In this document: piece by piece, positions 1 through 64,000 of the stretch
How positions within the stretch are numbered: position 1 is the stretch's first letter
Layout: each line of letters opens with the position of its first letter
Origin: Sarea resinae
Lineage: Eukaryota
Direction of reading: 5' to 3'
DNA: 64,000 bases
NCBI GenBank assembly: GCA_026026165.1
Contig: JAPEUD010000039.1
Location: 1-64,000, forward strand
Translations under genes and position numbers: made by a program
The notes under the pieces: generated by a model
What the model was told of the DNA's origin: nothing
Database searches by the model: none
Seen by the model: only the letters and a program-made list of their open reading frames with translations

Positions 1-152
1 GGGGGGGGGGGGCGCTCAGACCCGGCATGGGGCTGTCTAATTTACAACTTGTGCTCGTTACCTCATTACTATGAATCTAGACATCCTGATATATGACTTT
101 ACTACCCCAAATACATCAGGTATCATGTTGCCAATCGTGAAATGCTCCCAGG

Positions 153-1285
153 ATGAGATTCTCGTTCCGCATCGCTATAGCGGCTTCTTTGCTCCTCGCG
201 ACGTTCCTGGCTGGACACCACCTCGAATTAATCAGACACCAGTGGAAAGAGTCTGAGCTATGGACTGAATCGACTCCTGCAGACTCGGATCTCATTCTCG
301 TTCCAGTGACCAATGTCACGGGGAGCGCCGGAGCGTCTTCGAGCTCTGCTGCAAGCTCCGCGAACGTTACTTTTCTTTCGAGAGAGAGGCTTCCTTCGGC
401 AACCTCTACATCGACGCAGGCTGCGCAGGATACGGATTTCTCTCAGGATATAGAAGATCAAGACTTGTCCCTTGAGGCTTTTTCTCCTGAAAAGGTAGTG
501 GTAATGGCAAGACTGCAAGGCGAGGACGTGGACTGGGTTCGAGAGGATCTGCCCGAGTAAGTAAACCGTCCGCGATGAGCTTGCCGGGTCACGAGAACGC
601 CCTCTGACAACCATCAGGTGGGGACGCGCCATCTATACCGTGGATGATCCCAATGCAACACTGCGCACGCCAGCCAACAAAGGTAAAGAGTCAATGGCCT
701 ATCTCACCTACATAGTCGACCATTATCACGATTTGCCATCCGCTATTGCCTTTGTTCATAGCCATCGGGACGGCTATCCAAGAGCTTGGCATACGGATGT
801 GGAGAATTATAATAATGTTGAATCGCTGAAATCCCTTAGACTTGACTTTGTTCATCGCCAGGGTTATGCCAATCTCCGATGCAATTATTTGCCGGGATGC
901 CCCGACGAGGTCCAACCCTTTCGAGATCCGCCTCAGGAACATCGAGATGTCGAACGTCTATTTCCTGGCATCTGGAGGCGCCTTTTCAGTTATCTCCCTG
1001 TACCTGATACGATCGGAGTGGCATGTTGCAGCCAATTCGCTGTCTCGAAGTCTCAGGTACATGCTAGACCGTTGGAGGACTATATAAAATATAGAGATTG
1101 GATACTGGGAACCGAGTTAGATGACGAGCAAAGCGGTAGAGTGATGGAGTACCTGTGGCATATAATATTTGGACGTGATGCCATCTAGTGAGTTCAGTCT
1201 TTGTTTCTAGGGTTTGGCTACTAATGTCCGTTCAAGTTGTCCGGATCTGCGGAATTGTTACTGCAATGTATATGGTATATGCTGA
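153..1285 (+). CDS. DUF3431 family protein (N-terminal signal/anchor), 3 exons
   Basis: ORFs 153-560 and 640-1188 joined by a GTAAGT..CAG intron (~557-618); second intron 1188-1236, stop at 1283-1285. Motifs NKGKESMAYLTYIVDHY, AWHTD, CCSQFAVS, GRVMEYLWHIIFG are typical of DUF3431. Confidence 0.85.
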
Positions 1286-1668
1286 CCGCTTGTATCCGTT
1301 TTGTTGCACCGCCATGGCAATTCGGCGCGTGGCGTTGGTCATTGGAGCGACTGAAATTGATTCGATGCTGCAAGTTCTCTTTGTCTTCTTTCTTGAGCTC
1401 TTGTAAAATCGTACTTGGCGGATGCTTTCAGGAGGAAGCGACAGTGGGAGATGGAGCGCGCCAGTCATGCGAAAAAACGCCAATGAACCCTACCAGCGCC
1501 ATGGAAATCTACATGCAAGTGCCTACTCCTGTGGACGCCGTCAGCTCCCCACATCTCCTGCTGGATTCGCCCACATACTCATCATGATGATGATTCATTT
1601 CGTCTCGAACCACCCCTCAACCCTCTCAACAAGCTCACCCTTCTTCCCGCGATCATTCAATCTCTTGC

Positions 1669-3803
1669 CTACAAGCCATTCCTGAAGCACAGGAACCACG
1701 AGCTTAGAGACCTTGTTCTTTTCATACAGCACCCGCATTTCGTCATCGTCCGGCACTGGGTAGCGAGAACCCGGAGCGCCCGAAGGGGCATGTGATGAGG
1801 CCGTGATAGAAGGGGTGACAGAAGTGGACGTCCTGGACCGCTTGGAAGAGCCGTTTGTTGCCGCAATTGAGGAGGGAGCACCTCTTTTGGAACCTGTCGG
1901 TGCGCCGAGTTGGTTTTCTTTTTGCCAGGCGCGGTATTGCTGCTCGAGCTCTTGGCCCCACTCAATGACGTATTCACCGGCGCGCTGAAGGAATTGTTAG
2001 TATCAATTGTTCAGCTGAGTCTCTCAACCTACTTTGTCAATTTGGCGATACTTGGGAATGGTTTTATCTTCGGCTTTTTCTGGGAGATCTTCTTCCAGGG
2101 CCATGGCTTGAAGGATTCGGTAGTGCCATTGGAGTGCTAGAGTAGCGATTAATTTCCGAAGCATCATCTTCTTCAGAGGATCATACCGGGATTGGGATAT
2201 TTGTGAGGGTCATATTGCGCTTTAGGAAGCTGTAGCTGCTGGACCACCACGCGCATCATGTCGACAAGAGAGTCGGTGGCTCGAACGAGGATCGTATCAG
2301 GGTTGTTGCGTATGTCATCTGCGAACGGAAGAGGAACAAGCCACATGCCGGGCGGATAGACTTGCTCGCCATTGTCTCCTTTCTTCTCTGGGCCGGGCAG
2401 GAGCGCGGCGATGACGGGAGCTGCGTTCTTTCGGGCAATATACCAGACGAGTCCCATCTTTTCATCTTTAAGAAGCTTCTGCTGCAGTGCCGAAAAGACC
2501 CGTGTCGAACCGACATAGTCTTCTTCTGATGGGTAGATGAAAGTGGATTGCTTCAACGAAGCCCAGATGGGGAGCATGGAGATCGGCTTGAAGCCCAGGA
2601 TTCGAATCACGGGATCACCGAAATATCGTATCGCGGTGATCTCTTCAGGTGTGAATGATACCTGCTCGCCTCCAAATTTGTATGCTTTTCTAATCTCGCT
2701 TTTCTCGACTGTGCGCGCCGTATCTTCTGCCATTTGTGTGGTCACGCCTTTGGCAATCTCGGCCTTTTCGCCGTTCAGCCAAACATAGCAGCTCCGGGCC
2801 GGAGATTGGCGCTTGAAAATGATGTAGCCTTTCACAGAGATCTTCAAGCCAGGTCCGATCTCCAGGGGTATATTTGAAAACAATGCTCTCCGAGCAACAG
2901 CTTTTGAATTGATCGACGAGAGGAGAGAAGTGAGAAGAGAGATACCGTCTCCAGTCGATGATGCCTTTGTCACCGATGCCGTCGGGGCAGGAGCTTCAGG
3001 ATCAGTGGGCGATGAGCTGTAGACGATGTCCTGGAAGAGTCAGCAGAAGCTCTTCATAGAATAGCCATCACTGACATTATAGAATTTGTGACGATTGAAC
3101 TCATGATCTGGCTTGGATATTGGGAATAGTTCAATGATGACGCCCAGATCGTACAGATCCTTGGCTCGAACCGCCGCTGCCGATTGCAAAGCTTTGTCTC
3201 GAGCATGTGGATCATCGTTGTCGCTGACCAGGAACAATCGTCGAGAAGAGAAATTGGGGGCCCTGGTTGTGAAGATCTGGTTCGCGCAGAATAGCACATT
3301 TGCCATGGAAACCGGCTCCTTGGATGGGACCAGTAAGTCGCGCGATCCCTCTTCGTCTTCCACCAATCCCTTTAGTCGTTTGACGTCTCCAGCTGACGGA
3401 ATATCCAAGTCGGAAAGGAGGTAGCAGTGGGGATACGAAAGACCTCCTCTGGAGTGCTCGCTTTCGTCCTGAAATTTGGACAGTTCGGTACCAAAAAGCA
3501 GAATGCCCATCATGTCATTTGGGTTGGAGATGATGCGCTGCTGCATGAGTGCATATGCACACTTGAGAGCCGCCGTTGTCGGCGTATCAAGGTCGGCCTT
3601 TTTCGAATCCGAAGGCGGAGGGGCCGTTAACATTGATGGACTAACATCGATGGCGAAGAGAACGGCATCTTTGATAGTTTTGTAACCCTGAATCTCCATG
3701 AGCTGGGCCGTATTTTATCAATCAGACTATCACTCACGGTCTGATCGACTTCCTCCTCTTCCTCCTCGTCAAGGTCGTCTCGACCATCCCACCTCTCGGC
3801 CAT
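1669..3803 (-). CDS. KU70: Ku70 (ATP-dependent DNA helicase II 70 kDa subunit, NHEJ), multi-exon
   Basis: vWA domain [13 protein letters not shown]...[16 protein letters not shown] (3040-3699); beta-barrel [31 protein letters not shown] (2173-2973); C-terminal exon(s) to the stop at 1669; ATG at 3803 followed by an acidic N-terminus. Confidence 0.95.
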
Positions 3804-4409
3804 GTTCGTATGCTGGTTCGTCGTTTGCTCGGAAAATGGAGAGCTACACAGAGAAGCAAGCTGTCAGATGATATCGAGTCTCGTCAACGTGGCTTCTTAA
3901 GCGTTGGCATTGAAATTGTAATGTACACCTCACTGATCAATTGCTTCCAGAGCACCTCGTGATATGAATCCGAGATGCATTACCATATCCAGGCAGACGC
4001 GTTTCGCGTGTTAATTGTGTCATGGCTCTCCAGGCAACCATGTACTTTGTACTCTGCGCTCCTTGGTTCTACCAGCTGCCGTATCTATTACGGCATTTGT
4101 TAGCGACATACTAGGTATATATTAGCTTAGTCATCAACATGGGCCTGGTCTGGACCAGCTTTCCGATACCGTTGCTCTCATTGGACATTCATTTCGGGCA
4201 AACTCGCGTAGCTGCTAAGTAAGACTCCCGTCGTCTCATCGATTCGCGGACCATTGACATTCGTCATGGATCGTCGACCATGGACCATAACTAGTAGTGA
4301 GCTCTAATCTTCCGTGTACCTACCTGTAGTTTCCTCATACCTTCTTTCATATTTCAACAGCTGGCCATTGTCCAACGATACGTTTATCTTTTCATCCAGT
4401 CGAGCTTTG

Positions 4410-5805
<1,396 letters not shown>

Positions 5806-6267
5806 AATCTGTTCATAGTGGTATGGAATGCCGATTGGAATGCAGAGTTTACTTTCAAGTACTCCACGACCGACGAGATGACCTTCTCCTTTCTCCCCTC
5901 CTGTCTCCAGTTTTAGCGATGCATCTAGACGAATACGAAGTAGCTGCTCTTGTAGTCGCGTAGATCACGCCTAAGCGACGCCATGTTCCGGGATGAGCGC
6001 ACCTGCCATTCGTCTTCAAGGGCTCTAGTCAGGCACGTCGTTCAGGGTCGCGTGGGTCCTCCGCTCCCGTATGTACCTTCTCATCCTCTTCGTCGTTCCT
6101 CCTTTCATCATCCTGCGCTTTCCTCCACCACATTCGTTTTTCTTTCCGATTGCATTTCACTAGAAGGTGTCGGGAGTCCTTTATTGGAATTCACGATTGA
6201 CCTTTGTCCCCTCATTATTCTTTGTCGCTCACTACCAGAGAGAGAGAGTCTTACGACCTCTGTCGTC

Positions 6268-8164
6268 ATGTTTTCGAAAGGGAAACTGCCGTCGTACTTT
6301 CCAGCGGCATGCATACTAGTCATTATATCTCTACATCTACTAGGATGGGATGGCCTATCGAACGCTCCCACTTCGCCAATTCTCAAAATCAATTCGCCAT
6401 GGGCCAATCTGCCTTTGGACTTTCCCGTGTCCTCGATGATCCCTCTGCCGCGGGGTAAAGCGAAAAAGATACCCACCGTGCAACACATCTTCGCCAACGA
6501 GTCGAGTACAGCTTTTGTCGAGAGAGAGGTCAGACGTGCCGCAGTGAAGCGGGCGTTTCATCACTCGTGGGAGGGATACAAAAAGCATGCATGGCTTTCG
6601 GACGAGATTGGACCCTTGACGGGAACTTCGAAGAACCCTTTCTGCGGCTGGGCCGCAACCGCCGTGGACAGTCTTGACACATTATGGATTATGGGGATGA
6701 AAGAAGAATTTGAGGACACAATCAAGGCGTTGGGAACGATTGATTTTACTACAACCGAGTCTGGCTCGATCAGCGTTTTCGAGACCGGGATCAGGATCCT
6801 GGGCGGTTTCCTGGGTGCCTATGATGTGAGCGGAGGCATTTATCCTGCTCTACTGGTGAAGGCCGTGGAGGTTGGAGATATGCTCTACGCCGCGTTTGAC
6901 ACTCCGAACAGAATGCCCGTCTCTCATTGGGATCTTCAGGCGTGAGTTGTCTCAACTCCTGTCATACTCATTACTAAAGGTCTTTTCAGGCGCGCTCGGG
7001 GCGACTTCTTACAAGTAGCTTCCCGCAGCACCTCGCTGGCCGACTTTGCCTCTCTGACTCTCGAATTCACCCGGCTCTCTCAACTAATGGAGAACCCCAA
7101 GTACTTCGACGCCGTACAGCGTATCACAAACGAGCTGGAGAGATCGCAGAACAAAACGCGACTTCCTGGCATGTGGCCTGCCGTTTTTGACGCGTCCGCG
7201 CTCGCGTTTGATTCGGGGAACGCCTTTTCCGTCGGAGCTCTCAGCGACTCTGCGTATGAATACTTTCCCAAGGTGAGCAATTCTCCAGGTGCATCTCTCC
7301 ATTCTGACCCCTCTTTAGCAATACATGATGCTCGGCGGTCGGTCTCAACAGTACCGCAAAATGTACGAAAAGTCCTTTCGGGTCTTTGAAGACCATATCT
7401 TCTACCGTCCCATGACACCAGACAACTCCGATATTTTATTTTCAGGCAACGCCTTAGTCTCAAGTGAAGGCGATGTCGCTCTGGACCCCGAGGCACAGCA
7501 TCTCACCTGCTTTGCCGGCGGCATGGTTGGTATCGGTGCGAAGATCTTCGACCGACTTGAAGATATGGATACTGCTCGGAAGCTCGTCGATGGTTGTATC
7601 TGGGCTTACAGCATCACGCCAACTGGAATCATGCCCGAATCCTTCCGGGTGATGAAGTGCCAGGACCCCAAGCACTGTGTTTGGAATGAGGAAAAGTGGC
7701 TGTCTACCAAGTACGGCGAACATTTGCCGCGGGGTTTCACCTCGATGGGCGATAGCAGATATATCTTGAGGTATTTCACCCCATTCACAAGACTGACAAA
7801 TACTTACACGTCACCGTAGACCGGAAGCCATCGAATCGGTCTTTGTCTATTATCGCCTCACAGGCGACACTTCTTACCAGGATAAGGCCTGGCAGATGTT
7901 TGAGGCTATTGAGCGCTACACCCGCACCGACATTGCCTATTCGTCGATCAAGGACGTGACCGTTCCCGAGCCTGAGAAAATGGACGAGATGTCTAGTTTC
8001 TGGACCGCCGAGACGCTGAAATACTTCTATCTCATCTTTAGCGAACCGGACTTGATCAGTCTGGATGATTTTGTGCTGTTAGTGCCGCTCCACTTTGTAA
8101 TGAATATGTCTGACCATGGTGACGCAGAAACACTGAAGCTCACCCTTTTAGGCGACCCTTGTAA
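6268..8164 (+). CDS. Glycoside hydrolase family 47 alpha-1,2-mannosidase, multi-exon
   Basis: [93 protein letters not shown] across introns; N-terminal TM anchor. Confidence 0.92.
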
Positions 8165-8787
8165 GGTTTAACGTGTTCTAGGCGTCCCACTATTTTTCAT
8201 TGACCGTCTATCTACTCGAAGGAGGCAAATTTCTGGCGTTCAAGGTCTCATTATCGTCACTCTCTGCATCATTTTACCCAACCGACGACCTAGGAGTTTG
8301 TATCATAGATGGGATATGTATCGGCACATCCGATCAGGATTTTTCTACCACTTTCACTCTTGTCAGACTTTCAATAATAGGAAATCAAATTCCATGGATG
8401 AACCGACGAATATTCGCCAATACGGAAACATGATGCCGCTCGCGAGTGCTTACCCTCGAATGCAAGCATTCACTCGGACAGTTCACATGACTGCTCTCGA
8501 GGAGAGTGCTGCCCTCCAAAGGCAAAGGTTCACTGCTCGGACCTATTCAAATCTTCAAGATTCACCAAGCAGCTCATGGCAAATTTAATCTCGAGTGCTG
8601 ATATATGAACTCTGCCTACTCCTCTTTCTTTGATTTCTTATTCCTATCACTTCGGCCAACCACAACACCAAGCCAGTAATACAACTTTGATTACTACGCA
8701 TCCCGTTGGCCTACAGTCATTCGTCAGGGAAAGGAAAGTCAATGCCAGCTGCTTCTCGCTCTCTGCCAAAAGAAAGAGCCAAAAAGA

Positions 8788-8906
8788 ACATACAGCAGCG
8801 GGTATTCGCTGGTCGTCACCGACCCAACTACTAATCCGCCGGTTTGTGGTTTGAGTACAGGAGAGCGGACGGGATCCTCTATATTCCACAACCTATGGCC
8901 GTATGT
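8788..8906 (-). rRNA. 5S rRNA gene (dispersed copy)
   Basis: Reverse complement reads ACATACGGCCATAGG...GATCCCGTCCGCTCT...GGATTAGTAGTTGGGTCGGTGACGACCAGCGAATACCCGCTGCTGTATGT (119 nt), followed by a T-rich Pol III terminator. Confidence 0.95.
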
Positions 8907-9109
8907 ATCAGGTATGCAGCAAACTGATGTAGAAGTTTCTAGAGAACAGTCTCGGATGGCTTATCTGAGGCCGCTCTTGGCTCCGCGGGCCGGTTCCGCA
9001 TTTGGACATACCCGACGACTTGCTAGAGTTTTGTGCCCCGGCCATGTCTTGTTGTGTTCATTGCCTTTTACCGTTTCTTTAGCGGCATACTTTGGAAAGC
9101 TTAAAAAGC

Positions 9110-9450
9110 CAACGAGAACGATCTGCGGTCAGATCGTAACTCCACGGCCATGAAGAAGTTGACGAGCATCTAGGGCCTAAGAAAGATCCATGCTCCTCAA
9201 GGAGGAGTGACCATCGTGCAGGGCCGACCGGGGACGGGCAAGTCCAAGACGCTGGCACACTTCATCCTCTCCGTCCGTGAGAAGCACCCAACGATTGTAC
9301 TAATGCTAACCTCGACTTGATGAAAACAACTTGGTCCCACGAGAGGAGCATGAGGCACAGAATGCTGCCTTCCATGCCGCTCAGCGCCGCCGAAAGAACA
9401 TCGCCAAATACAAGAAGAAAGGCAAATTCAGAGCCGCAAAGAGAGGAGAA
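9110..9450 (+). pseudogene. Mosaic relic of SF1 helicase fragments fused to a fragment of the 33.5-33.8 kb orphan ORF
   Basis: 9110-9185 resembles 39180-39247. 9190-9290 (GGVTIVQGRPGTGKSKTLAHFILS) resembles 39443-39541. 9301-9450 (LVPREEHEAQNAAFHAAQRRRKNIAKYKKKG) resembles the reverse complement of ~33655-33810. Confidence 0.75.
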
Positions 9451-10482
9451 ATAATCTTCGTTAAACGATACTAAAAAGGCAGAGCTGAAGTCTTCACCGC
9501 GACGGCACCTTGAAAGACCATTGGACTAGAGTATTGATGTCAAAGGCCGATCCAAGCACATATTGATCAGGCGAAAGGATTCAGCGACTCGCCAAGATCA
9601 CGTACCATATGGCTGTTCTAATAGTGGAATTCTATGATATACATAACTAACGCGAGACTAAAGAAAGGTACCTAATTTCATGTTATCAGTTTTACATCCT
9701 TGGAATGCGGGGATTAGAATTGAAGGGTTTGGGACACACAACGGAGTGAATAATACATGATATGACTATGGTCAAGTGGGATAGTCTCCAGAAGGCAATG
9801 ATAGTGAATACACAGTGAATATGCAGTGACTACACACTGACTATACAAGGAATGCTTAGCAAACGTCTTCTCGAAGGACAGCAGTCTTCGAGGCAGGAAG
9901 GCATTGCCGGTGTTTCTGGCAGACAAAGCTCGACAGACTCAGCAGAGGAATGAAAGCGACCTCGAAGCGTATATAGCGACGACGTCCATCGATCAGCGAC
10001 GTCTTGAGACTGCGACGTTCTTTTTCCGGTCGCATATCTGCTTTGGCCTGTACCTCAATGGTGAGGGCCAATCTCATGCGTGAATCCCGGAAATGCAAAA
10101 GAATACCGTCGCGAGAAGGAAGAGGATTGGGCCATTGTTGTCAATTAGAAGGATTCATACAGCTCAGTCAAGCGCCGTGCACAGACATCTGCCACGTCGA
10201 AAGAATATAAGGTAGGTAGGTAGGATCCAGAGAAATTGGTCAGGTGAGAAAGTATGACTATGGAATAACAGTCCCAATTGTGCGAGACTCGTCTGATTCC
10301 CGAGGTCAGGAAAGACGACGACTGTGGGCCCAGCCCTAGAGGGTGAGGTAGTAGACCAGGTACCCGTATAGCAAGACATCCATATCCAACTTTCTAAAGA
10401 ACTCCAAACCACCTGCACCTACAAAAGCATCCTGCTTCCTGCCCGCGAAACATCATTTCAGAGCACAAATTTGTATTCTCTT

Positions 10483-10515
10483 TTCTATAGTTGCTTCGGC
10501 GACTTGCAGTAATTG
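10483..10515 (+). repeat. Single copy of the dispersed stem-loop repeat (a partial second copy follows at ~10539-10560)
   Basis: TTCTATAGTTGCTTCGGCGACTTGCAGTAATTG is nearly identical to the reverse complement of the 34363 unit. Confidence 0.8.
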
Positions 10516-10558
10516 AGATCTCCGCCTCCTCTTTTCTCTTCTGCAGTTGCTTGCAGCG

Positions 10559-11917
10559 ATGAAGGAAACGTTCGTCTCCGTTCCCTCGAAAGAAATTAAA
10601 TATGTCGGCTTCACTGGGGATGCTGTCACCAGAGGTGTTGACAAGTGGTACTCAGACGACGAACTTGTTCCGCGTGATCGATGAGTTACTGCGTATGATA
10701 TTCCCAGGAAATCTCTGGTGGATACAAACTGACGATTGATTAGCTCCCAACTATAACGACGAGGTTTGGCCGTTTTCTCCTTCTCCTCCCGGCCTTCCTT
10801 CTCTCCGTTCTTCCCCGGCTCTTCCTCTCGATTCTTCCCTCTCCCTCTTTCGGAGCGATCCACCTTCGAAGAGAACATGAGAAACGTCAATGCCAGCGGC
10901 GGCGGCAGTGGCTCGGAAATCGAGGGCGAAAAGACAATCAGACGAGAGGTGAGCAAGATTGTAAAGGTGAAGATGGAGATAGAGGATAGTGAGAACGAAA
11001 GGGTGGCATGGGGGGAAGGGAAAGGTAAGATATTACACTCCTCTGAAACAGGCGGCAATCGGTTAGATGAGCCTAACATTCACTATAGCACCCATTGTGA
11101 TCAGTGATGAGGATGATGACGATAACGATGATGGAAAACGATAGGCCTGAATGCTTTGCGAATAGTATTCTTTACTGATATATTAAATAGAGAGATGACT
11201 CGGGCTTTGGTAGAGAAAGGTCGGTCTTCTCTGCGGCGGGAGGAGCCAGCTCCACCAAGTATGCCCCAGACAAAGAGCACTCAAAGACGTGCCTGGCGGC
11301 GACTACCATCGTCAACGCCAGCGCTAGCGCCACCATCATCGCCACTATCATCGCCATCGCTCCCACCACGACGGAGAAGGATCATCGATATGATGACTGT
11401 TGACGACGAGCAGTCTCGTGGTTTGGGTCGTCCGACGACGGCAACAGCGGTGGTGCCGCAACGGCCGCATCATGCACACCATGTGACATGTGGCCGTGTT
11501 GGGAAAGCACCAAGCGCGACGGTCACAACAACCACGACGATGGTGACGGGAGCGGCGACGGCGACGGCAAGAGCAGCGGCAAGAGCATCTGCGACCTTGG
11601 CGGATGAGGTCAATGGGAAGGGACTGGCACGGAAGTCGCTGCGGAGGGAAGCTTCGCCAGAACCAGCCCCACGGCAAGCACGGCAAGCACGGCTATCACT
11701 GCCATCACTGCCAACGTTGCCGACATTGCTACTACTACCGGCAGGCACAAGATGGTTGACAGGACCGTCACTGTCTCTTCCTCGGGTGCCAGCGAAGAAG
11801 CCGCAGGTCTACAGGAAAGGTGGAAAAGCGGGTGCCTTGGGTGCTGCCAAGAAGAGGATGGCGGAAGAAAAGGAATGAGACGAGGAGTATGCGCCCCCCT
11901 CTAAGAAGAAGAGGTGA
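10559..11917 (+). pseudogene. Low-complexity orphan ORF region (acidic, then Arg/Pro/Thr/Ala-rich), ending in a PPSKKKR NLS-like motif; probably broken
   Basis: ORFs 10766-11107 and 11156-11878 with a frame break before ...EEYAPPSKKKR* (stop 11915-11917); no recognisable domain. Confidence 0.3.
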
Positions 11918-12990
11918 GCGTAGATCTACGTGCTTGCAATAGCTTTCAAATATTAGACCGTTTCATGATCAGATGTCGTGGGTGCTTGATAAAACACCGT
12001 CGTTCACCCTGATGAACCACCAGGGCTGGTCAAGGCAGATGCTGTCTGAAACGAAAATGACACGAAGTCCGTTCGGGTGCGCTCCCCTTTAGAGTTTAGA
12101 CTTTCGACGGGCGTACTCCGTGCGGTTCAGTGCGAATTGCCTGCCCCCCCGATAGTGCTTCCTACTATAGCAGCGACCTGCGCTAATTATCGTCATAGGG
12201 CCCACTGCCTCCATGGCACTTCCTCGCCAGCTTCCTAGCGAGCTCGCTCGCTCGCCATGCCTCCGTCGGGTCCTAATACTGCGCTGGAACTCAGGGTCGC
12301 TATTATGACCCTAAAGCACACGATGAATCTCAGCTTTCTACATGTTAAACAGCTGCTTAGTGTTAAGAGGCTTACAGCTCAGTCAATCTGGCAGCGAGCA
12401 GCGGAACAAGCTCCTACAAATCACGACATCTACAACTTGCTTGCCTATGCACGTGTATTTCCACTGCCTAGTCGACCTCCTATTGTTTAAGACAGTACAC
12501 TACTTTCTTAAGCTATTTAGACTTTAATGGTTAAGAATCCTTAGGCCACTTTCAAGGAGGCAGGAAACGCAGTACTGCTAGCAGTCGTAGCCACTAACAC
12601 AGAGCTCTAAAAGGCACTTGATTAACAAATAATAGATTGCGAGTTCTAGAAGGATAGCAACTCTAAGTCTCTCTACTACTACTGCCTCTTCCTTAGCTTA
12701 CTAAGTTATAGTGTGATTAAAAGGATTGTATATTAACACTGTGATCTAGACTACTCTTATAAGATTGTTAGAGCTGTAGTACTCTAGAGACTAAGGCTTA
12801 CTAGAGATAATATTAAGATATAGTTAGAATTTACACACTAGGCTAAGAAGGAGATATTAAATAGAGTAATCTTTCTCTTCTTAGATAAGACCTTTATTAA
12901 ATTTAGATCTAGCTGTATATATAGAAAGCCTAGGATCTTATAGCCTAGAGAGGCTACTATAGTAGAAGAATATTTAGTTCCTATTATATT

Positions 12991-13299
12991 TGTAAGGGCT
13001 ACTACTAATAGGGGTGCTGTATAGGGTTTAGCGCAGCGTAGAGTAACTACCTAGTGTAGTTTAGCAACGTTTAGGTAAGCTAAGCAAGGTTATTAGTTAT
13101 ATAGATTAATAGAGGCGCTAGCTATTAGGGCTAGCGTTTAGTGCAATTACAAAGTTAGTGCCTACTAGCAATATCTATATCTATAGTATTAGTTCTGCAT
13201 TGCTAGAGTGACACTAGCACGCTGCAGTGTACTAGCCTATTTGATTGTGCTATTCCTACTTACTCTACTATAGCTAGAAGTCTAAGAGGCAGTCTAACA
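12991..13299 (+). repeat. 5' LTR of outer Gypsy element
   Basis: TGTAAGGGCT...AGTCTAACA; direct repeat of 32395-32703, differing mainly by C/T and G/A transitions. Confidence 0.95.
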
Positions 13300-16200
13300 A
13301 TTCTAAACGCTCTACTAACACAGTAGTAGACTAAGTAAGATAGCAACAATAAATACATGTAATACTATAAGGGCTCCTAATACTCTGCTAGGTGAAGGAG
13401 CTAATAGAGACAATAGTAAGACAGTAGCAAGCTAGGTAGAAGGCAAAGTTAAGGAGCCTATCTCTAACTAGATCACTAATTAATTGCTAGACTAAATACA
13501 GTAAGAGCGTGACGCTAAAGAGCAGCAGGCTTAATATTGTTAACTCTAGAGAGAGATAGCCTAGTTCTATACAGAACAGCAACTACAAGCACTTGCGCAA
13601 GCATTGCAGCTAGGACAAGGCCTTATAGCTAGCACACTAGCACCTTACATCACTAATCAGACTAAAATCTAAGCTCTAGAGCTATTTACAAGCAAGATAA
13701 TTAAGGAGCATAATGAATTTATCTGATCCTATAAGATAGCGTTCTAACTAGGTGCTATTGCAGACAAAAGTAATAATATAGCAAAGGTGCTATATGCTAT
13801 ACAGTACCTAAAAGACAAACTAGCGCTAGCGTAGCACTAGGTTAAAGAATCTACTAGAAAAGACACCTATACCTAGGATAAATTTGTCTTATTCCTACTA
13901 GACTAAGTAGAAGATCTAGTAAATCAAAGTAGTTTAATGTTATAGCTATACTATAACACTACACAGGCGCTGCACTAGAGCATCAATAGCTTTACAGCTT
14001 TCCTAGAACAGATTGAACTAGAAGTGCTAAGAGAATAAGACATCTCTAAAGAGCAGCGATGCAACTTGTTCTATACTAAGATCTAAAGTGAAATTTACTA
14101 GGAACTGCTCTAAACCCTGCTAATACTACAAAAGTAGAGCGCTGCTATAGTGTTAGCAAATTAGGTAGAGAAACTCCTTTATATAAGTAATAAAGAGAAT
14201 AAGAATAAGAACTCTAATCTATCTAAGCTAGACAATAAGCGACAGTATAGCGATAGTGTAGAGAAGAGAAAGAGTTAGAACAAATAAGGAACTAAACAAA
14301 AGTTTAATCCTACTAAACGTAAGAGTAAAAGCCTACCTCTATAAGAATAAAAAACTTCTGCTTAGCCTAAGGATAATAAAGGCGATAAGTCTATACAGTA
14401 GCCTTAACAGCTCTCTAATAAGGAGTATTGCTACAAGTAAGAAGGCAACCTTTACCTAAACTATAGCTAAAAGAGCTACTTTGCTTCTACTTATAAGAAC
14501 AAACGCAACAACAAGCCTACGCTAGCTTTATAACTAGAGCTAGAACTCTACACTATTTACTATCTTAGTGTAGGAGAATCTTAAAGAGCTCTAACTCTAA
14601 GATTAGAGACGTCGCTAACTATTTACACCTCTAGTAGTACAGCAGATAGCATTGCCTTAATTGATTTAAGAGCAGAAGCTTCTCTAGTTTTGCAATTATA
14701 GATTAAGAAGTATAGGATCTCTAAGGCTAAGCTTAGGCAGCTACCTAGTGTAGTGACAGTGAACAGCTTACAAGTAGCAATTTACAGCTAACACTAATTA
14801 GAAATACAAGTCGCTAATAGTAATAGCGTGAGGAAGACAGTGTAGTGCTAGTTCCTTACCTACAACTTTAATAGTCCTCTATTCTTGCTTAGGTATCTAT
14901 AGCTGTCCTTATACCGCTACAATATACATTAGTTAGAAGGTAAATTCAGCTATGTTAAGCCTATAGATAAGCCTAGGCTTAGCAAGGAACATTAGAAGAA
15001 ACATTAGCTAAACTGCTAAGGGATTATAGTAGTGCCTAAACCTATAGAGGCAGTAAAGCTTCGCTAGGTTAGCGCTAGTAATAAGATACCTAAACAGTAT
15101 AAGGAATTTACTTCTGTCTTTAGCAAAGAGGAAGCTAGCTAGCTTCCTAAGCATAGCCTAGCTGACTATGCTATTAAGTTAGAGAGTAAAGACTCTCTCT
15201 ATAGTCCTATATATCTATTATCCTAGAAAGAATTAGGTATTCTACAGACCTACCTAGACAACAGCTTAGTAAAGAGGTAGATCACTCTCTCTATAAGCCC
15301 TATTAGTGCGCTAATCTTGTTTGTGCCTAAGAAGGATAGTAGCTTACGACTTTATATTGACTACTAGGCGTTAAACAAGGTTACTATTAAGAATCAATAC
15401 CTATTACCCCTTATTTCTAAGCTTATAGACTAAATAAGCAGTGCTAAAGTTTTTTTAAAACTAGACCTAAAGGATACCTACTACTGTATAAGGATCTGCA
15501 AAGGCGATAAGTATAAGACAGCGTTCTGCACTTATTACAGCTAGTTTAAATATAAGGTTATGCCTTTTAGATTAGCTAATACACCTGCTACATTTCAGAG
15601 CTATATTAATTATGTGTTACAAGGCCTAGTTAATGTCTGCTGCGTTATCTATCTAGACAACATTCTTATATACTCTAATTCACCTAATAAGTATAAGAAG
15701 CATATACGCTAGGTCCTTAAACAGCTATCAACTTATAGCCTATATATAAAGCCCTTAAAATGTGTCTTTAGAGTGTAGGAAGTTGATTTCTTAGGATTTA
15801 TTATTAGGACTAATAGTATCGCGATAGAGAAGAGCTAGGTAGACACTATAAAAGAGTGGCTAGCCTCTAAGACCTATTATAACCTCTAAGTCTTCCTAGG
15901 ATTCGCGAATTTCTACTAACAGTTTATAGAGAAATACTCTGTTAAAGCGCTGCTATTAACTAGCCTGCTTGCTAAGAGTAAGAACAGAAAGAAAAGCAGT
16001 CTATTCTACTTCTTTAAGGAAGCTAAGGAAGCATTTAAAGCCCTAAAAGAAGCTTTTACAACGGCGCCTATACTGCGCTACTACAATCTAAAGAGGTAGA
16101 TACAAGTAGAAACTAACGCTTCTAGATTTGCTGTTGCAGCAATTTTATCCTAGCTAGTCAAGGATAAACAAGGTGTAATAACAGCGTTAAGGTAGCACCT

Positions 16201-16418
16201 AGTTGCATACTAGTCTAGGAAGCTTACTAATACTGAATTAAGATATAAAGTGCATGACTTAGAGTTGCTAGCTATTGTAATAGCTTTTAAGCAATAGCGC
16301 TACTACTTAGAAGAGGCTAATTACTCTATTAAGGTCTTAACTAACTATACAAATCTACGCTACTTTATAGCAACAAAGGAGTTAACCTGTCGCTAGGCTA
16401 GATAGGCTAAACAGCTAG

Positions 16419-16808
16419 TGTAAGGGATCAAACTAGATCGCACTAGATAAGTGCTAGATAGTCCTAAAGATGCAGGAACCGCTGAATTGTAATGGCGCTG
16501 CTATGCTTAATAGTTGTCGAGTGTGTCACTGTCTTAGGTCTCGCTGCTAATATGTCTTAGAGAACTCAAATAGGCAGCAGAACAAGCGTATCGATTAATA
16601 TAAGCTATCGGCCTGTAGCCTAGTAACTGAGTAATAAGAAGAAGAGAAGAAAACTGACGCGCTAACTGCTTGCTTAACTAAATGCTAGAAAACTAATAGC
16701 TGAATGCGTGTATAAAGAACTAATGATGCTCTCTTTCTAAACCCCTAAGGAACACAACCCCACCACTAATACCTGATGACTAAGCTGTTGCCGGTTTACC
16801 CTATCATA
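16419..16808 (-). repeat. 3' LTR of inner Gypsy element
   Basis: TGTAAGGGATC...CCCTATCA(T)A; direct repeat of 27948-28337. Confidence 0.95.
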
Positions 16809-16899
16809 TCTGTCCCCTCTACAAGAGGAAGTTAGCCTATAACTTCTAAAAAGAAAAAGAAGATGCTTGACTAAAAGAGAGTGTAGATAGGCATGCTAT

Positions 16900-19800
16900 T
16901 ATTACAGGTTCCCTCTGCGTTTCCTAGTTGAGCGGCGAGGAGATAGATCTGTTGCTTGCTTGTGTGATTGCAGTAGTTCACCTATTGTAAGATTGCTAGA
17001 ATCCTCTCTAAAGGGATTCAGCTGCGGCGAGGTTTGATTGCAAGCAGATCGTTGTGGCTAGGCTGCTAAATAGTGCGATCTATTGTTAGAACTTGACTCT
17101 TAGTAGTGGCTCCCCTCTTTAGGAGTAGCTATTTCTGTCAGCGCCGGCGGATCTTCTATGCTAGGTGCAGGTAGTTCCCTTGTGCTTAGAGCAGAGGACT
17201 TAGGGTGAACGATTGCTGACAGAGCTGCAGAGGTACGTTGTTTCTTTAGTTAGCAAGGCAGGAACAGGCCTTTAGCTTTGCGCTTGTTAGGCTAGAGGGT
17301 GCTGGTCAGGCTAGAAGATATCAGGCTAATCGTGCTGAGCCTAGGCTCTAGGGTGGTTTGCCTAACTTCGGCCTCTAGTGATAACTTAATATCTAGTTGA
17401 GTGGGAAATTTTTGTCTGGCTAGGCTAGAAGATATCTTAAAGAGATCGTCATTGTTGTTGTCCTTAGAGAGCTGTAGATCGCTGTCATTGTCTTCTACTA
17501 ACACATTATGCTCCTTCAAATACTAATAGGACTTTTCTCTGTATAATCGCTGCTTAGCTCTCTTAAACACTGCAAATGCCGCCTTGTATTTTGTGATTGC
17601 TCGACGTCTCTACTTAGCTATAAAGAGCTTAGTGGCATCTGCATCTAGTCTGAAGAGGATCACTTGTTGTTCTATAACCTCTGGATTGTCGTAGCAGCGT
17701 CGCCTAACAAGTGCATCTGAAATAGCACTAAGCCTTGTAAGAGAGACTGCTGCGCTGAATTTGCCTAGAACTTAGCTGTGTATATTCGGGTGCCCTGACA
17801 GGCTATTTAGCAGAGGAACAAGGTCACAATGTGACACTAAGAGCTGATCCTAGGTGCCTGAGCCTGACATTTCTAGCGTCTGATAGTCCTTTTTGATTGC
17901 CACCTTCTAAGGGTAGACAACATTGCGCTTAGAGGTCGGTTTCTTTGTCGCACTGTAGATAATCTAAGGATCACTGAATCTAAGCCTAAGTTTAGGCATA
18001 GGACAAGGTGTCTTAGTGATTCTAAAATTGTCTTTGTCCTCTGCCGTCAGCTAATTTCTGTCTATCTGAGTGACACGACTATTGTGTTTGTAGAGCCTTG
18101 AATTGCGCTCTTTCACCCCTGCAGCCTAGTCACTAAAGATCTTATGCTATCTAAGATGCATACAGATGCAGTTGTTGTTGTCCTTGTGACTAAATGCAAC
18201 TGCGCTTTGCACTATATTGATGCTAGTACTGTCCTCTGCTATTTTGCAGACATTTTAGTCTAAATAGTAAAACCCTGTTTTATCCCCTAGTGATAACGAC
18301 TTAGTATAGTAAGGGTAGGATATCAGGCGTTTCTCTTAGTCAGGCTAGAAGTAAACAGTTAACAGGTAGTGAAGCAGATCTTGATTTAGTAGCTGTTAGA
18401 TAATAGAGTAGAACATAATGCGCACCTAGCCTAGATTTTCGTTGCTGTTTGCTTGTTGTTAGTGGTATTTGTAGACCGAAAATTCCTTGGCAATAGAACC
18501 TTCTATGTCTGTGTCCTGCACGATCTAGCTATATGCGTCTTTAACGATTGTGGATCCGTCCTAGTCCTATTCTGTCTGTTTCCTAGCACTAAGGAGTTTG
18601 TGAACGTATGCGAAGTCTGCCTTAATAGCTTGATCTAGCTCTTCTGCCTTCAATCGATACAATCCTCTAGCATCCGCCGGCCGCTCTAGTCGCGCTTTCT
18701 TAATGAACTATTGATAAGTTTCTTTCTAGAATCTGAAATCTGACAGATCTGCTAGTCAGGCTAGGAGTTGTTAGTAGCAGTCTGCTAACTCTTTATCTGC
18801 CAGATTATTCTTAAGACCTAGTCGTGAAGCCATAGCTCTAGTATGGTTCTAGCACAGTGTTCTAACTAGAGAGTCCCCTTGTGTGAGTCTCTCCTAAGTC
18901 CGAAGAATTTGCAATGCTGCCTTATTAGTAGCTAACTTTTTGCTTGTTATTAAGTCAATAAAATGTTTAGGCATTAGGTTAGAACAGGTGCAGCCTTTCA
19001 CGACCAGTCTGTCGGCTGGCTTAACGTCTGTGTTATCCTCTAGTTTCTTATAGCTAGGCTAGGAGATAGGTAGCGCAGGCGGCAAATCTCTGGCTTATCT
19101 GAATTCTGCTTTATCTATAGCAGTCTTCTTAGCAACTAGTCCTTCAATCAGCTCTTCATTGTCCCCTGTCTATGAACTATAGTCAGATTAGTTATCTGCA
19201 GGATCATTTTGTGCTAGAGCCCCTTTTGCAGTGTTCTCTCTCTTAGTACAGTACTTTAGGATGTTGCGCGGTCTAGTCTATGCTAGGTCTGCTAGACGCA
19301 GAATTCTATTGACGTCAATTATGCCCCTAACCTTGACAAGATCTTCTGTTGTAAACTGAAATAGCTTTAGTGTTGTTCCCTTTTAAAGTTGCTTCGCTGC
19401 CTTAGCTAGTCGCTCCTAATCCCCTAAGGTTTGCTCGACGACTTTCTTAGAAAGGCCTTGTTTGCCTGTCCCTAGAAGTCTCTTTATAGCCTCTCTGTTC
19501 GCTAGTTCTATCGCTTCAGCAAATCTGTACTAGGCTGCAATCGCTTTCATTTGATCTATATGATTTCGCGACATCTTAGCGTGCAATACACAGACAGCCT
19601 AATTGTATCCCTATTTGTTTTCTATTTTCTTGCGTCCTTTAGCAATGCGCTTATTCTTGTCTCGATATTCTTTGGCCAGCGCCTGCATCTGCAGGGATGC
19701 GGCAGACAGATAGTCACAAACATATGCAGCAAGGACAAGGTCTCTAGCTAATTCAGTCTCGTTCTACTTGTAAAGCTATAAATGTCAGTCATAGTATTTA

Positions 19801-20400
19801 GACATTTCGTCTGTAAAGGACTTATAAAAGGTAACCTTTGCAGCAGCGTCAGTAATTCCTCTGATATGCTAGTGTACCGCGGCAATGTTGTGGAATCCCT
19901 AACCCTAGATCATTAGGAACGCTGACTGTTGCACGACCCTAGTGGTGTCTGTCACCTTATTCATTGTATCTTCTAGCCTGACTAGCTGTTCTTCTAGTTT
20001 AGAAGTTTCTTAGGCGGATGCTGATAACGACTAGGCAGTGATTTGTTCTTGTAGGTTATTAGGTGATTGCTCTGCGCGCGATTCTTCTGCAGGTAACTCC
20101 TTAGCTAGTTCGGTTCGGCTTTGTATCTCAGGTGCCTCTCTAGATTCCTCGCCTTCTATTTCTTCATTGATGATAGAGAGATTAAACTGTGTAGTAGGGG
20201 TGATAAAGAGGTCCTAGCTATTGCTTTCAGACGAGATTAATAGTGGTGCTAGGGTTCTCTCCTCTGCAGAAGATTGCTAGCCGGCTATTCTTGCTGGTTT
20301 AATCTTCTAGACAGTCTAGAAGATAAAGGGGAATAAGATGTTGCTAGAGTTAATAGATAACGTTCTGATTGTATGCGTGAATTTTTCTGGTCAGGGTTCC
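16900..20400 (-). pseudogene. Extra ORF of the inner retrotransposon with a PhyH-like 2OG-Fe(II) dioxygenase domain (RIP-degraded)
   Basis: De-RIPed translation NLG[W]VRIMFYSII[Q]QLLNQD...PD..KRLISYPYYTK...GDKTGFx[H]LD (18258-18266)...VQSAVAF...NC...RFSDP.II[H][G]ATKKPTSKR (~17927-17980) gives an HxD...H...R arrangement. Ends are approximate. Confidence 0.6.
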
Positions 20401-23400
20401 TAGGCGATTTTTCTCTTAGAGAATCTAGGAGATCGTTATCTTATCTAATCAGTCAAGGGAAATAGCTTAGACAGAGTCTCAGTTATTGTCTAATGAGGTG
20501 GCAGACAGCAAGTGCCGATCACAAGCGAGCTAATGAGGCAGAAGGCGTAAGCGAACCACTTAGGAAGAGGATCTATAGTAGGTGAATGATATGAGAAAAA
20601 CAGACAAGACAGCGGCGGCAGAAATTGCATAAGAAGTAGGAAAATATTTAGAGAAGATAGAGGCAAGCAGGCAGAAGATGTTTTCTTATAGTCCTTGCTT
20701 AGGGTGCACGTGACTAGATTCCTGCCAATAATCGTCGGATATCAGCGTTGAAAAAGTGCTATCTTGCTTTTCTTTGTAGTGAATTTTGGCGTGTTATTGA
20801 GTTGAAGTGGTAGCGGCAGCGTTAGTGATGCGCTTAAGCGAGGTTCTTTGTTGCCTGTATTATTTCCTTGTTTACCCTCACTTTTAGGTGTGTTTCGCAC
20901 TAAAAAGTAAGGTGAAAGTGAGATGAGTTTGAGATAAGGTTAAGCGAGTAATAAGAACAGTCTCTGCAATGCTAGTCGAGGCGAATAGTAGCGGTAAGGC
21001 GGATATATAGTGCTCGTGCGAGTTAGGAATGCTTGTTGTGCGATTTTACTGACTTATAGCGTGTTGTTAAATTCAGATAGGGGCTGCATGCTCTGCAGTG
21101 TTACCCTTTAGGTCTGTCTAGGAGATTAGGCTAGCAGGGTCTGTTTCGCCTCAATATGAGCTGAAGAAGTGAAGTAATATAATGTGTAATAAATCAGAAA
21201 TGTTATCGCAGATTGTTAGGTATGCTGTGCTATGCGACATAAGCTGCGCCTCCTGCGCCTCTAGCAAGGTAGACCGTGGTTGAAAAGATCTAGCTAGACA
21301 AGGTTGTGCATATGCACACCCCTCTCTAGTTTCTTTTGAAACTTCTGGCTAGGCTAGAAAGTTTTGTGCTATATAATTAGCTGAGGTAGGATAACAACAG
21401 CGAACGATCTTCTGCAAGGCACTAAGGCCTGCAAGGCCTTGTATTCTTCTTGAGTTACTTGATTATTATTATCCTTAAGGTCCTTAGACTAAGTATTATC
21501 AGTATTATCCGCGGACTCGTCTTCAATCAGATAATCAGGCATAGGGGTAGGCGATCGCGTGTTCCTTGCAGAATCAGGTGGAGAAGGTCAGCACGTAAAT
21601 TTCTTTAGACGATTTCTAGGTGCGGTGCTGTTTAACTCGGCGCCGTCAAGTTCAGCAAGCTAGTAAGTTCCTCAGACAGGGTCAGCCTATATGACGCGAT
21701 AGGGGCCTATCTACCTATAGCAGAGTTTGCTTTAGAGCGAGTAGTCTGTAGCGAGCTTAGTGTCATGTAGTAATACCATATCATTGACGTTAAATTCATC
21801 TAGGCAGAGATTATAAACTTTATTAAATGCTTCTTTACCTTGTTCACGCATGCGGCGTAGATATAGCTAGGTTTCCTATAGATCTTTGTCGCGGCGTTGC
21901 ATTTGCTGAGCCTGTAATGCTAGTAATTCCGCAGTAGTTCGGACTGAATTCCAGTCTAATACGTGCTAGGTAGGAAGGTCTAATTCAACAGGCAAGACTG
22001 CGTCGTATCTATATAGCACTTGATAAGGTGTCTAGCTAGTAGAAATTCGAACCGTGGTGCGGTCAGCCTATAGGACTGTGTGCAAGTTCTAGACCTAATT
22101 TCCTATGCCTCTGTCTGTTATCTTAGCTAGTGCATCAACAATAGAGGTATAACCCCTTTCCACTAGGCCATTTGCTTGCAGGTGGTATGCTAAGACTACA
22201 ACGTGATTGATTCTGTACTTCTCTGTAAGAACATGTACAGACTGCTTGTTCTCTAGTCCTCTATTAGTAACTAGCTTCTGAAAGCATCTGTAGCGGCAGA
22301 TAACATCCTTGTAAAGGAATTTAGCAACAGTAGCAGAGGTAGCGTCTCCTATAGCGCGTGCTTCTACCTAGCCAGAAAAGTCATCCTAGGCAACGATAAT
22401 GTTCTTCCTATTCTAGCAAGCTAGTATATGTATTATGTCAAGGCTAACCTTCTCCTAACAGGCAAAAGACTAAGTCAGGTGTAAGGCCTCCTCTTGCTGT
22501 TTAGGGGCTCTCTCCTAACACTCCTAGCAGCTCCTAACGTATGTTACTACTTCTAGATATAGATCGCTCTACTAGTATTTATCTGCGATGCGCTAATAGG
22601 TGCTCTCTTAGCCTCTGTGTCCTCCTTGATCGTGGGCTTCCTCTAGGATGCAGGCTTTGTCAGCGTCTTAGTTAATAACTCTTTGAAGTGGCATATTCTT
22701 AGAGGCACGCTTAAACAAGTGTCAGTCGCGAACTAAGAATTTTAGGGCGTGATTCTTAAACTTGCAGAACTCTTTTGCGCTTATTTCTGCTGGCCAGACT
22801 AGGGAAAGAAGCTATCGTGCAATCTTCTGCGATTCGTCTGAGTAACTGTCCTTAAGAGGTAATAGAGGTTCTGCCTCTGCGCTGTTGCTATTCACAGATA
22901 TAGGAAAGACTCGAACAGGGTATAACTCTAAGTCTATCACATCGTCAATGTCTGCCTTGTTTTCTATATTAGCGATATCTTCTGCAGTAGCTGGCCGACG
23001 AGATAATCTATTAGCGGCACTATGCTTTTGACTAGGAACATGTCGAACAGTGAAGTCGAAAAGGCGGATCTATGCAAGCTATCAAGTAATAAGAGCACTA
23101 GGAAGGTCAGCTACAGGCATGTTAAGTTGTGCAACTAGGGTATTAGCATTGAGTTCCACTACAAAGGTCTGACTGTATAGGTAGACTCAGACTTTCTTCA
23201 GTGCCTTTAGCAGGCCTTAGCATTCTCGCTTTCCTGCATCGTACTTTTTCTCCGCGTCGTTCTAGAGTCTACTCTTAAATCAAACAGGGTGCTGTTTTCT
23301 AGTCTCTAGATTGACCTGCATAAGGTTCGCTCCCTAGCCTTCTCTACTAGCATCAACTCTAAGTATAATCTCTTCTCCTCCTAGTCTATAGATAATTGTC

Positions 23401-26400
23401 ACTAGTGCTAGCGCAGTAGTAAGAGCGTATTTTAGCTTATCTATAGCTAACACCTGATCTAGTCCCTAGACAAATTTAATATCCTTCTTGAATAAGATAA
23501 AGATCGGCCTAGCAATGATAGCGAACCTGTCAATAAAGATCCTATAGTAGACGCATATGCCGATAAAAGCCCTAGCTTCTGTAACATTCTAACAATCAGG
23601 CTATTCAACAATCTTTAGCACTTTAGTGCTGTCAGGGTGTCGGCTGTCTAAGTCGCAGACATAGCTAACAATCTTAATGCCTCCTATACAGAATTGAGAT
23701 TTCTCGCTAGAAACTATGCAGCTAGACCGCTCTATGTCTGCTAGAACCTTGTTGAGTGATTAGATATGCTTAGCTATGTAGCGCCTGATTCTAGGTAAAA
23801 TTTCTTTGCCTTTATAGTTAGATCAAGGCCCTTTAACACTGATGTCGTCTAGAAAAGGTCGAGCAAGATCAGGAATATAGTCGCTAAGAATCTTTGTGAC
23901 AATGCAGACGAATTGCGCAACTGAGTTTGTAGCTCCTTAAGGTAAAGTCGTCTAGTAAAGCAGGCCTAGAGGTGTTATAAAGGCAGTTATATCCTGGCAT
24001 TCTTCTACTAGTTCGATCTGATTATATCCTAAGAAGAAATTAATAAGTGAGGCGACTTGCATGCCAGCAAATTCCTCAGAAAATTCTTCTACTAAAGGCA
24101 GGAGGTTCGCGTCTTAAATCGTGACCTTGTTTATTGCTATTGCCGCGTTAACTATGCGATACTTTCTAGACTTCTTCTTGACTAGGAACCACAGGTTTTA
24201 GTACAGTCTGTGGCAGTGTTCTAGTAACCTATTCTTTAATCGTTCTTGTAGCATTTCGATAACCACTCTGTTTAGTGCTTGTGGAACTGAAAAACCATTG
24301 GCTTGCTAAGCGGTATGCAGAATAGTTTGTATCTCTTGCGCTAGCGCCACCTCCTTTCAGACCTTGCTAATTTCTAAGAAGTCCTACGCGAGAGCCTTCT
24401 TACGATTATAAAGCATCGCAGTAAGCATCTCTTTCTCTTAATCTAACATGCTGTCTCCTACAACTATTGTCTCTAATCTTTTAGGCGTAATACGAGATCC
24501 CTTTTGCAACTTCAAAAACTTTAGAATTAGCAACGCGTTAAAGTCTTCTTCTAGACAGTCCAGGTCTTTTTCGTGTAACGTTCTGTGGTTTGACGCGTCT
24601 TTCTCTTCTAACTCTCTTTTCTAGTCTTTCGCTCCTCTAGGCTTGCTACTGTCTGACACTAAAGTGTCAACTAGTCTGACCTTGTCTCCCTTTTTCTTGT
24701 ACATTATATAGACGTAGGCTGAGTCGACGTTTCCTCTCAGATTCAACTCTAGATTAAGCATCCTCTTAGAAAACCAGTAAGTTTCCCCTTAACCCACGTG
24801 TAACGCTTTAAACTCCTTAACTAAATCATCATTCTCCTAGTCTGTCCTAGAGAAATCCCTGGCCTTGTCATCTAGTTTCTGCCTGTCTTCTTCTTCTAAG
24901 CCTTGCTGTGTCAGTCTTATAGTCATAGCGAACACCTGCTTAGGATAGCGTCTGCTATCTAGTTTAAACAGTTCTAGCTAGGGAACACGTCAGCATGCCT
25001 TCTATCAGACGAACTTCCTACCTGTGCTGCACTAAACATCTTCGAATAACATCAGTCCTCTAAGAACACAGTGCACATTGTTGTTCTGTTGTCCTACACC
25101 TTAGTGCGTATGCAAGCGGCAATCTAATACAGTTGACTAAGGATAAGCAGTCGATCTAGTTAAGTAGTGATGAAAATAGGTACCCTGCTAGTGATACCTC
25201 TAATATCGACTTCAATATCTTTAGCGCATCCTATAAATAGTGCTGGCTTCCCTTTAATGCCAATCATTGTAGTAGCTAGTTAAGGAGTCTAACTTAGCCT
25301 GAGATTCTTTGCTGTTAATAGGCTTATCAGACATATCTTAGCACCACTGTCTAACAATCCTCTTATTCTCCTTTTTCCTTTGATGCTCACTTCTGCTATC
25401 ATACACCTAGCAGCATATAACGTGGAATTCAGTATTTCCTTATCGGTATAATCGTTGCTTTCTATCTTTCTAACTATCACTAGGCGATCTATATCATGCT
25501 GTCTAGCTGCGAGATAGCCTTCTAATCTTCTGCCTAAAGGGTACGACTTATCTCTAAGGTTCTTAAAGAAAAGCTTCTGAACTTTAGGCGCATTCGAAAG
25601 AAGATCCTTGACTGTGACGTGGTTAAGCTGCTGATCTAGTATCATGTCTACAATAGAAGCAGGGTTAGCGTCTTCTCTAAGGTAATCAGACAATCAGCGT
25701 CGACGAGTTTTTCGTTGATGTGTTTCTTCTACCTTATCTATTAGTTCTAGCTTAGCGAACTCTACCCTCTTCTTAGAACTGCTAGCTAGACTAGGACATT
25801 GCAGAGGCTGTTCTTTGTGACAGACTATATCTCTCTTCTTAAGAACACGACTGCTCTAGTACGTCCTAGGGCAGATGTTCTTAGCTGCAGGCAACTTTTC
25901 TTCCTCCTAAATTCGCCTCTTATAGACTCTAGCATCTGGGTCTTGTACAGGTTTCTGTGTAGCAGAGTTAGATCCTCGCCTAAGGATCCTCTTAGGTTGT
26001 CTTGCTAAATAGACATTCGATTAGTCATAGTTATTGGCTTCTACGTCTGTGTCATCTGGCTTAAGATCTGCTGCACAAATAGAACTAACCCTTGCTAAGT
26101 TAACCCCTAAACTAAGGCTTAGCTGCTCCTTCCTTTCGTTATACATCCTTTTCTATTCTCTGTCAGCAAATAGGGCTCGATATTCGCTAGGAGGAATATG
26201 CAACTCTGCTCTGCTATGTCCTTTAGGACCCTAACACATTCGACAACGTTCGTTGAAATAAATCTTCCTACTTGCAAGGAGCTGCTGCATTAGCAGGCAA
26301 TTGGCGAATCTATAGCGCTAGTCACTGCATCTAAAACATCTAGTCAATTAAGCACGGTTTGCATCGCGAGCTAGATCTGCTCTATTATTCTGCTAGCTAG

Positions 26401-27947
26401 TCTAGTAGTTTAGTGCGCTTGCAACTTTTAGGGCAGAAGATAGCATCTAAGCAAGGAGCTTAGCAGTGTTCGCGGCACTTGCTGTAACTGCCTTGATTAG
26501 AATCATCAAGCTAGCTAACCTGTCTGCTAATTCGTCTATGACCTTATTAACCTTCTTGCTTGCTGTTCCTTCTACATGATCTTACACAACTAGAGGTTAG
26601 AGTAGCTCTGCTACAGCAGCCTTTAGAGCTAGGTGCTGTCCTTTAATTAAGGTCTTTACTATCTTTGTTAGCTCTGTCTCATTCAGCTTCTGCAGTGCCT
26701 GCATAGATTGACATTGCTTGATAGCGATGTCAAAGATCTTCTTAAAGTCGATATTAGTAGAGTTGTAATTGTCTAGATCAATATAGCCTCGCGTGATAAC
26801 TTTGACTTAGATCTCTTAGAGAAGGCCTTAGAGGAACTATAACATGCGAGTATAGGCATCTAGCTTGTTTTTCTGGCATAGGGTTTAAGAGATGCTCTAG
26901 AACTAACGACAATATTGACAGATCTCTTCTGCATTCGAACAGGGTTTCTCTTTAAGGGCTTTAAGGTAAGTTTAGGAGTTGATTTGCTGCTCTACGTCCT
27001 GATTAGAGTAGTCTTTCAGCAGCGATTTCTTAAACTCATCCTAGTCCACAAGATACTCTAGCATAGTCTTAATACTGCGAGACACAATACTCTTACAATA
27101 ACGTGGAAGCCGCTTAAACATCTTAGTTTAGTCAAGCTAGTAATCCTTGCACAGTCCTTTATATCTCTCGAGGAACTCTGTAGCGTTCACCCTGTTAAAA
27201 TATGGTACGCTATAGGTCCTAGGGGACAGCATAGGAGTGAGATAACGCATAGTAGGCAGGAATGCAGTGCTAGCAGCCATTGTAGGTAGTGTTAGTAATT
27301 CTAGTGAACTGTCTCCTAAAAAGTGCAGAGGAGAACGCGTTTGCATAGCAGTAACAATCGCAGCTGCAACAGAGTTTGCCGTTTCTCAAATGATTGCTTG
27401 AATGAATTGTGTTGACTTATAAGGGCACTTGTCTTGTTTGCTGCTTTTAACTTTCTTGTGTTCAGACCTCGTCTCACTCTCGCCGATCTACTCATCTCTA
27501 GTAGCGCCTCAAACATCCCTTAGCGCACTCCTTAACGCACAATAAAGCTGTTCCTTCTGTCTGTTCTCCCTGCATACTGCGCGATAAACCGCCTTATCGC
27601 TGAATAAACTGTAAGCTGTTAAGGATCGCCTCTAACCTCCTTAGATAAATGGCTGTCGCCCAACTATTTTGACAATAAGATCTGGCTAGTCTAGTAGAAT
27701 TTTTCGTCGTGTAATCTCTGAACTTCGCGTCTTTGTTTCTGAATTCTTTTAGGGTCTCTGCGATTCCTACTTCTTGTCTCCCTTGTATCGTGCTGACCTT
27801 TTAGAGTCCTAATCGTACAGGCTAGGTTTTGTACCAGCCTTGCAGATCTAGCAACCCTCCTGTGTATCCTTCAAGCAGTGTTTATACTTATCTGCAGAGC
27901 ACTTTCTAGTCGAATCTGTGTTGATCGAGCCCTGCGTAGGTCACTAA

Positions 27948-28337
27948 TATAAGGGATCAAACTGGATCGCACTAGATAAGTGCTAGACAGTCCTGAAGAT
28001 GCAGGAACCGCCGAATCGTAATGGCGCTGCTATGCTTAATAGTCGTCGAGTGTGTCACTGTCTCAGGTCTCGCTGCTAATATGTCTTAGAGAACTCAAAT
28101 AGGCAGCAGAACAAGCGTATCGATTAATATAAGCTATTAGCCTGTAGCCTAGTAACTGAGTAACAAGAAGAAGAGAAGAAAACTGACGCGCTAACTGCTT
28201 GCTTAACTGAATGCCAGAAAACTAATAGCTGAATGCGTGTATAAAGAACTAATAATGCCCTCTTTCTAAACCCCTAAGGAACACAACCCTACCACTAATA
28301 CCTGATGACTAAGCTGTTGCCGGTTTACCCTATCACA
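27948..28337 (-). repeat. 5' LTR of inner Gypsy element
   Basis: Direct repeat of 16419-16808, with a PBS-like sequence immediately internal. Confidence 0.95.
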
Positions 28338-29177
28338 CTAGTAGCGTATGATTTTAAACTTGTATATAGAGCAGAGAAAGCTAATCTAGCTAATAGGCTG
28401 TTACAGCACTCTAATTACAAGGTAAAGACATAGAGTCTAGAAGTGATACTTCTTACTCTGCAGCAGAAGCTGCAGAACCTATGTATATTAAAGAGAGACA
28501 GCACTATACTAGTGATCTAAAACCTTCTTACTAGAACAGATAATAAGCATCTAGGCAAAATAGGCGCTAATACGCTAAAGGATAATGTGTATCTATAAGA
28601 GATTAAAAACCTCTCTAGGTTAAGGGATAACACTCTACCTACTATTAATAAGCGATAGCAGCGCACTAGGATAACACCTAGTTTAAGCGCAAAGGATAAT
28701 GTGTATCTATAAAGGATTAAAACCCCTTCTAGGTTATAGGATAACACCTAGCCTAATATTAAAGAGCGATAAAGAGGCACTAGAGTGATACCTAGGCCTA
28801 GCCTAAATAACAATGCTAATAAGCTAGCATTAGGAGATAAGTTTAAACACCTCTATATAAGATAAGCAGTGTATAAGGCAGCTGCTAATAAAAGAGCGTA
28901 CAAGCTGCTAACAAGCTAGCTGCTTAACATTATCCTTAGGACTTAGTAGGAAGATTATTTCGCTAAGGAAAAGATTAGAAGCATTCTTACTAAGGAGGTT
29001 ACAGGCTAAGAAAAGTGGAAAATAGACTCTATAGGCCTGCTGCGCCTAGAAGGCAAAGCATATATGCTGTGTGATACAGCTATTAGGTTAGAAATCATAA
29101 GAATAAACTATAATAACCTGTTTAGTAGCCACTTTAGCGCTAAGAGAACAACAGAGGTGAGCTAGTGTAAATACTAG

Positions 29178-29567
29178 TGTGATAGGGTAAACCGGCAACA
29201 GCTTAGTCATCAGGTATTAGTGGTAGGGTTGTGTTCCTTAGGGGTTTAGAAAGAGAGCATTATTAGTTCTTTATGCACGCATTCAGCTATTAGTTTTCTG
29301 GCATTTAGTTAAGCAAGCAGTTAGCGCGTCAGTTTTCTTCTCTTCTTCTTGTTACTCAGTTACTAGGCTACAGGCTGATAGCTTATATTAATCGATACGC
29401 TTGTTCTGCTGCCTATTTAAGTTCTCTAAGACATATTAGCAGCGAGACCTAAGACAGTGACACACTCGACAACCATTGAGCATAGCAGCGCTATTACAAT
29501 TCGGCGGTTTCTGCATCTTTAGGACTGTCTAGCACTTATCTAGTGCGATCCAGTTTGATCCCTCACA
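29178..29567 (+). repeat. Solo LTR of the inner-element family, in opposite orientation
   Basis: TGTGATAGGG...GATCCCTCACA is the reverse complement of 27948-28337 (390 bp); CTAG TSD at 29174-29177 and 29568-29571; interrupts the outer integrase zinc-binding region (KY[W][W]TNLAKDV...C..[C]). Confidence 0.95.
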
Positions 29568-31299
29568 CTAGTAGACTAATTTAGCTAAGGATGTTAAAGA
29601 ATATATTAATAAGTGCGATATATATTAAAGGGTCTAGGTGCCTAGGCATTGCCTATACAGCAAGCTACAGTCGTTACCTATGCCCTACTAGCTGTTTAAA
29701 GAAATCACTATAGATTTTGTTATAGGCCTGCTGCTAAGCAACATAAGAGATTGCAAGGCCTATGACATAATAATAGTAGTAGTTAACTGCTATACAAAGA
29801 TAGCGAAATATATTCTATGCTAGACAAATCTAAATGCCGCTATACTTACAGACATATTTATCAACGTTATAACAACAACGTATAGCAATCTAAAGCGCAT
29901 TGTATTAGATAGAGGCAGTGTATTTGCAAGCAAGTTTTAGTTAGCGATATGCTATTAAATGCGAATTAAGAACTAGCTTAGCACTGCCTTCTACCTGCAG
30001 ACAGATAGCTAGACTAAGAGGCAAAACTAGACGTTAGAACACTACTTGTAGTGCTATATAAGCAGCTGCTAGGACGACTAGGCTCTGCTATTACCTATAG
30101 CTAAGTATGCATACAATAATAGCATATATTTGTCTATAGGAATGTCACTCTTCTATACCCTATATAGCTATAACCTAGATCTGCAACTTAATATCGCAGA
30201 CAATGCTATAGAGAGAGAGGTGCTAGCAGCAAACAAGCGCCTTAACATCCTCTAAAGGGTAAGACAAAGACTAGAAGAGGATCTTACTAAGGCATAGCAG
30301 TACTAAGCTAAGTGGTATAATAGGAAACATAAGCTAATGCAATATAAAAAGAGCGATAAGGTTATGCTGTTAGCGCGCAACCTTAGCACTATACGCCTAA
30401 GCAAGAAGTTAGAACACTGCTATATAGGCCTATTTATAGTACTTAACTCTATAGGCAAGCAAGCCTACTAGTTATAGCTCTCTAAGGCTTATAGATCTAT
30501 CTACTCTATATTTTATATATCGCTGCTTAAGCGCTACTACAGCGACAGCAATACCTTAGACTAGCACTTTAAGCTAGTTAATAGCTAGGTTAAGTAGATT
30601 GTTAAGAAAATCCTAGGCTGCAGAGTACTTAAGAGAGAGCGACAATATCTAGTTAAGTAGAAAGGAGCTCTAGTAGATAACACTAGCTAGGAGCTAGCAG
30701 AGCACCTAGCAAACGCTATAGACCTAGTATAGGATTATAAACAGCACTTACTCTCTAACTAGCATAAGGGCCTAGCGAACAAGGAATAGGATGCTAGTGT
30801 GCTATTAACTAAGCCTTGTAGTCAACTAAAGAAGTAACTGCTTAGTAATAGCGCTGTAGAGGCAACAGCTAAGAGGCTAAAGAGCTGCCTAAGGAAGAAT
30901 CTACTACTCTATAAGGACTCTCTAGCTAGCCTAGAGATGCTAGTAACAAAACGCCTACAAGGAAGGCTATAGAAGTATAGCCTAAAGCTGTAAGTAATTG
31001 TAGGAAAGAGACCTTACAGCTGTCCTAGAAAGGACGCGCTGTTATAGCACTAGTAAAGAGCTGCTATTAGAACTCTTTCTACCTCTTTTACCTACAAAGG
31101 TTTTTAGGTGGTTTTAGCAAGCTAATGTAGGGGTAGGCCTACAATGTAATTGCGTGCTAACAGCGTACAGTCTCTGTAGAAGGCTATTAGGCTATAGGGC
31201 TACAATGCTACAGTTATAAGAGGAGATAAAGTTATAAAAAAGAAAGTGAAATTAAACCTCTAGCGCTGTCCTAGCGCGAACCTAAAGCTATCTAGTATA

Positions 31300-31990
31300 T
31301 AAAGGAAATAAAAGGAACTACTATCCTATTACTAACTGCTTTGCTCTGCCTAGCCCTAACTAGCCTGATTGCTAGACCCCTTTAGAGGCGCAGTTATATT
31401 GTTATTATCCTTGTCCTTACTCTTACTAGCGCGTGTGATTAAAGGCAGGTCAAACTATAAGCTTTAGTTAGTGTAGCCCTAAGCTAGTGATAAGCTAGCC
31501 TAGCTTATAGCATAGCAAAGAATGTTATTCAGTCCTTTAACACTGTTAGCTAGGCGCTTAGTAGCGATAGCAGTGTGTAAGGCGTTGTCTAAGGGATAGC
31601 AGTTAGTGGCATTAATATAGGCTTTAACGCTCCTTGTAAAACGCCGCTGTTTAGCTTAAAGGGCACCTAACGCAGGCTCTTTAGCTAGGTTATTGTCTGT
31701 AAAAGCCGCTACTATATCTGCTGCTTTAGCTAGCTAATTAAACTGCTTATAGAACTTACACAGCACTTATACAGAGCCTAGTTAGAGCCTGCCTAGAGCT
31801 ATATTAAGAGCATTACTTACTTTATCGCACTTCTTATAGAGCTAGGCGCAGCGTGTACACTTTGCTAAGGAGCTAGGACAGCTGCACACAATGTCTAGAA
31901 TAGCACTAAGGCACTTAGCGCAGCGCAGATAGAGCTCCTAATAGAGCTTAAGAGGCTCTTTTAGATTCAGATAGGGCTTGTGCGTACATA
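31300..31990 (-). pseudogene. Antisense Cys-rich ORF remnant in the 3' region of the outer Gypsy element
   Basis: Reverse complement of ~31820-31940 gives EL[C]LRCAK..SAI.DIVCSCPSSLAKCTRCA.L.KKCDK. Confidence 0.45.
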
Positions 31991-32394
31991 GTAGAACAAT
32001 AAGAGCGCGATTAGAAACGTTTATAATAGGCAGATAAGTATATAGAACGTACCTAAAAACGTAGTGCAAAAAGTTTAATTGTGCGCGCACGCACTAGATC
32101 ACCTACGTTTTATACCTACACACCTATAGCTAAGCAACCTCTAAGCGATAGAGAGAATGCCTAATGCAGACAGTTTAAAGCATTTACTCTATCTATTTAC
32201 TGCTGCTACTCTAGCGCAGCGTTTAGCAAACTAAGTAAATAAGATAAAGAACTCTCTTTATTATCTACACAAATTCACTAGTTGCAGCGAATAGCAACGC
32301 TACTAAGGCGCTAGCAAGATAAAGACTTAACACTATAATATTATACATTGTAAACAAAGGACTTAGAGGACTAGGTCCTAGGAGAGAAAGTAAT

Positions 32395-32703
32395 TGTAAG
32401 GGCTACTACTAATAGAGGTGCTGTATAGGGTTTAGCGCAGCGCAGGGTAACTACCTAGTGTAGTTTAGCAACGTTTAGGTAAGCTAAGCAAGGTTATTAG
32501 TTATATAGATTAATAGAGGCGCTAGCTATTAGGGCTAGCGTTTAGTGCAATTACAAAGTTAGTGCCTACTAGCAATATCTATATCTATAGTATTAGTTCT
32601 GCATCGCTAGGGTGACGCTAGCACGCTGCAGTGCACTAGCCTATTTAATCGTGCTATTCCTACCTACTCTACTATAGCTAGAAGTCTAAGAGGTAGTCTA
32701 ACA
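32395..32703 (+). repeat. 3' LTR of outer Gypsy element
   Basis: Direct repeat of 12991-13299, preceded by a polypurine tract. Confidence 0.95.
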
Positions 32704-33519
32704 ATATTAGCTTCTAAATATACTCTAATATTCTAGGGTGCACTTATAAAGAATTACTATAGATAAAGTCTTCTTTTTAACGTAGAAAGCTAGGAGGAAT
32801 ATGTATAGTCACTTCTCTAGCTAGAAAAGAAGAATATAGACTAGAAGAAATAAGCTATAATTTAGCAACAACGCTCTAGTATGCCTAGGACTAAAGAATA
32901 CTAAGTTCTTTAAGATATTAACAAGAATGTTTAAACCTATAAACTAAGTATAGCGATAAGGCATAGATCTGTGTCGAGTTGCCTATAGTAGTTTAGTAAG
33001 GAGGCAATTCTTCCTGAGCGGCGCGAGTAAACAATGTCGTACAATAGTATGTGTAACAAAGAAGTCGAACCTTGTATGTACTCGAGTATGTACTCGTACT
33101 TTAGTAGAGATTATGTGGGGAAAGGGCACGCTACGAGGCAAGATCTACCTCGCTAGCGTACGCAGCTAAAATCAACGTCTGACCTGTCCCGTCAGCAAGT
33201 AGCCTAAAAGAAGAAGCCAGAGCAGAGTCAAAGATGGGTAATGAAAGAGAGGGAGGGAGAGCTAGGCTATGACTTGGTCAATGAAGCTCAATTGATTGCT
33301 ATCTGCGATTTTAATGCCAGAGAAAGATCAAAGCATGCGATCAAAGTAGAGCCATCCAGCGCGTGAAGAAGAAAAGCCGCCTCTATCAGACACGGGCAGG
33401 AAAGAGAATGTATCCGACAAGATCAGAGCCCTTGGACCAGGCCGACTGCCATGCTACCCTACTCTTCGAACCTAGAGGCGTATGTCAGTGCTACTCTCGT
33501 GTAGTGTTGGCCGATGAGC

Positions 33520-34160
33520 CTACCTTCTCTTCTTGTTCGGCGGCTTGCGCCGCGAACCTTGGTTCAAAGAGCCAGCGGGAGAGCGTTCGCCGGCCGCGGC
33601 GTCTCTGGCCCGCTGCTCGGCTTCCTCTCGGGCTCGCCGCTCTTCTGCCCTCTCCTCTCTCTTCGCCGCTCGGACCTCGCCTTTCCTCTTGTATTTGGTG
33701 ACGTTCTTCCGGCGGCGGCGAGCGGTCTCGAAAGCGGTCTTCTGTGCCACGTGTTCCTCTCGTGGCACTAAGTTGTCGCGGGCACGCTCTATCAAGTCGA
33801 AGTTAGCATCAGCACGATCATTAGAGGACATCAGAACTAACTTCTCTTGCTCCCACGAGCAGACGGTCCTCCAGTCGTGCCAGTCGCCATCTTTGACTCT
33901 TGAGAGTGGCGAAAGGCTGCGGCAGACTGATCTTCCGTATCTCGTCTGCCTTCGTGCTCGCGGATTCCTTCAGGCTCGTCCCAGAAATCGTCTTCCTCGT
34001 CCTCATCGCCCTTCATCAGCATGCTCTCATCTGAGTCCGGGGACTCTAGATAGTGCCCTGAGGAATAGCGGCTTTTGCGCCCATCCTCCTCCGGATCATC
34101 TCCTCCACCAAGTCCGCCCCTGGTGATTCCGGCCCGTTGATCTACTAGGTAGGTCGTCAT
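33520..34160 (-). pseudogene. Orphan charged protein (acidic N-part, Arg/Glu coiled-coil, C-terminal KPPNKKRR NLS-like), split by a frameshift
   Basis: ORFs 33837-34211 and 33520-33831; a diverged partial homologue at 9301-9450 keeps the same reading frame over most of its length. Confidence 0.45.
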
Positions 34161-34210
34161 GGTTGATGTTGTCGAGGGTGCCTTATCCCGTGGTGGAGAG
34201 GGCGAGTCCA

Positions 34211-34630
34211 ATTACTACAAGTCGCTGAAAGCAACTGTAGAAAGAATGGGTAGTGAGGCCGAAGGCGAGGGGTGATGATAAAGATCCGATTACTACAAAT
34301 CGCGAAAAGCAATTGCAGAAGAACGGGAGGATAGTGGTAATGATGATGACGATGAAGTTTCAATTACTACAAGTCGCCGAAGCAACTGTAGAAAGAACGG
34401 GTGGTGAGACCGAAGGCGAGGGGTGATGATGAGGGTTCGATCACTACATATCGCTGAAAGCAATTGTAGAAGAACAGGAAAATGACGTTGACGATGACGA
34501 TGACGATGGTGATGGTGATGGTTCAATTACTACAAGTCGCCGAAGCAATTGTAGAAAGAACGGGAGGATGATGATGATGCCGATGACGATGAAGGTTCGA
34601 TCACTACAAGTCGCCAAGGCAACTGTAGAA
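34211..34630 (-). repeat. Tandem array of six stem-loop repeats, period 74-86 bp
   Basis: Units start at 34211, 34289, 34363, 34440, 34526 and 34600 (+ strand core ATTACTACAAGTCGCCGAAGCAACTGTAGAA); linkers are GAT/GAC-rich and of two related types. Confidence 0.9.
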
Positions 34631-34834
34631 GAGATAGAGCGGTATGAAATGAGGCTTTCGATATCTATTCCGAGTTGCTCCAAGTCTGAAAGACAAACGA
34701 AGCAGAAAATCGGATGGAGACAGGTTGAAGTGGAAAGGAACTGGATTGTGTGTGGACGAACTGGAAGCATGAAGTGTGATGGGAACTAGGGATCGAGCCC
34801 TAAGGTAAGCCACCGAAGCCTTGGAGATCCTGAC

Positions 34835-35018
34835 TGAGACGTTCAACGAAAAGTGACCATGTCAGGTTATTCTCAGTTTCGTTCAGATTTCGTCGAACGT
34901 CTCACGATCGCAAGCGTTTTACCGTCACTGAGGACCCAGCTGTGGGGATGAGACGTTCGACGATATAAGTCCAGAACTCCCTCTGTTGTTTCGATGCACT
35001 TTATCGTCGAACGTCTCA
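34835..35018. repeat. Two 70-bp units, each bounded by 17-bp inverted repeats (TGAGACGTTCRACGA...)
   Basis: 34835-34851 pairs with 34888-34904 (one G.T-type mismatch); 34949-34965 pairs with 35002-35018 (perfect). Both enclose 36-bp spacers with little similarity to each other. Confidence 0.9.
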
Positions 35019-35244
35019 AGGATTTTACCTCGCGGCATCTACAGCACCCACAGCGGCTTTGATATGTTGCAGGTATGACCGTCGAGTGTCTTTACTGGCA
35101 AATCAGCTTACAGATAGCTTGACTCTGATCTCTCAGGATTTCCGTCACTAAATTTACTCTTCATTCCAGCCAATAAAAATGTTAGACTCGACGACGACTC
35201 AACCTGAAAAAATCATGCCTTGATCAACTTGGGCCCAAAAAAAT

Positions 35245-35344
35245 TGGAGCCCTCGGGAGTCGAACCCGATCCGCCTCTATAACAGGTCCTCGCCGAAGCA
35301 AGTCCAGAATTTAAGGTACGTGCCGTACCCCTGGGCCAGGCCCC
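35245..35344 (-). tRNA. Atypical tRNA-like Pol III gene, anticodon undetermined, Ala-type acceptor (G3:U70, A73)
   Basis: GGGGCC-TGGCCCAGGGGTACGGC (A box/D arm) ... TCGGG-TTCGACT-CCCGA (perfect T arm/B box), then GGGCTCCA and a T7 terminator. The central ~50 nt do not form a canonical anticodon arm. Confidence 0.7.
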
Positions 35345-35906
35345 TTGCTTTTGAAAGTAGCTGCTGATTTCACATCTATGACCGCGCACTAATTGATCAT
35401 TAGAAGAGTGAATTTCGTTGGTTGATAGGAGACCAATGAGAAGAAGCTCACAGCCCTGGCTTCATCCTCAGCTTGTCTATCATCACCGTTCCTATCTTCG
35501 CCTCATCCAAATTCTCCACGCCACGTATCATGGCTGAAGCCTTCCAGGTTAGCTGTCATCACTCTTGACTGGCTACGTCACCTCACCTTGTTCATCATCG
35601 ATCTCATCTTGACTTCAAGCATCAATCAGACTGACCATCAATCATTGGATCGAACCATTGCGGAAACTTCCACCTGCCCTGCCACGCGGTCTCGTTGGCG
35701 AGCAATAGACCCATTAAGATTGAGTCCCGCCTTCCCGATCAGAAGCATCACCACTCATCCATTCCGTCAGTGCTGCGAAACTAGACTTTACAGTACAGCC
35801 TCTTTGATCTGTTGCCAGCGGCCGACTCTGGTCAGAGCCGACTCATGCAGTCCTCTGACATCATCTTGCAACTGTGCAGAGGCCAGCAGCGACCAGACCT
35901 TAGACA

Positions 35907-37507
35907 TTGGGACACTACATCCTCTCTGCCCGCGAGAAGCACCCGGGCGAGAAAATCATTGTCTGCGCACCCTCGAATCAAGCGTCGGATGCAATCCTTG
36001 CCAGCACAGACGAGCCGGAGGTGTTCAAAAAGAACGGGGGTAGGCTTTCCTACATACTAGGTCAAATGCCAGGGAGCTTTGGTAAAGCGCTTGATTTTCG
36101 AGGGATAATCAACTCAAAACCGGGATTCTCGCTCAGAGTCGAGTTGTTTCTGCACGGGCACATCGGTTGAATGGCTCAAGGAGAGTTTGAAAGCAATCAA
36201 AAAGGCAAGTAAATTCCTAACAATAACCATCTCCAACTAATGATTTTCTGGATAATGTTAGCTATTGTCGCGCTTCGTCGGGTCGCTGCAGGAGTTCACC
36301 ACAATACGCCTACTACGATCAAACTCCTGGTACTGAATGCAATTACAAATCTGACACGAGCAAACCTTGGTCCAACCAATGGCCAGTCTGGAAAGAGTCC
36401 GCCTACAGACCGGCCAGGCCTTGCTCGATCCAGCGGCTAAAAGTTCAGTGACTTTCATATCAATGCAGCAATTATCTGAATCGGGGAGGAAACAAGGCAG
36501 TTTTTGAGGCCATGACGGACTTGACTAATTTGATGCCATTTGTCGCTCCTTGCATCAAGTGGCAAGAAGGTTCCTCATGACTCGCGCAATGGTGGTGACT
36601 TTTGGTGTGTCGCCTTCCAACATCGGTGCACTAAGGCTTCGGATAATGCCGCCATCAACGAAGGTAAGGTAAGATTGCTAAAGACTCTCGCTAGTGTATA
36701 AAAATGATTCATTTCTCGATTGCTGCTGACAAGTTGCAGATGCCTACCTGTGGCTAAGAAGTGGCCCCACTAGGAACCCCGCCCCACGTCATAAAGAGCT
36801 CGAGGGCGCCCCCGCATCATCAAGAACTCAAAAGACAGGCCCGGCAGGAACAACCATGCGGATAAGGTCGTAGGCTGAGATCTCGCGACCGGCTATCAAC
36901 GCTTCGGCGGATTGTGGGAGGAAGGCTCATACAATTAGGATCACATGCATCAATATCGACCAACCATATCCGCCTAGCAGGCGGAGAATGACAGTCCACC
37001 ACGACCGTACACTAGACCGATATATCTTAGCATCGATCTCTGTCCGCTAACACGGTGTCATTCGTCCTTTTCGGACACCCAACTAAAATGACAACTCATG
37101 CTCGCCATATCACGAAATATCTCTCCACCTAGGATAGGATGAAGTAAGTCGAGGGAAGAGGTATAATTTCTTCCATTGGCTAATGTTGTTTGCGGATGAA
37201 GGCATCATCAAGATCTCCTCCGAGCCTTTCTGTGTCGGCAGTCATCATCCAAGTCGAACAGTATCTTTGGACGCCGACGAGAACAAGATCTATGGAACTG
37301 GTCCTCGACGGTCTTGATACTACACAATGCTACATCAATCCCCAGCCTACGACATCAGCAGTTTCGTGGTCTAGCTTGTTTCATTCGGCTCGTTGCTGCA
37401 TTGCCGAGTCCTCCGCGCATCTCACAAGAGACTTGGGTCCCGCAACACCGCTCGTGAATTTGCCGCTGATCTAGGCGCTTTACCCTACGGGCGACCCGTA
37501 CCAGAAC
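35907..37507 (+). pseudogene. Scattered fragments of a second copy of the SF1 helicase gene
   Basis: 35907-36045 LGHYILSAREKHPGEKIIVCAPSNQASDAILAS matches 39504-39640; 36547-36635 SLHQVARRFLMTRAMVV matches 39656-39745; 37448-37507 PLVNLPLI*ALYPTGDPYQN matches 40011-40074. Order is collinear, with unrelated DNA in between. Confidence 0.75.
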
Positions 37508-38569
37508 ATGCCTATGCTCTCTCTCCCTTGGACCATCTGAACATAGCAGAGCAGCAAGACATTATCAGCCTCGATTGGCAAGAGGCACTGAGCTCAAAGG
37601 AAATCTCAGAAAGAATCCAGCGAGCCTCGTTTGATTTGGACCAAAACGGAAGATCATTACCCGGCTGCCGAAAAGCCTGGAAACAGAGCGTGGCGGATCT
37701 GATGATGGACCGAGGGATCCCTCACGTCCATCCTAAATGTGCAGTACCGATGCTATGCTAGAGCAGCCAGACTAAACACCGCAAAACACGACAAGCCATA
37801 AGGGATTGTTGAGGTTTACACATTCCGGATCTTCGACCGCAAACACCCTAGGGTGGGCCTCGCATTCATTTCAAATGAACCTGCAATACAACGACGTTCA
37901 TTCAATCTGTTGCCACTGCGTTTGACCGTTTTTGATTGCCCACTACCCCAACCATTCACCATACCCATTCATATGTCCCATTCTCCTTTCAGCCATACAT
38001 CTATTTCATTCATCGTATTAGTCACGTCAGCAATCCGTACATCTCCCACTTCAAATATAAAAGGGCTCCCATGGTTGTCTATTCTTTTCCTTTTCCTTTT
38101 CCTTTCTGTACTCCTTCCTGCGGACATTTTAATTTCCACATCAACGCAATCTAGCATGCCATTAACTCATTAAAACCACCTTCTAGGTCTATACCTTAAA
38201 CCATATTCGAACATGGGTCTCATTCTAGTTGGAGATGAGACACAGCTCGTTCCGACAGTCATGTCTGGCCAGTGATTTAACCAATACAATGAAAATGCTT
38301 CGACTTTGGTAAAATCGCTGTTCTCACGACTTCGGGCCGAGAGGTTTCCCACGATTGAATTTCGCAATCTGCGTCAGCTATTGGCTTTCGGGCCTCCAAC
38401 TCTAGATTTGTGCTGCTTGTTAATCTTCAAGCCTTATATATGTGTATCAACGCATACGCCGCCCGTCAGATATTCATTTTTTATCAAAGTTTCCAAAAGA
38501 CGCCCGGAAAGAGAGTATAATGGGCCAAATACTGACTTAGGGAACCTGCACGTCGAACTCAACTTGCAG

Positions 38570-41100
38570 TGCCTTGCCATGCGGGATCGAGAGGCATCCG
38601 AGGCTCCCCCGCCACTGCTTTCCCTTTGGCGACGATGTTCGGCAAGATGCTGAAAATCCGACTTGCCGACATGGATGCAAAGTTGATCCCGCTCGCTCGA
38701 TTTCAGGCCTTGGCGTCGGTAGTCGTTACCGAAGAGTAGAAGATGGCCCGGTACATCACCAGGATTATCAACGCCATCGATGCCGAGTCTGCTGCTCAAG
38801 AAAAGGCGCTAAACGGGGAGAACCGAGATGGCTGCGAGGCTAGGTTCTCTCTGTGGAATGACTGCCTGATCGTGGCACTCGACCCGCCCCCGGGTAGAAT
38901 GACCCCCGATTGGTCCTTCCGGTCTGGACAGCGGCTGGAGTTTGCTGAGCGCGAGCCTGATGCTACCCAGTCCGAGCCCTCCACAGATAAGGGCAAGGGA
39001 AAGGAAGTGGCCGCCGCTGATCCGGAGCTGCTAGAGCGCGTCGAGATCCGTGTCAAGGATTCCATGCCAGTGCCCGGCACCCTCACGGCCGTAGTGGAGA
39101 GTTCTATCGACGCAAAGGTCCGGGAAAGACTCCTGGCAGCGGACGCTTTGCCAATGCGCGTCCAAGTGAAGATCATCTACGAGGATCCCACTGCGGACCG
39201 TAGCTCCGCTGCCTTAAGAAGCTGGCGGAGATCTGGGGTCTCCGACCAGTTTAGGAGCCTGCCGAGAGGCCGAGAGTCCTGCTCGACCTCAAGAGCATTC
39301 TCTTGCCCCATGCCCCTTTCGATCCAAGCCCGAAGCCTCTGGATTATAAAAAGGGCACGGGCACCATAGGGGCGGCAGATATTCCCAACCTCGCCTCGTG
39401 GGGTCTGAATGCCGCCCAGACCGCGGCAATCGTGAGCGGCCAGGCTCCTCCAGGAGGAGTGACCATCGTCCAGGGCCCGCCGGGGACGGGGAAGTCCAAG
39501 AAATTGGGCCACTACATCCTCTCCCTCCGCCAGAAGCACCAAAGCCATAAGATCATTGTCTGTGCCTCCACCAATCAAGCGCTGGATGCAATCCTTGCCA
39601 GCGCAGAGGCGGTGTTCAAAGCGGCCGGGACGGGCTTCCCTGCATGCCGGGTCACCTCCTTGCACCAAGTGGCAAGGAGGTACCTCATGACTCGGGCGAT
39701 GGTGGTGAGTCCGGACGTGTCGTCGTACGACATTGATGCGCTGAGGCGCGACAAAGCCGAGCGTGGCAACTGGGCGCTGTACAAGGAGGGGTTGCGTCAG
39801 CTCGAGGAATTGGGCTACATCAAAGACCCGAACGCTGCCGATGGCTACAGGAAAGAGGCGAGTGCTCTGGCCAAGAAGATCCTTGAGGAGACCGGCATGT
39901 TCTTTGCCACTTGTGGCATGTCCGGCGTCAAGAGCATCCAGTGGCACTACAAGGCCGAAGTTCTCGTGATTGACGAGGCCGGGTTCATCAGAGACCCGGA
40001 CGTCGTCATGCCGCTAGCGGGTGAACATGCCGCTAGTCCAGGCGCTTTATCTCACGGGCGACCCGTACCAAAACGGGCCCGTGCTCCTCACCGCAGCTGC
40101 CGAAGCGGCCTGGAGGCAGCCCATAATGGGCCGCTTGATGGAAAAGCGTCCCGCACCTCCTCTCGACGTGCAGTACCGATGCCACGCAGGCATCGGTGCC
40201 GCAACGAGTCAGGCGTTCTACTAATGGCGCTTTAGTCACGGTCCACCCATCATTATTTACTGGGAGCTTTAATCTTTTCTAACACTAACAAATATTGATA
40301 GAGTCTGTATATCTAATTCAAACAGAATCACTTGGAAAATAGAGGAGGAAAGAGCAGATAAGCTAAAATCTCCTTACTCTCCTGCTCTTTACAACATCAA
40401 TACCGGACAAAATTGTCTAGAACTATTAACTAGAACTATTAACCAAAGCTTCTTTACTATATAGGGCTCTATACTACTTCACGTTAAAGGGCATTACAGA
40501 CTATATGTTAACATATATCTTATAAAGGAGAGTGTAATCTCAATGAATTTAAAGGAAAATACAAAATTTACTATGCGAAAACCTTATAGACTTAAACACT
40601 GGACGGCTTTACATCTAGTGGTTTACATTCTTTAAAATATCGTATAAGACAAAATATACGGTCAGAGCAAGACCGTCAAAAGCACATCGAACGCTTTGGA
40701 GGCGCTGGCGGTCACTCGGTTGGTGGAGGCGGTCCACGCAATGGGGTTTGACTACAACGACATTCTAGTCATAGCCCCATTCAAGGCACAGGTTGCAGAG
40801 CTCTCAAGGGTGGCAGCTGTGACCGGGTGGACCGCCCCCATCAAAACGATCGACAAGGCGCAGGGCGCTGAAGCAGAAGTTGTCATCTTCTGCTTCACCC
40901 GGACCGCAGGCAACTTGGGCTTTCTTCGGCGCGAAAAGCGGATTAACATGGCTACCTCGACAGCTCGAGAAGTATTTTTCATAGTCGGCAACTACGACTA
41001 TATTCAAGAGACCGCGGGCCATCCATTCCGACAGTATCTCAGTGCTCTTAAACCTAATAGGACCACGATCCGCGGAAATCTTGGATGGAAACTCGCTTGA
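38570..41100 (+). pseudogene. Upf1/DNA2/NAM7-like superfamily 1B helicase pseudogene (intronless)
   Basis: Walker A QGPPGTGKS, motif Ia VCASTNQALD, ATC, Walker B LVIDEAG, GDPYQNGP, LDVQYRCH, IAPFKAQV, TIDKAQGAEAEVVIF, RINMATSTAR. Frameshifts at ~39214 and 40017-40020, stops at ~39252 and 40222, AT-rich insertion at ~40250-40658. Confidence 0.88.
40250..40658. mobile_element. AT-rich, TpA-rich insertion (probable RIP-degraded repeat fragment) inside the helicase
   Basis: Abrupt drop in GC between helicase motifs QYRCH and IAPF; includes a tandem CTAGAACTATTAA duplication at ~40417-40442. Confidence 0.55.
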
Positions 41101-41124
41101 ATGTAGTTGTGGTTGCTCGAAGAC

Positions 41125-41540
41125 TTCCCGAGCTCCGCCCGCCGCTTCCCGCCTGCCGTGCCCTGTCCCGCCGCTTCCTGCCTCTGCCGCTTCATGTCTG
41201 TTGCTTCCTACCTATCATCCCCTCCTGCCGTACCCTGCCTTTTGTTCGCTCCTACCGTGTCCTGCCTGTCGTTCCCTGCTGTCGTTCCCTGCTGTCATTC
41301 CCTGCCTACTTCTTCTTGTATCCCCGCTCCGCCCTGTCCCGGCCTCTGGCTTACCGCTCTAAGCCCGTGTGTCTTCTTGTTTCCTCGTCCGCATCCTTCC
41401 TGCCGACCTCCTCCCGCGCCCACCACTCTCTGCCCCGCCTCTCCCTTGCCTAACACTCTCTTCTTCGTCGAGTCACCTCTTACCGGCCCTGTCTCCTCTC
41501 GTCTACCGCTTTTGCCTCTGGCATGCCTCGTTTCGGCGCT
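41125..41540. repeat. Pyrimidine-rich degenerate short tandem repeats (CCCTGCYGTC-like)
   Basis: Repeated cctgccg/ccctgctgtc units with very strong strand asymmetry. Confidence 0.6.
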
Positions 41541-41899
41541 CTAAATTCCATGTTTCTTCTTACCCGCATCTGAAAGCGTAAATCGTCAGCTTCGAGGCGT
41601 GATTCATCAGGCACGGCAGGGCACAAATTGTGAAGTCATTGGAGTTTCTAAAAGCGTTCTTTATATGCAGCATGTTATTTCTTTTTTTTCCTTTCGTTGG
41701 CATCGGGTATTAGGAACTGGGCTTTCTTTATTTCAGCAAATGTACTTTTAGCTAGACTATCAATTTCACGATTTCCTTTTGATGAGAACTCGATACTACG
41801 GAATAGCAAAGATGATCTGTCGGTGAAAGCCAACTGGATTTAGCTACGACTATGTCCGATTGCCAATCTTTCTTGGTCAGGCAATAGTCTGTAGACAAT

Positions 41900-42620
41900 A
41901 GAAGTGAGCCAACACTGTTTAATAACGCCGAAAAGAGCTGTTTGATTTCTATTCCTATCAGAAATTAAAGTAAAAGCCCTTTGAGATCTATATAAAATTG
42001 ACTTTGTCTCACGACATTAGCTAAAGACTATGCAGCGCTTGTAATTCTGATATCTCAATCGACAGGTTTATTACTACGCTAACTATTACATTACACTTAC
42101 TAACCTAAAGTAAGTTTTTAGATTAGTAGGATGATTATATCTATAGTCTAATCTAGTAGTAGTCTAGGTCGAGTTTTTCTGAGCACTGCTACATATAACA
42201 TTTTGCTCGTGTAATTGTAGGTCTAGGCTACATAAACACTAAAAGACATTTAATCTTCTATGTGATAAGAGTGTTACCTATAATTATTACTATCACATCC
42301 TATAGGTGTATGAAACTATGCTGTAACACATGCAAACAGCAACTATAGGTGTATTTCAAGCATATATACGGCCTCAAAATTCACGTGGTGGGTTATTAGA
42401 TATATTTTCCTATCTAGTATAATGTTCTTTTCCTTGTATTCTTTGTTATAACAGTAGTAGATGGATTAGATAGGATTTATTAAAGGGAAATATGTTGGCA
42501 TCTCTTTTTCATTATATCAGGCTGCCTCTAGACTTCGAGCTGTAATGCCACTAATAACGAAGGTAGTAGTGCTCACAGAAAAAACCAAAGTTTTGCCTAA
42601 CGTTCCGCTACATTGATACG
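41900..42620. other. AT/TpA-rich relic segment marking the right edge of the island
   Basis: Low GC, many TA dinucleotides and no ORFs; resembles RIPed DNA. Confidence 0.45.
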
Positions 42621-42825
42621 CGTGTGAAATTGTAATCTGGCCGAGTCAGTTTGATGTGTATTTGATACAAGGCAAGGTCTGTTGTCGCCTCTATGGACAA
42701 GTATATAAGTGGAGAAAGCATTGCTTTAGTTTCAAGCTACTTCGATATCGACAAACGAACGAGCAGACCAAACACTCAAAACGCCCTAGAATGCAATGCC
42801 GACACACTGACACCCACAAGCCCGG

Positions 42826-44696
42826 TCAAACAGCTGGATGAGCAGGCACGGCCTGCCCCCCTGGACCTTCCTTCCCATCCCACTTCCCTTTCGGTTTCCA
42901 GCTCTGCTGCCTCCTCTCGGCCTCGTCGTGATCGTACGTGGCCTCGCTCATGAACGGGCTCCGGCGACGGATCTCAGGTCCCTTGAACAGAAGCAGCACG
43001 GGCACGAAGCTGAGCACCAAGCCGATGAAGCCCAGCAGACTCGAGGCCCACTGATAGTGCAGATTCTTGTAGAGGTCGAAGCTGGCGAGCGGTAGGAAGG
43101 CGCCGAAGGTGTTGCGGCCGAGCGAGGCGGCCGAGAGTGCCGACGCCGCGTATTTCTCGTACGCATCCGCTAGATAATTCACGACGGCCAGGTAGATCGA
43201 GTAGATGCCCAGGCCGACGCAGCCGATTCCCAGCGTTGGCACGATCCATGGCACCGACGGATAGCTGGACCAGCCGTACCAGAAGAGCCCAGCAGTGAAG
43301 AGCAGACTACCGGGCACGGCGGTGTAGAGGCGCGCCTCGGGGATGGGCGTGCCGGGGATTTCCTTGTTGTAGCGGGCGCTGCGGAGGTAGAGCCAGTCCT
43401 GGAAGGGGTTGACGATGGTACCGACAATGGCGCCGGCCGAGATGGCTAGCTGGATCAGCGACGTCTGAAATGTGCTAAAGCCGTAGTTGTTCGAGAAGGT
43501 CTGGCTGATCGACTGCGTGAACAGGAACAGAATGCCCCAGGCGAACGATACCCAGAGCGTGAACGAGAACACCACCCATTCGGTGAAGAGCATCTTCGTA
43601 GGCCGTCGGAAGGACTCTTTCAGCATCTGGACGACGCTTTCTTTTTGGACTTCCGAAGGGGCGAAGATGTTTGTGCGGCCAGTGGATTTACGGAGTTTCT
43701 TTGCGCGGCGGGCGAGGATGACGTCGCCTCTGGTTTCCTTCAAGATGAGATAGAAGATCGGGAGACAGCCACCGTCGAAGATGAGTTGAATATAATAGAT
43801 CCATCGCCAATAGAGATTGCGCTGGATGGCTCCGCCGACAAAGGGACCAAGCGCAATGCCAATCACGGACGTCATGCCGAATATCGACATTGGGATACTT
43901 CGCTCATCGGGGCCCTTCCAGATATCACTGATGGTGCCACCGACGATGTTGATGGACACCGAAGATGCGCCTCCGCCGAAGAAACGTGTCACGACCATAG
44001 TGGCAAAATTCTTCGCTACAGCTGAAGGGACAAGAAAGATCAGGAAAATGATGTATGATATCTAAGTCGGTTAGTATGGACGAAAGGCCAACGTCGCAGG
44101 AAAACCCACAAAGTATCCCGGCATGCGCCCTGAATTCTCAGTCAGAGGAACGAATAGCAGTGGAAATAGAGCGGCGCCAATGTTCCAGGAGGTCGTGGCC
44201 CAGAAGAGCCAGGGGAATTTGGCATCACTGACGTGAAAGCGCTGTTCCATGCCTTCACTACCAGCACCATATGCTCCAGCGGGAAGACCCGTCAAGATGG
44301 AGCTATTTGGATTAGTCTGATGTCCGGTGATGATTGCATGAGAGCTTACATGAAGCATGTTGTGATGGTGAGAATCCATTTTCTCTTTTTCGACCAGTTG
44401 AATCTGTCCCTATATCAGCCCAATGTCCAGTCGAGTGCAAGGGCGACAACATACGGATTCTCGGGATCATTTGGTCCATCCCAGTCGATGATTTCGATAT
44501 CACCATGCTCATTTTCCAGATTATCGACTTCTTTTCCCGAGCCAGGCTGGTCTGAAGAAGCTGTACTTTCTGAACACAAAGGTCAGCTGTGTACCATCCA
44601 AGAGCGTGAGCTCCACAAACCATTTGCCGTAGTATGGGCTTCCTCATGCTCTAGTCTTCCAGCCTCCAGCTCGCTGGCGTCTTTGTATTCGGCCAT
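42826..44696 (-). CDS. MFS transporter, DHA1 (drug:H+ antiporter) type, multi-exon
   Basis: WDGPNDPENP motif, PLTENSGRMP, TRFFGGGASS..GGTISDIW, LGPFVGG, PEARL, YLADAYEKYAASA; about 12 hydrophobic segments. Confidence 0.9.
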
Positions 44697-46079
44697 GATA
44701 AAGAGAAGGTATGGCAGCCACGCCGACAAGATTTGGGCTAAATTCTTTGGAAACGTCTATGACAGCCAAAGTGATAATTCTATTTGCTCATCGAATCCCA
44801 GGAGGTGGGAAACAAAGACAAGGCAAGATAACAGACTGAGTGATAAGACTGGGTAGTCCAAGAAAGAGAAAGAGAGAGAGACGTGCAGCGCGCAAGACAA
44901 TAAGAAAAGGAAAAGCCAAGCCGTCCAGAATATGTCATCGGAGCCAGTGCTCCGAAACTGCTACTCCCGCACTGCCATGGCGAAAGCTCGGAGAGCAGCC
45001 ATAGCCAAGCTGTCGGCGTCCGGAATTCCGTCACATAAAAAGGTGGGAAGCTGGCTCTTAGCTTCTCTAGAGCTGTTCTGACGTCGATGTGATTGTGATT
45101 GAGAGTCAGGCCTATTGCATTCCGGGCTGACGAGTGAGCGGTGCACAGGAAAGTATAGTACCACCGCAAAGCCACCGAAGGCTACCGAAGAGCCACCGAC
45201 TCAGCAAGATCATCTCCCGAGCCCTTCAGGCACGGGCCGAATTTCCGAGTGGATTGATTGAATGCATGGTCTTTGATTATTAAAAGACGAACATATTCAC
45301 ACGAAAAGGCCATGTCGTGGTATTGGAATGGTATGATTGCGATATTTTCCTGGTGTTATCCATAATGCTTATCTAATGATAATCGATGGATACCTTACTC
45401 TACTCGAGTAGTACTGCAGAGTCGAGAAATGACGACAGCCTGTACTGTGTAACTGGCACACCTTAAATCAACGTGGCGGGACATCCTCGGAACTTACTAG
45501 GGACCCAAGGTACGCGACTTGCCCCTAAGCGGTTAGCTTCAACCTCATCGCCTTGGTTCCCGTACACTAGGACTGTTAGTAGATGCTCGTAGACTCCACT
45601 GCTGAGATTACTGATATAGATAGATCTTGCCCCGTCCTTTGATGTTCCCCACCGGTGTTCGCGTTCGAGCATCACTCGACAAGTCAGTCGAGGCTCAGTC
45701 AGAAGAGAGACTTGACGTCTTGCTTCATCACAGTCGAGTTCGGACGTGGAGATGATACTTGTTGCTTATGTGCTGTTGCGCTTTCATCGCATGTTCAATC
45801 GCCTAACGTCACGAACCGTTGTTGGCAAGACCCACCCAAAGAGTGGAAGTCTGACAGAGAGAAAGAAGAGATTCCTTAGAGTAGAGAGCCGCCCGGATCC
45901 TAGGTCCTCTATATGTCCCGTCCCAAATCCTGTCGAAACAGGATCACTACAAGAGAACAGTATAAAATAGTCAACATCAAGGAAAAAGTCGAACGAACGC
46001 CAATCAAATTGCCCAAGAATCCTACCCATGACTGGAGTACATGTCGAGAGAATGAAATGGTAGATATATAGAATTTCGA

Positions 46080-48041
46080 TCAAACTTCGGTTTCAAGACC
46101 CTCTGCCCGATTTGAAAGGCTTCTTGTGCTCGCAGTCTCACTGGCACTAGCCGTTGACGTGTCTTCTGGATCGGCGAGGTAGACTGGAGAGTCAAATTAG
46201 TGTTCGTATGTCAGGAAAACAAGGGAGACACTTACTATGCGGACGGATGAACAGACTGAGCACAAATGCCAGTCCAAATGTCGAGGCTAGACAGATGAAT
46301 ACAGTCTGCGTAAACTTGCCTACCGTAGCACTATATATAAGATTGAAAATGGTCGGCGCCACAATCCGCGCCAGGGCATGTAGTAGACCGGTCGCGCCCA
46401 GTAACTGACCCGTCCGATCAGGTGGAACGGTTTTGGTAAGAGCGGACTGCAGCGTGGGAGAACCGATACCGCCGATGGAGGCGATGGCGCCAGATACGAT
46501 GAAGAGAGGTCCTGTGCGCACGACAGCATAGCCAAGGTAGCCGAGAGTGTCAAAGAGTACGGCCACGCGGATGATGTTGAGATCAAAGTTGTCGGAACCC
46601 GAGTTCTTGTGCCGGCGAGAGCGATCGGGGTGGTTATTTGCAGACCCACTATAGTAGTTGCCGCGGAAGAGGCTGATGAACAATGGTAAGAAAACAAGGA
46701 GAACGAGCACGCGGCAGGTGTTGACTATCGAGACAAAGATGCTGGTTTCGAGATTGCCCCAGCCAAAGGCGTACTCTGAATAGATGACGACGACTGCCAT
46801 CGATCCCATGGCAACGCCGAAAATGGTGGCATCGACGACTGACAGCAACAAAAGATTCCTGCGAAGGGCATGGCTGGAGCCCTCGCCCCTGGGGTAGAGA
46901 ATGCTCAGGGGGGCGAGGAGATTGGCTTCTTTCAGCCAAGAGCGCCAGGACAAGCTGTGGTTTTCGCTCCTCAGAAGGCGGTGCTTCTCCCGGCCTGCGG
47001 CCTGTCGGTCTTTCGAGAGAGATTCAGGAAGGAAGAAGATAACGACAAGAACGAAAGTGGCATGGCAGGCCAGGGCGATGTAGAAGACCGTTAATAACTC
47101 GCCTGTCGCTTTGATGATATACCCTGCTATCACCGGCCCCGCGGCAATGCCAGAAAATAATATCCCATGAAACATGGCAAAAATGACGCTGCGTTTCGCA
47201 GGAGGACTGCAGTCCGAGGCGTACGAATGTGTGACAGCCATGGCGGCGATAAAAGAGCCGCACATGCCATCGAAAAAGTAGCCAAGAAGAATCCAGTTGA
47301 CGGAGATGGTGTCGGGATATGAAGCTGCAATGATGGTGATGACCTCTTCCGCCATCAGACCCGACGTTATCAGGGCCATAACTCTATTCCGGCCAAACCT
47401 ATCCGAAAGCGCCCCTAATTTCGGGCTTGTGATTGCCGAGAAGATTCCGGTGATTAGATTGGCGTAGAGCGTGAACTTAGATACCAACGATTGCACCTCT
47501 GGGATCTGACATTGGGGATTATCGATTCCGAAGATGACGGGCTTCGGCGTAAAGCCATGGTCATTCTTGGATCGATCAGTCAGATATTCTCGGCACACCA
47601 GCGAGAGGATCAGATTCAATTTGGGAACGACGATTCCTCCGTAGGCTAGCGTCGAGAGACAGAAGAGCGGTAGCAGCCAGGCAATCTAGTCGTGCACATA
47701 TGAGAACGGGCCGTTGGATGATTGGGGGATGTTCTCACCGATGGCCGTTTCCACCAAGGCAAGTCCTTGAACTCTGCGGTGCCAGCCCATTCCTGCTCGC
47801 CATCGGACTCGTCACTGAAGGAATTGGAAGAGCTCTTCAACGACGATCGATCTCCCGAATCTGCCAAGAGCGGTGTCCTTTCCGGTTCGGTCAATACGCC
47901 CTTGATCGTCGACGAAGTGCCATGCTCTGCTTGCGGATGATGGTGATGCGAAGCATGATGGGAAGCATGCCGTTCGGCAGACCTCGACCGAAGCTGACCG
48001 TCAACCTCTACATCGGCCGCGAAGACGACATCGTTATCCAT
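46080..48041 (-). CDS. MFS transporter (SLC46/tetracycline-efflux-like fungal family), 3 exons
   Basis: LPWWKRPS, VPKLNLILSLVCREY, PKLGALSDRFGR, SYASDC, SPTLQSALTK..P..TGQLLGA; multiple TM segments. Confidence 0.88.
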
Positions 48042-49067
48042 GGTATTGTTGGGCTACTTTTTTTCCTGAGCATTGGCCAGTTGCATTCAGGACGTCAAAG
48101 ATCCGAGTTCTCGTGAGCGATAAGACCGGTAGCGATACTTGATAAGATATTGAAATTTCCGTCAGCGGAAGTCGACGAATCCAATTATATGCAATATCTC
48201 TCACGCTGTTCGACCACGGTGGACACGCCTGGATTGCATGAGAGATGGGGAAAATGGTGGCGACAGACACGTATTCCGTGGCCAAGCTCTCGCTCTCTCA
48301 ACAAGCGGCCGCTTGTTGGAACGGGAAGGGAAGGTCAGGTCGACGATCGACGACGTAATCTAGTGAGATAGGTATGTGATCAAGTACTTCGTACGGGGGG
48401 GGGGTACCTGCCCCATCTCGAGTTGGCGAATGGCGATTGGTAAGTCGGTGTTCCCCCACGATCCATCCCGCCCCTTTCGACACCAATCCCAATGCTCCTC
48501 AGACATTCTGCGCAGTACTGAGACGCAAGGAAGGAAAGAGGAAAACAGAGGGAGCGAAAGACAGCCCGGGAGGCATGGACCAGAGACGACAGTCACGAAG
48601 AGTATGGACGTAAGGTGCTTTGTATTAGGTAGCATCTGGGCGCCCATTCCACTTCCGACAGACACTCCGTACTTTGTACACCATCTTCCCCAGCAACGAA
48701 GGTGCCTAGCCAAGTACCTCGTACATCGCGATGATCAATTCGCGATCTGCATGTCCTAGTAAGTCGTGCGCCCGAGAAAGGGCTCGGAGATAAGATAACC
48801 ATATGTACGAAACTACCTCGCTCAGTGGACGTCTATCGAGTACATGGATACATTGCTACTCTCTACAAACAAGAGATATGACCATCACCTCGCCGGCAGT
48901 GATACCTGGCCTAGAACAGATCCAACCTCAATTCTTCAGCCCCCAGCCTCTCGACTCATCCTGCGAATGCATTCGGACCCAGCCCGAGAAAGATGGCTGT
49001 CAGATAGCAAAGGAAATCGCTCGCTGACCAACGCAAGAGAAAGCAAGAGAAAGCAAGAGGAGACACG

Positions 49068-50646
49068 TTAATAGCCCTGCTGCCTGTGCCATTTCTCTTC
49101 CCAGCCGGGAAAGTAAGGATATTCGTCGAGGGTGCGCACCTCCCAATCCTTGTCCATCAGTCCCTTTTCCTTTTGCTCTCGTTCGTACTGCTCCATAGCT
49201 GGGATGACGACATGCTCGACATGCCACGTGTTCTTGTACTCCATCAAGCTCTTCTTGCCTTCTTTGAGGACCTTGAGAAGCACGCTCGGGACGTACGGCT
49301 CGTCGCGGAACTCCTCGACGGGGGTGAAGAGGGCTTTGAAGTTGAATACCACGGATGAGGAAAGAGGGAGACGGCGCAGAGTCTGCCAGTCGACACGCAG
49401 GTGGCATCGTGACAGCGGAAGATCGGGCATCTGCTTCATGCGGTGTTCTTCGTGGGGGTCACCGGGAGGCATGAAGAGTGGTTGGTCAATTTCCAGCCCC
49501 CAGGAACCGCGCTGGATAGGGCTGTCTGTTGGCATCTTGGCAAAGTAACTGGTTTTCCCGTTAGGGTCTTGTGCGATGGCAGGGAGGATGGCCACTTACC
49601 GATCCATGGAGAATTGCATCTTCTCTTTATAATCCGGGATGGGGACGTGAATTTCATCCATGCGCATGCCGAGTTTGGTCGCAACGTTCCATCCAAGGCT
49701 GGAGCAGATGACGCCAGATCGGAAGTAATAGTAGCCGTCTTCAGGGTTGCGATATACCATGGCAAAATCCTCGGGGACGTTTTGGAGCAGGACGTGTAAC
49801 GGGTGAGTCAACTTGAGGTTCGTCTCGTTCTTGAGGAGTCCGTTGTAGAAGACGGTCTTGTCCTTTGAGAGCGAGAAATGCTGCGGGTAACGGGCGCAGT
49901 AGAACTGGAGAGCAATTTCCATTATCTCCTTGCAGCCCAGCTCGGTTCCTGGCATGTAGTCGAGAACCATCTTTCCGTACTTGGCAAAGAGGTCTTTCCT
50001 TTGATTCACTCGCTCCACGTAAGTGTTTTCAATTTCGAGCCACCAGTCCGGTTCCATTTTCTTGTACGCTGGTGGAACGTCGTTAGCATAGACTTGGGAG
50101 GTGAAACCATCACTTACACATGGTTTGGTGGTAGACCCAGCGAAAAGGCCTATATGGTCGGGGCAAGGCTTTCTTGATGTCGAATTCCTTGTACGGATTG
50201 GGGAGAGGGACGCCGCTGAGAGTGGGGTAATCGGGAAAATTGCCAAGAGCTCTGGCCTCTTCCACAGAAAACTCGGCGGGGAGGTAGGCGGGCATCGGCT
50301 GTACTTGGTAAGACGCTTCGAAAGGGATCTGGAGGTCGTAGGCCTTCGGATTGGGCTTCAGAGACCCAAGCTTCTTCTTCTGACTCGGTGACATGACATT
50401 TGCGACGACGGCAAGGGTACTTCGGCGCGAAGGTGGATATGTATCTTTGTAAGGGGCCTTGTCATCGAAGGCTGCCTTCTTTGCAGCAGCAAGGTCGCGC
50501 GGCGGGGTAGTGGCTCCCGACGTGCGCCTTCTCTGGAAGGGTACGCGGCTTAGAAGAATGTCTCGGCGGCTCTTGCTCACGGCGAGATAGAAAATGGAGC
50601 TGCAGATGAAGGCGAGGCCGAGACCAAGCATCAAAGGTGACGCCAT
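49068..50646 (-). CDS. DUF3445 family protein (heme-dependent oxidative N-demethylase alpha-like) with N-terminal TM anchor
   Basis: ALPRPYRPFRWVYHQTM / KMEPDWWLEIENTY, VPEDF, IHVPIPDYKEK, IQRGSWG, LRVDWQTLRRLPLS; introns at ~50070-50116 and ~49547-49599. Confidence 0.85.
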
Positions 50647-51823
50647 GATGCTGTTGGTATATATAAAGCGAAAAGGATGAGAGGAAAGATATAGCAGCCG
50701 CCGGGTTCACTTCAGACTGTGGCAATGAGAGAAGGGGCAGCTCGAGATATATATACAATGTCTCGAGAATACTTTCTATACGTCAAGGGAACTTTTACCC
50801 TTCGATAAGGATAGTGCCGAATTAGGGTGGAGTAGAGAGAGAGCCGATCCAGGCACCCAAAGCGACGAATGAGCAGAGGAGCTTATCAGAATGGGAAACG
50901 GTGGGCGAAGATCGATCAATCCCTCGAGGATTCGCCGTGTATATCATGTATGGCTGACCTGACGAAAAGGAACCCTGACGGACTTCCATTGCCCTGATTA
51001 CAGTGGATGTCGCTTCGATTCTGCGCGATAGGCGATGCGACCGGAAAGGAAACGGTACAGGCTCACAGACAGGTCCTTAATGCAGAGGAAGTTGGGTGGG
51101 GGGAGGAGGGGTAGGACTCGAGCGATAGAGGGTTGAGGACTCACAAACTCTCTACGTAGTAGTGAGAGATCCGACATGGAACAACCTTCTATGTAAGGAC
51201 CCCTCCAGCAGCCGCCTGGCCTGGGGTAACAGAGGTCTTCTTCGCCTCTTCCGGTTTAGCGCCTGGGTCCCACGTACTCTTTCCCGATGCGGTAAACAGT
51301 TCCTCCGGTACCTCTCCGATGTACTGGCTCTGCACTGCAGAATCATGCAGCATTCAGACCTTTGTCTCCATCGCCTTTCTCGCCACGGCACGTACGATTT
51401 CTTTTGATAATTTAAAGTCTTTTAGAATCTGTTTGCGAATGCTCTATGTTCAAGTGCCATGCATGTACTCTACCCTACCTGTAACCGTTGACCCTTGGGC
51501 CTACAATCCTGATCCCAATACCTTTCCTATCCACAGTCCGTCATAATCGTCGTGTACCGAAGAGTTGCCAATGTGCTCGAGCGCGCGACCGTCGTGTTCC
51601 CCACAGTCCAGAACACGGCAAAGGAAAATACAACGAATATGATACAAACCACGGTAGCCCTGAGAAGAGAGATTAAAGGAAAGAACGCCTGGAGACCACG
51701 GAGATTCGTTTCATAAATGGAAGAGGGCCTGTCGCCTAGAAGATTCTATTGAAAATCTGCGTATTCGAATGGCAAGCAAGTATCGCTTTTTGTTTCACCA
51801 GTCTGATGTGGCCCAAAGGAAAA

Positions 51824-53426
51824 TCACTCGGGATCATGATCCGGATTCGCGAGCTTTTGCTCATGTTAGCTGTGGTACATCATGAGCGCATATTGAAGCT
51901 TACCCGCAGCACGCGTCTAGAGTAATCTTGATCATCCCTCAGGCTTCTAACGCTGACTCTGCTCGAGTTCTCGTGGTAACGCCAGAACGTCGTAGGATCC
52001 AATCGTTGGTCGACAATGTGTGGAACTTTGCCGTCCGGGCTATGGTCGGGACTATGGCGAGTCACACCTGGACCGAAAGAACTAGTATGGATCGGAGGAG
52101 GGGCCTTTCCAAACCCGCTCAAGAGCCCCGAATCACTCATAGCTCGACTTGGCCTTCTCGAATTGTCGTCCAGGGTCGTCGAGTCTCCAGCCAACATTTC
52201 TGGGTCCTGGTGTCGCCGGCGCCAATAACTGTAGATGACGCTACCGACGATGAGGATGATGATGAGGGCGATGCCGGTGAAAAGGCCCGCTACTTTGCCA
52301 GTATGCGAGAAAAAGCCTCCATCACTCTTTCGCTCAGCATCCGCGGCGGCCGGAGGTTGCGTGGGTGTGATCGTGACGGTTTTGACCTGGCCAGTGACCG
52401 TCATGACCGTCGTCACCGGTGTTGCAGACCATGTTGACGACTTTGAGGAAGTGGACGACGAAGACGACGCTGGAGTGGTCGGCGCAGGTGTTGAACTTGG
52501 CGTCGTCGATGAGGGTGTTGATGAAGGTGTCGATGAAGGCGTCGACGAAGGTGTTGACGAGGCCGAAGAAGACGTGGATGGTGGAGATGATGTAGTTGAA
52601 GAGGTAGAAGTGGTAGACTAATGCAGCGTTAGCAATGATATCTATGAAAATGCCACCGTCACACATCCTCCAGAGAACTTTCTCCATAAGAGATGGGAGG
52701 GGCAGAACCCGTACAGGAGTCAGAATAGAAACAAGCACCGAAGGCGACGCTGTGACCGTCTGTACGATGGTCTCAGGGCTCGGGCTGGGTGAAGAGGTTG
52801 ACTTGGGAGTACTCTGTATGGAAGGCGTCAAAATTGATGTCCAATCAGACGTAGATGAGCTGTCTAGGAAGTGAAGATGCAAGAGAACGCAGATCGAGTA
52901 GAGATATGGGTACTAACCGCCTGACTTGAGCTAGACTGCACAATGCTCGAGGAAGTACTGCTTTGAGCGGCGCTGCTGGATGCACCCGCGGTACCGGAAG
53001 GACTCTTGCTCAGCGCGATATATCCGAAGAGGCTCGAAGACGTAGAACCACATTTGTCCGATGGATAGCCTGGGCAGTTCTGATCACAATCTCCGGTCGA
53101 AGTGGTTCCGGCTGGGATGTAGTTTGAGCACCAACATGAACTGCCTTGCAAGACTGCAAATGCCCAATTGGCCTTGCAGTTGTCGAAACATGCACCATTA
53201 GACTGCCAGATGCTATTGACTAGAAAATGTCAGCATACAAAAGCGTCAACGCAGAAAGTAACATACATTCCGAGTTGCCAGATCCCGTATTTTCGCTGGA
53301 GCAGTACTCGATATTGAGCGCGGCAACGCGATTCCCGGTGAGAAACAGTATAAGAAATAGTAGAATCGTAGGGTAAGCTTTGACTTGGAGTACCCTAGGC
53401 CCCATGTTTGTCCTAGAGGACCTCAT
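51824..53426 (-). CDS. WSC-domain cell-wall stress sensor (Wsc1/Slg1-like)
   Basis: Signal peptide, WSC Cys pattern (YCSS..., QGSSCWCSNYIP...C...CPGYPSDKCG), Ser/Thr tract, TM helix, cytoplasmic DQRLDP and SLRDDQDYSRRVLR.ANPD tail. Confidence 0.9.
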
Positions 53427-56400
53427 TTAGAGAGTAAACAGTGATGATCTATGGAGAATGGCTCGGCTATCGGGTGATGAAGATCAAGTTTAACTATCGC
53501 GTCGCATATTAGCCATGCCTGGTCAATTGAAGCTAGAGAGCGGGCCAACGCGCGATCAACTCACGTAGAACAGACGAACTCGAAAGAATCGGGAAGCAGA
53601 TTGAGTGCTGACCGTCGCTCGCTTGCCGTACAGTCGGGCCGATGAAGAGCAATCGAGAAGAGGTTTGTTGCAAGTAGCAAGCCGAAGACCAATTCCTCGT
53701 AAGCGGTTGAGGCAGAGTGGAAGCGCGACCTGCCGATTGAGGTATGGAAATGAGGGTGATGATGAGGTTGATATTCGAGGTTTCCCGACACGTACTCCAG
53801 GACGTGTTCGCTGCGTCGTCGATTCGCTATCTGGTCACGTCCTGACTATGTCCAAACGTCCTCTGCCTTCTCGTCCGGGCTCTCTCTTCCTCCATCCAGG
53901 GCCTAAAGGGCCCCAACCACGTTACGGCCCGTCTGATGATTCCCGATTCACGATAATTAAGACACCTCCCCTGACACGCGTTCAGACGTCAACGAACGAT
54001 GACCATCGTCACCTCGTCATGTGCTGAGCGTCGAGAAGACAGCACCAAAGAATGAGTTACCAGAACGAAGGAAGATGTAGAAAGGTAGGTCGGTAGGTGG
54101 AGATGGACGTGAACGAGCAAGGGACAGTAATAGAGTAGTGTGGTGAAGTAGTACAGTAGAGTTGGCAGGTTTACACTAGAGCAGGAGGAGGTGTGTGTAT
54201 ACTAGGTATGTAGAGGAGACTTTCGAATAGCAGTGGAGAAGGAGGGCGACGCAGGTAGAGTTTCATGGTTCAGGTTAGAGGAAGGGACTACGGGAAGAGT
54301 AGTGGCAGCGGGTGTGATTGTTAGTGGTTGAGGGACTTGGAAGGGGAAGGGGAATTGGGAATTGGGGTGCTTCGAAGTACTTCGTACTGCAGACATAGGG
54401 GACCAGATTGCCGGCCTAAATTAGACAGGTGGCCGAAAGGAGTAAGGTACCCCGAGCGACAAACAGCCTACGAGACCTCATCTGCAACTACCGGAGATAG
54501 TGGCGTCCCGACCGGAGCTCGTCGACCACGCTGGAGGCGGTGACGGCGACTGCTCATGATGGCCTCTCTAGAGTCGAATAGAGTATGCCTCTATGCCTCT
54601 CCGAGGAGCCATCTCAGCAATTCTGAAGAAAGTCCAAATCTCAAGGCAGAGCGACAGACGGAAAGTGGCAAGACGGCCCAGCACAAAGTCACAGTCATCA
54701 TGCCTGTAAGACTTCCTGAACCGGGCCACTTCCACGGATCCAACCCTGCAGGCGGCGGCCGATCGCCTGTGATTGTGTTGCTTCGGAATGCACAGTGCAA
54801 TCAAGAATCACCGGCATGTACAAAGTACGAGGTACTTCAGTCGTTCATGTACGAGGACGAGGTGCGAAGAAGCAATTTCTGCCAAGTACTTCGTAGTATG
54901 TAATAGGAGCGGAACCAGGCGGATCAGAACCTGGTGGTAATTTGACAGCACTTCCATGTCTGGCATCGTAGATTTGCGCGATCCTATCTGTCCGAGGCCC
55001 AGTGCACTTTCTTCCCGATCGCTGACGGAGAAACCAGAGGATGCATTTCATTATTTAATGCATCACACCACTCTGATGCATCAAAAGGCAATGTCTCACC
55101 GCGACGTCAAGGGGAAGCTTGGGAGAGGCGGCAGCGCCTACCGCTCAGCAGTGATGCCGCCGACTGGATTCCGGATCGACGTGATTTCGGCTACATGCTC
55201 TGGCTTTGTTAGGTCCACAACCGAAGACTGAAGACCACAACAATGGACACGACTACTATGTACTCCGGCGTAATCGTCTGGCCTTCTTCTCGTTCCTGAG
55301 CGACCGCCAGAACGCGAAGAAAGGGTATCCAGAGCCCAAAGACGACAACGACGACAAAGACGACGATGGTTGTGGACGCAGGCACGGTTTCAGCGCTCCA
55401 TCCATGTCCATCTCGTTGACTATTCTTGGAAGTCGGTGGCTGTGTCGTAGCCATCTCAATGGATGGCTGGCTGCTTACTTCCCAAAGCGGATTGCCTAGT
55501 CGTGTCATTTGAAGACGGCGTGAGCTTGTCAGCTCGAAGGGCCAGTCAGGGCCGGCCAGTGGTCGAGTTGCGGATGCTGAGGTCGAAGGCGCTCGCTTCG
55601 ATGTACTTCAGCAGGTACCTTAAGCGCCGACCTGTGATTAGATGACCGAGCTCGGTGTGGATTAGTCATGAGTGATCGTCAGGAGAAATCTGTCGGTCAT
55701 CAGGACGCGAGAGATGACCAGAGATCCGATGGTTGATTGGCGAATCTGGGTGGTCAACAGCCATCTGCAAAAGAGCAGGTGGCCGAATGGCGAAATGAGC
55801 AGCCCTGAGACGAGATGAGTTCCCACATGGTATCTGCCCGGACACCTCTGACCGCCACCGCCGTCATCGATCTCCGTGGTCAGGCCTCACTGTGTTCGTC
55901 GGCTCGTTTCACTTCTGCACCAATGCAAACCCCTTCAAGCGGCTGATCATCATGCCGACCGTTTCATCCCGCCTTTGTTGTGAGACTCTTTACCTGAGGT
56001 TTGTCGTCGTCCAGTGTTGTCGCTGTTCAGTCATTGTCGTTGGCAACTCATTCTTCAGAACGTCTCAGACGTCTTTAGACAAAGGTTGTATCACTTGTTC
56101 AGGTCCAGCACGTGGCGACTGGCCTCTGGATATCGACATGAGCGGACCCATCTTTTAAAAAATACACATTCGCCAAGTCTCTGTTCAAAGCAAGCTGCTT
56201 TGGCAGAAAGTTGCTGCTCTTGCCTTTCATCATCACAACCCTGATCAGCCCTCATGAATAGATTGTCAACGGGTCGTCTCAAATTCCATCTCTGCTAACT
56301 GGTGACGATCATGGTTCACCACCTTTTCGACTACCGTACTACTAGATTGCACCAACTGGGCGGACATCGCTTTCCCGTCTACAGTGCCAGCAGTGCTCTT

Positions 56401-57003
56401 GTTGATCGAAATGCAGAAGCGGTCATGTGCTCTTTCAAACCTTGCAATTCCCAATATCATCGCCAATCCATCACAATCTTAGGACAGGCTTTGCTTGGCC
56501 ACAGAATACTTGGTGTATTGAGGAGGCAGGATGTCTCTCGAGGCTCTTCCACGATGGCCGAGCTCTGGATACTCGTGCCCCCTTCAAGCTACCTTGGCAT
56601 CAAAGCGGAATTCGATTCATGTTTACAAAGCATTTCGTTATTCTGTACTTGTACTATTTTGCCTAGCCACCAAGGCTCAATCGACAATGGACAATCCCTC
56701 TGTTCTGGTTGTTTGACCAAAGTTTGACGTTCTTTGTTCCTTGCTACCGATTCCTTGAGAGTCATGCGGTCGGGCGTTTGTCTCTCTGAACACCGTCCAG
56801 ACAAGGAGAGGACATTGATTGAATCAATGGCATTGTTCGGACAATTGGCATCATGTCAAGCATCATCTTCTCTGTTCAATCCGTGATTAAATAGCAGTTG
56901 CTCGCTCTCCCAATCTCTCGGACAACTCATCCAAACAGCGCAAGAAAAGTAATACAAAAATTCAATCGCCTCAACTAACACACCGCAACTACTTTCAGAA
57001 AGC

Positions 57004-58389
57004 ATGGAGTTTCCGTCCTTTGACGAAGCTCAAGCAGAGATCGACTTTCGGTCCCTGTTGATGGATACAGACACGCCAGAGCAAAATAGCGACTATCCGC
57101 CAATGCTGATAGATACGGACGTTCCATGGCATAACAACAACTGGTTCCTTTCCCAATTCAACATTACGGAGCTTCAGATGGAAGCAGCCCTGGAACTGTA
57201 CGGTTCTTCGTACGGAGACCTTGCCAACCCTGTGCTCTCGTTCTTTGAGCGCGACAATTTCATGTGCTTTGATGCTGACTATCAAAAACTAGTACCGGTC
57301 CTACGCCTAGCTAGTCGCCTCCTGATGGATGGCTGCAGCCTCCGCTTCCTCCACGCACTGGTGTACAACCTGAACGAGAAGCTGTCGGATGAGCTCTCTG
57401 CAGATATTGGCGGAATTGCGTATGAATACAGACGCAACGAACATCCCTTGACTCGTGAGGAGAAACTGAACATTATCAACGTCATCAATGGCATGAAGGG
57501 GTATCTGACATTCTTTTTCACAGACTCCATCAACCCCTCGACCACGTGGGCACGTACCGGCTACGATTACGCCAACGCCAAATTCCATCCGATGGGAGGT
57601 CTTGCGACGATCATCGAAGTCCAAGACCGGCTCCGAGTTGCCTGCGATGACGATGACCCATGTAGGACGATTTCAATGGTACTCCGCTCACGCCTGATTT
57701 TGGCCATTACCCTCTGCCATGAAGTCTGCCACGCTATCGGCATGGCAACCTACCCCGTGGACCAGGACGATATCGATAACCCTAAACCTCTCGTCGAGCC
57801 TTTCTTCGAAGACGATCGCCAAGCTGAGGTCGGCTTTGCCTTTGAGCAGACGCTCTTTGGTGGCTGTATCGATCCAATCGAGGCGGATGCGGGAGCGACG
57901 TGGGGCTTGTCAATCGAGAAGTTTCCGAGCCTTGTGACGAAGAAGCATGCTATAAACGATGATCCTGTTGTGCATCACTGGCCAGAGCGTCGCGGCCCCA
58001 AAGCCTTTTCGACTCGGTACCTGGTTCGCATGGAGTATGTGCAATCGTTGTTCATGACCGAATTCTGGTCGCACGGTGAGCGGGCCAACTCGATGGTCAG
58101 CCTCAAGGTATGGAAGCACCTGGGCGTGCGTTATCTGAAAGCTCCCTTGGAAGACGATGACCTGGATGATACCGAGAGCATTGACAGCGACGATTCTAGC
58201 CTGGATCCAGGCATCGAGCGACCAATTTCTCCAGAGCCTGGTGATGGTGAGTCATTCTACGGAGGAATCTACCAAAAATCTACACCTATTGACATATATT
58301 CCGAGGGAAAGGTGGTTCGCCCGTGGAACGAGACGAATCCCGGGCAAGAGTTTCCGAAGCTTCTATCGATGAAAGACTGCTGGTTCTGA
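57004..58389 (+). CDS. Uncharacterised 461-aa intronless protein with a HExxH zincin-like motif
   Basis: Long intact ORF; LAITLCHEVCHAI followed by EPFFED..AEVGFAFEQTLFGG. Confidence 0.75.
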   Translation: MEFPSFDEAQAEIDFRSLLMDTDTPEQNSDYPPMLIDTDVPWHNNNWFLSQFNITELQMEAALELYGSSYGDLANPVLSFFERDNFMCFDADYQKLVPVLRLASRLLMDGCSLRFLHALVYNLNEKLSDELSADIGGIAYEYRRNEHPLTREEKLNIINVINGMKGYLTFFFTDSINPSTTWARTGYDYANAKFHPMGGLATIIEVQDRLRVACDDDDPCRTISMVLRSRLILAITLCHEVCHAIGMATYPVDQDDIDNPKPLVEPFFEDDRQAEVGFAFEQTLFGGCIDPIEADAGATWGLSIEKFPSLVTKKHAINDDPVVHHWPERRGPKAFSTRYLVRMEYVQSLFMTEFWSHGERANSMVSLKVWKHLGVRYLKAPLEDDDLDDTESIDSDDSSLDPGIERPISPEPGDGESFYGGIYQKSTPIDIYSEGKVVRPWNETNPGQEFPKLLSMKDCWF

Positions 58390-58977
58390 TTCTTTCGCAG
58401 GTGAGTCAATTCGATAGGTCTTCCTTCTGTTTCCTTTGGTGTTAGCCATTCGTTTGAGTTTTTCTGTTTTCGCGCGCCTGTTTGTTTTGATATTTCCTCC
58501 AGTCACTCCTTTCGTTTTGCCTGTTCTTTGTTTGTTTCACGCTTTTCTATTTAGAGATAAAATAAGATGCTGGTTTCATCTCTGCCTTTCCGCTCAGAAG
58601 ACCCCATCAGTAAATGCTAGACCGGAACAATTTGATTCCTCTCTGATAACTGCTTGTTCGTAGGTAAGTGTATACTGCTCTGTTCCTGGTCGATCAGTTG
58701 GCAGGCTTCGAATTTTCAATTGCTTATCAAAGTATAAAAAGGACGTATATATTGCATTGGAGATTGGGCAAAGAGGAGAGACGGCAGAGAGCGGGAGCAA
58801 ATGACTACATACATATATATATCGATAAAAAAGAAACGACACGGTACGCCTTAATAGCCACTCTTAGCAAAGACTAGACATACAGAGACGGGCGGCTTCT
58901 CTCTATTGCACAGGACCGCATCACATCAAACTGTACGACGCTCACCGCACCCGTCTGTCCTTGGAAAACATCAACAA

Positions 58978-59625
58978 CTAGACGCCATCTCCCCAAATGC
59001 CCACGACAGCCATACCAAACGCAAGCCCACTAATCGCGGTCCGTGCGCCCCAAACCCGACGTCCGCGCTCCATCTCGCCGCGCACCACCTCGCCATTGAC
59101 GACCTCTTCCTCCTCCCACTCGCGGCCGGCCTTGGCTTCACCGGCCTCTCCTGCCTCTCCTGAGAAAGAGCTTGTGATCACGGCGTGCATATGGCGGGAT
59201 GCTGCCCAGTCGCCCACGCTTCCGAGGAGTACGGTGAGACTGGTCCAGAGCAGGTACGGATGGCGCGCGCGGGAAGGCGAGAGCGTATAGGCGAGCGAGA
59301 GAGACACGAGCGAGAGAGACGAGAGGAGGGTGAGGTGTCGCGTCGTGAGTACGTGTAAGCGGTGCAGGGCACGAGAGGCTGGTGTTGCAGATGGCAGGGA
59401 GAGGAGCGAGGGCAGCGTTGTCGTGCTGTGCGTGTAGGTTATGCCCTGCGTATTCGATGAGTCAGTTGGCCATATTGGGGGGTGGTGCATTGGTCCCTGG
59501 GCGATGATGGCGAATGGATGTGGGGTAGGTGAGTATGCGGGGAAGGAGCTTACGGTCATCAAGCCTAGGCTTATCGTCCCTACGAATTTGGACACCGAGA
59601 CTGCAGCATGATGAAAGCTTGCCAT
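58978..59625 (-). CDS. ATG33: Atg33/Scm4-like mitochondrial outer-membrane protein (one intron ~59447-59553)
   Basis: KFVGTISLGLMT|GI, RHPYLLW, VNGEVVRGEME, AFGMAVVGIWGDG. Confidence 0.8.
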   Translation of the reverse strand: MASFHHAAVSVSKFVGTISLGLMTVSSFPAYSPTPHPFAIIAQGPMHHPPIWPTDSSNTQGITYTHSTTTLPSLLSLPSATPASRALHRLHVLTTRHLTLLSSLSLVSLSLAYTLSPSRARHPYLLWTSLTVLLGSVGDWAASRHMHAVITSSFSGEAGEAGEAKAGREWEEEEVVNGEVVRGEMERGRRVWGARTAISGLAFGMAVVGIWGDGV

Positions 59626-60249
59626 GGCGCCGGTCTGGCTGTTCTTGGTCGTCCTTTCCCTTTGATATCAGGGTTTCGCTCGATCTAGTTGGGGCCGAGA
59701 CTTGCTCGTACGGCCGCTAGCGGTCTGTTGGAAAGTGGACACACGCTTCAATTGATGATGGGACGTTGTGGGGACGATGAATTTACGTTGATGCTGGCGC
59801 TTAGCGATGGCGAAGGCGGTTGATGGTGTTATAGTGCTGGCAATGTTGGTGGCGGTGATGATGATGATGATGATGATGGAGATGGTGATGGGGGGCGATG
59901 GTAACGAAGAGCCGCGGCCGGGTTGCAGCGGGCGGTTACCTTATCGGTCGAGGCTTCCTACGACCAATCACAGGCTAGGCGTTGTCGTGTTACGCGCTCC
60001 TCTGTGCCTACCTAATCCTGCCTCAGGTAGGTACACAATACTTCGTACCTCACCTTACCATGGATATGTCGGACAACGAGCCAAGAGGGTAGCGCGCACC
60101 ATTGAGGACTTGCTTGTAATTCGTCTACATATTATTCTATCCGACACCAGAACACAAAATGTCGGTCGGCATCAGCGTCAAGGCCGAACTTGCGTTACTC
60201 ACCTTAGCAGACCGCGTTTGCATCTTCTAACATCTAATAATTTACGCCT

Positions 60250-61774
60250 TCAGCAGAGGTACCCTGCTGGAAACATCTCAATATGAATCTTGCCCCGAAC
60301 CAAATTACTCAAACGCTCGACAACTTCGGCGTCCACAAAGGCCCACTGTGTAGCTTTCCTACCATCAATGTTCAGAACGTCGCCCTCGGTGATCTTCTCC
60401 GGGAGTTCCTCTTTGTTGATTCTCGGGATCGCTGTCGGTTCACGCGCACAGATATGGCCTTCGACGAGTTGCGACTGTCCGGCTTTCCAAGACTTATTAA
60501 ACTTTGCTGGTGGATCCCCTACAGAATTTCCCTTGCGACAATACCAAACATACTCCTTCCAATCTGGTGAGTACCATAGCTGCTGCTTGCGGATGGAGTC
60601 AACAAATGTTTTCGGGACTTGAATCTGAATGATCCAGGTCTCAGCCCAATTGCACCTAAGTTGACCCCATTTTCGGTATTCCTCTGCAGTTGCCTCCTCC
60701 AGTGTCCAATACCACGCGGAGTTTAGGTGATTAAAGTCGCCTCCCTCTCTGATCTGAACTGAGCGCAAGTTGACGCTTCCATCATCCCTGATAAACAGCA
60801 ACCCCCCATACAAGTCTCCCCAAGCTTTGCCTTTGTATAGGATGTAGTGGTCCGGCAGAGCTAAAGGCGCCGCCTGGACAGTGACATGGGCGCTTGGTAG
60901 ATTATTGTCCTCCGAGGCGATATTCGAAGAAACAGTAAAGGTTGGTGGCTCCTGCGTGGATGAAGATGCACCTGACTCGAAGACACCGGCTACCTTCAGT
61001 CATTTATTCTCTTTTCTCTTGGCGATGGTCTGAATTGCATGAGACTTGAGACGCTCTAGGAGCTTGTTGAGGGTGGAGTATCTGATGCTCATGGTATCCT
61101 TGAGCCAGTAGTGCAATGTTTGGGATCGAAAAATCTGGGAGAAGTGCGGGTCTGTGAGAGCCGCCTGCAATTCATCGGATATCTCCAGCCCTGTCATAGC
61201 TTGTGTGGCTGGAAGATCTTTCAATGGCTGGAAAAACAACCTCCCAAGATACGAAAGTGCGTATCTAGAAGTTCTGAGAGTTAGCTACTGCGCTATCGAG
61301 TAATACCAACAGAGTAGCTTCAATGTCATGTGCATTCATCTCAAGAAAGTGCATACGCATTGAGAGTTACTTACTGGATGAGGTCATCGGGATTTCGTTC
61401 GGGGTCGGGTCTGCCTGTCCATCTTTTGAAGATATCCTCGGCTACTTTTCGAGTATATCCAAGGAATTCGAGGCAGGCAACACTCTCGGTGTCTTCGGGA
61501 AGGTCAAATGGTGCCTTGGTCGAAGGGTCAAAGGGTCGAATGCGAATAGACGTAGACGAATTGGAGCTTGAAGAGCTTGAACTCCTGTGGCTGGAAGGCG
61601 GACCTAGAGATCATAGTCAGCTGTCTTGGGCAAAATTAGTGGGTGATAGGCGTGGGTACTCAGGAGCGCAGCGCTGACTTTGCGTTTTCCATTCGTCGGA
61701 CCGCTCAAGAAGACCTATTCTTCCTCGAGTACTCGAGACTCTTCAGGATCAAGCGCAAAAGGTGAGGTTGCCAT
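60250..61774 (-). pseudogene. DUF3990-like (ADP-ribosyltransferase-fold) protein gene with in-frame stop(s)
   Basis: Exons LPEDTESVACLEFLG...NPDDLI | YALSY...; TGA at 61000-61002 is in frame with downstream LYKG...GGDFN..AWYWT..EATA..Y...WKEYVWYCR...VEGHIC...QWAF. The start is approximate. Confidence 0.55.
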
Positions 61775-62020
61775 GATGAGGTGAGAATGAAGGTGATGGA
61801 TGTGGTTATAGTGTAGGTATTGAGTGTGTGTGCGATGATTTGCTGACTAGGTAGGCAGCTGAGTGGCTGCTTTGAAATGAGAGCATTCAACTTTAAGGTA
61901 GGTAGGTATCCATCAAGGTAGGTGACCACAAACGCAGAGAGAGAGGAGAAGATAACCAGAAGGCGAAGAGAAAGTCGGAGAATGAGGAGGTGTCTGAGGT
62001 GATGAGAAAAGAAGAGGTCG

Positions 62021-62435
62021 ATTGCTACAAGCCACCAAGGCAGCGGTAGAATGAATGACGAAGAATGAGGCGTCCGGGGTGACGAGAAAAGACGTGTTCG
62101 ATTACTACACGCCACCAAGGCAGCGGTAGAACAAACGAGGAAGAATGAGGCGTCCGACAAGACGAGAAAAGACGTGTTCAATTGCAACACACTACTAGAG
62201 CAGCGGTTGAACGAACAACGATGACGAAGGCGATGCTTGAGTGGTCGGCACAGGTGTTGAACTCGGCGTCGTCGATGACGGTGTTGATGAATGTGTTGAT
62301 GAAGGGGTTGAAGAGACGGAAGAAGACGTGGATGGTGGAGACGAATTGGTAGAAGTGGTAGAAGTGGTAGAAAGAAGGAGCGTCCGACCAGACGAGAAAG
62401 AAGATTCCATTGCTACACGCCACTAGAGCAGGTAT
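62021..62435 (-). repeat. Tandem array of four (last partial) stem-loop repeats, 80-bp period, with a captured WSC-gene fragment
   Basis: Units start at 62021, 62101, 62181 and 62409 (+ strand core ATTRCTACAMGCCACCAAGGCAGCGGTAGAA); 62220-62371 is a copy of 52454-52617. Confidence 0.88.
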
Positions 62436-62756
62436 GACTCAACTACCGCCAGTCATCACGGCTTGATTGCGCCTGCCGAGATAATTCACACCGTGAATGG
62501 GTCAACGACCTTGTTGGTTAGATCACCTGGGCAAATACGTGCCGGTTGTGACGTTGCTCATCTTTCGTCCTGCCTCACTACTCTCACCGCCTTGGATCGG
62601 GCTAGATTAGCCGCGTACTTCGTACTTCGTACCTGCCTCGTTTGAGCATGATTGCATCACGATGCACACTGCCTTATCAAACCCTACATCTTGATCTGGC
62701 TATTGCACGGCCGTACCGTAGACAACAGTCGAACGAGGACTTCCGGTCAGACCAGC

Positions 62757-64000
62757 ATGGCGTCTCTCAATGTCTACATCACGACCTTCAACTGTGCGCG
62801 CGAGCCGCTGCGATGCGAAGACTTTGCCTCGCATCTATTCGATGCCTTGCCATCCGAGGACATCGATGCGTTACCGGACTTGCTGGTGTTGTCGCTTCAA
62901 GAGCTGGCACCCATCGCACAGTCGTTTCTCGGAGGCTCGTTCTTGACATGGTATCTGGAGAGATTTCGTTACGCTGTTGAGCTGGCCACATCTCGCTTTG
63001 GAGGAAAGAGCACGAGGTATAGTAATGTTGTCACGAGAAATGTTGGCATGACAGCCATAATGGTCTTTGCCAAAGAAGAAAAGGCCAAAGCTATCCGGTG
63101 GGTTGAGACGGCTGGCGTTGGGGTCGGCGCATGGGGGATGGGCAACAAGGGTGCGGTAGGGGTGAGGCTGGGCTACGATGCTGCTGCACGCGGGGCGAAT
63201 GCGGAGTCCGAGAGAGAAGTCATGGAGATGACTTTCGTCGCGGCGCATCTAGCTCCAATGGAAGATCAAACGGACAGGAGGAATGAAGACTGGAAGAATA
63301 TCGTCCGAGGCTTGGTATTCACACCAGTGGACAGATCGACGATATCTCCAAGAAGAGTCGGAAATGCGACAGAGGAGGAACGGCCATTGTTGTACGACGC
63401 GATCGAAAATGAAACTAGGCGGTACTCCGGGCTTTATGGCTCAACATCTCATGTCTTCCTAGCCGGCGATCTCAACTACCGCACCCAAAATCGAAAGCCT
63501 GGCCCACAAGATCACCACGCCTATCCCCAGCCGGCAGAATACAATGATGACTCTAGGCATTACTCCTACCTTTTCAAGGACGATCAACTATCGCGCGAAC
63601 TGAAAGCTCAGAAGACATGCCACGGTTTTACCGAAGCTCCCGTTGACTTTCCCCCAACCTACAAATACTCGAACAAGCAGTCCGAGTTCCGCATAGATGG
63701 AGAACCCCAGAAGTGGCAGTGGGCGAAACACCGCTGGCCCAGCTGGTGCGATCGGATTCTTTTCCTTGTTCCACCGCCTGCAGGAGGAGATATTCAAACA
63801 CACCAATACACGGCTTTACCCCTGATGCCTACGTCAGACCATCGTCCTGTTGCAATCTCACTCTCCTTGCCGCTGAAGCCTATCAAGCGCTCGGATCTCA
63901 CCTCGGACGACCCACGAGCACAGTCACCGTTCTCCATAGATCCTAACTGGAAGGAGAGGAGGGAATGGGCGAGGAGGCGAGAGATTGTTGTGGGAGCATT
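62757..64000 (+). CDS. Inositol polyphosphate 5-phosphatase (Inp54-like), runs off the window
   Basis: Open frame from ATG 62757: YITTFNC, SLQE, GNKGAVGVRL, FVAAHLAP, FLAGDLNYR, FPPTYKY, PSWCDRIL, SDHRPV. Confidence 0.92.
   Translation, partial: MASLNVYITTFNCAREPLRCEDFASHLFDALPSEDIDALPDLLVLSLQELAPIAQSFLGGSFLTWYLERFRYAVELATSRFGGKSTRYSNVVTRNVGMTAIMVFAKEEKAKAIRWVETAGVGVGAWGMGNKGAVGVRLGYDAAARGANAESEREVMEMTFVAAHLAPMEDQTDRRNEDWKNIVRGLVFTPVDRSTISPRRVGNATEEERPLLYDAIENETRRYSGLYGSTSHVFLAGDLNYRTQNRKPGPQDHHAYPQPAEYNDDSRHYSYLFKDDQLSRELKAQKTCHGFTEAPVDFPPTYKYSNKQSEFRIDGEPQKWQWAKHRWPSWCDRILFLVPPPAGGDIQTHQYTALPLMPTSDHRPVAISLSLPLKPIKRSDLTSDDPRAQSPFSIDPNWKERREWARRREIVVGA

Follow-up and report, generated by a model that had tools for sequence, protein, structure and literature searches.

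A lineage-restricted hairpin repeat arrayed upstream of three open reading frames in Sarea resinae, tentatively read as an RNA cassette

Does a short hairpin that is repeated upstream of several genes act as RNA, or is it a DNA repeat that happens to pair? The question is raised by a 64,000-nucleotide stretch of Sarea resinae DNA (the window), for which an original prediction, made from the letters, described a ~30-nt stem-loop arrayed at three loci and proposed an undescribed structured-RNA cassette. The window comes from the nuclear genome of a filamentous ascomycete. Its proteins include Ku70, ferrochelatase, a GH47 mannosidase, MFS transporters, an AAA_11/AAA_12 helicase and an inositol-phosphatase-like protein, and one of its proteins is identical to a public entry credited to a Sarea resinae genome bin. 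Judged by its sequence, the hairpin repeat family in this window is real, previously undescribed and lineage-restricted.

The hairpin-forming motif occurs in 12 copies within the 64-kb window, all at three places and at no others. Its core measures ~26 nt, or ~45 nt including the flanks, and the aligned copies give the sense-strand consensus YGTTCTTT-CTACA-GTTGC-[4-5 nt loop]-GCGAC-T-TGTAG-TAATYGAAC. The core forms an imperfect hairpin of 5 bp + 5 bp that has a U.G wobble and a bulge of one base; YGTTCTTT precedes it and TAATYGAAC follows it. The copies are arranged as follows.

34205-34640, minus strand: array 1, six tandem units of 74-86 bp each
34215-34240, 34293-34318, 34367-34391, 34444-34469, 34530-34554 and 34604-34628, minus strand: hairpin cores of array 1
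10473-10519, plus strand: array 2, full copy, core 10485-10509, 51.2 bits
10529-10566, plus strand: array 2, partial copy (CTGCAGTTGCTTGCAG, 10541-10556), inner stem missing, 29.4 bits
62015-62221, minus strand: array 3, tandem part, three 80-bp units with cores at 62025-62049, 62105-62129 and 62185-62209, 49.1-58.2 bits
62220-62383, minus strand: foreign insert in array 3, an 81-87% copy of an S/T-rich exon of the gene at 52454-52629
62403-62449, minus strand: array 3, fourth copy, 5' arm lost, 39.2 bits

Array 2 as a whole, with its one full and one partial copy, spans 10473-10566, and the fourth copy of array 3 is split from the third by the inserted gene fragment. The bit scores come from a covariance model built from the 12 copies, which by construction recovers those 12 at 29.4-60.1 bits (50.2-60.1 bits in array 1); the best window match beyond them reaches 13.3 bits, with an E of 0.38. 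The strict pattern TCTACNRYTGC-N4-5-GYGRYNTGTAGYRAT has 7 matches in the window, all of them in arrays 1 and 3 and on the minus strand, and none in 100 dinucleotide shuffles, which makes the motif far commoner in the window than chance. This pattern was used in place of an earlier, looser one that was unselective, giving 10 matches (3 of them real) vs 5.3 expected. TRF reports a period of 74-77 at 34207-34630, where start-to-start spacings are 78, 74, 77, 86 and 74, and a period of 80 at 61987-62221 (81% matches). By BLAST, array 1 matches array 2 at 94% over 35 nt (E 7e-10) and array 3 at 83% over 36 nt (E 5e-5); only a core of 35-40 nt is common between loci, and the spacers are unrelated. 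Pattern, covariance model, BLAST and TRF together place the predicted motif at all three loci, and the proposed fold, CTACA-GTTGC[loop]GCGAC-T-TGTAG, can be read directly in the sequence, as can its five loop variants and the three double changes named at the time. The copy counts first given (6, 4 and 1-2) are in keeping with the 12 copies, but the fourth copy of array 3 is without its 5' arm and the copy at 10541-10556 without its inner stem.

Within arrays, conservation takes two forms. A unit alignment of array 1 shows the hairpin and the adjoining TAATYGRA to be clearly better kept than the spacers. The units of array 3 are conserved evenly along their whole length and in this respect resemble recent duplicates.

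On the sense strand, that of the adjacent open reading frame, 108 of 115 stem cells (93.9%) are paired. None of 500 shuffles reached the observed number of paired cells, the number of double-change cells or the covariation score, and 15 of 500 reached the observed number of pairs with a double change. When the partner was slid by 1-3 columns, pairing fell to 24-56%. RNAalifold returned the same 10-bp hairpin, with pair 26-42 in place of 26-43, and a double change in 5 of its 10 pairs.

Pair 27-41: GC to AT, in A1_2 and A1_4
Pair 28-40: UA to CG, in array 3
Pair 23-46: UA to AU, in A3_3
Pair 24-45: AU to GC, in A2_2
A26-U43 to C26-G42: in A3_2 and A3_3 (RNAalifold)

In A3_3 both half-sites are altered jointly, from CTAC/GTAG to CAAC/GTTG. 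A3_4 has the G at column 42 but an A at 26, its 5' arm being non-homologous. Reading the stem copy by copy, we infer about five compensated events, with single changes of which five keep a wobble on the sense strand and about 2-3 disrupt it. The stem-breaking single changes on that strand are A-C in A1_5, A-C in A2_1 and C-U in A3_1; two changes convert Watson-Crick pairs to wobble. The bulge is present in 11 of 11 full-length copies and the U29.G39 wobble in 10 of 11. The loop takes five forms of 4 or 5 nt (TTCG, CTTG, TTTCA, TTTTC and TCTA). The outer arm is conserved in sequence as well, its successive pairs being CG in 11/12, UA in 10/12, AU in 9/12 and CG in 10/12 copies. A third outer helix, GTTC/GAAC, was not adopted (70.8% paired, with register shifts).

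With the numbers of stem changes taken as read here, a crude neutral simulation put the probability of a compensated pair in all four lineages at 3e-5 to 1e-4, values that serve only as a rough guide because the lineages were picked after the data had been seen. The pair-preserving changes are, moreover, few events inherited by tandem copies, which are related by descent and are not independent. One of them, GC to AT at pair 27-41, could have arisen without selection, since both arms share a CpT context and C-to-T on both strands suffices; the path to the AT pair may have led through an A-C mismatch on the sense strand of the kind seen in A1_5. Having set out these limits, we would note that the hairpin is real and that some process has kept its pairing better than chance. 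The shuffles and the simulation bear out the prediction that pairing was kept through double changes, but the events are few and inherited, and one is explicable without selection.

The two strands differ in how well they fold. Antisense pairing reaches 79.8% of 114 cells, vs 93.9% for sense. Summed over the 47-nt units, folding energies are -141.8 kcal/mol sense vs -102.0 kcal/mol antisense, and on the sense strand 6 of the 12 reach z <= -3.2. Taken as RNA, the ten intact cores sum to -85.6 (sense) and -47.8 kcal/mol (antisense), and as DNA to -33.3 (sense) and -18.7 kcal/mol (antisense); single DNA hairpins reach -1.7 to -4.9 kcal/mol on their better strand. By calculation, sense RNA forms hairpins of moderate stability, while those of DNA are weak. 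In addition, the 500 nt upstream of the array-1 ATG fold with a z of -3.48, and none of 100 shuffles folds as well. Array 3 contains adjacent U.G/G.U pairs; such tandem pairs are tolerated in RNA and poor in DNA. On the calculated energies and the pairing, RNA of the sense strand is favoured over a hairpin or cruciform of DNA. The bias between strands consists mostly of one inherited U.G pair plus a split of 5 vs 2-3 single changes that is not significant. Furthermore, the sense A-C mismatches in A1_5 (pair 27-41) and A2_1 (pair 24-45) are G.T on the other strand. The sense fold is indeed the better one, as predicted, but with two copies giving opposite evidence, pairing 'on one strand only' is a tendency and not a rule.

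We next consider position, for which the downstream open reading frames are needed.

33520-34160, minus strand: gene after array 1, P0049, 198 aa (annotated elsewhere), acidic then basic
10559-10684, plus strand: open reading frame after array 2, 41 codons, candidate only
60250-61774, minus strand: gene after array 3, P0001, 425 aa, function unknown

The full copy nearest the start codon ends 54 nt short of the ATG at 34160 in array 1 and 49 nt short of the ATG at 10559 in array 2, whose partial copy ends 2 nt before the same ATG. For array 3 the distance to the ATG at 61774 (minus strand) is 250 nt. This array stands equally upstream of a divergent plus-strand gene, its fourth copy lying ~308 nt from the ATG at 62757. 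Two upstream ATGs fall between array 3 and the ATG at 61774, and three sense-strand ATGs in the whole upstream stretch. Because the 250-nt gap holds these two upstream ATGs, array 3 may belong to a promoter and not to a leader. At each of the three loci, pyrimidines make up 64-68% of the sense strand. In array 1 this strand has 1 ATG vs 5.0 +/- 1.8 expected (P 0.02); ATG depletion at arrays 2 and 3 is not significant. The motif is sense to a neighbouring open reading frame each time, as had been proposed, but array 3 lies between two divergent genes, and the same orientation in 3 of 3 arrays has a chance probability of ~0.25.

The three loci had also been described as preceding orphan genes. 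This does not hold for the 61774 gene: P0001 has 48 relatives across Pezizomycotina (E <= 0.001) and belongs to a conserved family. Among 1.84 billion representatives, P0049 has no relative except one low-complexity match, and no relative was found for the 41-codon frame at 10559; on sequence comparison, orphan status is shown for the 34160 gene alone. None of the three downstream frames has a Pfam domain, and comparison of Pfam and relatives revealed nothing recognisable in common between them.

Relatives of the motif itself were sought more widely. It matches no family in Rfam 15, and in the whole window only a 5S rRNA gene at 8787-8906 passes threshold; a permissive scan of arrays 1 and 3 gave as its best hit SNORD64, on the opposite strand, at 23.1 bits vs a threshold of 40. 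The comparison with Rfam that had been suggested thereby agrees with an undescribed motif. The strict pattern has no match in metagenome contigs and one lone bacterial match in prokaryote genomes of 185,579 species, which we take to be chance. The motif is absent upstream of P0001 relatives in 21 metagenome loci (112,026 bases; best 14.7 bits, E 0.26), where no comparable tandem array was seen either; these loci have best-segment identities of 30-67% and full-length identities of at most 52%, the 67% being one partial match, L020. This absence argues that the motif is not an old regulatory feature of the P0001 gene. Three sequencing runs of one study were compared with 33400-53399: the likely source run matches the window exactly, and the two others gave only microsatellite and scattered coding matches and are for that reason unusable as relatives.

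On this evidence we tentatively put first, short of calling it probable, a young, lineage-restricted hairpin cassette that acts in the 5' leader or in upstream transcripts. Copies of the core would have landed at a few pyrimidine-rich sites shortly before start codons, and at each site core and local spacer would then have been amplified together by unequal exchange or replication slippage. The hairpin would be read on the gene-sense strand, and the likeliest form is RNA, belonging to a 5' leader or to an upstream transcript, where an array would offer several copies of a single stem-loop. A lone hairpin is probably too weak to block a scanning ribosome, which makes multivalent binding of a protein the likely mode. 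Such a protein would recognise the geometry of the stem (bulge and wobble) together with the conserved single-stranded flanks, and its binding might tune how the message is translated, how stable it is or where it is located. That the arrays are transcribed, that a protein binds them and that the genes are affected are all things that we infer from the letters. Sense-strand RNA would explain, in one scheme, the wobbles, the energy gap, the free loops, the single-stranded flanks, the pyrimidine-rich linkers and the orientation.

Almost as likely as the RNA cassette is a DNA repeat, selfish or structural (foldback, MITE or Helitron-end-like), with no role as RNA; we regard it as a serious possibility without thinking it likely. 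Copying would proceed perhaps via a single-stranded hairpin and a rolling-circle type enzyme, followed by tandem expansion, and pairing would be kept by the copying machinery's need for a hairpin or by template switching between the arms. A core of 35-40 nt as the only part common to the loci is what would be expected if the core alone had inserted, and the lineage restriction of the family suits such a repeat. The source run contains at least one further contig with a copy in a different flank (insertion 34618, loose end 34604), which points the same way, but extra copies at >=80% likeness are few in that run. The main support for a DNA-level reading comes from the small rearranged duplications around the arrays; among these are pieces of the helicase gene, a piece of the array-1 gene and the 164-bp insert of array 3. 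By BLAST this insert matches the 52-kb gene at 81% over 164 nt (E 2e-42). It starts at the boundary of the source exon, and its junctions show microhomology, with 6-7 nt identities to the repeat unit (TCTACC and CTTCGTC). The source gene at 52454-52629 is on the minus strand and is WSC/Mid2-like by a protein-atlas lead only. What is seen suits a region with a tendency to template switching or to small duplicative insertions.

Which DNA element might this be? Fungal Helitron2 elements are reported to have terminal hairpins with GAA loops, to be able to stand in tandem and to capture gene fragments (PMC5148889). The plus-strand loops here (CGAA, TGAAA, GAAAA and CAAG) and the gene fragment within array 3 resemble these features of Helitron2 or Helentron elements, and favour a DNA repeat to that extent. 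Such elements have asymmetric terminal inverted repeats with a hairpin at either end, and their autonomous copies carry a Rep-helicase gene. Here each unit has one hairpin, no termini can be defined, and neither an asymmetric terminal inverted repeat nor an ATTTT or CTRR end was found. Among the window ORFs scanned there is no Rep/helicase ORF of that type and no transposase ORF, the only helicase kind in the window being AAA_11/AAA_12. A MITE or foldback would have terminal inverted repeats flanked by a target-site duplication, and many dispersed copies; here the whole element is one imperfect palindrome, and the single-copy locus 10473-10519 shows no readable target-site duplication, nor a terminal inverted repeat or a 5'-TC/CTRR-3' end. 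A canonical Helitron 3' end has its hairpin 10-12 nt before CTRR, with 5'-TC at the other end of the element; it was rejected here, the sequence after the hairpin being TAATYGAAC, or AAAGAACGG on the other strand, with no CTRR.

As to how arms could be kept alike, template switching is reported to be frequent in yeast promoters, where the arms of inverted repeats are homogenised (PMC13100816). The imperfect repeats studied here, with arms that change together, are similar to those of yeast, which again suits a DNA repeat. However, arm homogenisation would erase a bulge and a wobble, and unlike in those yeast repeats both are kept in nearly all copies and wobbles have been gained; the two changes from Watson-Crick to wobble likewise oppose arm correction. 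The weakness of the DNA hairpins, at -1.7 to -4.9 kcal/mol, counts further against an element copied through its hairpin.

A neutral minisatellite is unlikely. It would be a duplicated ancestral quasi-palindrome, with compensation owed to chance, descent or symmetric repeat-induced point mutation. Inheritance of few events by tandem copies accounts for most of the counted cells, the CpT context in both arms accounts for GC to AT at 27-41, and the even conservation of array 3 is as such a repeat would have it. However, 4 of the 5 double changes are not of the C-to-T type, the simulation gives P of 3e-5 to 1e-4 across all four lineages, the hairpin of array 1 is better kept than its spacer, and the core can be aligned between loci where the spacers cannot.

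Even less probable, in our estimate, is a promoter array of duplex DNA, in which palindromic sites for a dimeric transcription factor (CTACA / TGTAG, perhaps TAATYG) would have been amplified to raise or tune expression. All arrays lie upstream, array 3 between divergent genes; the outer arm is well conserved in sequence (9/12 to 11/12); and the three loci within 64 kb resemble a co-regulated set. CT boxes occur in promoters of filamentous fungi, and the sense-strand spacers are CT-rich. A protein that reads sequence would not, however, predict the joint half-site change in A3_3 or the covariation of the inner arm; spacing varies with a loop length of 4 or 5; the strict T29/G39 asymmetry and the bulge are atypical of dimer sites; and an imperfect palindrome of ~44 bp exceeds the usual ones. 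Transcription-factor and Pol III consensus motifs were also compared by eye: PacC, Myb, E-box, STRE, Gcn4, homeodomain TAAT and the B box each fit some copies only, and GGTTCGATCAC-like strings occur on the antisense strand, again in some copies only. ARAGORN finds no tRNA in the window, and a tRNA-derived element or Pol III unit was rejected. A coding tandem repeat is ruled out by the periods of 74-86 and 80 bp, with frames shifting between units.

Returning to the hairpin cassette, we asked what it is like. Bacteria offer well-known cases of short, spreading hairpin repeats that are present in transcripts, and the arrays may be likened to REP-like palindromes and to multi-copy hairpins of untranslated regions. 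To our knowledge, few such hairpin repeats are known in fungal nuclear genomes; our literature search returned no fungal nuclear example, the results being in part organellar palindromes. Bacterial REP sequences and BIMEs are imperfect palindromes of 25-45 nt with variable loops and GTAG at the base of the stem; they form clusters with short linkers, are intergenic, have one preferred strand and are found in transcripts. The present repeat is alike in palindrome size, loop variability, GTAG stem base, clustering, intergenic site and strand preference, all of these read here from sequence alone. Unlike REP, it resides in a eukaryotic nuclear genome, its units are direct tandems where REP alternate in orientation, its arrays stand upstream of genes where REP stand downstream, and no RAYT-type gene was seen.

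The mRNA of the transferrin receptor offers a second comparison, with five iron-responsive elements that are spaced small hairpins with a conserved bulge and covarying stems. The arrays share with it several spaced copies of one bulged hairpin, here in a putative leader. Unlike the loop of an iron-responsive element, which is a conserved recognition feature, the loop here varies freely, and the motif has no Rfam match.

A third comparison is with Ssd1 sites of fungal 5' UTRs, which are reported to consist of CNYUCNYU and an upstream structural element within 4-10 nt, often in multiple copies (PMC8934651; 10.64898/2026.08.03.741543). A pyrimidine motif beside a small structure, in several copies, is common to both. 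CNYUCNYU abuts the hairpin in 3/6 copies of array 1, 1-2/4 of array 3 and 0/2 of array 2. Unlike at Ssd1 sites, where structure precedes motif, here the motif precedes the hairpin, and the downstream genes are not cell-wall genes. An Ssd1 binding site was rejected, with the motif beside only 4-5 of 12 copies and the order reversed.

One could carry the RNA cassette further, to a mobile 45-nt hairpin that enters the leaders of unrelated genes and multiplies there, is bound by one hairpin-binding protein and so builds a growing post-transcriptional regulon, a eukaryotic counterpart of REP. This would be an attractive analogy, and we give it little weight. If the arrays are transcribed and bound, they would show the origin of a new cis-regulatory RNA element, its movement to unrelated genes and its amplification, and a fungus would have in them a natural multi-hairpin tag. 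Should they be DNA repeats and nothing more, they would give a clear warning that pair-preserving changes in a quasi-palindrome are not proof of RNA, and the gene-fragment insert of array 3 would mark such palindromes as sites of template switching.

Several features of the surroundings deserve description in their own right. Arrays 2 and 1 face one another across an AT-rich island at 12.6-33.0 kb (GC 0.32-0.45), which has a weak aspartyl (retroviral) protease signal and two nested pairs of direct repeats, 12987/32391 at 96% and 16415/27944 at 95%; we read it as probable decayed nested LTR retroelements. The 5S rRNA gene at 8787-8906 is dispersed, on the minus strand (80.7 bits) and 1.6 kb from array 2. 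Near it, 9188-9445 is a mosaic of two gene fragments head to tail, one from the helicase and one from the array-1 gene. The first, 9188-9291, shows 85% likeness to 39440-39543 in the helicase gene (Walker A region); the second, 9290-9445, resembles 33657-33822 in reverse, at 75%, a stretch made up of the intron end and exon 2 of the array-1 gene. The AAA_11/AAA_12 helicase also exists as a decayed copy at 35902-37519, in three pieces that are 75-80% identical, the intact gene being at ~38.7-41.1 kb.

In array 3, a predicted ORF of ~71 codons (MESSFSSGRTLLLSTTSTTS...) runs on the minus strand at 62195-62422. Its ATG is inside the truncated fourth hairpin, and it crosses the captured S/T-rich fragment and stops in copy 3. 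Derivation of the motif from the transmembrane-coding part of the 52-kb gene was rejected, BLAST giving only the S/T-rich fragment and (GAT)n.

At 35230-35345, on the minus strand, stands a tRNA-like unit whose T arm is perfect (CGGG-TTCGACT-CCCG) and precedes seven T; it scores 17.2 bits vs the Rfam tRNA threshold of 29 and has no ARAGORN call, and the 12-mer TTGCTTCGGCGA is common to its inserted part and the hairpin core. Finally, an identical 15-nt (AGGT)n-like string occurs at 10208-10222 and 61894-61908, in opposite orientation relative to arrays 2 and 3, and is probably a microsatellite coincidence.

Follow-up and report, generated by a model that had tools for sequence, protein, structure and literature searches.

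A 100-nt unit on the minus strand of the DNA analysed here (a stretch of 64 000 nucleotides, called the window throughout) descends from a tRNA gene. Most probably it represents such a gene in a broken state, not a novel type of RNA. Our preferred interpretation, which we place slightly above an even chance, is that the unit is a single-copy relic tRNA gene, possibly one that RNA polymerase III (Pol III) still transcribes, like the ZOD1 locus of yeast.

Structure of the unit and evidence for its origin

Read 5' to 3', the unit consists of GGGGCC(T), TG, the segment GCCC-AGGGGTA-CGGC (A box and would-be D arm), an A, a 51-nt centre, the T arm, GGGCTCC, A73, one further A and T7 (Table 1). The statements of the first-pass annotation on these sequences all proved correct on the minus strand, including the TCATAGA motif and the nucleotide missing before the D stem; re-reading the sequence likewise confirmed that the acceptor 5' strand is 1 nt short and that CGTAC, the candidate 5' strand of the anticodon stem, has no 3' partner.

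Table 1. Coordinates of the tRNA-derived unit, its parts and the hairpin-repeat arrays in the window
Feature	Position	Strand	Remarks
Whole tRNA-derived unit	35245..35344	(−)	100 nt; G1 = 35344, discriminator A73 = 35245
Acceptor 5' strand GGGGCCT	35338..35344	(−)	7/7 pairs with 35246-35252, including G3:U70 and U7:G66
Acceptor 3' strand GGGCTCC	35246..35252	(−)	Followed by A73 at 35245
A box TGGCCCAGGGG	35328..35338	(−)	Would-be positions 8-19, D stem and D loop; fits TRGYNNARNGG
T arm TCGGG-TTCGACT-CCCGA	35253..35269	(−)	5/5 stem pairs; holds the B box
B box GGTTCGACTCC	35256..35266	(−)	Sole GGTTCRANNCC match in the window
51-nt centre	35270..35320	(−)	Stands where the anticodon arm and variable loop would be
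UUCG-capped 5-bp hairpin C-TTGC-TTCG-GCGA-G = C-TTGCTTCGGCGA-G	35289..35302	(−)	GGAC direct repeats on its flanks
Competing 7-bp hairpin GGGGTAC/GTACCTT	35314..35330	(−)	D-loop GG paired to the would-be anticodon 5' strand; in the minimum-free-energy fold
T7 run, candidate Pol III terminator	35237..35243	(−)	One extra A (35244) separates T7 from A73
TCATAGA, weak TATA-like motif	35375..35381	(−)	At −37 to −31
Hairpin-repeat array	10481-10560	(+)	Tandem units of about 74-80 nt; dispersed family
Hairpin-repeat array	34205-34632	(−)	Same family
Hairpin-repeat array	62015-62213	(−)	Same family

The T-loop consensus GTTCRANYC, the A box, the B box and a T-run terminator are all present in the unit, and the tRNA positions U8, A14, G18, G19, G53, T54, T55, C56, A58 and C61 are kept. 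Among the helices, the T stem (5/5 pairs) and the acceptor (7/7 pairs) are retained and the anticodon arm is wholly gone. The D stem is preceded by 8 nt only, as compared with 9 in a tRNA, and the acceptor can be drawn in two ways, either as 6 bp followed by U8-G9 or as 7 bp (with U7:G66) followed by a single connector; the canonical combination of a 7-bp acceptor and a two-nucleotide connector (positions 8 and 9) is absent. The D stem also carries a C13:C22 mismatch, and two of the pairs in the 7-bp acceptor are G:U. The TCATAGA motif says little, since the stand-alone 5S rRNA gene of the window (8787-8906, minus strand; 80.7 bits, T5 terminator) is also without a clear TATA element at about −30.

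The B box pattern alone occurs once in the window, against 0.71 occurrences expected by chance. A composite test of the top half combined a B box, a 5-bp T stem, a 7-bp acceptor, an A box beside its 5' strand and T4. One match was found in the real window and none in 300 simulated first-order Markov windows, none of which reached even the third step, the 7-bp acceptor. The top half is thus far beyond chance, and the unit descends from a tRNA gene.

Tests for a canonical or intron-containing tRNA

ARAGORN, which the first-pass annotation had proposed as a check, detected no tRNA gene and no tmRNA in the window at its default settings, and no gene when introns of 0-60 nt were allowed at default thresholds, leaving no canonical gene at the unit under either setting. 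A search of the whole window with Rfam at gathering thresholds gave no match to the tRNA model and returned the 5S gene alone. When the unit was scored against RF00005, it reached 17.2 bits (gathering score 29; E=0.67 in a 401-nt search) over its full extent, 35245-35344 (−), in an alignment that inserts 45 nt after position 27 and before position 43, lacks position 7 and allows three of the four D-stem pairs. This score is also below 20 bits, which is given as the default cut-off of tRNAscan-SE in an excerpt of PMC8450103.

An anticodon stem of 5 bp with a 7-nt loop (U33, R37) is absent from the unit, with or without removal of an intron at 37/38. We enumerated 703 models, covering every offset of an intron placed after position 37, and four of them retained at least 4/5 stem pairs together with U33 and R37, as compared with a rough, uncomputed chance estimate of about six; none of these four was correctly spaced from the D arm. 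A reading of the centre as a spliceosomal GT...AG intron is possible, yet its excision leaves no anticodon arm. We also ran ARAGORN on 2475 single-deletion variants, 239 of which were called as tRNA, with Ser, Ile, Ala, Gln, Lys and Arg among the isotypes of the 80 calls listed. So many contradictory isotypes indicate that the unit contains no unique hidden tRNA solution. The first-pass annotation had offered a decayed intron-containing tRNA as one explanation; the further lesions described above point to decay, while no placement of an intron restores a cloverleaf.

Several other candidates were rejected. With unlimited introns, ARAGORN proposed a 'tRNA-Lys' with a 1494-nt intron, a spurious call with a poor acceptor and only the 3' half in common with the unit. 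Threading by hand into the 9/4 fold of tRNA-Sec or into a type II tRNA left both unpaired, and the weak Rfam matches to YrlA (20 bits versus 69), ivy-DE (19.8 versus 41.4) and mascRNA (14.3 versus 42.5) were far under their thresholds. The unit is not a canonical or working tRNA.

Predicted RNA fold

The minimum-free-energy fold of the unit, at about −41 kcal/mol (−41.0), was not more stable than those of shuffled sequences (z = −1.14). Pair probabilities were 0.99-1.0 in the acceptor (six pairs tested, 1-6 with 94-99), 0.83-0.97 across the 5/5 pairs of the T stem, 0.95-0.96 in the UUCG hairpin (35289-35302) and 0.74-1.0 in the competing hairpin (35314-35330). The D stem had a predicted probability of 0.0, and forcing it cost 7.6 kcal/mol (−33.4 versus −41.0), a result obtained by thermodynamic prediction, in which neither tertiary contacts nor base modifications are taken into account. 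In this prediction GGGGUAC pairs with GUACCUU at the expense of the D stem, tying the D-loop GG to the would-be 5' strand of the anticodon stem. The A box is thus intact as a promoter element in the DNA, but no tRNA elbow is predicted.

The centre of the unit and the hairpin repeats

The units of the hairpin-repeat family share a conserved 10-bp bulged hairpin arranged as TTCTAC-stem-loop-stem-TGTAGTAATYGAA. Across 10 copies, 96% of cells were paired and 4/10 pairs changed on both sides; the covariation score was reached by 0/500 shuffles, and a U:G pair was kept in 9/10 copies. The pairing, the covariation and the kept U:G pair point to a structure at the RNA level or in single-stranded nucleic acid. 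The repeats are not coding sequence, as stops occur in every frame on both strands. Two of the arrays lie just upstream of an ATG in the same orientation, at 10560 (+) and about 34158 (−), and a further copy of the hairpin repeat was observed on another contig of the source sequencing run.

The first-pass annotation had recognized that a 12-mer of the unit is also the core of the stem-loop repeats downstream, and we located its exact recurrences. The 12-mer TTGCTTCGGCGA occurs four times in the window: as the core of the hairpin at 35289-35302, and at 34374-34385 (−), 34537-34548 (−) and 10491-10502 (+). The copy at 10491 belongs to the same repeat family as the array at 34.2-34.6 kb, and since the three other occurrences all come from one family they count as one event. 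When 300 random 100-nt segments of the window were examined, 57% shared at least one exact 12-mer with a place elsewhere in the window and 22% shared at least three. The hairpin shared between the unit and the repeats is not beyond chance.

In both the unit and the repeat family the 12-mer makes a UUCG-capped stem, whereas the outer stem and the flanks (TTCTAC..., ...TGTAGTAATYGAA) belong to the family alone; the unit's centre has neither the 10-bp bulged hairpin nor these flanks. An nhmmer profile of 8 repeat units gave no match to the centre even at E<=100. A covariance model built from 10 repeat units, run with filters off, scored the centre at 8.7 bits (E=7) and aligned model positions 11-22 only, the bare 12-mer, while its own ten members scored 45.6-58.2 bits. 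A tie of the unit to the repeat arrays, as in the earlier proposal of a tRNA-like RNA linked to them, is not supported: the profile does not match, the covariance model sees nothing but the 12-mer, and sharing a 12-mer is commonplace in this window.

We also considered whether the centre is a diverged copy of a repeat unit, or a patchwork copied from within 2 kb, that entered the tRNA gene when a break in it was repaired. In favour of such an origin, the match beyond the 12-mer extends to 17/20 identical positions with an array unit (a local alignment scoring 14, with P=0.045 from 200 shuffles), and exact 10-mers from within ±2 kb cover 30/51 nt of the centre (P=0.027 from 2000 random 51-nt segments). 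The 20 nt TTCTGGACTTGCTTCGGCGA within 35289-35309 match 34957-34976 at 16/20 positions in addition to the array unit at 17/20, and GGAC direct repeats lie around the 12-mer. These P values are all marginal, post hoc and mutually dependent, however, and the coverage falls to P=0.10 with 9-mers and P=0.41 with 8-mers. Membership of the family is rejected by both the profile and the covariance model, and two different 'donors' fit the same 20 nt about equally, as chance matches do. We regard a local copy as quite unlikely, and the marginal k-mer and alignment signals as a weak hint, and no more, that the inserted sequence may be of local origin. The GGAC direct repeats and the two different nearby matches of TTCTGGACTTGCTTCGGCGA may reflect chance or a trace of templated repair.

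Genomic setting and copy number

The unit is intergenic, upstream of the minus-strand ATG at about 34158, with a candidate plus-strand ATG at 35531 (identified by eye) on the opposite side. A roughly 20-kb block (about 12250-33000) shows the dinucleotide composition expected of repeat-induced point mutation (RIP), with TpA/ApT of about 1.3-3.1, GC of 0.34-0.45 and (CpA+TpG)/(ApC+GpT) of about 0.5-1.0, and probably consists of mutated transposon relics. Its edge is about 2.2 kb from the unit, with one gene in between. The bins at 33501-39000, which include the unit, are not RIP-like, and we rejected RIP as the cause of the unit's decay on this ground.

Other features of the window were recorded. 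An ORF encoding an MFS transporter had its nearest Atlas clusters in Ascomycota; together with the RIP-type block and the dispersed 5S gene, this places the window in an ascomycete. At 34835-35018 there are two adjacent inverted-repeat pairs with a MITE-like look (arms TGAGACGTTCGACGA / TCGTCGAACGTCTCA), one with 17-nt arms that are 100% complementary and 36 nt apart, the other with 22-nt arms that are 86% complementary and 26 nt apart; they probably recur elsewhere in the genome, because extra contigs of the source run align to those bins. A short ORF at 35907-36167 (+) matched the AAA_11 helicase domain weakly (17.8 bits, cut-off 27), and 35902-36010 aligned again about 3.5 kb farther along the source contig, with 20 differences in 109 nt, which suggests a duplicated gene fragment.

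Among the contigs of the source run, no second copy of 35171-35504 was detected at a likeness of at least 80%, a search that short matches may escape. Unlike this segment, the repeats neighbouring the unit were matched by extra source-run contigs, which is slight evidence for a single copy of the unit and against a SINE. In two further runs of the same study (80% likeness), matches were confined to bins of GAT-rich repeats and no orthologue of the unit was seen. A metagenome scan with a pattern of the D loop and T loop returned one match, an unrelated tRNA-Arg(TCT) that is one of four clustered tRNAs. The unit's sequence strings had no match in the searchable full-text literature; literature searches found nothing on tRNA pseudogenes in Pezizomycotina and, judged by the titles listed, nothing relevant on tRNA-like Pol III genes of filamentous fungi.

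Discussion

In the interpretation that we prefer, the unit would be what is left of a nuclear tRNA gene, with its upper half and its internal Pol III promoter surviving; the genome is that of an ascomycete and bears marks of RIP. In a single rearrangement the anticodon arm would have been exchanged for about 45-51 nt of unrelated sequence. The C13:C22 mismatch, the nucleotide missing before the D stem and the two acceptor G:U pairs point to decay, and a flawless promoter and top half, combined with the replacement of the anticodon arm and a few small lesions, fits a relic with one rearrangement, the arm having been lost by replacement and not by point decay. TFIIIC would still be able to bind the B and A boxes and TFIIIB would assemble upstream, so that Pol III could start near G1 and stop at T7, giving an RNA of about 100 nt with an acceptor/T-arm minihelix open to end-processing. 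This RNA could not decode, and its predicted fold, which has no D arm, suggests that it would probably be an unstable by-product without a role of its own.

The closest parallels come from yeast, where, as described in passages of PMC5356446, ZOD1 is an ancient tRNA-Ile gene with weak Pol III transcription even now, and iYGR033C had its origin in a tDNA-Arg. The unit resembles ZOD1, iYGR033C and the ETC sites of Saccharomyces cerevisiae in being a degenerate tRNA-derived locus with Pol III promoter elements kept. It differs from them in that its loss is confined to the anticodon arm, with the acceptor helix fully paired, and in that occupancy, transcription and conservation have been shown for the yeast loci, whereas the unit is known from its sequence alone. 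With the tRNA pseudogenes flagged by tRNAscan-SE it shares a low covariance score and lost secondary structure (excerpt of PMC8450103), but many of those belong to repeated families and the unit had no second source-run contig, a weak distinction. Fungal tRNA-derived SINEs, such as the AfuSINE2 families of Aspergillus fumigatus (PMC5063351), likewise have a tRNA-related head with A and B boxes, but SINEs continue beyond it into a body and tail, are flanked by target-site duplications and exist in many copies. At the unit no flanking duplication and no further copy were seen, and the terminator follows 1 nt after A73.

Two observations stand against a relic. The unit carries the full set of bacterial alanine acceptor-stem determinants (G2:C71, G3:U70, G4:C69 and A73), as listed in a table of PMC9976931, which would be a coincidence in a random relic. 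The decay is also very uneven, which requires that one rearrangement took place recently or that selection has acted on the promoter and top half. On account of this unevenness we still consider two functional readings, namely a DNA element bound by TFIIIC and a chargeable tRNA-like RNA. That the relic has been kept as a DNA element bound by TFIIIC or Pol III (ETC-like, or a tDNA barrier) shielding the neighbouring Pol II genes, with selection acting on the A and B boxes and not on an RNA, is in our view rather unlikely. Both boxes have survived whole, and the window contains no second B box, though the decoding part of the gene has been destroyed. tDNAs act as barriers, and the unit lies in an intergenic site close to the RIP-like block, whose bins have TpA/ApT of about 2 and GC of 0.34-0.44. 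Precedents in yeast are TFIIIC-only sites and Pol III-bound tDNA relics (passages of PMC5356446). A barrier requires the B box alone, however, which leaves the acceptor pairing and the terminator unexplained, and one gene lies between the unit and the block. It is highly improbable that the unit is a decoding tRNA in working order whose intron or architecture is unconventional and escapes standard tools. Such a tRNA would agree with the length of 100 nt, which we take to be compatible with an intron-bearing type II tRNA gene, and with the D arm, presumably similar to the Leu/Ser type, and at a 95% threshold ARAGORN does draw a model for Ser(GGA) in which a 9-nt intron lies at 28/29. That model is contrived: its anticodon stem is mispaired, its variable arm is irregular, and we know of no intron at position 28/29 in fungi. 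The absence of any gene call at default thresholds with introns, the chance-level outcome of the 37/38 search and the mutually contradictory isotypes of the deletion scan all argue against it.

The first-pass annotation had favoured an aminoacylatable, non-decoding tRNA-like RNA associated with the arrays. The link to the arrays did not hold. Its sequence basis did: the unit has the identity elements of alanyl-tRNA synthetase (AlaRS), G3:U70 within a paired acceptor helix and A73, as features of its sequence, and the statement that G3:U70 needs no anticodon agrees with PMC9976931, passages of which describe it as a conserved major alanine determinant that works in minihelices. A functional non-decoding Pol III RNA, whose minihelix would be processed by RNase P, RNase Z and the CCA enzyme and charged by AlaRS through G3:U70 and A73, with the central hairpins standing in for the anticodon arm to serve another partner, is nevertheless unlikely. 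Besides the alanine determinants, active as they are in minihelices, such an RNA would account for a top half and promoter that are flawless while the bottom half has been replaced, and for a UUCG hairpin that is predicted to be stable (0.95-0.96); yeast, too, has tRNA-like Pol III transcripts (TLTs), described as of unknown function in passages of PMC5356446. On the other side, the fold is no stabler than shuffles, the D-loop GG is predicted to be locked in the competing hairpin at the expense of the tRNA elbow, one connector nucleotide is absent, and the two acceptor G:U pairs suggest drift; the failure of the proposed array tie and, weakly, the lack of a second copy among source-run contigs add to this. 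The G3:U70 pair itself may be a decay product (a C-to-T change) and not necessarily an alanine signature, since a change of C70 to U in a decaying stem would yield the same pair. We consider it very unlikely that the unit encodes a nuclear Pol III RNA that combines an alanine-accepting tRNA top half with stable hairpins, would be charged by AlaRS and would act, without decoding, as a decoy, sensor or alanine donor.

If that were nonetheless the case, the AlaRS-charged unit would give eukaryotes an equivalent of tmRNA's tRNA-like domain. With this domain and with AlaRS minihelices it has in common a G3:U70 acceptor, A73, a T arm and no anticodon arm, and acceptor helices with these features are alanylated in vitro (PMC9976931). 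Unlike tmRNA, which is bacterial or organellar, the unit is of a nuclear Pol III type and has neither a tag frame nor pseudoknots. An identity as tmRNA was rejected, with no tmRNA from ARAGORN and 14.1 bits for the Rfam model tmRNA_permuted against a gathering score of 47.

A top half that was both conserved and charged would define a new class of eukaryotic tRNA-like RNA, for which sequence features are the sole support here. If the unit is a relic, as we think most likely, it matters for annotation only, as a tRNA-derived locus that standard finders skip, and it may still load TFIIIC and Pol III beside two protein genes, near a block of RIP-mutated DNA.

Follow-up and report, generated by a model that had tools for sequence, protein, structure and literature searches.

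How does a piece of a cell wall sensor gene come to lie between two hairpins of a nearby tandem array, and why does one of its ends fall exactly on a splice site? These questions are raised by a 64-kb window of a Sarea resinae contig, i.e., the whole stretch of 64,000 nucleotides analyzed here, for which all coordinates are given as forward-strand positions. In a sequence-only reading of this DNA, the segment 62220-62371 had been described as a fragment of a WSC gene captured inside a stem-loop array, and either a spacer-like acquisition of host sequence, possibly from an RNA template, or a microhomology-driven event had been proposed, with a potential role of the captured piece in regulating the WSC gene or in forming a chimeric exon.

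The WSC exon fragment in array 1

By local alignment, 62220-62371 matches 52454-52617 on the same strand, with 133-134 of the 152 aligned bases being alike and one 12-nt repeat unit gone from the copy, and a blastn search with 61850-62500 against the whole window retrieves this match at an E-value of 2.3e-42 (81.1% in 164 columns, 12 of which are gaps). Global alignment of copy and donor results in 152 aligned columns with 18 differences (88% identity), the 12 absent bases being located in a 12-bp repeat tract for which TRF reports 4.2-4.7 copies in the WSC gene versus 3.2 in the copy. Hence, the match initially claimed is real in position, strand and extent, including the missing 12-bp unit. 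The copy represents a fragment of the Ser/Thr-rich WSC exon with the sense on the minus strand and is found in direct orientation at a distance of 9766 bp from the donor; a divergence of about 12% suggests that it is old. A RIP-like mutation of the copy was considered as well, but discarded in view of 9 transitions versus 9 transversions.

The caveat that the insert might be an assembly artefact, already raised in the sequence-only reading, does not hold. In the Logan assembly of run X1, a possible source sample and accordingly to be taken as a second assembly of perhaps the same reads and not as second data, record 6 (3956 nt, depth 334) covers 61498-63999 and crosses the insert with 0 differences and 0 gaps, and record 1 (depth 354), the WSC contig, covers 51500-56237. 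As the longest exact run common to copy and donor is 23 nt and thus shorter than the k of 31 used by the assembler, as the two copies differ at 18 sites, and as an independent contig passes the insert without a gap, misassembly is excluded; in particular, an assembly chimera would not bear 18 substitutions. Moreover, surplus X1 depth is not seen over the insert and the sole extra sequence is a 47-nt piece of a third locus on 52445-52491, leaving the WSC gene as the only candidate donor seen. The third locus is represented by one more X1 contig, in which about 47 nt match the WSC Ser/Thr exon and the sequence on either side does not; the match reaches across the left end of the duplicated segment. 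From runs X2 and X3, only low-complexity pieces of 33-53 nt with less than 90% likeness were obtained, i.e., no comparable relative. An X2 joint 52618>62347 (depth 4.9, side 26, 37 foreign letters), considered as a deletion allele, was rejected as a low-complexity artefact from another organism.

The donor is an intact gene for a WSC-domain cell wall sensor on the minus strand (51898-53405), as deduced from PF01822, homologues and the tblastn extent. Its layout comprises a signal peptide, the WSC domain (52918-53217 on the minus strand; Pfam E-value of 1.4e-9, 38.5 bits versus a cut-off of 27.8), a Ser/Thr region, a transmembrane helix and a tail, with the frame-2 translation reading STTSTSS...GLFTGIALIIILIVGSVIYSYW...tail, that is, a Ser/Thr stalk followed by a hydrophobic helix (the latter recognized by eye). 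Homologues bear names such as cell wall integrity and stress response component or are designated Wsc1/Wsc4-like, and the best relatives are from lichen-forming and allied ascomycetes, showing about 50% identity for the exon and 73-75% for the domain; the WSC protein of the window itself is absent from both homologue lists (exon and WSC domain). Reading frames, splice motif, a homologue HSP and the extent of a purine-rich block identify the donor segment 52454-52617 as the beginning of the Ser/Thr-rich exon (164 nt). On the coding strand, TGCTAAC...CATTAG directly precedes TCTACC at 52617, making this position the first exon base, and since the AG sits in an in-frame TAG, the Ser/Thr frame cannot open farther upstream. 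The 3' splice site is the same whether one 300-nt intron or two introns are assumed. When aligning eight homologues over the splice site by tblastn, HSPs start at 52617 (n = 1) and 52611 (n = 1) or read through (n = 3), the latter because exons 2 and 4 are in the same frame, which is compatible with this site, though not decisive. The coincidence of one copy end with the WSC 3' splice site, as claimed before, is thus confirmed, as the copy begins at the first exon base.

The recipient, array 1 (61970-62445, minus strand), ends 195 nt from the start codon at 61774. As established by core spacing, TRF and a covariance model, units 1-3 (61970-62219, with three 80-nt units at 61980-62219) have an 80-bp period and one hairpin core each (62012-62057, 62092-62137 and 62172-62217), and unit 4 (62372-62445) consists of the resuming linker and a degenerate hairpin at 62400-62445 (39.2 bits, E-value of 9e-9). 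The 27-nt core copies start at 62017, 62097, 62177 and 62405, i.e., at spacings of 80, 80 and 228 nt. Beyond the insert, the linker motif is back at 62380-62399 (95% identical to 62150-62169), the larger segment 62369-62431 is 82% identical to 62138-62203, and the 28 nt past the exon boundary are array linker, in full agreement with the previously described position inside the linker of the third unit and the resumption of the array thereafter. Removing the insert (228-152) leaves a 76-nt period and places it in the linker between hairpins 3 and 4. As the period is broken by the insert and close to normal without it, the array is the recipient and older than the insert.

In the direction of the hairpin sense strand, array 1 is followed by a minus-strand gene (60250-61774) starting with MATSPFALDPEES at 61774. 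Over 98% of the corresponding protein query, there is 100% identity to the database protein P0027, which is assigned to a Sarea resinae MAG and also begins with MATSPFALDPEES; hence, the start at 61774 matches the public annotation. The two neighbours of array 1 encode an Exo_endo_phos2 phosphatase and an uncharacterised protein. Besides, a 7.6-kb X1 contig matches 60596-60716, 60998-61084 and 61340-61441 in three exon-like pieces with 14-21 differences each, so that a diverged paralogue of the 60250-61774 gene exists elsewhere in the genome.

The hairpin family at three loci

Array 1 is not the only site of its kind. Array 2 (34202-34640, minus strand) is composed of six hairpins with spacings of 78, 74, 77, 86 and 74 nt, and a minus-strand ATG follows about 40 nt downstream, at 34160. 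Locus 3 (10477-10572, plus strand) is oriented the other way round and comprises a complete and a partial hairpin, with a plus-strand ATG 30 nt further on at 10602. The units of both arrays and locus 3 are homologous over their entire length. The hairpin is strand-specific: on one strand, the core folds into a stem of 10 bp that has a bulged U and is closed by a loop of UUCG (array 2, locus 3) or CUUG (array 1), with compensatory changes from one locus to another. In the alignment of the 12 units, 91.3% of cells pair, compared with 34-50% when the partner is slid. Covariation reaches 0.301 versus 0.239 ± 0.020 in shuffles (equalled in 0 of 500) and three pairs change on both sides, values which derive from three loci with few independent compensatory events. 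For the opposite strand, 74.7% of cells pair, wobble cells amount to 31 versus 6 between the two strands, and 11 of the 12 units fold better in the sense direction; a transcription-linked C-to-T bias without selection could also account for the wobble asymmetry. At all three loci, the sense strand of the hairpin is the coding strand of the adjacent gene. Judged from this arrangement, the units are probably leader or upstream elements.

Assignment to an established family was attempted by several routes. At gathering scores, Rfam does not give a match for the arrays, the only hit in the window being a dispersed 5S rRNA gene at 8787-8906 on the minus strand (RF00001, 80.7 bits). With loose thresholds, Rfam yields merely C/D-box look-alikes below the gathering score, and a C/D-box snoRNA cluster was rejected, as the best score is 23.1 bits versus a gathering score of 40 and is on the plus, i.e., the wrong, strand; by eye, CTGA is found in two of the six array-2 loops and in none of array 1. 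Searching the whole window with the covariance model R1 and filters off returned only its 12 founding units, with the next best hit at an E-value of 0.28. In metagenome scans for the hairpin pattern, the tight version had 0 matches and the loose version two, both of which are chance hits (10.7 and 10.3 bits with R1, no arrays). Terminal inverted repeats do not flank any of the three loci, the only inverted pairs found in this search being an unrelated palindrome at 62697-62724 and a motif set at 34835-35018. Situated just past array 2 in a divergent intergenic region, the latter comprises a 17-22-nt motif (TGAGACGTTCGACGA...) in four copies, which form two inverted pairs, and may represent a promoter element. 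Likewise, a description of the hairpin family was not found in the literature searched on the Sarea resinae genome or on lichen-fungal MITEs, tandem repeats and promoters.

If the arrays acquired host sequences in a spacer-like manner, further inserts should be expected in their linkers. "Capture", however, is restricted to one of the nine inter-hairpin linkers in the window (array 1, n = 3; array 2, n = 5; locus 3, n = 1). The other spacings vary between 56 and 86 nt, with length differences solely due to GAT/GAC triplet runs. Accordingly, spacer-like acquisition is not corroborated, and the evidence from the window leans toward the one-off duplication that the sequence-only reading had itself named as a refutation. 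A far more speculative view, to which we give little credence, is that the arrays are lineage-specific structured 5'-leader RNA modules that have spread before unrelated genes and, being fragile, repeatedly take up exon fragments and thereby give rise to new upstream ORFs or chimeric leaders; if true, new leader-encoded peptides would generally arise in this way in this fungal lineage, with the WSC piece as the first example to come to light. In any case, the array context, with three loci of the same family within 64 kb, may matter more than the duplication.

The window harbors further repeats. The segments 27943-28343 and 29172-29572 are 400-nt inverted repeats, 96% alike, around a segment of about 1.6 kb which contains a 114-bp tandem repeat (28577-28783), and a third copy is present at 16415-16806, an arrangement suggestive of a transposon bounded by long terminal inverted repeats (27943-29572) and an additional solo end. 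A direct duplication of 315 nt with 96% identity (12987-13301 and 32391-32705) spans a distance of 19 kb. Smaller duplications with 75-85% identity connect 9290-9445 with 33657-33822 (inverted), 9188-9291 with 39440-39543 and 35902-37519 with 39499-40086; included here is a piece of the gene situated downstream of array 2, found some 1 kb away from hairpin locus 3.

Junctions, origin and fate of the copy

At the left junction, the copy reads GATGACGAAG, the linker between units 1 and 2 ATGACGAAG and the WSC donor GACGACGAAG. As 7-9 nt are common to all three, the junction lies somewhere inside this overlap, and the first 10 nt or so of the copy (62220-62229, GATGACGAAG) can equally be assigned to the array linker; this is a putative microhomology in purine-rich DNA. 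At the right junction, donor-derived ...GTGGTAGA is followed by the mid-linker sequence AAGAAGGAGCGTCC, in place of the usual linker GAAGAATGAGGCGTCC, with microhomology of at most 1-3 nt, and exact placement is precluded by the last 30 nt being slipped 9-mer repeats. A GAAG-type linker motif, A(C/A)GAAG, is found on both sides of the insert. Of the microhomology-driven event proposed earlier, the general idea survives with A(T/C)GACGAAG at the left junction, but the suggested GGTAGAA of the repeat core is not found at the junction and is not the microhomology, as the insert is followed by mid-linker and not by post-core sequence. In base composition, the copied piece corresponds to a purine-rich block of the exon (0.68 on the plus strand) bordered by a left flank of 0.52 and an intron of 0.54, and the array also has a value of 0.68. 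Both copy ends are therefore compositional boundaries, which plainly explains the exon-boundary end without invoking RNA and is a caution against RNA-mediated or adaptive readings of such coincidences.

With a probability of roughly 0.6, the junctions and composition point to a single, old, DNA-templated copy-and-paste event, presumably by repair or template switch. A break or stalled fork would have occurred between hairpins 3 and 4, in a linker rich in purines, the hairpin-forming array likely being a fragile site, which would link the hairpins to the insertion. A 3' end finishing with ...ATGACGAAG could then have annealed to ACGACGAAG, a near-identical sequence located 9.8 kb off on the same strand in the WSC gene. 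Synthesis would have proceeded over about 150-165 nt and stopped where the purine-rich block finishes at the exon boundary. The new end would then have been joined to the array again almost or entirely without homology, so that A(C/A)GAAG now stands on both sides, with the donor remaining intact. Subsequently, the copy would have drifted to its current divergence without having a function of its own. At least five other small dispersed duplications are present in the window, so small ectopic copies are not unusual here. On the other hand, the right junction offers little microhomology, the codon pattern of the copy would also fit weak purifying selection (see below), and the base-exact coincidence with the splice site is somewhat improbable for a DNA-templated event, amounting to a few percent even within the purine-rich block by a rough estimate.

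An unlikely alternative at the DNA level is homeologous gene conversion, in which a GAN-triplet tract already present in the linker between units 3 and 4 would have been converted by the purine-rich antisense strand of the WSC Ser/Thr exon, again with a non-functional product, but requiring homeology at both ends instead of a break plus microhomology. The linkers of array 2 indeed hold GAT/GAC expansions of up to about 47 nt, and the tract ends fall on both ends of the purine-rich block. In addition, the array-2 linker 34564-34593 resembles the transmembrane-coding WSC part 52252-52281 (86.7% of 30 nt). However, this likeness is microsatellite-like, as 34564-34593 also matches 59856-59891 and 11106-11134. 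Moreover, the linkers of array 1 units 1-3 are without triplet expansion, and the near-normal period obtained by removing the insert leaves little earlier tract to account for.

Whether the copy has been put to use is a separate issue. The open frame stated in the sequence-only reading (62195-62410) extends over the insert in the Ser/Thr frame; it lies on the minus strand and has 71 codons. From the ORF list, simulations and the lack of a matching Pfam family, this frame is judged fortuitous. Its ATG at 62410 lies in unit 4 and is owed to a base peculiar to this unit, and in simulations starting from the donor, the frame survives 9 random changes in 63% and 18 changes in 42% of cases, so that a kept frame carries no weight. 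The comparison of the two copies recommended along with the earlier claims assigns the 18 differences to codon positions 1, 2 and 3 in numbers of 2, 4 and 12, with 17 codons differing (11 synonymous, 6 non-synonymous). This third-position excess has a P of 0.004 if both copies are neutral and of 0.12 if WSC is constrained and the copy is drifting; it fits a constrained donor and a neutral copy, as weak purifying selection on the copy would do, too. Nothing in these data requires a function, nor is neutrality proven by them.

Considering this, exaptation of the insert as a 71-codon uORF or chimeric exon in the leader of the 60250-61774 gene, or as a regulator of WSC, is improbable. The open frame with its ATG, the third-position excess and the array pointing to the annotated start only 195 nt off would suit such a role, as would the otherwise scarce sense-strand ATGs in the putative leaders (5 seen versus 12.6 expected over the three loci). 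Yet, the frame is expected by chance, its ATG hinges on a single base, the ORF is without family and donor constraint suffices for the codon pattern. A regulation of the WSC gene, as envisaged earlier, is unlikely in particular, because the insert, if transcribed with the hairpins, would be sense to WSC and could not pair with the WSC mRNA. The opposite strand bears 20 ATGs and would thus be a poor leader for the phosphatase gene.

About as improbable is an RNA-templated capture, that is, patching of the break by a WSC cDNA or RNA fragment beginning with the first Ser/Thr exon base. Its appeal is that the copy starts with base 1 of the exon, directly behind the 3' splice site, a coincidence which the compositional boundary explains. 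Under either exon model, upstream-exon sequence does not adjoin the copy, array linker being found there instead. The other copy end is mid-exon, about 550 nt before the stop, and without an A-run, the sense strand past this end reading GTTGTTCGTTC. Splicing does not normally yield a free RNA that begins with a 3' exon. With neither an upstream exon nor poly(A) and with the other end being mid-exon, the RNA template suggested in the sequence-only reading is unsupported. Finally, that the insert is what remains of a decayed WSC paralogue, with the tandem array growing around it later, is very improbable, as, despite gene-fragment relics elsewhere in the window (e.g., 9290-9445 versus 33657-33822), the array units are in register on both sides, homology ends sharply at both ends without trace of WSC domain, transmembrane region or intron, and further WSC-like sequence is not present beside the array in the window.

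Comparison with known systems

At first sight, an array of hairpin-forming repeats and linkers, one of which holds sequence from elsewhere, is reminiscent of CRISPR. In contrast to the latter, the array is eukaryotic, its linkers are homologous and not unique, only one of nine has an insert, this insert is 152 nt long and 12% diverged from a host gene, and acquisition machinery is not evident beside array 1, as judged from the two neighbouring genes. With processed retrocopies, the insert shares a copy end at an exon boundary, but it lacks an exon-exon junction, poly(A) and a clear target-site duplication of the retroposon type and represents part of a single exon. A dispersed family with tandem units near genes, one copy of which carries a host fragment, also resembles gene capture by transposons such as Pack-MULEs and Helitrons, a comparison covering the inverted repeats. 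MITEs that contain tandem repeats have also been reported (e.g., PMC3879986). The three loci studied here differ from MITEs and other transposons by the absence of terminal inverted repeats and by element ends not being defined.

In position, the arrays are like the tandem repeats of fungal promoters and leaders, with start codons following at a distance of 30-195 nt. In structure, the 10-bp stems on the sense strand of the gene are like hairpins capped by UUCG or CUUG tetraloops, which are known to be stable. Among the classes compared, the hairpin family could not be placed in any; if the units are transcribed leader elements, they would constitute an undescribed class of fungal cis-RNA or a mobile minisatellite.

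The insert is probably a further instance of a known event type, the templated insertion. Replication template switches of this kind are named FoSTeS/MMBIR. Like filler insertions formed by MMEJ or SDSA, it is a short stretch from elsewhere with an intact donor and putative junction microhomology, with the recipient here being a structure-prone repeat. The duplication itself matters little; its value is that of a clean, natural gene-fragment insertion into such a repeat with readable junctions. In Magnaporthe oryzae, Cas12a-induced breaks were repaired with genomic DNA from elsewhere, even coding DNA, at microhomologies of 2-3 bp (PMC9684475). Compared to the events described therein, the Sarea resinae insertion is presumably ancient, natural and intrachromosomal, bridging 9.8 kb in direct orientation with a long putative left microhomology of 7-9 nt.
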